Shown here one piece after another: positions 1 through 24,000 of a DNA stretch of 24,000 nt. The stretch is from positions 1-24,000 of the forward strand of contig JBBQLO010000005.1 of NCBI GenBank assembly GCA_038327915.1, written 5' to 3'. Within the stretch, counting starts at the first letter, position 1; each line of letters starts with the position of its first letter. Source of the DNA: Parcubacteria group bacterium (GTDB lineage Bacteria > Patescibacteriota > Minisyncoccia > Phycocordibacterales > DATDWN01). The notes beneath the pieces are model-generated. The model saw only the letters and a list, made by a program, of their open reading frames with translations. It did no database searches and was not told where the DNA came from. The position numbers were made by a program, and so were the translations under genes.

Positions 1-340
1 TCTGCGGGCGGAAACCCCCGCCAAAAATCAGCCGAGGTTTTGCGAAATCCTTGTCCCCAGAAAATAGTTTTCGCAAAACCGAGTCCGAATTGCATTTGCC
101 CTCCGTCTGCCCGAATACTTGGAGGACAGAACCCCGAAAGAAAAACACCCTTTCCTTTTTCAAAAGAAATTTCACCCCCGCCACATCAGAAATGCCAGGA
201 GTGTTTTTCTTTCGGGGTTGTCGCCGTACTCGGCGAGCGGCGTGCGTATGCGTTCCCCGCACTTCTGCTTCAGCAGAAGCACCACGCTTCGCGTGGTGGC
301 GCTTTAGCGCGCGGGGAACGCTAGTCATTACGATTTTGAA
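1..340. other. GC-rich non-coding segment dense in perfect helices; candidate structured RNA or DNA-level element, truncated by the window start
   Basis: 12-bp perfect stem 36-47/69-80. 18-bp perfect stem 131-148/201-218. Four-way junction 251-320: outer 10-bp stem 251-260/311-320 enclosing hairpins 262-279, 280-298 and 299-310. Only overlapping low-complexity ORFs in all three plus frames. Confidence 0.3.
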
Positions 341-375
341 AATAGGTTCTAGCTTGGTACAATAAACGCACAAGT

Positions 376-407
376 CCAAAAAAATCTCCACTGCTGGAGA
401 TTTTTTC
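376..407. terminator. Bidirectional intrinsic-terminator-like hairpin
   Basis: A-run, then stem tctcca(385-390)/tggaga(395-400) with loop ctgc, then T-run 401-406. The A/T runs extend the stem. Confidence 0.5.
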
Positions 408-470
408 GGACATGTGCGAGACGGAGCCATGTTTTGTCAGCAGACAAAACGGGCGAGTCTTGGGACCGTA

Positions 471-568
471 GAAATCTTCGAGCGACGGCGAGAAGATTAT
501 CTAGGTCACATGCATTTATGGTCATGGAAATTTCTGACCGCCGGCGAAGAAATTATCTGTGACCACAT
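471..568. repeat. Two tandem hairpin units of about 41 nt with compensatory stem changes
   Basis: Unit 1 (471-511) has stem aatcttc/gaagatt. Unit 2 (527-568) has stem aatttct/agaaatt. Both have a GC-rich 12-nt loop (gagcgacggcga / gaccgccggcga) and an atct..g..cacat tail. Confidence 0.5.
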
Positions 569-673
569 ATTCTAAAATCTCACATAACTCCAGATTTTTT
601 TAATTAAAGAATGATTTTTTATAAATTCAGAGAGGAGATAGGAAATAATTATATATCCTGATATAGTATACAA

Positions 674-1573
674 ATGAAAATTGGCGTACTCCTTTATACA
701 TTCAGTCGTATTGATGATGCAAAAATAAATCTTGAAATCATTAGAAATGTTTGGAGTAAAAATGATTTATTAAAAGACATTAAAGTTGTTCACTCATATA
801 ATGGTAAGAAAGAATGGTGGCCAGAAAAATATCTAGAAGATGAACTTTTATATTTAGACAACCCTGGTCATTTTGCTGGTGCTGAACTTTTAATCAATGA
901 AGGTATAAAATGTTTTTCACAGAAATATTCAGAGGTTGATTATGTTATTGTCTTAGCCTCTGATACCTGGCTTGTTAAGCCAGAGTACACAGAAAGTGTT
1001 ATTAGAAAAATGCAAGATGAACAGAAGTATATGGCAACTTGTCCTTGGGGAACAACAGAAAAAGACAATATGTGGAAAATGGGAATGGCTATTGATTTTG
1101 CAATATTTGATTTAAAATGGTCTACAAAATTTAATTTGTTTCCAATAAGATATACAGAATTTAAAGAAAAATATTCTGAAGTTTTTGACTACAAAAATGA
1201 GATTATATATCCGGAAAGAGTTTTAGCTGTACGTTTTAAACAAGCAATAATAAAATCTACAAGTATGCCAAGTGATAACCTTGTCACAAAAGTAGCTACG
1301 GAACATATTTACAGAATGACCGAAAGAGAGCCTGTTCATGATGAAAAAGGATGGTTTGGTATAAAAAAAGGTAGAAAAATGTATTTTCCTAAGATTGGTT
1401 TGTTGACACATCACGAAGCTAAACCAAAAAAGGATATTTTAAAAAATTTAAAACTCACAATAGGTGATAATGCTAAAAAATTAATAACCTCAAGTGATTT
1501 GAGCTATTATAATAATGGTGTAGGAAAATTAAGATTTTTCAAAAGTGGTAAGGAAATTAATTATGGGGATTAG
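674..1573 (+). CDS. Hypothetical protein, 299 aa, no family recognised
   Basis: Long ORF with host-like AT-rich codon usage. No motif I can name. Confidence 0.6.
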   Translation: MKIGVLLYTFSRIDDAKINLEIIRNVWSKNDLLKDIKVVHSYNGKKEWWPEKYLEDELLYLDNPGHFAGAELLINEGIKCFSQKYSEVDYVIVLASDTWLVKPEYTESVIRKMQDEQKYMATCPWGTTEKDNMWKMGMAIDFAIFDLKWSTKFNLFPIRYTEFKEKYSEVFDYKNEIIYPERVLAVRFKQAIIKSTSMPSDNLVTKVATEHIYRMTEREPVHDEKGWFGIKKGRKMYFPKIGLLTHHEAKPKKDILKNLKLTIGDNAKKLITSSDLSYYNNGVGKLRFFKSGKEINYGD

Positions 1574-1696
1574 TTTCTTATCCTCAATATATAAAATCTT
1601 TAAATACATTCCAACCATATAGGATTTATCACTTAATATGGTTATAATAACTTTTGCTTCGATACATGTGCCAACCAGAGATATGTTTTTAAATCT

Positions 1697-2068
1697 ATGC
1701 AAACAGATATCAACCAAAAAATCATATTCGTCTACAACGCAGATTCTGATTTTTTTTCCCAAATTAAGGACCTTGTGATAAAAATTACCACACCTGAGAA
1801 ATATACGTGCAACTTATGTGCGGTTACATATGGTCCACTCGAGATGAAAAATGAATGGAAGAACTTTCTCAAAACATTACCACAAGAAAAAGTCTTTATG
1901 CACAGAGATGAATTTCACTCGGCATACCTACATTTGTCAGAAATTCAATTACCAGTGATTTTGAGTGAAGAAAACAACATAATTAAAGTCGTTGTTTCGG
2001 CTGATGAGATCAACCGAGAAAAAACACTTTCTGGCCTTGAACATTTGGTCAGGAGTCGCTTAAAATAA
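1697..2068 (+). CDS. Small conserved-looking hypothetical protein, 123 aa, with a CNLC (CxxC) motif; possibly thioredoxin-like
   Basis: ORF with motif YTCNLCAVTYGPLEMKNEWKNFL. Function not established. Confidence 0.5.
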   Translation: MQTDINQKIIFVYNADSDFFSQIKDLVIKITTPEKYTCNLCAVTYGPLEMKNEWKNFLKTLPQEKVFMHRDEFHSAYLHLSEIQLPVILSEENNIIKVVVSADEINREKTLSGLEHLVRSRLK

Positions 2069-2094
2069 GGATATTCACGTTTATATCAGAGGTA

Positions 2095-2547
2095 TTAGAA
2101 GTTGCAGACTGCTGGAGAACCCCACCAGCCATTTAAGCTCATGTTGTTGGCTACGCCTGTTTTACACCAGCTACCCGTCACAGCTGTATAAACATATAAT
2201 CCATACTGGTCTGTACCCCCACTATTACCAACACCATAGTAATGATCTCCGTCTGCGATTAAATTTGCCGGAATACTGGGTATGTATGTCGGTACAAGAG
2301 CGGCTACTAATGTTGGGTCGGTGAGCAGAACATCGCCGTTTCCGACCGGAGATTGGGGATAGGTACCATATGTACTGTAATACAGAGCCAGCGCATTTTC
2401 AACAGCTTTTATTTCAGTTATTCGTGCAACGTCTTTAGCTTTTGTTCTGGCGGTATTCAATGACGCGAGCACAATTGAAGAAAGTAGACCAATAATGGCA
2501 ATGACCACGAGAAGTTCGATGAGTGTAAAACCACGAGAAGATTTCAT
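2095..2547 (-). CDS. Type IV pilin / pseudopilin-like protein with prepilin N-terminal methylation motif
   Basis: N-terminus MKSSRGFTLIELLVVIAIIGLLSSI: G|F cleavage site, Glu5, hydrophobic helix. Confidence 0.9.
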   Translation of the reverse strand: MKSSRGFTLIELLVVIAIIGLLSSIVLASLNTARTKAKDVARITEIKAVENALALYYSTYGTYPQSPVGNGDVLLTDPTLVAALVPTYIPSIPANLIADGDHYYGVGNSGGTDQYGLYVYTAVTGSWCKTGVANNMSLNGWWGSPAVCNF

Positions 2548-2795
2548 AATTGTTTTGAATATGTGCCGTTAATTGATGGCACCGGATTTTTTGGAGATCC
2601 AGTCCCGTTGTATTTGAAAAATAAAATACCAGCCATACCTAATAAAACTATACAAACCACTATGAGCACTGCATTCACGTATTTTTCAGGTATACCCACC
2701 TTTTCAACAAAACGGAACATGGTTGATTTTTGTTCAACATATGTCTGTTTTTTATATAAACCAATATTTTGTTCATCAAATTCTACGTGTGACAT
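2544..2795 (-). CDS. Small single-pass membrane protein, 83 aa, translationally coupled to the pilin gene
   Basis: ATGA start/stop overlap at 2544-2547. One hydrophobic helix (AVLIVVCIVLLGMAGILFF). Confidence 0.55.
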   Translation of the reverse strand: MSHVEFDEQNIGLYKKQTYVEQKSTMFRFVEKVGIPEKYVNAVLIVVCIVLLGMAGILFFKYNGTGSPKNPVPSINGTYSKQL

Positions 2796-2828
2796 AATAA
2801 TAAGTTTGGTTGTTTTTTTGACCCTACT

Positions 2829-3182
2829 TTATAACGGTAAATCAAGTCCAAAAAATCCAGGTCCGGTAAAGAGGAGGGAAATCAAAACAATTGCAGAGAG
2901 AGTGTGAAGTAAAACAGCATCTCGTGTCAGTGGTGCGACTTTTTTGTTTGCCCAATCGTCAAAACCTATTATAAAAAAACCAAAAAGAGCCGCTATTTGT
3001 GTGTATAGTCCAATGAATAGAAAAATGCCAGAAACAATATAAATAACAGACATCCATTTGTATGGTTTTTTAAAACGTTGTAGGCCTGTAAATACGAGAA
3101 AAGCCCCAACAGCTAGACGTAAAATGCATGGAGCAATAAAGCTATATGTGAGTAGATTTGGAAATACAGAGAGAGGATGCAT
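2829..3182 (-). CDS. DoxX-like small integral membrane protein, 117 aa from the internal ATG
   Basis: Multi-helix hydrophobic protein (LRLAVGAFLVFTGLQRF...). I prefer the ATG at 3182 over the track start at 3245. Confidence 0.55.
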   Translation of the reverse strand: MHPLSVFPNLLTYSFIAPCILRLAVGAFLVFTGLQRFKKPYKWMSVIYIVSGIFLFIGLYTQIAALFGFFIIGFDDWANKKVAPLTRDAVLLHTLSAIVLISLLFTGPGFFGLDLPL

Positions 3183-3285
3183 GCGTATAGTATATGATAT
3201 TTGTATTTTTAGAGCAATAAAAAAGAATAATCTCTGGCTACCCATACATACACATGGTGTCTGTAGGTTGTGCTAGAGTGTGTGT

Positions 3286-3759
3286 ATGAAAAAAGAGGTT
3301 ACCATTCTCCTTCACAACATTCGTAGTGCTCATAATGTTGGGTCTATTTTTCGTACGGCTGATGCGGTGGGAGTGACAAAAATATATCTTTCGGGATACA
3401 CACCCACTCCACTGGACAGATTTGGTTGTGCTCGTAAAGACTTAGCAAAAGTGGCGCTTGGAGCAGAAAAAAGTATTTCATGGGAACAAATTATCGATCC
3501 GAAAAAACTTATAAAAAAATTAAAGAAAGATAATTTTCAGGTAGTAGCTTTTGAACAGTCAGTTCGGGCCATGGATTACAAAAAAGTAAAAATTTCTCAA
3601 TCAGTTCTGGTGCTGGTGGGAAGCGAAGTGGGGGGTATTGAGCAAGAGTTTTTGTCTCTCTGTGATATTGTGGCGGAGATTCCTATGAAAGGGATAAAAG
3701 AGTCACTCAATGTTTCTGTTGCTTTTGGTATTGCTCTTTTTCGAATGTTGGGAGTGTAA
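3286..3759 (+). CDS. SpoU/TrmH-family (SPOUT) RNA 2'-O-methyltransferase
   Basis: Motifs HNVGSIFRTADAVG, LVLVGSEVGGI and ESLNVSVAFGIALF. Confidence 0.85.
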   Translation: MKKEVTILLHNIRSAHNVGSIFRTADAVGVTKIYLSGYTPTPLDRFGCARKDLAKVALGAEKSISWEQIIDPKKLIKKLKKDNFQVVAFEQSVRAMDYKKVKISQSVLVLVGSEVGGIEQEFLSLCDIVAEIPMKGIKESLNVSVAFGIALFRMLGV

Positions 3760-3766
3760 TTCAAAT

Positions 3767-4687
3767 TTAGTATTTTAATTCAGCTACTATTTTTCCAGCG
3801 CCGTCATAAAGAATGATGTCTTCTCTTTCACTTTTCCACAGCGTGCTACTACGTTTCAAATAGACTCGCCATTCTTTAGTGTAGAAATTTGCGTCATTTT
3901 TATGAGTATTTATACATGATGTATAATTTATTTTTGAATAAATAAAATTAGTGCATTCGTAGCTCCAGTTGGCCGGTAGATTTGCTGTTTGAATCTGGCA
4001 AGAAGACATCGAGTTGATGTAATCAAAGCATGCATCGTTAATAACTTGATTGGCGGGAATACTCGAAAGATTTTCATTGCGTGGAGCAGGGCAGTTGGTC
4101 GAGAGATACGGGGTGAAATTTTGAAATTGTGATAAGTAACCCGAACATATATTCACTTTAAAACTTGAGCCGTTTGGTGAGAGACCCGTATCAAGATATA
4201 TAGTGTCGCCAGGGGAGAGTGCCACTGTACTTTCGCTATTTTTTGAATTAGCGAAAAAGAGTGTGGACGCATTAGGAATATTTACAATAACACCGCTTTT
4301 TTTACTTGCCAATGTAAAACCAAGAAGGGGTATGGTGGTGGTAGATTGTTCGTTTTCATGTAAAACAATATATTCTTCCGAAACTGTTTGTGAACGAGAG
4401 ACATATTGAATTAAAATTTGTCCGTAATATTTTGAATGAGATTGGTTTTCTTTTCTGACTTCTTCCGCAACGTCCATTTGTTGTTTGAGAGTATCAACTT
4501 GCGTTTGTGCTGTTTGGATTTGTCCAGCAATACTGGTGTCTGTACTTTTTTGTTCTGTGTAGCTGTTTGATGATTGTGTTGCAGTGGTTGTGATGGTCGG
4601 GTGGATAGCGTTTTTTGCCCCACCAATGAGTCCAACTGCGATGATGCCAAGAATCACTATAATACCTATCCATTCATCTTTTTTCAT
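3767..4687 (-). CDS. Membrane-anchored secreted protein, 306 aa, Cys-rich C-terminus; possible lamin-tail-like domain
   Basis: N-terminal TM helix, Thr/Gln-rich linker, then a beta-rich region (EYIVLHENEQ...LSPGDTIYLDTG). Confidence 0.55.
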   Translation of the reverse strand: MKKDEWIGIIVILGIIAVGLIGGAKNAIHPTITTTATQSSNSYTEQKSTDTSIAGQIQTAQTQVDTLKQQMDVAEEVRKENQSHSKYYGQILIQYVSRSQTVSEEYIVLHENEQSTTTIPLLGFTLASKKSGVIVNIPNASTLFFANSKNSESTVALSPGDTIYLDTGLSPNGSSFKVNICSGYLSQFQNFTPYLSTNCPAPRNENLSSIPANQVINDACFDYINSMSSCQIQTANLPANWSYECTNFIYSKINYTSCINTHKNDANFYTKEWRVYLKRSSTLWKSEREDIILYDGAGKIVAELKY

Positions 4688-4707
4688 ATTGTTATGTTAT
4701 CTGACTA

Positions 4708-5610
4708 TTATACCTGATGTATGTTACAAAAATGAGCACTCCTACTCCCAATTACCTTCCGTGTAGTTATTCCAGAACAACCAGTCTTTAAACATTTTTT
4801 TCCAGTTCGACGATATGCTTTGTGAGAATTTTGAAAACCTCCACGTTCCCCATGTATGTTGCGATAGTCAGACATAGAGTCACCCCCAAGATTGATTCCC
4901 GCGACAAGAATTTTCTTCATCGCAGCCCAGATTTTTTTCCTTTCAGATGCTGTGAGTGAGGACACTCTGCGTTCGGGATGTACGCTTGACGCCCAGAGTA
5001 TCTCATCTGAATAAATATTACCAACGCCAGCAATAACCGATTGGTCCATAAGGACGCTTTTTATTTTTCCACTTTTTTTCGTATTTAGTTTAGATGTAAA
5101 TGTTGGAAAGGGGAGATCGTCGAGTGGTTCTGGTCCGAGACCAGCAAGATCAACAACATCTGCACGTTTGGAAGTTTCAAAAAGAATCACTTTGGCGAAT
5201 TTTCGCATGTCAGAAAAAGCGAGATGTTTGCCGTTTGAAAGAGTAAAAATAAGGTGGATAAATTGGTTAAATGAATCGGAAAGAAGTTTCTCTTCACTTT
5301 TCCACACGCCCGTAGGACTCAATGTGTATTTTCCATACAACAGATGTCCGGTCATTTTCATGTGAATGAGAATAGTTTTATTGCCGGAGAGGTGTATCAA
5401 GACATTTTTCCCGCGACGTTCGGCATTGTTAAATTTTGTTCCGACGACCTCTCGTTTAAATTTTTCAAAATACTTTTTGTTTTTTATGGTATCCGTACGC
5501 TTGTTTGCTGTACGAATGTAGTAATCCGTCCAGACATCAGTAATAGAAAGCCCAACAAGAACTTCATTAAGACCGGTGACGGTGGTGGTGACTTCAGGAA
5601 GTTCAGGCAT
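4708..5610 (-). CDS. mutM: Formamidopyrimidine-DNA glycosylase (Fpg/MutM)
   Basis: N-terminal MPELPEV (catalytic Pro2/Glu3). H2TH region VIAGVGNIYSDEILW. C-terminal Cys/His zinc-finger-like segment. Confidence 0.9.
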   Translation of the reverse strand: MPELPEVTTTVTGLNEVLVGLSITDVWTDYYIRTANKRTDTIKNKKYFEKFKREVVGTKFNNAERRGKNVLIHLSGNKTILIHMKMTGHLLYGKYTLSPTGVWKSEEKLLSDSFNQFIHLIFTLSNGKHLAFSDMRKFAKVILFETSKRADVVDLAGLGPEPLDDLPFPTFTSKLNTKKSGKIKSVLMDQSVIAGVGNIYSDEILWASSVHPERRVSSLTASERKKIWAAMKKILVAGINLGGDSMSDYRNIHGERGGFQNSHKAYRRTGKKCLKTGCSGITTRKVIGSRSAHFCNIHQV

Positions 5611-5633
5611 GTTACTTTGGTTTTATTAGCAAA

Positions 5634-6215
5634 TTACTTGTTTAAATTTTTCAAGGCCGCACGTATTTTTTCTTCTGTGTTTCCTCCTTCCGACTTTTTT
5701 AGAGCCTCTCGTGCGTCGCGTTCAGAATAGCCGAGTGTTTGGAGAGCCAGGAGTGCATCAACATCTGCCGACATGCTCGAAGATTCGTCTTCTTCGCTTC
5801 CTATGCCGAGAGATGTAATTTTGTCTTTTAATTCAAGGACTATTTTCTCCGCCACTTTTTTTCCAATACCAGAGACTTTCGTCAAGTGGCTTATATCGCC
5901 TGTGCCGATGGCTTGTCGAAGGGTACCCAGAGTGGCTACGTTGAGAATCCCCATTGCCGATTTTGGCCCGATACCGGAGACAGTGAGGAGAAGTTCAAAA
6001 AAATTCAACTCTTTGCGATTTTGAAAACCATACAGATCGAGGGCATTTTCGCGTACCGCAAGGTATGTCCAAAAACTAATTTTTGGTTTTTCCTCTTTTG
6101 GCATTTCTGGTAGGAGGGCTGTGTTGGTGTGTATTTTATAGCCTACTCCAGAGACATCGAGAATAACAGACTTAAGGTCTGTGGAGAGAAGAGTGCCTGT
6201 TAAGTGTCCTATCAT
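5634..6215 (-). CDS. ruvA: Holliday junction branch-migration protein RuvA
   Basis: MIGHLTGTL N-terminus. Two helix-hairpin-helix motifs (VSGIGPKSA, VSGIGKKVAEKI). C-terminal domain III. Start moved to 6215. Confidence 0.9.
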   Translation of the reverse strand: MIGHLTGTLLSTDLKSVILDVSGVGYKIHTNTALLPEMPKEEKPKISFWTYLAVRENALDLYGFQNRKELNFFELLLTVSGIGPKSAMGILNVATLGTLRQAIGTGDISHLTKVSGIGKKVAEKIVLELKDKITSLGIGSEEDESSSMSADVDALLALQTLGYSERDAREALKKSEGGNTEEKIRAALKNLNK

Positions 6216-6282
6216 GTTTGCATTGTACCGCATTCACGTCACCCAAGCCAGAATGAATGAAGCGCCAGCAAAAAACTACGAG

Positions 6283-6311
6283 TTGATTTATTTTAGTAAG
6301 TACGCTACTAT
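6283..6311 (+). promoter_or_regulatory. Sigma70-like promoter for rpsT: TTGATT, 17-nt spacer, TACTAT
   Basis: -35 box at 6283-6288 and -10 box at 6306-6311. The ATG at 6318 is only 6 nt after the -10 box. Confidence 0.4.
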
Positions 6312-6317
6312 CTTCCT

Positions 6318-6581
6318 ATGCCAATCACAACATCAGCTAAAAAAGCTCTCCGAGGATCAAAGCGCAAGCGCGCCTTCAATTTGCGTAAAAAAGACATTCT
6401 TGGACAAGCCATTAAAAAAGTGAAAAAACTTGTTGGTGAAAAAAAACTTGCAGAAGCTGCAGAATTTTTCCCGCGAGTTCAAAAAATAATCGACAAGTCA
6501 GTTAAAACAGGTTTACTTAAAATAAACACCGCTTCACGTAAAAAAGCCCGTTTGTCTCGAATGATGACTAAAAATAAGTAG
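6318..6581 (+). CDS. rpsT: 30S ribosomal protein S20
   Basis: 87 aa, very basic, with an MPITTSAKKALRGSKRKR start typical of S20. Confidence 0.85.
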   Translation: MPITTSAKKALRGSKRKRAFNLRKKDILGQAIKKVKKLVGEKKLAEAAEFFPRVQKIIDKSVKTGLLKINTASRKKARLSRMMTKNK

Positions 6582-6608
6582 AAGGGGATAAGTAGTAAAA
6601 ACGCTCAC

Positions 6609-7205
6609 ATGAAAAAATACCTTGCAGAAGCACTCGGTGCATTTACTCTCACTTTTGTTGTGGCTCTTTCTCTCGCTGGTAAGTTCCCTGTATCGACACC
6701 AGTACTCGCGGCTCTCGTACTTGGAATGTTTGTGTACTCACTCGGACATATTTCTGGTACACACATTAACCCAGCGGTGACTATAGGCGCATGGTCAATT
6801 AAAAAAATAACCACGGTAGACGCCGTGGTGTATGTAGTTGCTCAGTGTGTCGGAGCACTTCTTGCTTTTGGCCTCGCCACCTTAGTGGGAGTCAGTGCAA
6901 CTAGTAGTTATATTGTTGCAGGTAATACTCTCGGTATTGGTCTTGCTGAAATGTTCGGGACTTTTTTCTTTACCTTTGGTATTGCCTCAGTTATGTACGG
7001 AAGGACACCAAGCCAGCTTTCGGGAGTTGTTGTTGGAGGCTCGCTCCTTCTTGGCATCAGCATTGCCGCCTTACTCGGTTCAAACGGAATTCTCAACCCC
7101 GCCGTTGCACTCGGTATCGGATCAGTGAGTTTTATGTACCTCTTTGCTCCTATTGTAGGTTCAATCGTAGGTATGAATGTCTATAAGTACTTAGGAAATA
7201 TTTAG
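6609..7205 (+). CDS. MIP-family channel (aquaporin/glycerol-facilitator-like)
   Basis: Two NPA boxes (HINPAVT and LNPAVALG) in a six-helix hydrophobic protein. Confidence 0.85.
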   Translation: MKKYLAEALGAFTLTFVVALSLAGKFPVSTPVLAALVLGMFVYSLGHISGTHINPAVTIGAWSIKKITTVDAVVYVVAQCVGALLAFGLATLVGVSATSSYIVAGNTLGIGLAEMFGTFFFTFGIASVMYGRTPSQLSGVVVGGSLLLGISIAALLGSNGILNPAVALGIGSVSFMYLFAPIVGSIVGMNVYKYLGNI

Positions 7206-7224
7206 GATAGGTGCTAATTTCATT

Positions 7225-7296
7225 GCCCTCGTCGTTCAACGGATAGGACACTGGCCTGCGAAGCTGGAAATACAGGTTCGATTCCTGTCGAGAGCA
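7225..7296 (+). tRNA. tRNA-Arg, anticodon GCG; no encoded CCA
   Basis: Manual cloverleaf. Acceptor gccctcg/cgagagc has one C3:A70 mismatch. D-arm gttc/ggac. Anticodon loop is cuGCGaa. T-arm acagg-ttcgatt-cctgt. Discriminator A. Confidence 0.8.
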
Positions 7297-7568
7297 CAAA
7301 ATGAGTTTACGAATTTTTGTGCTCTCGAAGTAAGAGCATGTTATGCTCTTACGTCAGGAATCGAAAATCTGTGATAGTTTTCTTGAGTGTAGTCACGAAA
7401 AGAAAACAGAACAGATGTACAGTTCCTGTAAGGAAAGATTCCTGTCCTGTAAGGAATCGAAAAGCGGAGCGGGTACCAATTGAGTGCAATTGGTCGCGAG
7501 CTGCGGACACGACAAAAATTTTTGACGGAAAATTTTTAGTTGTGGACGATTCCTGTCAGGAATCGACA
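7279..7568. repeat. Cluster of direct and inverted copies of the tRNA T-arm/3' acceptor sequence
   Basis: Direct copies of (c)gattcctgtc at 7437-7446 and 7547-7557 (original at 7279-7289). Inverted copies of (c)aggaatcg at 7355-7363, 7452-7460 and 7557-7565. 13-bp perfect hairpin 7289-7301/7315-7327 uses the tRNA 3' end. Confidence 0.7.
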
Positions 7569-7725
7569 GTTCTGTATAAAATCTACATGAGGCTACAGAT
7601 CATATGTCAAAATAATGCACATTGGAAAATAGTGCTAGAGGAGAGAGATTTTATGTTTCTTTTCGCTTACGCGGTCCAAAACAATCTAACTCACACTATT
7701 TTTCAATGTACTTTTGTCATATGAC

Positions 7726-8160
7726 CTATAGCCTCATAGAGACTTTCAATAATACTTTAAAATAAGAGCGTCTGTTTCGCTTTTTTAAGCTCATCAGTCG
7801 GAGTACACACTCCGAGACAGATGGGGTGTTTGTAGCACCTCCAGTTTTGGAAACAGCAGTTGGACTGTTTCCTGTAAACATGGTCACGTCGTCCCACCAA
7901 CTTGTGGAAAGAACTATAGCCCAATGCTTTTGATAACAACACGGGCTTTTTTTCCAGACGCACTCGTGAGCACACTGCCCCACGCCAGTGGGTTGTGTCG
8001 TGCCGGGTGCTGGTCGCAGTGAGCTGGATCCGAACACCCACCATTCAGGCCTGGTGGGTGCTGTTCCTTGACCGAGGTACTGCGCCATGTAGCCAGCCTC
8101 TTTCAAAGCCTCCACAATTTTTTCGGCATTTGTATGCCGGACCCTAATTTTTCTTGTCAC
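7726..8160 (-). CDS. Questionable 144-aa ORF with GTG start; the N-terminal part is plausible, the C-terminal part reads through a non-coding repeat and the hammerhead
   Basis: GTGA start/stop overlap with the upstream 57-aa ORF. However, residues from about 80 onward cover the repeat at 7845-7916 (out of frame relative to its other copy) and the ribozyme. Confidence 0.3.
   Translation of the reverse strand: MTRKIRVRHTNAEKIVEALKEAGYMAQYLGQGTAPTRPEWWVFGSSSLRPAPGTTQPTGVGQCAHECVWKKSPCCYQKHWAIVLSTSWWDDVTMFTGNSPTAVSKTGGATNTPSVSECVLRLMSLKKRNRRSYFKVLLKVSMRL
7771..7821 (-). ncRNA. Type III hammerhead self-cleaving ribozyme
   Basis: Minus strand reads UCUGUC|UCGGAGU-GUGU-ACUCCGA-CUGAUGA-GCUU-AAAA-AAGC-GAA-ACAGA. 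Full core present (C3-A9, G12-A14, A15.1:U16.1, C17). Stem I is 7 bp, stem II is 4 bp starting G10.1:C11.1, and stem III is 5 bp and open. Predicted cleavage lies between 7816 and 7815. Confidence 0.85.
7845..7916 (-). repeat. 3' module, copy 1: TAGTTCTYY...GTTGG...hairpin GGAAACAG/CTGTTTCC...ACTGGAGG
   Basis: About 70 nt alignable with 10405-10476. Confidence 0.6.
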
Positions 8161-8330
8161 TTTCTCTTTCCTAGGGGCAGTAATACCCCCTTGCCAATCC
8201 CTGCCAATATAAAAGCGATTGAGGCGAAGAGAATTCCTTCACCCACATTGACGGGTTGCCCCATCAATTTTTCTCCAATTAGGTATCCTGCGGTTAAGCA
8301 GGAAAAAATAGCTAACAAAAAAATTCTCAT
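8157..8330 (-). CDS. Small two-helix membrane protein, 57 aa
   Basis: ATG at 8330 preceded by CUCUGGGAGGGGUGUAGG. Two hydrophobic segments. The stop overlaps the next GTG start. Confidence 0.5.
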   Translation of the reverse strand: MRIFLLAIFSCLTAGYLIGEKLMGQPVNVGEGILFASIAFILAGIGKGVLLPLGKRK

Positions 8331-8450
8331 CCTACACCCCTCCCAGAGGTTGTTTGCGTATGCCCGCCGGCAAATCATTCCGCACCATTTAACCATCTTG
8401 TGTTATCAACACACAGATGACGAAGTGGTTGGGAAGGGGGAAGTGCACAG
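8331..8450 (-). promoter_or_regulatory. Structured 5' leader, copy C (divergent paralog of copies A and B)
   Basis: Shares five elements with A/B: CCCCCUUCC anti-SD, a variable hairpin, GGUGCG, a hairpin with GGCG loop (UGCC/GGCA), and GCAAACAACCUCUGGGAGGGG followed by AUG. Confidence 0.5.
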
Positions 8451-8524
8451 TAACATGTAAATGTGACCGAGTACCTCCCCCAGTAAAGAACATCTGGTGT
8501 ATGTCTACTGACAACACCAGCAGT

Positions 8525-8552
8525 GAGATGGTGACCGGTACCATCTCTTTTT
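8525..8552 (+). terminator. Plus-strand intrinsic-terminator-like hairpin inside the minus-strand island
   Basis: gagatggt-gaccgg-taccatctc followed by ttttt. The T-run is on the plus strand only. Confidence 0.4.
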
Positions 8553-8622
8553 GTACACATACTCTCCACTTCGGTCCTTCGGGAGAGATACGTTTCAGTG
8601 GGTAACGTATAACCAGGGAGAA

Positions 8623-8964
8623 CTAGGAAATTTTAGCGAGCTTTGCTGCCTCCGTCTTTTTTTTAGCGTAATCCTTTGCCCAGGACAGGGCAACATCAAG
8701 GTGGGGGCCCTTGACCGAGGTCATATCGACCCCGGCCACCTCTATTTCCATGTATTCCACCCACCTCCACTTCCTAGAATAGAAGTAGAGGGAGATTGGC
8801 TTCCCACCAATCTCTCCTACAATCTCCTCTATTTCCCGTTCGCCCCCATCCTTGGGGGCGAGCATGTCCTGAATCTTTTCTTTTTTTAATTTCCACCAAA
8901 TAAAAACAAGAAACAGCATATAGCCTATAATCATCACAATTCTGACATAAATTTCAAACAGCAT
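8623..8964 (-). CDS. Hypothetical protein, 113 aa, with an N-terminal TM helix
   Basis: ATG lies 6 nt after GGGAGGGGGCG of leader A. Hydrophobic N-terminus and charged C-terminal domain. Confidence 0.5.
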   Translation of the reverse strand: MLFEIYVRIVMIIGYMLFLVFIWWKLKKEKIQDMLAPKDGGEREIEEIVGEIGGKPISLYFYSRKWRWVEYMEIEVAGVDMTSVKGPHLDVALSWAKDYAKKKTEAAKLAKIS

Positions 8965-9134
8965 ATTACGCCCCCTCCCAGAGGCTTTTGCACATTGGTC
9001 TGCCGACCAGTCTCAATTTCAAGCTTTCACTTTGGCTGAGACCACGCACCGACTTCTGATCAACTCACGATGTATGTGTTTTTCAACATATACATCCGAA
9101 GCTGAATAAGAAGGAGGACTCTGGTAATTAAACC
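8965..9134 (-). promoter_or_regulatory. Structured 5' leader, copy A
   Basis: The 82-nt block 8969-9050 differs at only 3 positions from 10256-10337. It is followed by a 50-nt variable hairpin insert (9051-9100), then a second shared block from 9101. Confidence 0.6.
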
Positions 9135-9287
9135 ATTGTCATCCGATAAACAACGCAGATTTTGTATAATGGGTATCTGCTGACCCATCCGTATTTTTCC
9201 TATTAGGAAATACGGAACCTGAAAGAACTTTGAGGCAGAGAGTCAGGCTCTGTCTCAATTACGATGTCCCGCTGACTCGGGATGAAA

Positions 9288-10130
9288 CTACTTCTGAATG
9301 AGTAACGTGGGGAGGACGCCCTCTTCCCAATCAGGTTTTTTGTACTTGATCGGGGTAACTCTGTAGGCGTTCTTGTAGAGATCAAGGTACACCCCTTTGT
9401 GCATCGGCTTTTCAGCCGATGGGGTGAATGTCAAACTCCACTGGTTTGTAGCCAGTTTGGTCACCTCGAGGGAATTTCCGCTCGTGGCGGATTTAAAAAA
9501 AAGTTGACTGATGTCCTCCTCATCGAAAGCCTCCCAACCTCCGAAGCTTCCTCGGTTTTCGACTGGGATTCCCGTTCTCCCAGCTTCCAAATTCACGCGC
9601 CGTCCACCACAACTCTGACTTGCGACGTGTGCTTGGAGTGGGTTCACCCCCGGCACATACTCGAGTTGATTCGTGAGTGTGTTTGCGATGTTTGCGACTG
9701 CACTCCACGAAATAATTTTTTCCGGCAGAGGCTTGAGCGCCTGCCCAAGCTCTCCTGCAAAAAGCAGCACCAGCTTCTCTGCCCGAGTTCCGAGGTACGA
9801 ACCTTGTTTCCTAATCCACGGTTTGAAAATCTCGTGGTTTGAGTGGCTTAAACCTTTAAGCCGTTTGATCAATTTATTTCTCACCACCGAGTCACCGGTT
9901 AGTGCGATCATCCGACCATAGTCGGAGGTCTTGTCCCGACCATATGTCTCAATTTCTTCGGCAACAGCAACTGCTGCCACCAAATACCAGCCAATGTCTT
10001 CTATCCCGATCTGGTTTTCTTTCGGTCTTTGTGCGGCAGCTCGGAGAGCCTGCACGAGCATACTGCCCGTGCCAATCTCTCTTTTTTCTACTATCTGGCA
10101 CATAAGTGCCTTCGAATTTTCTACAATCAT
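9288..10130 (-). CDS. Orphan protein, 280 aa, family not recognised
   Basis: Clear coding periodicity with GC-rich codons. AAGGAGA SD lies 5 nt before the ATG at 10130, which I prefer over the track start at 10160. Confidence 0.7.
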   Translation of the reverse strand: MIVENSKALMCQIVEKREIGTGSMLVQALRAAAQRPKENQIGIEDIGWYLVAAVAVAEEIETYGRDKTSDYGRMIALTGDSVVRNKLIKRLKGLSHSNHEIFKPWIRKQGSYLGTRAEKLVLLFAGELGQALKPLPEKIISWSAVANIANTLTNQLEYVPGVNPLQAHVASQSCGGRRVNLEAGRTGIPVENRGSFGGWEAFDEEDISQLFFKSATSGNSLEVTKLATNQWSLTFTPSAEKPMHKGVYLDLYKNAYRVTPIKYKKPDWEEGVLPTLLIQK

Positions 10131-10253
10131 TGCTGTCTCCTTAGCCCCACTCGCCAGCAATAACGAGGGGGTCTGTTTTGGATTTTGATTGAGACTTGCG
10201 CCTCTTGTTAATAAAAAAATATTTCAATCAACAAGAGACGCGAGTTCAAAATA

Positions 10254-10403
10254 TCCGCCCCCTCCCAGAGGCTTTTGCACATTGGTCTGCCGACCAGTCT
10301 CAATTTCAAGCCTTCGCTTTGGTTGAGACCACGCACCTTATTCCTATCAGCTTTCGAATTAATTCGTTAGCTGAATAAGAAGGGGGACTCGGTAGTGAAC
10401 CGT
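10254..10403 (-). promoter_or_regulatory. Structured 5' leader, copy B; its cognate start codon is lost
   Basis: Same blocks as copy A, with a 32-nt variable insert (10338-10369). ATT replaces the ATG seen in copy A. Followed by a possible 13-codon TTG uORF (10208-10249) and a 12-bp hairpin (10198-10241). Confidence 0.6.
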
Positions 10404-10404
10404 G

Positions 10405-10476
10405 TCCCCCAGTTTGGAAACAGTGGTTGGACTGTTTTCTGAAAACTACTCCTGCCAACTCAGAAAAAGAACTACC
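10405..10476 (-). repeat. 3' module, copy 2
   Basis: Begins at the TAG stop of the 64-aa ORF. Contains hairpin GAAAACAG/CTGTTTCC and then ACTGGGGGA. Confidence 0.6.
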
Positions 10477-10666
10477 TCCCGAAAAAGAACTTTCTTACTG
10501 TCGGTGTCATCCACCAGCAGCATCTCAGTTCCCACTCTGAATAATCTAGGAGGGCCTCCTCCACCTCTGCCTGGTTTTGATAGCCGTCCACTAAGGGCGG
10601 CCCTCCAAGACATTCTGGTCGCCCATATCTCCACCCTTCTTTTAACATACTAATAAACATCTTCAT
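10472..10666 (-). CDS. Small hypothetical protein, 64 aa
   Basis: ATG preceded by GAGGAAAGAGGAAAAAA. The SD can pair with an upstream CCUCG segment. Confidence 0.4.
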   Translation of the reverse strand: MKMFISMLKEGWRYGRPECLGGPPLVDGYQNQAEVEEALLDYSEWELRCCWWMTPTVRKFFFGR

Positions 10667-10936
10667 TTTTTCCTCTTTCCTCGACTTAACCCCCGAGGTG
10701 GGTTTTTGAATTTCAGGGATTTTGCAACCCCTCTTTCCAGCACTAACAAAACTTACGCGATCCTAATGCTGGAGAAGAGGAATAACACTGTGGTTATCTT
10801 TTACAGAAATTTTTTCCACGTTATCCTTACTTCTCTATGATCACCCTTCCTATCCGCAGATATTCCAGATAATTTTTGTCAGTGAACTTTCAACTCTCTT
10901 TTTATTGAGAGAAGTGGAGAGGCGACTTTGTATAAT

Positions 10937-10965
10937 AATTTAGTTCGCGTCCACACTTCCTTCAA
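10937..10965 (-). promoter_or_regulatory. Candidate sigma70 promoter for the island's minus-strand transcript
   Basis: On the minus strand: TTGAAG (10965-10960), 17-nt spacer, TAAATT (10942-10937). Confidence 0.3.
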
Positions 10966-11287
10966 TAAGTTATTTGGCCTATTGTGATAAAACAAAACAG
11001 GCGACGAGCTCTTTGAGGGAGCCAATCGCCTGCTTTCTACGATATATCGTAATGCAAGTGTTGGTTGTTTGGTGTTCTAAACATAAAGTATCCCGGCGAG
11101 TATTGCTGTTGGTATCAGCGGGGTACGATATGTTGGGCACCAAGACTCTCTCCTCTAAAGATTGTCTTAAATGTTTTTTTTTAAGTACTTTGTTTTATCT
11201 TGAAAATTCTCATCTCCTTTAATAATATAATCATATCATACTATATTAAAACTGTCAAATACTTTTCTATTTACTTTTTTTAATACT

Positions 11288-11316
11288 AAAAAAAGCCTTA
11301 CGTAAAGCCATTTTTT
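11288..11316. terminator. Weak bidirectional terminator-like element
   Basis: A-run, imperfect palindrome gccttacgtaaagc, then T-run. Lies downstream of the minus-strand gene that ends at 11413. Confidence 0.3.
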
Positions 11317-11412
11317 AGTATCATTTATAAAAGAGGAAGTTTTTGGATATTCACATCTCATCTTCATATTCGATTTGGTATGCTCAGTTTGGAACTTTCA
11401 TATTGAGATGTG

Positions 11413-11868
11413 CTAAAATCCAAAATATATAAGCAATTTCTCAAGGAGTGGCTCGGTGTGCTGCACTTCTGGCAGGTGATCTGATAAAAAAAGATGAATA
11501 TGTTCAGCATTTCCGTTGCCCATGAGCACGACGATGTATGGAGAAAGCTTTTTTTCAGATTTAAAAAATACTCGAGGATATTGATCTTGTGTCTCAACCC
11601 AGAATGACTGCAGATTTGTGTAAGGGTAGTATGTCTTGTTTATCTGGACACCGAGGCGTGTGAGTTTGATGTCTATTATTTGAGGTTTGCGGGTAGCGTA
11701 TAAAGTGAGAACGCTCGCAGATACTACCACTAATAATCCAAAAATAAGATTGTTTAAAATTATGGCGATAAGGGCGATAGAAAGAGTTACCGCTCCCACA
11801 ATCCAATACCAGTCGGTGTTTTTCTCGGTGTGAATATATTCATGTGTTTGCCAGGAGAGTGTTTCCAT
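11413..11868 (-). CDS. Two-helix membrane protein, 151 aa, unknown function
   Basis: Hydrophobic hairpin WYWIVGAVTLSIALIAIILNNLIFGLLVVVSASVLTLY. I prefer the start at METLSW. Confidence 0.6.
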   Translation of the reverse strand: METLSWQTHEYIHTEKNTDWYWIVGAVTLSIALIAIILNNLIFGLLVVVSASVLTLYATRKPQIIDIKLTRLGVQINKTYYPYTNLQSFWVETQDQYPRVFFKSEKKLSPYIVVLMGNGNAEHIHLFLSDHLPEVQHTEPLLEKLLIYFGF

Positions 11869-11999
11869 GTGTAGAGTATAGCACTGAATAAAGTGCATAC
11901 CAATTTCTGATTGCGTTAGTTCAGAGTAACCCAATTGTGAGGGGCTGTACAAATATACTAAAAAATGCTAGAACTAAAAGGCAAAACCGTTTTAATACA

Positions 12000-12464
12000 A
12001 TGAAACCAAAAACAGAAAAAAAAATAATTCAGGTATTGTCAGGGGTCCTTTTTTTTATGATTCTTTGTCTTGGTTTATTCTTAGATCTCCATAGAGATCA
12101 AGTTTATGCAGCAGTTTACTCTGCCAGACTTATTAAGCGTCCAGAGCCATTTACCGAAATGTATTTCAACAACTACACTGCTTTCCCCAAGCAGAGTGTC
12201 TCAGGCATGAGGTTTTCTTATTCCTTTACGATCCACAACATGGAAGTTGCGACATCTGCATATCAGTACTCGACATATTTCGAGTATCCAAACGGTTTTA
12301 AAGTAGGTATGGGGGAAGGAACAATCACACTTCATTCTCTCGAATATTATGTTGCAACCACTACATACACGTTCAAAAATTCAAATTTGCACGGGAAGGT
12401 TGTGGTAGATCTTTTAGGACGTGATCAGCATATAGATTTTTTACTTCCCGATGTAAATCAATAA
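12000..12464 (+). CDS. Membrane-anchored hypothetical protein, 154 aa, first gene of the glycan cluster
   Basis: N-terminal TM helix then a beta-rich domain. I prefer the start at MKPKTEKK. Confidence 0.6.
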   Translation: MKPKTEKKIIQVLSGVLFFMILCLGLFLDLHRDQVYAAVYSARLIKRPEPFTEMYFNNYTAFPKQSVSGMRFSYSFTIHNMEVATSAYQYSTYFEYPNGFKVGMGEGTITLHSLEYYVATTTYTFKNSNLHGKVVVDLLGRDQHIDFLLPDVNQ

Positions 12465-12475
12465 TTATATATTTA

Positions 12476-13276
12476 ATGACGTATATGTATGGCAAAAAAA
12501 TCACAGTGCTTATCCCTTGTTATAACGAAGAAGAGGGCATTGCGAATGTGATCAAGAGTTTTCCAAAAGAAAAATTGTTTGAGCAGGGTTTTTCTCTCGA
12601 AATAATTGTTATTGACAATAATTCAAAAGATAAAACTTCAGAAATAGCCCACTCGCTAGGAGCGTTAGTTATACACGAGCCAAAAAGTGGTAAAGGTAAT
12701 GCACTCCGCCACGGCTTCCAATTAATTTCAGAAGATACAGATTATGTTGTGATGCTTGACGGGGACAATACATACCGTCCAGAAGAAATACTTCGTCTCA
12801 TAGAGCCGATTCATTCTGGTTTTTGTGATGTTGTTATTGGGTCGCGTCTCGGTGGACGTATTACCGAGGGATCAATGAGTGCTCTGAACAGGGCAGGCAA
12901 TTGGATATATTCGCATCTTGTTCGATATTTTTATGGGGTCAACGTGACTGATGTATTAACGGGGTACTATGCGTGGAGAAAAGATGCTCTCGAACGACTC
13001 CGGCCTCATCTTTATTCAGAGGGATTTACTATTGAGATGGAAATGGTCACTAAAATGGCACAACTCGGGGAGGAAATATACTGCGTACCTATTAGCTATG
13101 ACACTCGAGCCGGACATACCAATTTAAGCCCATTGCATGATGGTGTGCGAATTTTATGGGTATTGATTAAAAATATGTTTTGGAGACCAGTGGACATACC
13201 TGGGTATGTTTCGAATCATTCGGGAGAGTCACTCCATAAACAGTCAAAAGGAAGTAATGTTTTTATAACTAAATAA
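12476..13276 (+). CDS. GT2-family glycosyltransferase (polyprenyl-phosphate sugar transferase-like)
   Basis: Motifs VLIPCYNEEEGI, VIDNNSKDKT, GKGNALRHG and MLDGDNTY. Confidence 0.85.
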   Translation: MTYMYGKKITVLIPCYNEEEGIANVIKSFPKEKLFEQGFSLEIIVIDNNSKDKTSEIAHSLGALVIHEPKSGKGNALRHGFQLISEDTDYVVMLDGDNTYRPEEILRLIEPIHSGFCDVVIGSRLGGRITEGSMSALNRAGNWIYSHLVRYFYGVNVTDVLTGYYAWRKDALERLRPHLYSEGFTIEMEMVTKMAQLGEEIYCVPISYDTRAGHTNLSPLHDGVRILWVLIKNMFWRPVDIPGYVSNHSGESLHKQSKGSNVFITK

Positions 13277-13281
13277 AATAT

Positions 13282-14007
13282 ATGAAACTCTCTGTTGTCA
13301 TCCCAGCTCTGAATGAAGAATCGGGAATTAAAGCTACTATTGAGCAGATACCTATACGAGCATTGGAAGCAATGGGTTTTTCTGTTGAAATTATTGTTTC
13401 TGACAATGGATCTACCGACAAGACGGCAGAAATATCTAGAAAAGCTGGCGCTACGGTAGTGCACCAGCCTCTTCAGGGGTACGGTAACGCATATCGTGCT
13501 GGATTTGAATATGCAAGCGGAGATATTATCGCCACAGGGGATGCTGACATGACATACCCTTTTGACATGTTGCCAGAGCTTTTAAAAGAAATGAAAAAGA
13601 ATGAATATGATTTCGTCAGTACGGATCGTTTGGGAACTTTGGATTCAGGGGTTATGACTTTCTTTCACGTCTTTGGAAACTGGATGTTGAGCACTGCTAC
13701 ACGAATACTTTTTAACTGGCCATTTAGTGATTCTCAGTCTGGAATGTGGATTTTTAAACGTACAATATTGAAACACCTCGACCTTTATTCGGAGGGGATG
13801 CCTTTTTCTCAGGAGTTAAAAATCGAGGCATATAGAAAAGGTTTTAAATGCGGAGAGTTTCCTATTGAGTATAGGGCTCGTATTGGAGAAGTAAAGCTCA
13901 ATACTATTCGTGATGGTATGGGCAATATCACACAGCTTATAAAAATGAAATTCAATCAGAAACAAAAAAGAAAAAACAGTTTTTTTTCGGAAACGATACA
14001 GAATTAA
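13282..14007 (+). CDS. GT2-family glycosyltransferase
   Basis: Motifs VVIPALNEESGI, VSDNGSTDKT, GYGNAYRAG and GDADMTYP. Confidence 0.85.
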   Translation: MKLSVVIPALNEESGIKATIEQIPIRALEAMGFSVEIIVSDNGSTDKTAEISRKAGATVVHQPLQGYGNAYRAGFEYASGDIIATGDADMTYPFDMLPELLKEMKKNEYDFVSTDRLGTLDSGVMTFFHVFGNWMLSTATRILFNWPFSDSQSGMWIFKRTILKHLDLYSEGMPFSQELKIEAYRKGFKCGEFPIEYRARIGEVKLNTIRDGMGNITQLIKMKFNQKQKRKNSFFSETIQN

Positions 14008-14023
14008 ACATAAAGAACTAAAT

Positions 14024-16306
14024 GTGAAAAAATTAAGAAAGATTCTAATAGTTAGCCATTATTACCCACCTCATGTAGGTGGTATTGAAATTGTGGCCTA
14101 CAACCAAGCAAAAAGGTTGGCTGGGGAAGGACACGATGTGACCGTTGTGACGAGTAGTATAGGCTCAAAAGAAAAAGATACGGTAGTAGAAAATGTACGA
14201 GTGGTGCGTGTTGGCGCGTGTAATTATTTTGAAAGATTTGGCATCCCTTTTCCTATTTTGTCACCAAGAATCTGGTTTGTGCTTTGGAAGTTTTCGAAAG
14301 AAGCTGATATTGTGCATATTCATGATGTATTTTATATTACTTCCTTTGTTGCGGCAGTTTCAGCACGATTACGAGGAAAAACTATTGTTCTCACACAGCA
14401 CGTGGCTATGATTGCACACCCGAATCCGCTCGTTGTTGCACTTGAGCGCCTCGTGTACGCGACCACCGGGCGTATTATTTTTTGGTTTTCAAACACAGTT
14501 ATATATTACAATGAACGGGTCAAAGAATTTATTATCAGTAACGGAGTTTCACCACATAAATTTTTAGTCTTAAAAAACGGAGTAGATAGAAATTTATTTC
14601 ACCCCGTCTCTCTGGCGGAAAAAAAAGTTTTGCGTGCAAAACATGGATTAAATCAACAAAAAAATGTGTTGTTGTTTGTTGGCAGATTTGTACCTAAAAA
14701 GGGTTTTGATAAAATTCTTTCTATTCAGAATCCTGAGTATACAATAGTGTGCGCGGGGGGTAAAAAGCCGGAAGGTGTTTTTCCGCATGCTGTATTTATG
14801 GGAGAAACAGACCAGAAAACTTTGGCAGAATTATATCAACTCGCTGATGTTTTTATACTACCTTCAGAGTGCGAGGGTTTCCCACTTGCAATCCAGGAGG
14901 CAATGTCTTCGGGCCTACCCATTATTACTACGCGGGATAATGGATACAGAGAGTATTATTTTGATGAAAATAGGATTTGTTTTATCGACGCGAGAGACGA
15001 GTACACATTACGCACAGAAGTTGAAAAAATATTCAATAATAGAGATTTACTACGTTCTATGTCGCAATACTCAGAAGAGTACGCAGAAAAATATTTTAGT
15101 TGGTCTTTTGCTGTTTCGCAACTTGAAATAATATATGATTCCGCTTTACAAATACGATTGGCCCTAGTAACTGACGCCGCATATCCTTTTAATAAGGGTG
15201 GTAAAGAAAAACGCATCTTTGATCTCTCTACCTTGCTCCAAAAGAACGGATTTAAGGTAACAATTTATTGTATGAAGTGGTGGAAAGGAGGTAACACAAT
15301 AGTGAAAGACAATGTGTTATTTACAGCTATCAGCCCTTATTATCCTCTATATGCAGGAAACAGACGATCACTTTCTGAGGCAATCTTTTTTTCTTTACAC
15401 TGTCTCAAACTTATTTTTAAAGATTTTGATGTCATAGATGTTGACCATATTCCACATCTTACTATTTTTACTGCGAAGATCGTATGTTTTCTTAAAAGAA
15501 AACCAATGGTAGCAACGTGGCACGAAGTGTGGGGAGAAAAATACTGGCGAACGTATCTCGCCCCAGTCACGGGCTTTATTGCCTACACATTGGAAAAAAT
15601 GAGCATGCGACTTCCTGATGTAATTATTTCTGTATCGCCTCATACCACAGAGAGATTAAAAGCAGTGCTCGAAAAATATAAAAATGAGATTATTACTATC
15701 CCAAATGGAATTGATGTGGACTGTATACAGAATAGTCCAAAACTTAATTTCACTTCAGATATTATATTCGCAGGACGTCTATTGTCTCACAAAAATGTGG
15801 ACGTATTGCTACGAGCCGTTTCTCTTATACAAAAAATAATGCCAGACGTTCGCGCGTGTATTGTCGGGAATGGTCCAGAGAAAGAAAATCTTCAAGCTTT
15901 GGTGAAGGAATTGGGTATTGAAAAAAATGTTTCATTTTTAGGATTTTTTGATGATCAGCGAGAATTGTATGGAACAATGAAAGCTTCAAAAGTTTTTGTA
16001 TTACCTTCTACGCGTGAGGGATTTGGCATTACGGTTATAGAGGCATATGCGTGTGGACTTCCGGTTATCACCATCGATCATCCACATAATGCGGCAAAGG
16101 ATCTTATTTATGAAAGTTCGGATGGATTGTCTACTGGTATAGTCGTACCACTCCAACCAAGCGCTCTTGCGGATGCCATGATGCGGTGTATAAAAGACTT
16201 TGGAGACAGAAAAGACAAAGAAATATATACATCAAAAGCATTGCAATATAATTGGAATAATGTCGTACAAGATGTTATTCACGTATACAAAAAAACATAT
16301 GAATAA
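14024..16306 (+). CDS. Fused double GT4-family glycosyltransferase, 760 aa
   Basis: Two complete GT-B modules. Each has a PPxxGG N-terminal region and an E-x7-E region (EGFPLAIQEAMSSGLPII and EGFGITVIEAYACGLPVI). Confidence 0.8.
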   Translation: MKKLRKILIVSHYYPPHVGGIEIVAYNQAKRLAGEGHDVTVVTSSIGSKEKDTVVENVRVVRVGACNYFERFGIPFPILSPRIWFVLWKFSKEADIVHIHDVFYITSFVAAVSARLRGKTIVLTQHVAMIAHPNPLVVALERLVYATTGRIIFWFSNTVIYYNERVKEFIISNGVSPHKFLVLKNGVDRNLFHPVSLAEKKVLRAKHGLNQQKNVLLFVGRFVPKKGFDKILSIQNPEYTIVCAGGKKPEGVFPHAVFMGETDQKTLAELYQLADVFILPSECEGFPLAIQEAMSSGLPIITTRDNGYREYYFDENRICFIDARDEYTLRTEVEKIFNNRDLLRSMSQYSEEYAEKYFSWSFAVSQLEIIYDSALQIRLALVTDAAYPFNKGGKEKRIFDLSTLLQKNGFKVTIYCMKWWKGGNTIVKDNVLFTAISPYYPLYAGNRRSLSEAIFFSLHCLKLIFKDFDVIDVDHIPHLTIFTAKIVCFLKRKPMVATWHEVWGEKYWRTYLAPVTGFIAYTLEKMSMRLPDVIISVSPHTTERLKAVLEKYKNEIITIPNGIDVDCIQNSPKLNFTSDIIFAGRLLSHKNVDVLLRAVSLIQKIMPDVRACIVGNGPEKENLQALVKELGIEKNVSFLGFFDDQRELYGTMKASKVFVLPSTREGFGITVIEAYACGLPVITIDHPHNAAKDLIYESSDGLSTGIVVPLQPSALADAMMRCIKDFGDRKDKEIYTSKALQYNWNNVVQDVIHVYKKTYE

Positions 16307-17468
16307 AAAAATACCACATATTATTGTTGTTGCATCGTACTTTTATCCGAAAATCGGAGGTCTTGAAAACTACGCATTTTTTCTGGCGAAAAAGCTTCAT
16401 GAAAGCGGAAGGTATACAGTCAGCATTGTGACGAGTAACTACGCGGGTACAGGATATCTCAAAGAATATATTGACGGTATGACGATACATCGCTTAGCTA
16501 TTTCATTTAAGGTTTCCAACACACCCATCAATCTTTCGTGGTATGGGGAAGTGAAAAAGATATTTGCAGATGAAAACCCTGATCTCGTTCACGTGCATTC
16601 ACCTGTGCCGTATTTACCAGATATTGCAGCTCACGTTGCTAAGAGTGGTAGAAAAAAAATTCCTGTCGTGCTGACGTATCACTCGGGTAGCATGCTCAAA
16701 GGATCATTTTTAATAGATATTATTATTGTTGTATACGAAAAGATATTTTTGCGTAAAATATTTTCTAGTTCTGACGCAGTTGTGGCAATTTCTCAAGAAT
16801 TTGCAAAAAGAACCTTTCCCCAATTTCAGGACAAAACTTGTTTCATCCCCACTGGAGTAGATTTGCAGAGATTTTCTCCAACACCACTACCGAGTCAGGA
16901 TAGAGTTACGTATGTTGGACGAATAGAGCATAGCTCGAGTTGGAAAGGTGTCGAACAGCTTTTGCAGGCCATGGTTATTGTGGTAAAAAAACGGAGGAAA
17001 GCGGTGCTCGAACTTGTGGGTGGGGGGGATGCACTAGATTATTATAAAACCCGAGCTGAAGAATTGGGAATTAAAAATTCTGTTATTTTTTCAGGCCCAC
17101 AAATGGGACAGAATATAGTAGAAGCGTATCGAAGATCTACGGTCGTCGCACTACCTTCCACTTCAGATTCAGAAGCTTTTAGCATTACTCTTGTGGAAGC
17201 TATGGCTTCTGGCAGACCTATTATTGGTACAAATATAGGTGGTACTCCACAAGTTATTGAGCACAGTAAAAATGGTTTTCTGGTTCCGCCAAAAGATCCC
17301 GCAGCATTGGCGCAAGCGATACTGATGATTTTGGAAGATAAAAGTCTTGCACAGAAAATAGGGGAGTATGGAAGAGTGAAAGCACAAGGTTTTTCATGGG
17401 ATCTTCAAGGAAAAAAATATTCAAACCTTTTTGATTTAATTCTAGAAAAAAATACGCATGATGTGTAG
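16299..17468 (+). CDS. GT4-family glycosyltransferase
   Basis: Motifs YPKIGGLENY and SEAFSITLVEAMASGRPIIGTNIGG. The ATG at 16299 overlaps the upstream stop by 8 nt. Confidence 0.85.
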   Translation: MNKKIPHIIVVASYFYPKIGGLENYAFFLAKKLHESGRYTVSIVTSNYAGTGYLKEYIDGMTIHRLAISFKVSNTPINLSWYGEVKKIFADENPDLVHVHSPVPYLPDIAAHVAKSGRKKIPVVLTYHSGSMLKGSFLIDIIIVVYEKIFLRKIFSSSDAVVAISQEFAKRTFPQFQDKTCFIPTGVDLQRFSPTPLPSQDRVTYVGRIEHSSSWKGVEQLLQAMVIVVKKRRKAVLELVGGGDALDYYKTRAEELGIKNSVIFSGPQMGQNIVEAYRRSTVVALPSTSDSEAFSITLVEAMASGRPIIGTNIGGTPQVIEHSKNGFLVPPKDPAALAQAILMILEDKSLAQKIGEYGRVKAQGFSWDLQGKKYSNLFDLILEKNTHDV

Positions 17469-17488
17469 AAAATAATTAGTAGGGTTAT

Positions 17489-18628
17489 ATGAAAATTACT
17501 TTTTTAGTATCAGGGAATGTGCGAAGTAACTTTAGCTTTCGGGCAGTGGCTTTGGCGCGTGCACTTTCTAAGCTTGGACATGATGTTTCTCTCATAGCAC
17601 CCAAAGCAGACAAGTATAATGATTTTATTCCTGAAAATATAACACACATTGATGAAGTTAGAATTCTCCAACCGTTTCAGTTTCATACACGACGTGTGGA
17701 AATAAATTTGTTGCCGTATGTGTTCGGTGTACTTTGGTTACTGGTGTGTGAAAAACCAGATTTGGTCTATGTGTATAAGCCAACCCCCATATCGGTTGTG
17801 GGTTTTGTGGCCAAATTGCTCTATAAAACTCCCACACTTGTTGATTTTGATGATCTGGGGAGTGAGGTGATGAAAATAGAAGGTCATCCGTGGCACCAGC
17901 ATACTCTCGTGGGGTGGTCAGAGTACATGGCAGCCAAATATGCGGATAAGCTCGTGGTGACATCAACATTTCTTCAAAATATGTATCGCGAACAATTTCC
18001 ACATAAATCAATTTATGTTCTGCCTAATGGAGTTGAGGCAGACTGGTTTGACCAAACTTTGTCGACGGAAAATCCTAAAAGGATTGTTTTTATGGGTTCC
18101 GTAAATCGAAAAAATATTTTAGAACCACTTTTTCTTACTCTACCTGACATACTGAAAATTCATTCAGATGTCGAGATTGTTATTGTTGGTGACGGGCAGT
18201 ATTTACATTATTTCAAAGACCTTGCCGTTCAATTAGGTGTTTCAAAGCAGATTACATTTACTGGGTGGCTTACTTTGGAAAAAGCAAAATCCCATCTACG
18301 TTTTGGTGATATTGGATATAATTTTATGCCAGACAGTATTACAAACAAAGCAGCCAGTAATATGAAAGTTCCTCAATATATGGCCAGAGGAGTAGTGCCC
18401 TTGGTTACCGATATTGGTGATCTTCCAAAGACAGTTGATTATGGAAATGCAGGATATATTGTCTCTACAACTCTCGAAAATTCACTCTTACAAACTCTTC
18501 TCCATGCCCTTGATGACAAAGAGAGAATGAAAAAAGCTGAATACGCTCGAAATTTTTCTCTAAAAAATTTACAGTGGGACGTCTTAGTAAAGAGTTTTAA
18601 CGGTTGGTTAAATAAAAAAATATTTTAA
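17489..18628 (+). CDS. GT4-like (GT-B) glycosyltransferase
   Basis: Size and C-terminal Rossmann pattern (IVFMGSVNRKN...VPQYMARGVVPLVTDIGD). Confidence 0.7.
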   Translation: MKITFLVSGNVRSNFSFRAVALARALSKLGHDVSLIAPKADKYNDFIPENITHIDEVRILQPFQFHTRRVEINLLPYVFGVLWLLVCEKPDLVYVYKPTPISVVGFVAKLLYKTPTLVDFDDLGSEVMKIEGHPWHQHTLVGWSEYMAAKYADKLVVTSTFLQNMYREQFPHKSIYVLPNGVEADWFDQTLSTENPKRIVFMGSVNRKNILEPLFLTLPDILKIHSDVEIVIVGDGQYLHYFKDLAVQLGVSKQITFTGWLTLEKAKSHLRFGDIGYNFMPDSITNKAASNMKVPQYMARGVVPLVTDIGDLPKTVDYGNAGYIVSTTLENSLLQTLLHALDDKERMKKAEYARNFSLKNLQWDVLVKSFNGWLNKKIF

Positions 18629-18635
18629 AAAAATA

Positions 18636-19853
18636 ATGAAAAATAATAGCGTCAAGCGCGAACAAATAATATATGTTATTGCAACAGTTGTTCCTTGTAA
18701 TTTTGGTGGAGGGGAAATACGTATATTAAATTTAATAAAACAAATAATAAAGCAGACGAAAGCTACTGTCGAGTTGTTTTGTATTGCTACTGGTTACCCA
18801 GATGTTTCGAGTATTGATCTAGAATCTACATTAAAAATAAAAACTCATGTTGTGCTAGAATCACCCCGAACAATTATGCGTATAATAAAAGCCATTTTAA
18901 TAAAAAGGATACCACCGGATATGCTTGATTTTAAATCAGGTGAATTAAGAGTAGTGTTTAGAAAAAAATGTGAAAAAGTGATGCCAGACATAGTGCACAT
19001 TGAACAACTGCACACGTATTACGCAATTCGTGAGGATATTGACTGGCTGCGAAGTAATGGGGTAAAAATTGTTCTTGATTGTCATAACGTCGAGTATGAA
19101 TTGTTTAAGGATTTACTCCATACATTTTCAATATCAAAAAAAATAGTCGGTACATTTCTTGTTCCACATCTCAAAAAATTAGAAATAGAAGCGACTAAAA
19201 AAGTTGATACTATTCTCGCATGTTCTAAAAAGGATGCACAGTTTTTTTCAAAATATAATCCCAATATTTTTATCGTCCCCAATGGTGTTGATTGTGAGGA
19301 ATTCAAACCAGTTGCTCGTCAGCCTTCTTCCAATGTACTTTTTATGGGGGGTGTAGGATATCCACCAAATGCTGATGCGGTAGAATTTTATCTGAGAGAG
19401 ATACATCCCAAAGTAAAAAAGCAAATACCAGATGTTCAATTTTTGGCTATAGGCACAGATACCAAATGGTTGGCAGAGAAAAACATTGATGACATTTCGG
19501 TAGATGCACTTGGTTTTATAAAAAACATTCTACCTTATTTGGAAAAATCAGCCATAGGTATTTGTCCTCTCCGATACGGGTCAGGAACTCGTCTCAAAAT
19601 ACTTACGTATATGGCAAGTGGTTTACCTGTTGTATCGACACACAAAGGTGCAGAAGGAGTGGCGTACACACATGGAAAAAATATAATTCTGACCGACAAC
19701 CCCATTGAATTTGCAAATAGCATCGTTCGACTTTTGAAGGATAAGAAATATACAGAGGAAATGTCTAGACATGCTAGAGATTTTGTGTTAGAGTACTACG
19801 ATTGCAATGTCATCGGAAAAGATTTCAAAAATATATACCACAATGAAATTTAA
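18636..19853 (+). CDS. GT4-like (GT-B) glycosyltransferase
   Basis: Motifs VLFMGGVGYPPNADA and GSGTRLKILTYMASGLPVVSTHKGAEG. Confidence 0.75.
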   Translation: MKNNSVKREQIIYVIATVVPCNFGGGEIRILNLIKQIIKQTKATVELFCIATGYPDVSSIDLESTLKIKTHVVLESPRTIMRIIKAILIKRIPPDMLDFKSGELRVVFRKKCEKVMPDIVHIEQLHTYYAIREDIDWLRSNGVKIVLDCHNVEYELFKDLLHTFSISKKIVGTFLVPHLKKLEIEATKKVDTILACSKKDAQFFSKYNPNIFIVPNGVDCEEFKPVARQPSSNVLFMGGVGYPPNADAVEFYLREIHPKVKKQIPDVQFLAIGTDTKWLAEKNIDDISVDALGFIKNILPYLEKSAIGICPLRYGSGTRLKILTYMASGLPVVSTHKGAEGVAYTHGKNIILTDNPIEFANSIVRLLKDKKYTEEMSRHARDFVLEYYDCNVIGKDFKNIYHNEI

Positions 19854-22200
19854 ATCAGCTTTTTTATATCTTGTAAAACCTTTGCCTACGTATTTCTTAC
19901 TTGGGCTTATTTTAGTAAATATAGTAGCCCTTTTTCATTTTGACACCCACTACATTGGGGCATTTTTTGCTTTTTTTTATATTATTATTACTCCAGGGTT
20001 TTTGTTATTGTCCCTTCTCACTCAAAAGAAGTTTCCATCACCTTTGGGGCTGACATTGAGCGTAGCTTTAAGTGTCTTGCTCCTCATGCTCGTTGGTCTT
20101 GTGCTTAATACTATTTTACCTCTTTTGGGTATGCACGAGCCACTTTCCACGGTTCCACTCATTGTTGCGTTTGATTGTGTCGTCTATGCATTACTTGTTT
20201 TAAATTATGAAACAAAAAAAGATTCTGCATTTGAATTACATGATTTTACTTCTTTTAATTGGTTTGTCGTAGGGTGTGCCGTAGCAATGCCTATTTTGGC
20301 AACACTTGGCAGTGTAATATTAAATAATGGGGGAGGTAGCTTGCTTACAATGCTTGCACTGAGCATCGCCTTTATACTCGTGCCCCTACTTGTTTTTACT
20401 ACTCACAATACAGATTCATCTGTTCCGCCTATTACTTTGTATTTTATAGCACTTTCTTTTTTGCTCATGAATTCAATGCGTGGTTGGTTTATCACAGGGC
20501 ACGATATTTTACTTGAGTTTCATGTTTTTACTTTGACCAATACGGCGCATCTTTGGAGTATGGCATTTTATCGTGATCCATATAATGCATGTTTAAGTTT
20601 GACTATTTTACCCACTTATCTTCAAAGTCTCATGCATGTGGGAGATGCATATATATTTAAATTCTTCGCACAGTTTATAGGCGCTCTGTCTGTCATAATG
20701 GTGTATTACATTACTAAAATGTATTCGTCAGATAAAATTGCTTTTTTGGCAAGTTTTTTGTATATATCATTCCCGACTTTTATGGTTGACATGGCTTTTT
20801 TAAACAGACAGGGAATTGCTTTTGTATTTTTTGGAGCTCTTTTGTACGTGCTTTTTAGTACCAGATATTTTCAAGGACGTACTCGTACCGCACTCCTTTT
20901 TACATTTGGGATAGGTATGATTTTGTCTCATTATTCCACCTCGTACATAGCGATACCATTACTTATTATTGCCTACATATTAAATAGAATTGTTCGATTT
21001 GTAGTGAATGCATCTTATCCACAATGGCTTTTCCGAATGACTAATAAACTCGGTAATAAAGAAATCTACCAGCGTCCTATTCTTATTTCTCTGCCTTTTG
21101 TTGTCGGGCTACTTCTTATCATGATGTTCTGGTCTTCGGTTGTTACTAAAACTTCAACAGGACTTTTTAATACTATACAGCAAATAATAACTACTCTTGA
21201 GCATCCGTTTAGTCTGGATGGATACTCTGGTCCTGCAAAATATAATTTATTTCAATCTAAAAAGGCAACACCGGAAGAATTATTCAGTCAATTTTTGAAA
21301 GAGGGAATTGAGAAAAATAGAATTTCAAAGAGTCAGTCAGATTTTTATCCTTTGGCACTTACTTTGAGTTATCCCGCGACACCTATAGCCGAGCAACCAG
21401 CACCAATAACTTTATTTGGTGAAAAAATTATATCGATGCTTCATATTGACCTCGTAAGTTTTTTCAGTATTATAAAACAACTTTATGCAAAAATAATTCA
21501 ACTTTTTCTTCTTATCGGGTTGGGCGGACTCATTCTTGGGTATAGTTTCAAAAAGAATCTTTCCAAAGACATACCTGTCGAATATCTTGCAATCTCTGTG
21601 TCTGGAATCATTGTCATGGTTGGACAAACACTTCTGCCAGCAGGGGCGATTGATTACGGACTTTTAAGATTATTTCAACAAAATCTAATATTTTTATCAC
21701 TACCGATAGTGCTTGCCCTTATGGGTTTGGGGGGGCTTTTTACCCGCAAATATGTAGGGCAATTGTTTGTATGTACGGCAATACTCTTGTTTTTCTTTAT
21801 AAACTTATCTGGACTTTTTCCACAACTTACCGGCGGTAGTCGAGCTCTTCTGGCTCTTAATAATAGTGGATTATATTATGATTCTTATTACACACATGCA
21901 GAAGAGGTTGCTGCTACAAAATGGACCGCACGATATGCATACAAAAATCTGCCGGTCCAAGCAGCTCATTTTTCTGATATTAAAATGATTGCATATGGCT
22001 ATGTTGCACCGTACATTGAACTTCTTCCTGAAACTATAAAACGCAGATCGTATGAGTATTTGAATTATAATAATGTAGAGAGTGGAAATATTCTTGAGAT
22101 TATCAACGGAGATGTCGTGTATTATCATTTTCCAATAGAATTTCTCGATTCTCATAAGAACCTTATTTATAACAATGGAGGATCAGAAATTTATCGATAA
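19843..22200 (+). CDS. Large polytopic membrane protein, 785 aa; possible GT-C-type glycan transferase or polymerase
   Basis: More than 12 predicted helices plus a C-terminal soluble domain. Located in the glycan operon. The ATG at 19843 overlaps the upstream gene by 11 nt. Confidence 0.6.
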   Translation: MKFKSAFLYLVKPLPTYFLLGLILVNIVALFHFDTHYIGAFFAFFYIIITPGFLLLSLLTQKKFPSPLGLTLSVALSVLLLMLVGLVLNTILPLLGMHEPLSTVPLIVAFDCVVYALLVLNYETKKDSAFELHDFTSFNWFVVGCAVAMPILATLGSVILNNGGGSLLTMLALSIAFILVPLLVFTTHNTDSSVPPITLYFIALSFLLMNSMRGWFITGHDILLEFHVFTLTNTAHLWSMAFYRDPYNACLSLTILPTYLQSLMHVGDAYIFKFFAQFIGALSVIMVYYITKMYSSDKIAFLASFLYISFPTFMVDMAFLNRQGIAFVFFGALLYVLFSTRYFQGRTRTALLFTFGIGMILSHYSTSYIAIPLLIIAYILNRIVRFVVNASYPQWLFRMTNKLGNKEIYQRPILISLPFVVGLLLIMMFWSSVVTKTSTGLFNTIQQIITTLEHPFSLDGYSGPAKYNLFQSKKATPEELFSQFLKEGIEKNRISKSQSDFYPLALTLSYPATPIAEQPAPITLFGEKIISMLHIDLVSFFSIIKQLYAKIIQLFLLIGLGGLILGYSFKKNLSKDIPVEYLAISVSGIIVMVGQTLLPAGAIDYGLLRLFQQNLIFLSLPIVLALMGLGGLFTRKYVGQLFVCTAILLFFFINLSGLFPQLTGGSRALLALNNSGLYYDSYYTHAEEVAATKWTARYAYKNLPVQAAHFSDIKMIAYGYVAPYIELLPETIKRRSYEYLNYNNVESGNILEIINGDVVYYHFPIEFLDSHKNLIYNNGGSEIYR

Positions 22201-22206
22201 AATATA

Positions 22207-22938
22207 ATGTATGAATATTTTAAAAAAATACTGGGAAATAAACTCGTTCGTCCTGAAAGAGTCGGATTGCTTTTTGAGGAAATACATTTAAAAAAGTTTT
22301 TTGCCTACTATAAAGTTGATTGTGTGTTTGATGTGGGTGCCAATACTGGACAGTATGCAACAATGTTGCGGAAACAAGTGGGTTATACTGGCAATATTAT
22401 TTCTTTTGAACCAATGCCAAGGGCAGCAGAAGTTTTGCGAAAGAAAGCGGAGGGTGACCCTCAGTGGTACGTTGAAGAAATGGCCTTGGATGAGGTTTCG
22501 GGCACAGCTGTATTCAATGTAATGAAAAGTGATCAATTTAGTTCACTTCATTTGCCGTCCGAAAAGGAAGTTGCCATTTTTAAAAATAACAACGTGGTTG
22601 TCAATCAGATTTCTGTACAAACGAGGACTCTCGGAGAAATGTTTGAAAAATACAAAAAAATTTTTTCTTTTACACATTCGTTTCTAAAGATGGATACACA
22701 GGGTAACGATATTATGATTGCAAAAGGATCAGAAGACTATTTGAAGAATTTTGTAGGCTTACAGAGTGAGCTTTCTATCAAAAAAATTTATAAGAATACT
22801 TCTAACTATTCTGAAACTATCGAGTATTATATTTCTCAAAACTTTGAATTAAGTGCCTTGGTGCCAAATAATGAAGGTCATTTTCCTCATCTTGTAGAGA
22901 TCGATTGTATTATGCATAATACCCTTTTTAGGGTATAG
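22207..22938 (+). CDS. FkbM-family methyltransferase
   Basis: FDVGANTGQYATML SAM-binding motif, and size typical of the family. Confidence 0.75.
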   Translation: MYEYFKKILGNKLVRPERVGLLFEEIHLKKFFAYYKVDCVFDVGANTGQYATMLRKQVGYTGNIISFEPMPRAAEVLRKKAEGDPQWYVEEMALDEVSGTAVFNVMKSDQFSSLHLPSEKEVAIFKNNNVVVNQISVQTRTLGEMFEKYKKIFSFTHSFLKMDTQGNDIMIAKGSEDYLKNFVGLQSELSIKKIYKNTSNYSETIEYYISQNFELSALVPNNEGHFPHLVEIDCIMHNTLFRV

Positions 22939-22993
22939 TGGTACATTACTCAATTAGTACTCATTACAATACTCTCAGGTGAATACATTTATA

Positions 22994-24000
22994 ATGAAAT
23001 TTGAAAAAAGATTTGTACCTCATAGTGGAATCATTAAAATTCCCATTCTTATTGCGGGTATTTTTGTTGTGGGATTTTTTGGCTTGATTGCATATAAACA
23101 ACTGTCACATTCAGTTTATGATGCAAACAATTTAAATGGTGTAACTCCGCTTTGGGCAGACGGCACGACAGATGATTCGTACAATGCTCGTTTTGCTTCT
23201 ACCTCTTCGACTGTGTACCCTCCAAGTAAAATAGGACATGCTATCGGTATTGCTGCAGGAGGGGGGCTGTCAAAAATTCCTCTTCTTGAGCTCAATAAAC
23301 AACTTGATGAAATGGTTCGACTTGGTGTCACATGGGTTAGGTTTGACATAGAGTGGGGAGATGTACAGTACAGTTCACCAAAAAATTTTAATTGGACAAA
23401 TTATGATAATTTTGCAAAAGCAGTTCAAGCTCACCATCTCAAAGCACTCGGTATTATTTTGTTTACTCCAGAATGGGCAAGGGATCCTGCTTGCACCGGA
23501 GGAGCAAAGTGCCCACCGCGCGATCCTGCACAGTTTGCCACTTTTGCTGCACAAGTAGCCTTTCGATATAAAAAGTACGGCTTTAACTACTGGGAAATAT
23601 GGAATGAACCGAATAACTATGACTTTTGGGCCACAAAAACTAATTGTATAGCGTACACAAATTTGCTCAAAGCAACATATCCTGCTATCAAAAAAGTTTC
23701 ACCACACGCAGAGATTATTTCAGGTGGTCTTGCACCAGAGACAACAGATAACAACAACATCTCTCAGAGAGATTTTTTAACCTGTATGTATAAAAATGGG
23801 GGTAAAAACTATTTCGATGCAATGGGTGATCATTCGTATACTTTTCCTGCACTACCAAGTGACAGCTCTGTAAATGTCTGGGGTCAAATGTCTCTTACCG
23901 ACCCAAGTCTCCGAAGTATTATGGTTTCCAATGGTGATGCAAATAAAAAGATTTGGATAACAGAATTTGGGGCTCCTACAAATGGTCCGGACTCCTACTG
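22994..24000 (+). CDS. Membrane-anchored GH5-like (clan GH-A) glycoside hydrolase, 3'-truncated by the window end
   Basis: Translated by hand; it is not in the ORF track because it runs off the window. It has an N-terminal TM helix, a WEIWNEPN acid/base motif and an ITEFG nucleophile motif. Confidence 0.75.
   Translation, partial: MKFEKRFVPHSGIIKIPILIAGIFVVGFFGLIAYKQLSHSVYDANNLNGVTPLWADGTTDDSYNARFASTSSTVYPPSKIGHAIGIAAGGGLSKIPLLELNKQLDEMVRLGVTWVRFDIEWGDVQYSSPKNFNWTNYDNFAKAVQAHHLKALGIILFTPEWARDPACTGGAKCPPRDPAQFATFAAQVAFRYKKYGFNYWEIWNEPNNYDFWATKTNCIAYTNLLKATYPAIKKVSPHAEIISGGLAPETTDNNNISQRDFLTCMYKNGGKNYFDAMGDHSYTFPALPSDSSVNVWGQMSLTDPSLRSIMVSNGDANKKIWITEFGAPTNGPDSY

Follow-up and report, generated by a model that had tools for sequence, protein, structure and literature searches.

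The minus strand of the window (the whole 24,000-nucleotide stretch of DNA that was analysed) contains what reads as a hammerhead ribozyme at the end of a GC-rich gene island, and this raises two questions: whether the motif is a genuine ribozyme, and what a self-cleaving RNA might do at the end of a set of bacterial genes.

Sequence and fold of the hammerhead

The original prediction had given the minus-strand sequence of the motif and had assigned it to type III, with mismatch-free stems of 7, 4, and 5 bp. Direct reading of the minus strand from 7821 to 7771 yields UCUGU-C-UCGGAGU-GUGU-ACUCCGA-CUGAUGA-GCUU-AAAA-AAGC-GAA-ACAGA, exactly as claimed and with every invariant position present. The parts of the motif are as follows.

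7771..7821, minus strand: type III hammerhead ribozyme (from the sequence, RF00008, shuffles, and covariation in homologues)
7817-7821/7771-7775, minus strand: stem III, 5 bp, including the A15.1:U16.1 pair (A7775:U7817)
7816, minus strand: C17 (C7816), with predicted cleavage at 7816/7815 (C7816/U7815)
7809-7815/7798-7804, minus strand: stem I, 7 bp, with the loop GUGU at 7805-7808
7791-7797, minus strand: core CUGAUGA (from the sequence)
7787-7790/7779-7782, minus strand: stem II, 4 bp, with the loop AAAA at 7783-7786 and the pair G10.1:C11.1
7776-7778, minus strand: core GAA (from the sequence)

The helices of 7, 4, and 5 bp contain zero mismatches and together retain all 16 base pairs. Stems I and II each end in a loop, and both termini of the RNA exit through the open stem III, which is the type III topology originally assigned. 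The conserved core is complete (C3-U4-G5-A6-N7-G8-A9, G12-A13-A14, the A15.1:U16.1 pair, and H17, which is not G), and its columns agree with those of 110 aligned relatives. The site at 7771..7821 is a genuine, complete type III hammerhead, and, judging from its sequence, it is probably active in self-cleavage.

A permissive scan with the Rfam model RF00008 (Hammerhead_3), the check that had been suggested along with the original prediction, recovered positions 7769-7823 on the minus strand at 44.6 bits with full model coverage (E = 1.6e-8 on 601 nt, and 1.2e-7, or about 1e-7, on 4.4 kb), a significant match though 3.9 bits short of the gathering score of 48.5 bits. Compared with the model consensus, loop 1 has an insertion, or stem I is longer, and loop 2 is shortened by a deletion, which explains the shortfall; the gathering threshold is a cut-off of the model and no property of the ribozyme itself. 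Because the score lies below this threshold, a default Rfam scan of the window omits the hammerhead and lists only a tRNA.

The motif was also set against chance. A structural hammerhead finder returned a single match in the window, at 7771..7821, and among 2000 dinucleotide shuffles any loose match was observed in 29 and stems of at least 7/4/5 bp in 0. The sequence CUGANGA was found in the region 7300-11300, both strands considered, solely at 7791-7797, which bears out the earlier statement that there is no second box, and no other known ribozyme class was detected in the island with Rfam models at E<5. The hammerhead fold has an energy of -14.9 kcal/mol compared with -16.1 kcal/mol for the minimum free energy (MFE) structure, and MFE folding of the isolated 63-mer favours a slightly different pairing; since the gap is 1.2 kcal/mol, the hammerhead fold is energetically accessible. 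The loops GUGU and AAAA are retained in almost all of the relatives found, and this retention argues for a putative functional contact between loop 1 and loop 2.

Relatives in phages and other systems

Viral contigs in IMG/VR were scanned with the pattern TGTGT-N7-CTGATGAG-N3-RAAA-N3-CGAAA, in which the loops and the core are fixed and the stem positions are free. At least 120 matching stretches were found, many of them from contigs of ~60 kb, and they show a 7-bp stem I with a GUGU loop and a 4-bp stem II with an AAAA or GAAA loop. These contigs often carry 2-6 hammerhead copies on one strand. In an alignment of 110 distinct relatives, which was fitted to the covariance model, 97% of the cells are paired and 14 of the 16 pairs vary on both sides; the covariation score is 0.85, compared with 0.23 in shuffled alignments and at most 0.08 in slid controls, which pair in at most 46% of the cells. 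All three hammerhead topologies have been reported in bacteria and phages (PMC3088659, PMC6155905, PMC7761336). The original prediction had regarded type III as less expected in these organisms; given the published surveys and the at least 120 copies of the same architecture in IMG/VR, this expectation is unsupported.

According to literature surveys, bacterial hammerheads cluster in prophage regions and may cut long transcripts into gene-length mRNAs. The PaP3 ribozyme has been placed among the active core variants, and the processing of polycistronic phage RNAs has been proposed (PMC3088659). In the present analysis, one viral copy shares 93.6% identity with the hammerhead found in PaP3-like Pseudomonas phages. 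In one such phage, the Bruynoghevirus DL54, the hammerhead reaches 52.1 bits and directly adjoins the gp71 start. The order of elements in the phage copies is stop codon, GC-rich hairpin, hammerhead. A hairpin of at least 5 bp ending no more than 10 nt from stem III was observed in 67 of 84 phage copies; in a loose control, the number was 37. Downstream of the ribozyme, the median distance to the first ATG is 23 nt, and this ATG lies within 45 nt in 79 of 83 copies.

The phage and prophage intergenic hammerheads (Perreault et al. 2011, PMC3088659; e.g. that of DL54) have the same sub-architecture as the hammerhead in the window. In both cases the DNA is acquired, a GC hairpin precedes the ribozyme, and the ribozyme is on the same strand as the genes of a polycistronic unit. 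The role proposed is also alike, namely the cutting of long transcripts into defined mRNAs. The window hammerhead belongs to the "GC hairpin + hammerhead" module for RNA processing, which is common among tailed phages. However, the phage copies usually number several per contig, with a start codon within ~23 nt, whereas in the window a single copy closes the unit and a conserved hairpin of ~170 nt comes next. No start codon of a gene lies within ~45 nt of the window hammerhead, merely a 3-codon ATG, and the same is true of the homologous Saccharibacteria locus L004 described below.

Beyond phages, the classical type III hammerheads (RF00008) of plant virusoids and viroids have a core identical to that of the window hammerhead (CUGAUGA, GAA, A15.1:U16.1, C17), and they share with it the three-helix junction and an open stem III. 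Unlike these, the window copy is single and lies in a multi-gene DNA island of a bacterial chromosome, without a circular RNA replicon. Two short IMG/VR contigs, L058 (366 nt) and L080 (377 nt), are virusoid-like and carry type III hammerheads whose loops are those of the window hammerhead, GUGU in loop 1 and RAAA in loop 2. Judging from their lengths, these contigs may be the satellites of velvet tobacco mottle virus and Solanum nodiflorum mottle virus. No published report of a hammerhead in CPR/Patescibacteria was found.

The island, its protein family, and the conserved RNA elements

The island extends on the minus strand from ~11260 down to 7570, with uniform gene orientation, between tRNA-Arg(GCG) and a 179-aa gene. 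It is G+C-rich in an AT-rich genome and is horizontally acquired. Island sequence was also recovered in an assembly of run SRR19962015. Its features around the ribozyme are as follows.

11230..11258, minus strand: sigma-70-like promoter, TTGACA-17-TATGAT (11/12 consensus matches plus a TG extension; a consensus match only)
11144..11172, minus strand: 5' conserved block, (T)TAAGACAATCTTTAGAGGAGAGAGTC, 28/29 identical to L004:25-53
10256..10400, minus strand: structured leader repeat A, preceding the 280-aa gene (from repeat and alignment)
9288..10130, minus strand: 280-aa ORF of an unannotated family, common to all related loci
8969..9135, minus strand: structured leader repeat B, ending in the Shine-Dalgarno sequence GGGAGGGGG and the ATG of ORF113 (repeat D1/D5)
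8623..8964, minus strand: 113-aa ORF (ORF113) with an N-terminal hydrophobic, putative membrane segment, an orphan (from the ORF list)
8157..8330, minus strand: 57-aa ORF with two hydrophobic, putative membrane segments, an orphan, preceded by the Shine-Dalgarno sequence GGGAGGGG
7849..7872, minus strand: hairpin HP1, GGAAACAG-UCCAACUG-CUGUUUCC (from repeat family D2, alignment, and fold)
7823..7842, minus strand: GC hairpin HP2, GGAGGUG-cuacaaa-CACCCC (from sequence and fold)
7578..7746, minus strand: long imperfect hairpin (~170 nt) directly downstream of the hammerhead (from inverted repeats I1/I5, fold, and alignment)
7225..7297, plus strand: tRNA-Arg(GCG), convergent with the island transcript (Rfam 54 bits; ARAGORN)

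The candidate promoter at 11258..11230 is likely the start of an island transcript that would end at the hammerhead. In the ~1 kb between this promoter and the 280-aa ORF, no convincing gene was observed. Leaders A and B, of ~150 nt each, are 89-96% identical, and both end in a strong Shine-Dalgarno sequence; leader A contains a terminator-like hairpin at 10272..10257 and has no Rfam match at E<5. Searches with blastn/nhmmer gave no match to the leader repeats in any other locus, Rfam gave none to either of them, and a 26-mer from the leader had zero matches in viral contigs. Neither the 113-aa ORF nor the 57-aa ORF had a match in the family searches, and no homologue of the 113-aa ORF was found in the related loci. 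A 144-aa ORF at 7726-8160 was considered and rejected as a real gene over its 3' part, where it overlaps HP1, HP2, and the ribozyme; tblastn found no homologue of it in the related loci.

HP2 ends 1 nt before stem III of the hammerhead. The HP1+HP2 module has a second copy at 10395-10446 (direct repeat family D2, 88% identity), and the HP1 hairpin, searched as a motif, had zero matches in viral contigs. The tRNA-Arg(GCG) gene stands 470 nt beyond the hammerhead, and inverted fragments of the tRNA 3' end were observed at 7315-7569. No transposase or integrase was found in the island, and blastn searches with the island (7000-12000) and the hammerhead module gave no match in GenBank phages or PLSDB plasmids.

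The island is related to other loci through the 280-aa protein. A word-indexed search with this protein returned only the query itself, and an exhaustive HMMER scan revealed 49 homologues at E<=1e-3, including 22 at E<=1e-10, with a conserved C-terminal domain of ~120 aa common to the relatives. The AF2 model of the protein is confident (pLDDT 90.8). No match to the family was found in Pfam, PHROG, PADLOC, or the PDB sequences, Foldseek gave no significant match to the model in BFVD or PDB, and the family was absent from IMG/VR by peptide pattern. Loci with a gene of this family were found in genomes of Doudnabacteria and Saccharibacteria as well as in metagenomes. In one of them (L007), the family gene lies inside a GC-rich insert with a 114-nt direct repeat of 98% identity on its flanks, and in two others (L014/L015) it adjoins a tRNA-Ile gene with a partial tRNA duplicate.

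A type III hammerhead accompanies the family gene in 3 of ~8 independent loci and was not found in the other ~5 with enough downstream sequence; no other ribozyme class was found in these hammerhead-less loci at the E-values searched. Given this distribution, the hammerhead is not essential to the 280-aa gene. In L004, from Saccharibacteria, the hammerhead (7751-7805) lies on the gene strand downstream of the family gene, and an equivalent hairpin is found directly upstream of it. It stands at the end of a GC-rich island of 8 kb in which all genes point one way and one of them codes for a DEAH/HA2 helicase. In L009, where the family gene forms a unit by itself and has its own promoter, the hammerhead (1635-1683) lies on the gene strand 135 nt past the stop codon. 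Among the three loci, the family proteins are 39-44% identical, the loops GUGU and RAAA are kept, and compensatory changes are observed in stems I and II. The distal-end position that had been claimed for the window hammerhead thus proved correct, since it stands at the 3' end of the minus-strand unit, and the same terminal placement recurs in the two homologous loci.

Conservation also extends downstream of the ribozyme. The ~200 nt that follow the hammerhead are 73% identical between the window and L004, the long hairpin has a folding z-score of -9.2 in the window and -7.1 in L004, and the consensus of the two comprises 41 pairs, 9 of which are compensatory. The family gene is the sole gene that these two islands have in common, and in neither does a gene follow the ribozyme, the long hairpin being found instead. 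The original prediction had described the ribozyme as a single 3'-processing site; the word single stands, and a role at the 3' end only is incomplete, because the downstream ~200 nt are conserved and form a long hairpin, so that the ribozyme may equally set the 5' end of a downstream RNA. The long hairpin carries AAAAUCUCUCUCCUCUA, the complement of which, UAGAGGAGAGAG, lies in the 5' block of the island. On the minus strand of the window, CUCUCUCCUCUA is located at 7636-7647, part of it within an internal loop of the consensus fold, and UAGAGGAGAGAG at 11146-11157, in the 5' block, where 27 nt are conserved. The islands of the window and of L004 each contain exactly two copies of the 12-mer, inverted relative to each other, compared with 0.07 occurrences expected by chance. 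In L009, the hammerhead is present and both the long hairpin and the 12-mer motif are absent. The long hairpin and the complementary 5' block suggest either a released regulatory RNA or the termini of an element. A 17-mer, AAAATCTCTCTCCTCTA, had nine matches in IMG/VR, none with flanking homology or a hammerhead, and these were taken as chance.

What hammerheads do in bacteria and phages is still treated as unsettled in the literature (PMC6155905). As a ribozyme, the present locus adds little, since it has the canonical fold and phages carry many copies of its sub-type. Its novelty lies in its context, that is, a CPR host, an orphan protein partner, and a 5'/3' RNA module conserved in two loci. 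The range of the sub-type is extended to Patescibacteria, and the ribozyme is linked to one specific orphan protein family. The conserved RNA elements around the hammerhead are previously undescribed, while the ribozyme itself is ordinary, and the compact conserved layout (5' block, hairpin, hammerhead, and long hairpin with a complementary motif) makes a function beyond mRNA trimming testable. In practical terms, hammerhead copies of this kind are overlooked at the default Rfam threshold.

Proposed role and alternative explanations

Herein, we propose that the ribozyme cuts the island transcript co-transcriptionally, defining a hairpin-capped 3' end and separating the mRNA from read-through into the convergent tRNA, and we assign this proposal a probability of roughly 0.6. 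Transcription from 11258..11230 would proceed through ~3.4 kb, first a long leader and then the 280-aa gene and the small ORFs for putative membrane proteins; the 280-aa ORF and the small ORFs would each lie behind a structured leader, with HP1/HP2 and then the ribozyme following. The ribozyme would fold during transcription and cut between C7816 and U7815. The predicted upstream product is an island mRNA ending in ...HP2-AUCUGUC with a 2',3'-cyclic phosphate, and such a hairpin-capped 3' end should resist 3' exonucleases. The cut would also uncouple the island mRNA from read-through towards tRNA-Arg, which is convergent with it. The RNA released downstream would carry a 5'-OH, followed by the compact ribozyme body and the conserved long hairpin. 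Phage hammerheads have been proposed to act in the same way, and the conservation of the upstream hairpin is in keeping with such a 3'-end-defining role. Nevertheless, unlike the phage copies, the window ribozyme has no gene after it, and the terminator-like hairpin of leader A (10272..10257) might halt part of the transcription before the ribozyme is reached.

The absence of an ORF after the ribozyme would be expected if its main product were the downstream RNA. It is possible, though on balance unlikely, that the ribozyme mainly makes the 5' end of a small RNA of ~230-250 nt, made of the ribozyme body and the long hairpin, in which CUCUCUCCUCUA would be exposed and would base-pair with the UAGAGGAGAGAG of the 5' leader in an antisense or anti-Shine-Dalgarno-like manner, in cis before cleavage or in trans after it. 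Consistent with this, the 200 nt after the hammerhead are conserved between the window and L004 though only the family gene is otherwise common to them, the long hairpin keeps its 41 pairs with 9 compensatory, and the motif falls partly in an internal loop of the consensus fold; moreover, the 12-mer and its complement occur once each per island, the 5' copy in a block with 28 of 29 positions identical. However, such a small RNA is represented by two examples only, and the L009 hammerhead has neither the long hairpin nor the motif. The motif copies are identical in both islands, so that they offer no covariation to show pairing, and the purine-rich 5' motif may be a plain ribosome-binding site, a 54-aa ORF with a TTG start beginning 3 nt after it in the window. 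An extended form of this idea, which we consider doubtful, is that the GC hairpin, the hammerhead, and the ~170-nt hairpin constitute a previously undescribed terminal RNA module of small mobile CPR islands, in which the CUCUCUCCUCUA loop of the released RNA would pair with the 5' leader block, giving a ribozyme-licensed antisense or autoregulatory circuit or an element-end signal, with the 280-aa family as the protein partner.

The same inverted 12-mers, 5' block, and long hairpin might instead act at the level of DNA and mark where a small mobile element ends, either as terminal or sub-terminal inverted repeats or as a hairpin site for recombination; the hammerhead would then be cargo inherited from an ancestral phage. 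In favour of this, the G+C content of the island is high for its AT-rich genome, a tRNA gene adjoins the island, inverted tRNA 3'-end fragments lie at 7315-7569, the L007 insert is bounded by its 114-nt, 98% direct repeat, the L014/L015 genes sit beside tRNA-Ile and its partial duplicate, and the break in the contig of L004 falls 25 nt upstream of its 5' block. We nonetheless regard mobile-element ends as improbable: the window island has no transposase or integrase, the 12-mers lie 20-70 nt inside the conserved blocks, away from the termini, and a target-site duplication was not found. A further reading, in which a degraded prophage has left the hammerhead behind as a decaying relic that is no longer used, or the match arose by chance, would account for the lack of a following gene, in which it differs from the phage copies, for the score below the Rfam gathering threshold, and for its retention in only some of the family-gene loci. 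A relic or a chance match is nevertheless very improbable, given that all core positions and 16 base pairs are intact, that three loci diverged to 39-44% protein identity retain the hammerhead with compensatory changes, that 0 of 2000 shuffles reproduced the motif, and that the flanks of the hammerhead are conserved too. Finally, the ribozyme could process rolling-circle or multimeric transcripts into circularised unit-length RNAs, as in viroids and retrozymes, for example from an excised circular island. Retrozymes and related circular hammerhead RNAs (PMC4918200, PMC7761336) resemble the window in that a type III hammerhead lies in a mobile, repeat-bounded element; type III hammerheads with the same loops occur in the virusoid-like IMG/VR contigs of 366 and 377 nt, and circular permutation would make the long hairpin and the 5' block neighbours. 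However, retrozymes have two ribozymes in direct repeats, non-coding circular RNAs of 600-1000 nt, and reverse transcription, none of which was found in the window. Viroid-like elements and retrozymes are recognised by two ribozymes flanking the unit, and the window has one hammerhead, in a linear chromosomal locus with its own promoter. With no circular or tandem copy seen, and with a unit of 3.7-8 kb and ordinary genes unlike any known ribozyme-bearing circular RNA, rolling-circle processing is scarcely credible here. Co-transcriptional definition of the mRNA 3' end is therefore the reading we prefer, with the probability given above.

Outside the island, the window also carries genes read from their translations as type IV pilin, MutM, RuvA, S20, and glycosyltransferases, a content that resembles a Patescibacteria/CPR genome. 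The closest homologues of its aquaporin (69-74% identity) lie in unrelated neighbourhoods, and for this reason the boundaries of the island are not settable by comparison. Further relatives of the aquaporin, at 63-68% identity, come from Minisyncoccia, Falkowbacteria, and Zambryskibacteria.

The 280-aa protein family and its loci

The 280-aa protein encoded in the GC-rich minus-strand island of the window belongs to an unannotated family with 49 representatives, in which a beta-rich domain of ~120 aa is conserved at the C-terminal end, together with the motifs WEVVRNIANxLTNQL, QAH, GWxAFxEEDV and YRGxYF. A confident AF2 model was obtained for the family protein, and no structural match to this model was observed. 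The family occurs in CPR genomes, frequently at a local GC-rich bump. The features of the window and of the related loci are listed below.

Features of the window and of loci encoding relatives of the 280-aa protein
Window 11209-11177, minus: 10-codon mini-ORF with a good SD, immediately 3' of the predicted transcription start
Window 11143-10979, minus: 54-aa ORF with TTG start, 3 nt past the conserved purine motif
Window 10256-10400, minus: structured leader A, directly 5' of the 280-aa ORF
Window 9288-10130, minus: gene for the 280-aa protein (relatives P0002-P0049)
Window 8969-9135, minus: structured leader B, directly 5' of the 113-aa ORF
L004 3612-5633: DEAH/HA2-type RNA helicase (Helicase_C, DEAD, HA2_N, HA2_C)
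L007 5191-5304 and 7235-7348: direct repeat, 114 nt, 98% identical
L014 3747-3820 and L015 7127-7201: tRNA-Ile(TAT) beside the family gene

In L014 and L015, the family gene lies ~470 nt 3' of tRNA-Ile(TAT), and a 24-nt partial tRNA duplicate is observed another 98 nt on in L015 (7259-7282). These loci are the second instance in which a gene of this family neighbours a tRNA gene. In the window, several partial, inverted copies of the 3' end and T-arm of tRNA-Arg were observed at 7315-7569 (minus strand: TCGAGAGCACAAAA, TTCGATTCCTGACGTAAGAGCA, TTCGATTCCTTAC and GTCGATTCCTGAC), placed between the tRNA gene and the long hairpin that follows the hammerhead; these copies may derive from former attachment sites or from a tRNA gene that has decayed.

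In the Doudnabacteria-type locus L007, the 114-nt direct repeat bounds a GC-rich segment of ~2 kb that contains the family gene, and a repeat of ~33 nt including an SD is also present; this arrangement suggests insertion or duplication. A hammerhead is missing from L007, where just one degenerate, hammerhead-like stretch was observed, at about 7125-7185. The helicase gene of L004 sits within a Saccharibacteria island closed by a homologous hammerhead.

Repeated RNA structures in the window

The two leaders, each of ~150 nt, are 89-96% identical and fold into a P1-like helix UUAUUCAGC...GCUGAUAGGAAUAA and several hairpins, with the SD GGGAGGGGG at the 3' end. No match to Rfam was obtained for them; a comparable helix, UUAUUCAGC...UGAUAGAUUAGAAUAA, lies at L004 3510-3570, 5' of the helicase gene. 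The leaders could belong to an unknown class of cis-regulatory RNA, or they could be sites of processing.

The module of two hairpins (HP1 and HP2) located 5' of the hammerhead, at 7823-7879, is also duplicated: a second copy without ribozyme was observed at 10395-10446, before leader A and 2.57 kb 5' of the first. The HP1 copies share 88% identity, and HP2 differs in sequence between the copies with its hairpin retained.

At the L004 position matching the start of the 54-aa TTG ORF, a start codon is absent. A further GC-rich (0.51), strongly structured stretch, truncated by the window edge, was observed at 1-560; it contains no convincing ORF, matches nothing in Rfam and does not resemble the island.

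Virusoid-like contigs

The hammerhead architecture of the window was also observed in two very small "viral" contigs of IMG/VR, L058 (366 nt) and L080 (377 nt), whose lengths fit those of plant sobemovirus satellite RNAs. The two contigs show a close similarity between the phage/CPR hammerhead sub-type and the classical virusoid ribozymes.

Follow-up and report, generated by a model that had tools for sequence, protein, structure and literature searches.

The window analyzed here is a stretch of 24,000 nucleotides on contig C5 of a genome of CPR-like size (798 kb in 47 contigs, 91% complete). Between a tRNA-Arg gene (7225-7297, plus strand) and position ~11184 lies an island with a GC content of 46%, compared with 37 to 39% in its flanks. 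All ORFs of the island are on the minus strand, about half of its length is non-coding, and searches of every island ORF against Pfam and PHROGs returned no family. These ~3.6 kb appear to be foreign and to be transcribed on the minus strand, probably as a single transcript. A near-consensus extended -10 promoter (TTGACA, 17-nt spacer, TG, TATGAT) is found at 11258-11230 on the minus strand, just upstream of the conserved 5′ region of the island, and this promoter-like site is likely the start of the island transcript. The features around the coding region are as follows.

8157-8330, minus strand: upstream 57-codon ORF, from ATG 8330 (79 aa if read from ATG 8396), with a TGA that overlaps the GTG of the next gene
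7832-7916, minus strand: module B, the hammerhead-linked copy, 85 nt, a conserved RNA module of the 3′-UTR that starts with a stop codon (TAGTTCTTT)
7769-7823, minus strand: type III hammerhead ribozyme, with predicted cleavage after GUC, between 7816 and 7815
7578-7746, minus strand: long near-perfect hairpin 3′ of the ribozyme (z -9.6), the core of which is conserved in a related genome (G008)
10399-10478, minus strand: second copy of module B, which starts at the TAG (10474-10472) of a 64-aa ORF; after it comes a leader module, not a hammerhead

A preliminary description of this DNA centered on a 144-aa ORF with a GTG start (7726-8160, minus strand), and the ORF is present as stated there. 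Its GTG (8160-8158) and the TGA stop of the upstream ORF (8159-8157) share a 4-nt GTGA overlap, no stop interrupts frame 0 before 7726, and the ORF reads through both a repeat that belongs to module B (real, at 7845-7916 and 10405-10476) and a hammerhead (7823-7769) that matches RF00008. The 57-codon ORF upstream encodes two hydrophobic segments and has a strong Shine-Dalgarno sequence (GGGAGGGG); Pfam and PHROG searches placed it in no family.

Exhaustive phmmer searches of 1.84e9 representative proteins revealed relatives for residues 1 to 40 only of the 144-aa ORF. Residues 1 to 40 match P0001 (114 aa) at 72% identity (E 1e-7), residues 2 to 35 match P0003 (95 aa) at 62% identity, and the GTG start agrees with the N termini of the homologues. 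Past this N-terminal part, P0001 and P0003 continue with a Cys-rich loop and then a WG..TSASG..AHK segment. The +1 frame of the window, translated from 8099 to 7914 (P0004), matches residues 49 to 83 of P0001 (E 3e-11) and residues 41 to 86 of P0003 (E 3e-8) by BLASTP, and when both pieces, one from frame 0 and one from the +1 frame, are aligned jointly with the homologues, they cover these from end to end. The single-frame architecture recurs in two further homologues, P0007 and P0008, and these four proteins constitute the homologue set. They are orphan proteins of 93 to 114 aa from metagenomes, encoded on GC-rich, phage-like contigs. The N-terminal beta-alpha-beta segment of the protein family (IRVRH..NAEK..YLG.GTA) is thus present in the window in frame 0, at 62 to 72% identity, and the C-terminal segment (GGC.DP..C...WG..TSASG) is present in the +1 frame only; the C-terminal piece is just 42 to 54% identical to the homologues and ends 6 to 10 codons earlier. 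An uninterrupted single frame, common to the four homologues, is absent from the window gene, in which a +1 break falls within 8058-8046.

8059-8160, minus strand: gene segment A, frame 0, GTG + codons 1-34, homologous to the N-terminal parts of P0001, P0003, P0007, and P0008
8046-8058, minus strand: frame-shift stretch of 13 nt, inside which the frame must move +1; its CCC-A at 8058-8055 is a possible slip site for tRNA-Pro
8035-8060, no strand assigned: perfect 9-bp hairpin with an 8-nt loop (arms 8060-8052 and 8043-8035)
7914-8045, minus strand: gene segment B, +1 frame, 43 codons, ending at TAG 7916-7914, homologous to the C-terminal halves of the protein family
7726-7913, minus strand: frame-0 tail of the 144-aa ORF, codons 83 to 144, without a homologue and conserved as DNA

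An AlphaFold model of the protein family (pLDDT 71) consists of one small alpha/beta domain with strands contributed by both halves, which argues that the halves belong to one protein. A fold search with this model gave no match below E 0.1, its topology being generic and PII/ferredoxin-like, and a PDB sequence search with the family gave none. Genome contigs and viral contigs, searched for related loci with the family alignment, yielded none. The 144-aa ORF is very probably a chimera: a gene of ~81 codons with a one-base break, the true stop of which is TAG 7916-7914, read on into RNA elements that occupy its 3′-UTR.

The frame-0 tail is read at all only because the frame is broken, and comparison with related sequences identifies it as non-coding. 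When the 144-aa ORF was searched by tblastn in 60 relatives, only its ribozyme part was matched, with stops in frame; in G008, the DNA equivalent to the tail matches over the ribozyme only and has three TAA codons in that frame. The first 81 residues of frame 0, used as the query of a word-indexed search, gave no match. One option in the preliminary description was that the C-terminal half is an artifact driven by GC content. That half is indeed non-coding, but the long frame is not just a matter of base composition; the cause is the +1 break in a real gene. Homologues that conserve all 144 aa, for which the preliminary description had proposed to look, were not found, and the homologues show the opposite. 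That the entire 144-aa ORF is a genuine protein overlapping RNA elements is scarcely credible, despite its uninterrupted frame and plausible coupled start. Frame 0 has no homologue over residues 41 to 144, and residues 82 to 144 come from RNA modules that are conserved as DNA and elsewhere have stops in frame. One weak match, of residues 75 to 111 to the repeat protein P0002 (E 2e-4), would favor a full-length protein, but it is solitary and borderline, it involves a low-complexity repeat, and we judged it to be due to chance.

Over ~120 nt (8040-7920, within 8090-7920, minus strand; GC 54%), all three minus-strand frames are free of stops, which is why the true frame escapes ORF finders. The 19 host ORFs in the window all end in stops other than TGA, and we therefore also considered an alternative genetic code but rejected it: genome-wide, 60 of 450 long ORFs (13%) end in TGA, and no tRNA-UCA was found in the genome. 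The code is therefore standard.

The position of the break follows from the codons shared with the protein family. The last shared frame-0 codon is GCA 8061-8059 and the first shared +1 codon is AAT 8045-8043, which places one extra base within 8058-8046. This stretch corresponds to the 5′ arm and loop of the perfect 9-bp hairpin, a structure that had been recognized previously and does exist, although its position had been given ~4 nt away from where it lies. Read in the +1 frame, the 3′ arm of the hairpin codes for the conserved N-G-G-C motif; the 5′ arm falls in a variable linker. Seven such hairpins occur in the 24 kb; when overlapping ones are counted, there are 11 in the real sequence versus ~1.2 per shuffle. 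Like other frameshifted genes, whether pseudogenes or products of assembly indels, the locus presents one protein family in two successive frames, with an over-long frame-0 tail that lacks relatives. It differs in that the break falls within a perfect hairpin that has conserved coding sequence as its 3′ arm. This coincidence suggests a templated (quasi-palindrome) mutation, in which a template switch may have both perfected the hairpin and added the extra base.

We consider a real mutation in a decaying island to be, on balance, the probable cause of the break. An assembly error is a possible but rather unlikely cause. A Logan contig of the same organism covers the 280-aa island gene only and stops short of the break; an identical 280-aa gene is present in run SRR19962015. 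Ranked least likely, and improbable in our estimation, is a +1 slip, either tolerated or programmed. At CCC-N sites, tRNA-Pro is prone to slip by +1, and a frameshift of this kind would have the only tRNA-Pro (UGG) slip at 8058-8055 from CCC to CCA, with which it pairs perfectly, thereby returning to the ancestral frame, so that some 81-aa protein is made. The resemblance to programmed +1 frameshifting, as in prfB or by tRNA-Pro at CCC-N, extends to the CCC-A inside the break stretch, to the single tRNA-Pro(UGG) that Aragorn detects in the genome, and to the coincidence of the break with the perfect hairpin. However, all four homologues are encoded in one frame, and the shift is therefore not conserved. 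The A site holds neither a stop nor a slow codon (its codon, ACC, is not rare), no correctly spaced Shine-Dalgarno sequence is present (the upstream AAGGA is 6 nt away, versus the 3-nt spacing of prfB), and the hairpin includes the slip site rather than lying downstream of it. We accordingly give a programmed or tolerated shift little weight as a reading of the gene, and we regard the chimera with a plain one-base break as the better account.

With the frame restored, the gene ends where module B begins. A covariance model finds the module at 7832-7920 and 10399-10478 (77 and 85 bits), and the +1 frame stop, TAG 7916-7914, is its first triplet. The same TAG is the stop of the upstream gene in three other copies of module B, one in the window and two in G008. 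At G008:C5 and G008:C9, the module begins at the TAG of a 369-aa and a 111-aa ORF, respectively, 92 nt before a hammerhead; a third G008 hammerhead lies 93 nt after the TAG of a 181-aa ORF, and the distance from TAG 7916 to the hammerhead at 7823 in the window is likewise 93 nt. As the TAG opens module B and the hammerhead follows 93 nt on, both are 3′-UTR elements of the last cistron. The earlier proposal that the repeat is kept as nucleic acid and not as protein is borne out by these copies. It had drawn on a contrast between the two copies in the window: the second copy does start at a stop codon, but the contrast dissolves, since the hammerhead-linked copy also starts at one in the restored frame.

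Module B forms an 8-bp hairpin with a loop, CCAAC, that is able to pair with an upstream GTTGG; the paired positions of this pseudoknot are invariant among the copies. Strong copies number four in 151 genomes, in addition to one decayed copy (G004) and one weak match (G072), and a scan of JGI metagenomes recovered only the source contig of G008 itself. In G004:C2 (L039, 1440-1580, minus strand), a 223-aa ORF precedes a decayed module-B-like hairpin, and after this hairpin comes a decayed hammerhead (CTGATGAG..CGAAAA); the module-ribozyme pair is thus found in a third genome. Module B is a rare RNA module that embeds a stop codon, and it may act as a 3′-end stabilizer.

The hammerhead scores 44.6 bits against RF00008 (E 1e-7), which is 3.9 bits below the gathering score of 48.5; all 16 hammerhead copies in genomes of the host's family fall below this cut-off. 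The invariant core, as read from the sequence, is entirely present: CUGAUGA, GAAA, the A15.1-U16.1 pair, and the GUC cleavage triplet. Covariation supports the three helices, with stem III open, as compensatory changes occur in 16 of 18 canonical pairs across 18 aligned copies; 90.7% of the cells in the alignment are paired, and none of 500 shuffles reached the observed score. By these sequence criteria, the hammerhead is genuine. Of 63 genomes of the same family, 8 have additional hammerheads, and two sister families have them as well. In a set of 20 other distinct hammerheads, 17 follow an ORF of at least 50 aa on the same strand that ends no more than 250 nt upstream, 15 of these within 140 nt, and most related hammerheads have stops 30 to 140 nt before the ribozyme. 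Three other ORFs span a hammerhead, and each overlaps an ORF of at least 50 aa that ends upstream of the ribozyme.

The same genome encodes a second hammerhead (G000:C14:18577-18631; L003 1499-1553, minus strand; 34.5 bits), ~450 nt downstream of an IS3-like transposase gene; in its stem I, a G-C pair has become A-U, a compensatory change. This copy, too, has spurious ORFs, one of 79 aa spanning it and one of 173 aa ending inside it. In a genome of a sister family (L018, G041:C2:139500-147000), six hammerhead motifs lie on one strand within ~3.6 kb, between small ORFs; five were found at an E value of 0.002 or less with RF00008 and the sixth, at ~3942-3996, by motif only.

Cleavage by the window ribozyme would most likely fall between 7816 and 7815 of the transcript and would detach the hairpin at 7746-7578 from the mRNA. 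This hairpin is terminator-like, as a U-run follows its core in G008. Structured module B, bearing a 2′,3′-cyclic phosphate, would then form the 3′ end of the mRNA. If the break is real, ribosomes in frame 0 would meet the cut end immediately after codon 115 (GUC), where tmRNA, encoded in the genome (72.8 bits), could rescue them. A message without a stop is the textbook substrate of tmRNA-SmpB, and a stopless message cut by the ribozyme would be such a substrate; what differs from trans-translation as a designed outcome is that the missing stop here comes from a broken frame and not from a conserved design.

The second option in the preliminary description, a non-stop mRNA as a regulatory arrangement, finds no support. 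As a device, it would require that the stop be absent on purpose, that the ribozyme cut the message, and that tmRNA tag the product. The coincidence of the cleavage site with the end of codon 115, in a frame open up to that point, and the presence of tmRNA in the genome are what it has in its favor. Nevertheless, past residue 40 it is the +1 frame, and not frame 0, that has homologues and a conserved stop, none of the four homologues has a frame that spans a hammerhead, a stop codon precedes the hammerhead at related loci, and three in-frame TAA codons interrupt the same stretch in G008. We therefore consider a designed non-stop message highly improbable. The broken frame leaves room for a non-stop mRNA only as a by-product, not as a conserved, designed switch. 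A variant that joins slippage to rescue is a long shot: a real +1 break would be partly bypassed by tRNA-Pro slipping at CCC-A to yield the 81-aa protein, with termination at TAG 7916, and unshifted ribosomes would continue to the cut end for disposal by tmRNA. If it were true, the hammerhead would double as a fail-safe against the out-of-frame product.

The island has a relative in G008. The related 6-kb island (L016, G008:C5:30500-40500, at 1813-7995) shares the 5′ region, module B, the hammerhead, and the 3′ hairpin end but has different cargo, namely a DEAH/HA2 helicase gene between two hammerheads and two orphan genes. Its flanks are unrelated to those of the window island, with a tRNA-Asp gene ~950 nt from its 5′ end and CYTH and NADAR genes after its 3′ end, which implies either a mobile element or independent acquisition. 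A DEAH/HA2-type helicase gene is present on the contig of P0003 as well, and that of P0007 has a ThyX gene, which indicates a phage-like gene pool of 51 to 58% GC. The homologue contigs that were scanned for hammerheads (L020 and L021) contain none, and the link of gene to ribozyme is therefore seen only in the window.

Beyond the 3′ hairpin, the window also contains two tandem copies of a structured repeat of ~105 nt (7333-7557, minus strand). It occurs one to five times per genome, and the bulk of the DNA matches in 31 of the 36 same-family genomes that were searched come from it. A closing stem (GGAATC/GATTCC) and two long hairpins are common to seven copies, drawn from as many genomes, with compensatory changes in 12 of 37 predicted pairs and without an Rfam match. 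The repeat is a candidate lineage-specific non-coding RNA or REP/MITE-like element.

Clustered type III hammerheads flank genes in prophages and mobile islands, and those of prophages were shown to cut polycistronic RNAs in vitro (Perreault et al. 2011, PMC3088659). The window ribozyme resembles these in its canonical core, its intergenic or 3′-UTR site, its location on the coding strand, and its setting in a foreign, variable island; the related islands in G008 and G041 hold two to six ribozymes between small genes, and the presumed common role is the cutting of long transcripts. The window island differs in that its only ribozyme is terminal and comes after an 85-nt module, specific to the element, in which the stop codon is embedded, and in that the host is a CPR-like genome of ~0.8 Mb. 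The layout of stop, module, and ribozyme identifies the ribozyme and the repeat as 3′-UTR elements of a small foreign island, as for the prophage hammerheads reported in 2011 (PMC3088659). What is new here is the two-frame homology, which accounts for the 144-aa ORF; the overall arrangement is ordinary.

A gene caller would report at this locus a hypothetical protein of 144 aa, two-thirds of it artifact, which would mask the ribozyme and a conserved 3′-UTR module. Once the frame break is recognized, gene, stop, RNA module, and hammerhead again follow one another in the usual order, and an exotic trans-translation switch loses its case. The locus then stands as one more hammerhead-bearing foreign island in ultra-small, CPR-like genomes.

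Follow-up and report, generated by a model that had tools for sequence, protein, structure and literature searches.

We identified a GC-rich block of ~3.7 kb (~7576-11258, minus strand) in a tiny candidate-phyla-radiation (CPR) bacterium, Parcubacteria-like. The RNAs that frame it recur around different genes in a second genome, which suggests a modular, RNA-framed accessory element of a kind not described before and not a dead prophage. With middling confidence, we regard it as a horizontally acquired, non-autonomous cargo module with an RNA frame, in a variable chromosomal spot beside tRNA-Arg. All coordinates not marked L010 refer to the window, i.e. the whole stretch of 24,000 nt that was analysed (GCA_038327915.1, contig JBBQLO010000005.1, positions 1 to 24,000, forward strand), and host labels were taken from MAG annotations and best hits. 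On the minus strand the block comprises, in order, a strong sigma70-like promoter, a ~550-nt leader, 4-5 small ORFs, a hairpin, a hammerhead ribozyme and a 170-nt 3' RNA domain. The preliminary description had set its limits at 7726-10970, which was too short: the conserved 5' box (11169..11144) and the conserved 3' domain (7745..7576) both reach beyond that interval. The features of the block and of its tRNA side were the following:

11230..11258, minus strand: sigma70-like promoter (TG-extended TTGACA-17-TATGAT), from which transcription is predicted to start near 11222
10667..11222, minus strand: long structured 5' leader, its boxes 100% identical and colinear in the second element (L010)
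11169..11144, minus strand: 26-nt leader box, holding the 12-mer TAGAGGAGAGAG at 11157..11146
10916..10905, 10787..10774 and 10735..10723, minus strand: further leader boxes, at 100% identity with L010
10472..10666, minus strand: ORF of 64 aa, SD GAGGAAAGAGGA; homologues searched in family libraries
10408..10474, minus strand: post-ORF motif A copy 1, TAGTTCTTT...GAAACAG-loop-CTGTTTC hairpin (repeat families D2, D6)
10256..10410, minus strand: structured leader copy 1: hairpins H1 and H2, then a branched domain and, last, a hairpin that sequesters the SD
10193..10243, minus strand: A/U-looped long hairpin between leader copy 1 and the 280-aa ORF, read from the sequence
9288..10130, minus strand: ORF of 280 aa, SD AAGGAGA
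8969..9146, minus strand: structured leader copy 2, SD GGGAGGGGG immediately before the 113-aa ORF
8623..8964, minus strand: ORF of 113 aa, putative transmembrane (hydrophobic) segment at the N-terminus
8337..8375, minus strand: partial leader copy 3, GCC-GGCG-GGC hairpin and SD-bearing CCTCTGGGAGGGG (repeat family D4, three copies)
8157..8330, minus strand: ORF of 57 aa, two hydrophobic segments
7726..8160, minus strand: last ORF, 144 aa as written, its GTG start overlapping the preceding stop
7842..7916, minus strand: post-ORF motif A copy 2, from the repeat analysis
7843..7822 and 7823..7769, minus strand: hairpin, then type III hammerhead (Rfam Hammerhead_3)
7576..7745, minus strand: structured 3' RNA domain of 170 nt, outer stem 7745..7722 with 7599..7576
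7652..7636, minus strand: 17-nt box AAAAUCUCUCUCCUCUA inside the outer stem of the 3' domain, 100% identical in L010
7298..7575, no strand: spacer whose hairpins consist of repeated CGATTCCTGTC, an 11-mer of the tRNA T-arm
7225-7297, plus strand: tRNA-Arg(GCG), convergent with the island

The second element, L010, belongs to a Saccharibacteria-labelled MAG and combines the same frame (5' boxes, hammerhead and 3' domain) with different cargo, including a HrpA/HrpB-like RNA helicase. The 26-nt 5' box and the 17-nt 3' box were 100% identical between the two, vs only 41% identity in their common protein domain, and the four leader boxes had their L010 counterparts at 28-53, 204-215, 285-298 and 344-356. 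The L010 island was also GC-rich (0.43-0.57 vs 0.30-0.37 outside). The frame is described from these two full elements only.

The window hammerhead scored 44.6 bits (E=1e-7), just under the Rfam gathering score of 48.5, and its homologue in L010 (7751-7805) scored 36.5 bits, also under 48.5. Its core was intact (CUGAUGA, GAAA), with a predicted cut after C7816, between GUC and U, while helix III was short and missing from the MFE folds. The two ribozymes differed by compensatory double changes (G-C to A-U and U-A to C-G) in helices I and II. In the RNAalifold consensus of the aligned hammerhead and 3' domain, built from two sequences (window and L010), 11 of the 58 pairs were double-changed, 9 of them in the 3' domain. 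The earlier view of a block embedded in structured RNA with a ribozyme at its end was borne out. A 12-mer of the 3' box was the reverse complement of a 12-mer in the 5' box (2 matches in the window vs 0.07 expected), with a duplex energy of -22 kcal/mol against -8.6 +/- 2.9 for shuffles; chance complementarity appears unlikely. The two boxes are without covariation, since there are only two full elements, and their conservation could instead come from DNA-level sites.

At the other end, the promoter was the top-scoring site of the region (11/12 matches) and was preceded by the palindromic terminator of the upstream host gene (11283-11321). The 5' leader had no Rfam match; its boxes 10787..10774 and 10735..10723 pair as a hairpin kept in the window and L010, with one counted double change.

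The sliding GC content was 0.43-0.52 over 7750-10750 and 0.30-0.44 in most of the flanks, and interval values were 0.468 (7726-10970) vs 0.388 (1-7225) and 0.372 (10971-24000). A contrast of one half against one third had been read by eye: the excess was confirmed as real, and its actual size was smaller, about 0.47 vs 0.38. Gene by gene, the 5 island ORFs exceeded the 18 host ORFs both in GC (0.47 vs 0.38; Mann-Whitney p=7e-4) and in GC3 (0.52 vs 0.32; p=6e-5). Duplexes of the anti-SD with the 20 nt before each start had a mean energy of -7.9 kcal/mol in the island ORFs and -0.4 in host genes (p=0.0015), in agreement with the first reading of strong SDs in the island and essentially none in host genes. 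L010 repeated this contrast (-5.5 to -9.3 kcal/mol for island ORFs, about 0 for host genes). These data support a block that is compositionally and translationally foreign to its host.

A native, vertically inherited and non-mobile CPR locus, i.e. a hypervariable operon of small membrane or surface proteins with RNA regulators and a GC content due to RNA structure, is in our judgement unlikely. The non-coding parts of the block were indeed GC-enriched (0.41-0.49), the RNA frame was far more conserved than the cargo, as purifying selection predicts, and no mobility gene, defined ends or target duplications were found for the block. Such a locus is hard to reconcile with the GC3 of the ORFs and with an SD use opposite to that of the host, with a frame restricted to 2 of the CPR loci that were retrieved, and with wholly different flanking genes (MIP and tRNA-Arg on one side and glycosyltransferases on the other in the window; MFS and RNase J in L010). 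It also fits poorly with a cargo family scattered over unrelated contexts, including between transposases.

This family is that of the 280-aa protein, for which we found about 49 homologues, so that the label of orphan, given to all the proteins of the block, does not hold for this one. The protein combines a helical N-terminal domain with a conserved alpha/beta C-terminal domain belonging to an uncharacterised family (AF2 model: pLDDT 91, pTM 0.85), without match in Pfam, PDB or BFVD. The family gene stood out as a local GC peak at almost every locus; it was found beside tRNA-Tyr, tRNA-Arg and tRNA-Ile, inside a ribosomal-protein operon between rplB and rpsS, and between two rve transposases.

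We consider it comparably improbable that the block derives from a prophage, satellite or integrative element which inserted at tRNA-Arg and then decayed, losing its integrase and structural genes; the hammerhead would in that case be a remnant of the phage-associated ribozymes common in bacteria. The block is tRNA-adjacent and foreign in composition, and the spacer holds tRNA-derived fragments: all 5 window copies of the T-arm 11-mer fall within 7279-7565, one of them inside the tRNA (0.19 expected). Distant members of the 280-aa family lie near integrase, restriction-modification genes and transposases, and prokaryotic hammerheads, often tied to mobile DNA, are persistently associated with phages and prophages (PMC6155905). 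Against this origin, the island ORFs had no match in Pfam, PHROGs, PADLOC or NCBIfam and included no detectable recombinase, phage, plasmid or replication gene; the preliminary description had likewise recognised no integrase, capsid or replication gene. In the search for phage or recombinase genes, L010 yielded only weak matches of helicase type, all to its HrpA-like helicase, and IMG/VR, INPHARED and PLSDB contained no relative by protein or DNA. The tRNA had been proposed as a classic integration target; the adjacency stands, while the mechanism does not, as no repeat of the tRNA 3' end brackets the block (tRNA-derived repeats lie only between tRNA and island), no att-like repeat was found at the far end, and the block points the opposite way to the tRNA. 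Moreover, the part common to both elements is an ordered RNA frame and not a set of gene remnants, unlike random decay. Of the two options left open at first, the RNA-centred accessory module gained from the recurrence of the frame in L010, whereas the decayed prophage or satellite lost ground with neither PHROG hits nor relatives in IMG/VR, INPHARED or PLSDB; the earlier interpretation is thus partly supported.

Three of the ORFs are preceded by a repeated structured leader, the last hairpin of which pairs with the SD in the predicted folds. Leader copy 1 corresponds to a 102-nt repeat (89% identity) plus D5, with UUAUUCAG...GAUAG..AAUAA as H2 and GCCUCU-GGGA-GGGGGC as SD-sequestering hairpin; it folds like copy 2 (z of -4.0 for copy 1 and -3.4 for copy 2), and the H1/H2 motif is common to the window and L010 (at 2616 and 3457). 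The hairpin at 10193..10243 gave a weak RNA-OUT-like match only, far under threshold. The possible 144-aa ORF reads through motif A copy 2 and the ribozyme, and because of this overlap it is probably mis-delimited; one A fewer in the A7 run at 7947-7953 would reduce it to 81 aa (7914-8160).

Repeats bracket the 280-aa family gene with a period of 1287 in the window, 841 in L010 and 1461 in a third locus (L005), and structured elements part same-strand ORFs, as in an integron-like cassette array in which each structured repeat with its ORF would be a mobile circle and the recombinase would be encoded elsewhere. One Logan contig equals exactly one repeat period plus a 30-nt k-1 overlap; however, this 'circular' contig begins exactly at the start of an exact repeat, as a de Bruijn graph loop would. 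The repeats bear SDs and resemble translation leaders, no IntI-like gene was found, the boundaries are without GTTRRRY/RYYYAAC cores, and solitary family genes have no repeats at their flanks. We therefore judge a cassette array quite unlikely.

We place very little weight on an assembly chimera or contamination, in which a GC-rich fragment of another organism was joined into a CPR contig. The shift in GC, codon use and translation signals is abrupt, and within the island Logan contigs end at 7769 and at the repeats. Nevertheless, an independent Logan assembly joins the host genes RuvA, Fpg, S20, MIP and tRNA-Arg with the 3' domain and the first hammerhead bases at 100% identity; this second-assembly support covers the left (tRNA) side, and the right junction (about 11260-11413) comes from one assembly only. 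The same frame is joined to low-GC CPR genes in L010, the family gene is a GC peak in many independent contigs (one of 381 kb), and the low-GC 5' leader, placed behind a host-type terminator and a promoter, merges gradually with the host flank. No close relatives with synteny at the locus, nor any empty site, were found.

A DNA copy or template of a hammerhead-processed circular RNA (retrozyme-, viroid- or Obelisk-like), to which the type III hammerhead, the GC-rich, highly structured RNA, the complementary 5' and 3' boxes that could join ends and the helicase encoded in L010 might point, is equally far-fetched: each unit has a single ribozyme without a tandem second (Rfam search at E<=10), hence no second cut to make the 5'-OH for circularisation, the mRNA fragment does not include the 3' box, which is 3' of the cut, and neither the window block nor L010 has a reverse transcriptase or RdRP.

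Under the RNA-framed cargo module that we prefer, one minus-strand RNA would be transcribed from the promoter (11258..11230) to about 7576. Leader hairpins would gate translation, and the mRNAs would rely on their own strong SDs in an SD-less host. Hammerhead cleavage after C7816 would leave a hairpin-protected mRNA 3' end with a 2',3'-cyclic phosphate, in place of a terminator, and would free a ~240-nt 5'-OH RNA made of the ribozyme and the 3' domain. Pairing between the box CUCUCUCCUCUA of the freed RNA and UAGAGGAGAGAG of the 5' leader is possible and could serve feedback or end-to-end bridging. Recombination at the repeated leaders might swap cargo between frames, and spread between genomes would need functions provided in trans. 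We infer that the module is mobile solely from its distribution and its composition; its self-cleavage and function are putative.

Like the type III hammerheads of bacteria and phages (RF00008), the ribozyme has the CUGAUGA...GAAA core, three helices with helix III open and a GUC/UUC cleavage triplet, and is intergenic, placed where an accessory gene block ends. It differs from them in its scores (44.6 and 36.5, under 48.5), in its CPR host, in having no phage genes and in its larger frame, with a pre-ribozyme hairpin, the 170-nt 3' domain and a leader-complementary box. Our literature search found no paper tying hammerheads to Saccharibacteria or CPR biology. With tRNA-linked genomic islands the block shares its tRNA adjacency, deviant GC and codon use, uncharacterised accessory cargo and a family found beside other tRNAs; unlike them, it has no integrase or bracketing tRNA 3' repeat, is inverted relative to the tRNA and has conserved RNA ends instead of att sites. 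Integron arrays likewise consist of small same-strand ORFs, each with a repeated, structured and imperfectly conserved element, and their cargo varies; the block has no IntI or attC cores, its repeats lie upstream of the ORFs and hold the ribosome-binding site, and its array comes with a leader of its own and an end capped by a ribozyme. Retrozymes, viroid-like RNAs and Obelisks are similar in their type III hammerhead, very structured RNA and small uncharacterised ORFs, whereas our elements are single chromosomal DNA copies of 3.7-8 kb with one ribozyme, a bacterial promoter and SDs. Finally, a discontinuous hammerhead is present in mammalian Clec2 3' UTRs (PMC6155905), and, as in such ribozyme-defined mRNA 3' ends and in 3'-UTR-derived small RNAs, a self-cleaving motif 3' of the last ORF would set the end and free a downstream RNA. 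The block belongs to another domain of life, and the fragment that it would release is conserved, with a box complementary to the leader of its own transcript.

In sliding windows, the GC content of the block was 0.43-0.52 across approximately 7750-10750, compared to 0.30-0.44 in most of the flanks, and its GC skew was negative. The interval that the preliminary description had picked out by eye as GC-richer (7726-10970) had a GC content of 0.468, versus 0.388 in the left and 0.372 in the right flank. The same deviation was found in single genes: the five island ORFs, all on the minus strand, exceeded the 18 host ORFs both in GC (0.47 versus 0.38; p=7e-4) and in GC3 (0.52 versus 0.32; p=6e-5). 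The predicted anti-Shine-Dalgarno pairing in the 20 nt before the start averaged -7.9 kcal/mol for the island and -0.4 kcal/mol for the host (p=0.0015), in agreement with the earlier claim of strong Shine-Dalgarno (SD) sites in the island and SD-less host genes. The island starts were preceded by GGGAGGGGG, GGGAGGGG, AAGGAGA or GAGGAAAGAGGA; the host starts followed A/T-rich sequence, in which a -10-like box was frequent a few bases ahead of the start codon. The island is therefore a real and quantitatively robust feature.

The -10-like boxes of the host (TATAGT, TATAAT, TATACT) often stood 5-12 nt ahead of SD-less start codons (e.g. 674, 4687, 11868, 17489); together with the missing SDs, they suggest that translation in this CPR host starts on leaderless mRNAs or independently of an SD. 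The flanking genes are ordinary bacterial ones, with Fpg, RuvA and an aquaporin on one side and glycosyltransferases on the other, and the top named matches of the aquaporin were Parcubacteria-type CPR MAGs. A second GC-rich stretch (0.51) at 1-560, cut by the window edge, contained long nested inverted repeats and no convincing ORF; Rfam gave nothing for it at E<=0.01, and it is possibly a further structured RNA.

The elements of the island, whose limits we revised to approximately 7576-11258, were the following:

11258..11230, minus strand: sigma70-like site TTGACA-17-TATGAT with a TG extension, the best such site of the region
after this promoter, minus strand: leader of approximately 550 nt, then five ORFs
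within the unit, minus strand: ORFs of 64, 280, 113 and 57 aa, in this order, and a last ORF
10410..10256 and 9146..8969, minus strand: two full copies of a structured leader of approximately 150 nt, 102 nt of it at 89% identity
8375..8337, minus strand: partial third leader copy

The host gene upstream ends in a palindromic terminator, and the sigma70-like site comes after it. Both full leader copies had the same fold, in which two hairpins are followed by a branched domain and a terminal hairpin (z = -4.0 and -3.4), and in the predicted fold the terminal hairpin, GCCUCU-GGGA-GGGGGC, pairs with the SD. A second motif, a hairpin after TAGTTCTTT, was located 3' of the 64-aa ORF and again ahead of the ribozyme. 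No Rfam family was assigned to the leader copies, the 5' leader or the 3' domain, either at gathering thresholds or at E<=10, and only the tRNA and the hammerhead were matched in the region; matches to RNA-OUT, ylbH, speF and miRNA families were dismissed as far under threshold. Two extended -10-like TGTATAAT sites (9164-9171 and 10931-10938, plus strand) lie antisense to the island in non-coding leader regions and, judging by their sequence, may be antisense promoters.

Regarding the smaller ORFs, the 113-aa product has a hydrophobic segment at its N-terminus, with no record in an exact-product look-up, and the 57-aa product has two hydrophobic segments. The last ORF is 144 aa as written and passes through the repeated RNA motif and the ribozyme. 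With one A fewer in an A7 run (7947-7953), a possible sequencing error or slippery site, it becomes 81 aa and stops at a TAG inside the CTATAGTTCTTT motif (7908-7916). The TAGTT context was also found at the stops of three other island ORFs.

At permissive Rfam thresholds, 7823..7769 of the minus strand matched the type III hammerhead (RF00008; 44.6 bits, E=1e-7). A Hammerhead_3 match (36.5 bits, E=3e-4) was found in L010, a sister locus in a Saccharibacteria-labelled MAG, on the same strand as the cargo and downstream of it; both scores miss the Rfam gathering score of 48.5. The conserved core (C3-U4-G5-A6-N7-G8-A9 and G12-A13-A14) is complete in both, and in the window it corresponds to CUGAUGA at 7797..7791 and GAAA at 7777..7774. 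Helices I (6-7 bp) and II (4 bp) are closed by loops, helix III (6 bp) is open, and the cleavage triplet (NUH) reads GUC in the window, UUC in L010. The two hammerheads share 88% identity, and G-C to A-U and U-A to C-G double changes preserve helices I and II. By its core and helices the ribozyme of the block is a hammerhead, but its score falls short of the curated cut-off; self-cleavage is predicted, and the cut would fall after C7816. Since a hairpin lies immediately 5' of it, the cleaved mRNA would end in a stem-loop followed by six bases and a cyclic phosphate. At E<=10, Rfam gave no other ribozyme class, riboswitch or known RNA in the island. The function of prokaryotic hammerheads is considered unresolved, and a link to phages has been described (PMC6155905). 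In the literature searched, no paper tied hammerheads to Saccharibacteria or to CPR biology. To our knowledge, almost no mobile elements or RNA regulators have been described in CPR bacteria.

The decisive locus for the RNA frame, i.e. the 5' leader boxes, the hammerhead and the 3' domain, is L010, and the frame, as judged from the sequences, is known from only these two elements. L010 carries a one-strand block of approximately 8 kb with a GC content of 0.43-0.57 in a host of 0.30-0.37, with strong SDs on most of its ORFs and none on the adjacent host genes. Its cargo differs from that of the window and comprises a short form of the 280-aa family protein, a DEAH RNA helicase and several unknowns; when the remaining island proteins and those of L010 were compared with all loci by tblastn, the C-terminal domain family alone was shared. 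The helicase (3612-5633, 673 aa) is HrpA/HrpB-like (TIGR01967, E=4e-98) and shorter than bacterial HrpA, and beyond this assignment the library matches in L010 were weak helicase-type ones to the HrpA-like protein itself.

The aligned ribozyme and 3' region of the two loci gave an RNAalifold consensus of 58 pairs, 11 of them kept by two-sided changes, and 9 of these 11 fall in the 3' domain of approximately 170 nt (window 7745..7576). In the 5' leader, four colinear boxes are identical in both loci, the foremost of 26 nt (window 11169..11144, L010 28-53), and two of the four pair as a hairpin kept in both sequences, with one double change counted. The 5' box holds TAGAGGAGAGAG, whose exact complement sits in a 17-nt identical box of the 3' domain. 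The window has just two copies of this 12-mer, inverted relative to each other (0.07 occurrences expected), and L010 has the same arrangement; the predicted duplex of the 5' and 3' boxes reaches -22 to -23 kcal/mol, versus -8.6 +/- 2.9 kcal/mol for shuffles. Because the boxes are identical and the family domain common to both loci is 41% identical, the RNA frame is far better conserved than the cargo. Among the fetched loci, the frame boxes were present in the window and L010 only. The 12-nt inverted boxes were also considered as MITE-like transposon ends and rejected, since conservation runs on beyond both boxes and a target duplication is absent.

A word-indexed homologue search with the 280-aa protein returned only the protein itself, and an exhaustive HMMER search found 49 homologues at E<=1e-3 (22 at E<=1e-10); the earlier view of the island products as orphan proteins thus does not hold for this one. 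Five of the 49 were full length, with 31-46% identity, and many others (140-200 aa) matched the C-terminal domain only. The family signature is 'VSWExVRNIAN...GGWxAFxEEDV', with invariant W, H, R, E, GW, D, S and P...G.Y positions in the C-terminal domain. No match for the family was detected in Pfam, PDB, PHROG, PADLOC or NCBIfam; a Pfam search over all 49 members gave no recurrent family, and a PDB sequence profile search gave nothing. Structure prediction had been proposed earlier for this protein; the AlphaFold (AF2) model from the family alignment was confident (pLDDT 91, pTM 0.85), with a helical N-terminal and an alpha/beta C-terminal domain, and Foldseek found no significant neighbour of it in PDB or BFVD.

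The closest homologue was in a Doudnabacteria MAG, and in almost all loci with sufficient flank the family gene stands out as a local peak in GC. It lies just downstream of tRNA-Tyr (L006), tRNA-Arg(CCG) (L018) and tRNA-Ile (L021, L022) in four of the fetched comparison loci. In L067, it is flanked by two rve transposases, beside methylase and GmrSD/HNH genes, and in L066 (1835-3479) it is inserted between rplB and rpsS of a ribosomal-protein operon with its own 5' UTR and terminator. This distribution is that of a roving accessory cargo.

Several other features were noted around family genes. In L066, the inserted gene is followed by a GC-rich structured stretch and then by a fresh rpsS promoter. 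A conserved 5'-UTR motif (GTGTCCCGGCC..AAAATGGGATG..ACGCAGTGCCAGT..CGCCACGCGG), unlike that of the island, precedes the family gene in two unrelated MAGs (L005 5860-6020, L066 2420-2560) and is a candidate cis-regulatory RNA. In the Doudnabacteria contig L005, a repeat of approximately 140 nt follows each of two GC-rich cassettes, and cloverleaf-like repeats lie upstream (coordinates 4410-4490, 5770-5840, 5000-5140 and 7045-7205); Rfam matched none of these features. Finally, in L022 (7259-7320), and in L021 too, the 3' half of tRNA-Ile is partly duplicated, with an insertion, in the stretch that separates the tRNA from the family gene; such a scar is typical of insertion at a tRNA.

The tRNA-Arg(GCG) beside the island was confirmed at 7225-7297 on the plus strand, and the orientation of the island to it is opposite to that of the other tRNA-linked family genes. 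The T-arm 11-mer CGATTCCTGTC has five copies in the window, including the tRNA's own, all within 7279-7565 (0.19 expected). In the spacer between tRNA and island (7298-7575), the copies lie on both strands and form palindromic hairpins; the 3' end of the tRNA also pairs with downstream sequence in a terminator-like hairpin. The island has no att bracket, since its far side carries no 11-mer copy and the 22 nt of the tRNA 3' end recur nowhere outside the tRNA. In the search for empty sites, the nearest aquaporin (MIP) homologues reached no more than 74% identity, and the contigs that carry them share no synteny with the window.

Our interpretation starts from the observed architecture, its conservation and the intact ribozyme core with compensatory evolution. 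We favour, with confidence about evenly balanced against doubt, a non-autonomous RNA-framed cargo module, transcribed as a unit from its own promoter and ended by a ribozyme. Transcription would begin at the sigma70-like site, and the structured GC-rich mRNAs would depend on strong SDs in an otherwise SD-less host, with the repeated leaders probably gating the SDs of the island ORFs. The hammerhead would take the place of a terminator and leave a hairpin-protected mRNA 3' end with a cyclic phosphate. Cleavage would free a 5'-OH RNA of approximately 240 nt, comprising the ribozyme and the 3' domain, whose pyrimidine box could pair with the leader of the same transcript. Repeated leaders flank the family gene in the window, in L010 and, with shorter repeats, in L005; recombination at such leaders may exchange the cargo, and spread between genomes would presumably use functions supplied in trans.

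A decayed prophage or integrative element, to which the tRNA position and deviant composition had first pointed, seems improbable to us, with phage hallmarks, a recombinase and an att bracket all not found. Pfam, PHROGs, PADLOC and NCBIfam gave no recombinase, phage or plasmid genes in the window island, which upholds the reported absence of a recognisable integrase, transposase, capsid or replication gene. The island showed neither phage hallmark genes (capsid, terminase, portal, replication) nor similarity to known phages, and nothing comparable to the family, the island DNA or the frame boxes was found in IMG/VR, INPHARED phages or PLSDB plasmids, so the suggestion of a prophage or satellite remnant was not borne out. 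Scans of IMG/VR with the leader, the hammerhead, the 5' box and the family profile returned nothing; a gapped 3'-stem pattern had 37 matches there, only one with even a weak box match, and these were taken as chance. We also consider it doubtful that the block is a native hypervariable operon of its host. An integron-like cassette array, which would share the modularity, is quite unlikely, as no IntI or tyrosine recombinase was found and the repeats are SD-bearing leaders without GTTRRRY cores.

A chimeric join of host and island DNA in the assembly is unlikely, and we give it very little credence. An independent Logan assembly (SRR19962015) continues at 100% identity from the genes for Fpg, RuvA, S20 and the aquaporin across the tRNA and the spacer to the 3' domain and the first ribozyme bases, and L010 also joins such a block to low-GC CPR genes. 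One Logan contig (L028, window 4620-7769, with host genes and tRNA) ends at 7769, in the 3' strand of helix III, which might reflect strain-level variation beginning at the ribozyme. Another from SRR19962015 (L001, window 8995-10311) is exactly as long as one leader-repeat period (1287 nt) and a terminal overlap of 30 nt together. This pattern marks a unitig that is circular or looped; L001 was judged most likely a de Bruijn graph loop and not a true circle, because it begins exactly at the start of the exact repeat. A template for circular RNA, suggested by the hammerhead, is hardly credible with a single ribozyme match at E<=10 over 7200-11500 and one in L010.

The RNA-framed cargo module could in addition represent a new class of CPR non-autonomous mobile module, defined by RNA and not by a recombinase, with a structured 5' leader, a hammerhead-capped 3' end, variable SD-driven cargo and a freed 3' RNA that pairs with its own leader; we give this broader proposal a low probability. 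If it is true, the pairing might act in regulation, bridge the ends or even allow the module to be transferred as RNA. The role of bacterial hammerheads is an acknowledged open question, and the block makes 3'-end definition and small-RNA release testable roles. It also illustrates the expression of foreign genes in a host whose own genes have no SD sites, and it brings out an uncharacterised, confidently foldable family that behaves like a roving cargo, with GC peaks by tRNAs, in a ribosomal-protein operon and between transposases.

Compared to known systems, the block resembles tRNA-linked islands in position and deviant composition, without their integrase and att sites (attL/attR direct repeat), and integron arrays in modularity, without IntI and the R''/R' cores of attC. 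The ribozyme is its sole likeness to hammerhead circular RNAs (retrozymes, viroid-like RNAs, Obelisks), whose paired cuts, giving 5'-OH and 2',3'-cP on one fragment, it does not have. Its hammerhead has a fixed and conserved place, at the end of a foreign operon, with a protective hairpin before it and a leader-complementary RNA domain after it. The block thus combines two known kinds, the genomic island and the genomic hammerhead, and there is a real, minority chance that its RNA frame marks a new class of element.

Follow-up and report, generated by a model that had tools for sequence, protein, structure and literature searches.

A three-member family of related hairpin-rich RNA leader modules in a GC-rich gene island

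Results

Three copies (A, B and C) of a repeat read on the minus strand of the window, i.e., the whole stretch of 24,000 nucleotides that was analysed, are a genuine three-member family of related hairpin-rich RNA leader modules, with helices that carry compensatory changes and a Shine-Dalgarno (SD) sequence that is locally paired in silico, in the context of a GC-rich gene island. The leaders probably shape the translation of the genes behind them. Our tentative best reading is a private translation-initiation leader module, provided per cistron as paralogous cis-acting copies in a horizontally acquired island and possibly acting as a shared operator; the riboswitch and thermosensor readings are unsupported.

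Copy A (8965-9146, minus strand) comprises the hairpins P0 (9113-9144) and P2 (9054-9112), a core (8990-9049) and an SD hairpin (8970-8985, with GGGAGGGG at 8972-8979), and is followed by the ATG at 8964. The same order is found in copy B (10254-10412, minus strand), with P0 at 10382-10410, P2 at 10341-10381, the core of Pa, P3, P3a and P4 at 10277-10336 and the SD hairpin at 10257-10272 (GGGAGGGG at 10259-10266). The divergent copy C (8331-8483, minus strand) is without P3 and has P0 at 8436-8481, a variable hairpin, GGUGCG at 8381-8386, P4 at 8361-8372 and GGGAGGGG at 8337-8344, ahead of the ATG at 8330. A repeat search aligned A (8969-9070) with B (10256-10357) over 102 nt at 89% identity, and CCCCTCCCAGAGG is present at 8337, 8972 and 10259 in C, A and B, respectively. 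The 82-nt block of the preliminary description, which runs from GGUGCG through GGGAGGGGGCG, was confirmed with exactly three A/B differences (G/A at block position 15, U/C at 22 and A/G at 26); the inserts of A and B each form their own hairpin, as described, and measure 49 and 31 nt instead of 50 and 32. The single-stranded or junction sequences GGUGCG, CGGC, GCAAA and the 13-mer CCUCUGGGAGGGG are invariant.

When A and B alone were used to build a covariance model, it recovered C with a score of 26.7 bits and E=5e-5; the next match reached 10.2 bits, and there was no fourth copy. Because a model without C still finds it, the kinship of C to A and B is beyond chance. A and B score 106.6 and 109 bits. 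Since the family consists of three copies, two of them 96% identical in the core, the covariation is drawn from a handful of pairs and from the alignment of C. The A/B differences are 3/82 in the 3' block and 11/47 in the 5' block (Fisher p=0.0009), and this far better preservation of the 3' block implies that the core plus SD is either under selection or subject to gene conversion.

With upstream sequence added, every copy folds into four tandem domains in both the MFE and the centroid structures. The elements start further upstream than had been described, at about 9144 in A, 10410 in B and 8481 in C, and the added part is the 5' strand of the previously missed P0, a hairpin that joins the C-tract ("anti-SD") to an upstream G-tract and differs between A and B by two double compensatory changes (G-C/A-U and C-G/U-A). 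A U-rich tract follows P0 in A and B only. The P2 hairpin varies at its tip, and its closing helix UCAGCU/AGYUGA has a G:U pair in A and a G:C pair in B. In the core, the GGUGCG/YGCA helix encloses both the optional P3 and the covarying hairpin P4, whose loop is GGCR and in which UGCC-GGCG-GGCA of C stands against GGUC-GGCA-GACC of A and B, again two double compensatory changes; the claim that C keeps the architecture with covariation held. The 3'-most domain is a 5-6-bp hairpin, CCUCU-GGGA-GGGG. In the core structure every one of the 51 cells is a standard pair (100%), compared with 18-39% in slid controls.

The minus-strand MFE is -65 kcal/mol for A (z -5.1) and -69 kcal/mol for B (z -5.9), with z -3.1 for C, and folding energy gives no strand choice because the plus strand folds well too (z -3.9, -6.6 and -4.4). 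Of the three A/B substitutions, block position 15 lies inside the helix GUCUCAR/UUGAGAC (G:U versus A:U), position 22 is the closing pair of AAGY-GAAR-GCUU (U:G versus C:G) and position 26 is a loop position. Both helix differences keep pairing on the minus strand, as first proposed, and all G:U-type changes fit that strand; all three A/B core substitutions are compatible with the structure, which under a neutral expectation of P=0.14-0.43 is not significant alone. A coding explanation was rejected: one frame of the 13-mer gives LWEG in every copy, but the GGUGCG frames differ, and the A/B differences are one synonymous and two non-synonymous.

Each copy contains the mutually complementary tracts G1 (CUGGGGGA or GGAUGAC), C1 (CCCCCUUC or CCUCCUUC), C2 (CCUCU) and G2 (GGGAGGGG). 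The proposal that the 5' C-tract sequesters the SD stood insofar as the two can pair and the SD is partly paired, but the long-range conformer costs +6.1, +8.4 and +8.6 kcal/mol over the MFE and is not the favoured fold; P0 holds the C-tract, and CCUCU holds the G-run of the SD. For this 3' half of the SD, pairing to the neighbouring CCUCU is predicted with P 0.74-0.98 while the 5' half is exposed, and opening of the SD is predicted to cost 4.8-7.8 kcal/mol. The predicted probability that the SD is unpaired does not change from 15 to 45 C, which gives no support to the suggested thermosensor logic. A start codon directly follows A and C alone, at distances of 9 and 8 nt to the ATG (in C, GCAAA..CCUCUGGGAGGGG stands 8 nt ahead of the ATG at 8330), so the described position just before the AUG applies to these two and not to B, which ends 129 nt before the ATG of a 280-aa ORF with its own SD, AAGGAGA. 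A long hairpin (10194-10245, minus strand; inverted repeat with 24-nt arms, 79% complementary) lies between B and this ORF. By sequence reading, a possible 13-codon UUG uORF begins 11 nt past the GGAGG of B.

The leaders lie in an island of about 3.1 kb, GC-rich (0.44-0.48 versus 0.36-0.40 in the flanks) and adjoining a tRNA-Arg gene, which we read as horizontally acquired and operon-like with a hammerhead at its end. The tRNA-Arg(GCG) occupies 7225-7297 on the plus strand, and its 3'-end sequence CGATTCCTGTC occurs again at 7436 and 7547 in the manner of integration scars. A 12-nt direct repeat brackets the island on the minus strand, with GGATCGCGTAAG upstream (10752-10763) and GGACCGCGTAAG downstream (7666-7677), i.e., two matches in the window with 0 expected. 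The best sigma-70-like promoter in 7300-11500, TTGACA-17-TATGAT with a TG extension (11/12 matches), is at 11230-11258 on the minus strand and directed into the island. Genes, promoter and hammerhead are all on the minus strand, the same as the leaders, in agreement with the strand assigned to the RNA at the outset.

Unit 1 opens with two boxA-like GTTCTTT motifs (10466-10490, minus strand) at the end of ORF1 (10472-10666, minus strand; 64 aa, no Pfam or PHROG match), whose stop TAG lies within TAGTTCTTT, followed by the hairpin GAAAACAGU-CCAACC-ACUGUUUCC (10413-10446, minus strand; copy 1 of repeat D9, 88% to 7846-7879). On sequence reading, the loop CCAAC of this copy is complementary to the upstream AGUUGG. 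ORF2 (9288-10130, minus strand), the 280-aa gene, belongs to an uncharacterised protein family with 49 homologues (best 46% identity); its AF2 model has a pLDDT of 90.9, and fold comparison gave no fold match and no recognisable RNA-binding fold. Unit 2 begins with GTTCTTT (9222-9228, minus strand), and copy A then precedes ORF3 (8623-8964, minus strand), an ORFan of 113 aa with a hydrophobic N-terminal helix and neither a Pfam/PHROG match nor a homologue. At the head of unit 3, GUUCUUUA (8485-8491, minus strand) stands 2 nt before P0 of copy C, which leads ORF4 (8157-8330, minus strand; 57 aa, two hydrophobic segments, no Pfam/PHROG match). ORF3 and ORF4 are unrelated to each other. The start of unit 4 (7846-7914, minus strand) repeats the head of unit 1, with GTTCTTT (7908-7914), AGUUGG, D9 hairpin copy 2 (7846-7879) and a CUGGRGG hairpin, and has a hammerhead in place of copy B.

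This hammerhead (7769-7823, minus strand) is a full-length match to the type III model (44.6 bits, E=6e-7 for the whole window), and its alignment (E=5e-9) contains the GUC cleavage triplet, CUGAUGAG and the CGAAAC core with helices I, II and III formed. Judged by core, triplet and the three helices, it is a near-canonical type III hammerhead predicted to cut between 7816 and 7815; its 44.6 bits fall below the Rfam gathering score of 48.5 bits because helix II is short. No hammerhead was found in the loci carrying homologues of the 280-aa protein. A degenerate hammerhead in B (CUGAUAG..GAAUAAG) was rejected, as it is without helix II and the motif is absent from A. No ribozyme family matched A, B or C at E<=10; B reads CUGAUAG and A reads UUGAUCA, and helix II is missing.

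Rfam 15, searched with A, B and C at the gathering threshold and at E<=10, returned no family over the core and noise only (fstAT E=9, Gl_U2 E=1.5). Scans of viral, genome and metagenome collections required exact motif matches, which divergent relatives could escape. The pattern GCAAAN{2,3}CCTCTGGGAGGGG had 0 viral matches and 23 in genomes, a chance-level number from unrelated taxa; GGTGCGN{23,53}GCAAAN{2,3}CCTCTGGGAG had one viral and 23 metagenome matches, all within coding regions; the 5' block pattern had 0 matches; and none of the 22 viral matches to the terminal-hairpin pattern fitted the covariance model. The island had no BLASTN match to phages and plasmids. The covariance model, which had been suggested as a check and which does find C from A and B, gave no significant match in the loci of the 49 homologues of the 280-aa ORF, which have nothing but coding sequence in common with the window. 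One of them, L057, has its own family of five tandem-hairpin leaders with GGGAGG+ATG ends before unrelated genes, beside the homologue of the 280-aa protein. As relatives, the L057 leaders (CGGCGGGCA, AACAACC, GGGAGG) and the hairpin AAAAGCCUCUUGAAAAGAGGGGC in L052 were rejected at E 0.65-7 and are an analogy only. Largely, the searches made yielded neither homologues beyond recent duplicates nor statistically supported covariation, an outcome that the preliminary description had named as refuting its interpretation.

Discussion

In the mechanism that we tentatively propose, at somewhat less than even odds, the island would be transcribed on the minus strand, probably as a single transcription unit from the promoter at about 11258, and each module would fold independently into P0, P2, core and the CCUCU-GGGA-GGGG hairpin. 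The last hairpin may display the first half of the SD in its loop and bury the G-run, so that the 30S subunit would pay about 5-8 kcal/mol to open it, while the upstream hairpins would insulate and stabilise the start region of each cistron. GGUGCG, CGGC, GCAAA and CCUCUGGGAGGGG could present the ribosome, or a protein as a putative trans-acting factor, with the same docking surface in every copy, and cistrons with the module would be translated at a common, possibly co-regulated, level.

A feature acting at the DNA level, or a neutral relic, is an unlikely alternative. Recombination or cassette boundaries of the attC or MITE type, or recent duplications kept alike by gene conversion without any RNA function, would accord with the GC contrast of a foreign island, the tRNA-end scars and bracketing direct repeat, the position of the repeats between unrelated ORFan cassettes and good folding on both strands. 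Recent duplication or gene conversion could explain the near-identity of the A and B cores, and breaks in Logan contigs fall within A and B and precisely where the hammerhead ends. Against this, no pair of attC cores (R'' RYYYAAC and R' GTTRRRY, 45-160 nt apart) was found on either strand in 7600-10900, terminal inverted repeats are absent on sequence reading, and none of the ten window ORFs scanned was recognised as an integrase. Here the G:U-dependent pairs and changes suit the mRNA sense, the opposite of the bottom-strand logic of attC sites. Double changes of the compensatory kind, as in P0 and P4, require that pairing be selected, and in front of two start codons the module finishes with an SD at the correct spacing. 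We consider it improbable that the modules are conformational switches, in which ligand, temperature or protein would move the C-tract between the upstream G-tract (P0, SD freer) and the SD (translation off), as in a riboswitch, thermosensor or operator. The complete set of complementary tracts in 3/3 copies would allow it, and RNAs that bind ligands or proteins typically combine conserved junction nucleotides with stems that vary or are optional, but the C1:G2 conformer lies 6-9 kcal/mol above the MFE and the accessibility of the SD stays level between 15 and 45 C. Further points against the riboswitch logic of the preliminary description are P3, which is dispensable in C, downstream genes that are functionally unrelated ORFans of no Pfam or PHROG family, and searches that found no Rfam match and no homologues on which to base an aptamer.

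A role in transcription is about as improbable. The modules would then mediate nut/put-like or rrn-like processive antitermination (or attenuation), with a boxA-like GUUCUUU followed by hairpins securing read-through of structured, poorly translated intercistronic regions and past Rho. The elements nutL/nutR and putL/putR are multi-copy paralogous RNA elements within one element, and GTTCTTT occurs five times on the minus strand in 2.6 kb, each time at a unit head, with about 0.4 expected. A perfect boxA (GTTCTTTAAAA, in L049 and L051) or GTTCTTTGAAAA (L049 and L052) flanks homologous cassettes on the gene strand in these three loci. The motifs of the window, however, fit only the GYTCTTT half of the published consensus GYTCTTTAANA (PMC5725501), i.e., the first 7/11 positions, with tails UUUC, CAGG, ACUG and CCAC, although this consensus may not be that of the host; the U-rich tract after P0 is confined to A and B, and the conserved part of A, B and C ends in an SD and start codon, which points to translation. 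RNA processing is very unlikely. On this reading the polycistronic RNA would be cleaved or matured at the modules, by themselves or by an RNase, into monocistronic units, with the hammerhead in the same role at the 3' end; at the extreme, the modules would be a new class of self-cleaving ribozyme. Novel ribozymes reportedly cluster near hammerheads, which are said to be able to separate cistrons (Weinberg et al. 2015; Perreault et al. 2011), and the island has a near-canonical hammerhead of its own on the strand of the modules, in unit 4, which shares the head of unit 1 and has the hammerhead at the place of B; yet ribozyme models found nothing in A, B or C even at E<=10, the CUGAUGA...GAAA core is absent from them on sequence reading, a catalytic core is not definable from three copies, and the loci of homologous proteins contain no hammerhead. 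Hardly any weight falls on type I toxin-antitoxin-like leaders, structured 5' UTRs that would hold translation of a small membrane protein off until processing, under the control of a cis-antisense RNA. ORF3 and ORF4 are small with hydrophobic helices, the SD is partly sequestered, and on the plus strand terminator-like hairpins with T-runs lie immediately beyond the points where leader A (9169-9188) and leader C (8525-8547) begin at their 5' side, together with a promoter-like site at 8796-8823. But this antisense promoter is weak (9/12 matches), the fstAT match has E=9, ORF3 and ORF4 lack homology to each other and to known toxins, their 113 and 57 aa exceed typical type I toxins, and B precedes no small hydrophobic ORF.

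A wider hypothesis, to which we also give a low probability, is that the leaders are the per-cistron modules of an undescribed mobile gene-cassette array of small, low-GC, probably CPR-like genomes, in which foreign GC-rich ORFan cassettes insert next to tRNA genes and every array has its own leader family from a boxA-like GUUCUUU to a G-rich SD (the window; L057/L058; repeats in L049), here with a hammerhead end; the leaders would then be a new processing or self-cleaving RNA, or a recognition element for cassette expression or capture.

As a private three-copy family, the leaders are of moderate importance. If the module sets or co-regulates translation per cistron, nature would offer in it a portable leader or insulator cassette, carried along by genes that a streamlined genome has acquired horizontally, with counterparts in the ribozyme insulators and bicistronic designs of synthetic biology. 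The context may outweigh the leaders: the hammerhead, a boxA-like motif per unit and other arrays with their own leaders beside the same protein family hint at an undescribed shared expression architecture for foreign gene cassettes.

Among known systems, the modules resemble SD-occluding 5' UTRs and RNA thermometers (ROSE, fourU) in their tandem hairpins, the 3'-most of which pairs part of the SD near the start codon. Unlike these, they carry neither a U(U/C)GCU nor a fourU motif; CCUCU faces the SD in a G-C/G-U-rich stem that is predicted to be stable at 15-45 C and pairs only the 3' half of the SD, and ORFans, not heat-shock or virulence genes, follow. With translational riboswitches (SAM-II, preQ1-II/III, NAD+-II, guanidine-III) they share conserved junction nucleotides, variable stems and an SD within the structure, but not an Rfam match, phylogenetic breadth or a coherent gene association; P3 is absent in C and the proposed switch helix is energetically disfavoured. 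REP/BIME, ERIC, BOX, VCR and attC are likewise structured, similar repeats in one genome between unrelated promoterless cassettes, modular and with variable inserts, whereas our modules have no R''/R' cores or terminal inverted repeats, end in a functional-looking RBS and show wobble that favours the mRNA sense. The phage nut sites (boxA+boxB), HK022 put and rrn boxA are similar as paralogous structured copies in one foreign transcription unit, with a GYUCUUU motif, hairpins behind it and compensatory changes between copies; the modules differ in the partial boxA match (PMC5725501) and in a block that ends in an SD and start codon, with no N/Q-like factor or put-like two-stem architecture identified. 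While the signatures of hammerhead, twister, pistol and hatchet are all missing from A, B and C, their setting is like that of hammerhead clusters between cistrons and RAGATH motifs: a small, mobile-looking island with a same-strand hammerhead, which in unit 4 takes the position that B holds in unit 1.

Conserved structure of the leader family

The repetition of the minus-strand leader elements A (8965-9146), B (10254-10412) and C (8331-8483) is real. A repeat search with the minus strand read paired 8969-9070 in A with 10256-10357 in B (102 nt, 89% identity) and found CCCCTCCCAGAGG common to a third site at 8337. As stated in the preliminary description, A and B share an 82-nt block with exactly three differences from GGUGCG to GGGAGGGGGCG, two of which lie in helices and keep pairing (G:U to A:U, U:G to C:G), the third being a loop position. 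The inserts between UUCAGCU and GGUGCG each form their own hairpin, as had been described, their lengths being 49 nt in A and 31 nt in B rather than 50 and 32 nt. Copy C aligned along the core with a 28-nt deletion that takes out helix P3. In the A/B/C alignment, the four core helices consisted of standard pairs throughout (51/51 cells), versus 18-39% in slid controls with partners moved by 1-3 columns, and helix P4 showed two double compensatory changes (GGUC/GACC versus UGCC/GGCA). Because a covariance model made without C, from A and B alone, still recovered it at 26.7 bits (E=5e-5; next match 10.2 bits), C is related regardless of the hand alignment, which bears out its earlier placement as a divergent member. 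The covariance-model search found no fourth copy in the 24-kb window.

Folding with added upstream sequence showed that the elements start further upstream than first given, and that the C-rich tract initially taken for an anti-Shine-Dalgarno (anti-SD) sequence forms the 3' side of a hairpin, P0, with a G-tract as its 5' side. On the minus strand, P0 reads GGGGGAC-A-CGGU..ACCG-A-GUCCCCC in B, GGAUGAC-AA-UGGU..ACCA-GA-GUCCUCC in A and GGGGGAGG..CUUCCCCC in C; with the placement of one gap set by reading, comparison of A with B gives two pairs in which both bases changed and pairing was kept (G-C/A-U, C-G/U-A), plus one change that is disruptive. In the helix UCAGCU/AGYUGA, which closes the variable insert, a G:U pair of A is a G:C pair in B. 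Each of the three copies thus folds into a series of four domains, namely P0, P2, the core and the small hairpin CCUCU-GGGA-GGGG.

That all three substitutions within the 82-nt block are compatible with the structure has a chance P=0.14-0.43, and their fit is unremarkable because the structure abounds in pairs tolerating transitions. The 3' block is markedly better conserved between A and B than the 5' block (3/82 versus 11/47 differences, Fisher p=0.0009), a contrast that implies selection or else gene conversion. Shuffled sequences fold less well than either strand, thus the minus-strand call rests on the orientation of the genes, on the hammerhead and on the G:U pattern. With only three copies, the covariation evidence is thin.

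Predicted masking of the Shine-Dalgarno sequence

The SD is predicted to be half-masked by local pairing: in the folding ensemble, its GGGG half pairs with the neighbouring CCUCU (P 0.74-0.98) and its GGGA half is exposed. The SD sequestration proposed earlier therefore holds as partial masking by CCUCU, and not through the C-tract, since a fold on which the long-range C-tract:SD helix is imposed lies 6.1, 8.4 and 8.6 kcal/mol above the minimum for the three copies. The predicted cost to open the SD is 6.0, 7.8 and 4.8 kcal/mol, respectively.

The GC-rich island and its genes

The copies lie within a 3.1-kb minus-strand island of GC 0.44-0.48 versus 0.36-0.40 in the flanks (higher GC at 7750-10750), bracketed by two direct copies of the 12-mer GGAYCGCGTAAG (10752-10763 and 7666-7677, minus strand), for which 0 matches are expected by chance. 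A promoter-like TTGACA-17-TATGAT, strong by sequence, is directed into the island. The adjoining tRNA-Arg(GCG) gene (7225-7297, plus strand) has a 3'-end sequence, CGATTCCTGTC, that recurs twice in the AT-rich spacer (7436-7446 and 7547-7557), and inverted repeats lie nearby (7578-7612/7712-7746); together these repeats look like integration scars. At the island 3' end, on the gene strand, stands a full-length, near-canonical type III hammerhead (7769-7823, minus strand) with GUC, CUGAUGAG and CGAAAC, scoring 44.6 bits against a gathering threshold of 48.5 (E=6e-7 for the window). In Logan contigs of SRR19962015, the one with the tRNA side stops exactly at 7769, the hammerhead 3' end, and the one with the 280-aa gene breaks within copies A and B, which suggests assembly-graph branching at repeats or island polymorphism.

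Every island unit is headed by GTTCTTT, with five minus-strand copies (7908, 8485, 9222, 10466, 10484) in 2.6 kb versus ~0.4 expected. Units 1 and 4, both on the minus strand, have in common an 80-nt head (10413-10490 in unit 1, 7846-7918 in unit 4) of GTTCTTT, AGUUGG, a hairpin with a CCAAC loop and CUGGRGG, after which unit 1 continues with copy B and unit 4, in the same place, with the hammerhead. The CCAAC loop is complementary to the upstream AGUUGG, giving pseudoknot potential.

None of the island ORFs (64, 280, 113 and 57 aa) matched Pfam or PHROG. The 280-aa protein (9288-10130, minus strand) is real, as backed by 49 homologues in a full HMMER search and an AF2 model with pLDDT 90.9, and its family is uncharacterised; family and fold searches gave no Pfam, PHROG, PDB or BFVD match, many of the 49 matches cover only the C-terminal 120 residues, and a word-indexed search found no relatives, missing all that HMMER found. 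Copy B stops 129 nt ahead of the ATG of this ORF, which has its own SD, and between them lies a long hairpin with 24-nt arms (10194-10245, minus strand; weak RNA-OUT-like match, E=0.14), in whose 3' arm a possible 13-codon UUG uORF from the SD of B terminates.

Terminator-like hairpins with T-runs occur on the plus strand at 8525-8547 and 9169-9188, immediately outside the 5' ends of leaders C and A, respectively, and the same strand has a weak promoter-like site inside the 113-aa ORF (8796-8823), so antisense transcripts across the leaders are possible. In the downstream plus-strand gene cluster, a 61-nt stretch of 75% identity (12586-12646 versus 13374-13434) in two neighbouring family-2 glycosyltransferase genes represents, judging by sequence, paralogous N-termini.

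Leader families at related loci

Some loci reached through the 280-aa protein carry repeat families of their own. L057 (2466-6003; also L058) has five repeated leaders of ~100-200 nt with tandem hairpins and wobble-type variation on the gene strand, terminating in GGGAGG+ATG ahead of five unrelated genes, one encoding a 280-aa protein homologue; a divergent TrmB-family regulator gene lies upstream, likewise in L056. The low-GC contig L049 has 98% identical repeats (4955-5097 and 6995-7141) after each GC-rich gene, each containing GGATCGCGGTTTCAAA and TTAGTTCTTTAAAAA besides a GC hairpin. Nearby (4085-4330) are MITE-like inverted repeats TGTCATCC...GGAATGACA, and at the L049 cassette junctions GGATCGCGG, with TTAGTTCTTT after it, resembles GGAYCGCGTAAG. 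Neither the L057/L058 nor the L049 family aligned with the window element, and L083/L084 yielded neither repeats nor ribozymes. GTTCTTT recurs in L049 (5084, 5668, 7128), L051 (5055), L052 (1474, 2807) and L057 (3944, 5807), and in the first three it appears as GTTCTTTAAAA or GTTCTTTGAAAA on the gene strand, flanking homologous cassettes.

Relatives of A/B/C were found neither by four exact-pattern designs in viral, genome and metagenome collections, scans that demand exact motif matches and thus speak to close relatives only, nor by BLASTN against phages and plasmids, nor by covariance-model search of every fetched locus. The element belongs to no curated RNA family, in line with the preliminary description, which could assign it to none.

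Interpretation

We tentatively read A, B and C as paralogous copies of a module that acts in cis as a leader and translation-initiation region, a plausible reading that falls somewhat short of an even chance. The tandem hairpins would insulate and stabilise the start of each cistron, the terminal hairpin would half-mask a strong G-rich SD, and the invariant junction sequences would probably offer a shared docking site.

It is unlikely that the copies are instead a DNA-level relic or recombination sequence; the direct repeats that bracket the island and the good folding of either strand would suit that reading, and the double compensatory changes in P0 and P4 speak against it. A conformational switch, the riboswitch or thermosensor logic originally put forward, appears improbable: the switch helix carries a penalty of 6.1-8.6 kcal/mol and SD accessibility is predicted to be flat over 15 to 45 C, so that in these models neither a thermometer nor a C-tract:SD switch is favoured. 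We consider a boxA-linked antitermination module equally improbable; GTTCTTTAAAA at the related loci fits the boxA (Nus-factor) consensus GYTCTTTAANA (PMC5725501), and the window copies of the motif fit its first seven positions only.

The hammerhead takes the place of copy B after the common unit head, and yet a processing or self-cleaving role for A/B/C themselves seems very improbable. A type I toxin-like leader, with the small 113- and 57-aa ORFs downstream of A and C, is the reading to which we give the least credence. The surroundings are of at least as much interest as the leaders, given the hammerhead, the boxA-like unit heads and the analogous leader families in other arrays. The elements themselves resemble structured SD-occluding leaders of a known kind, being likewise structured and with their SD partly occluded.
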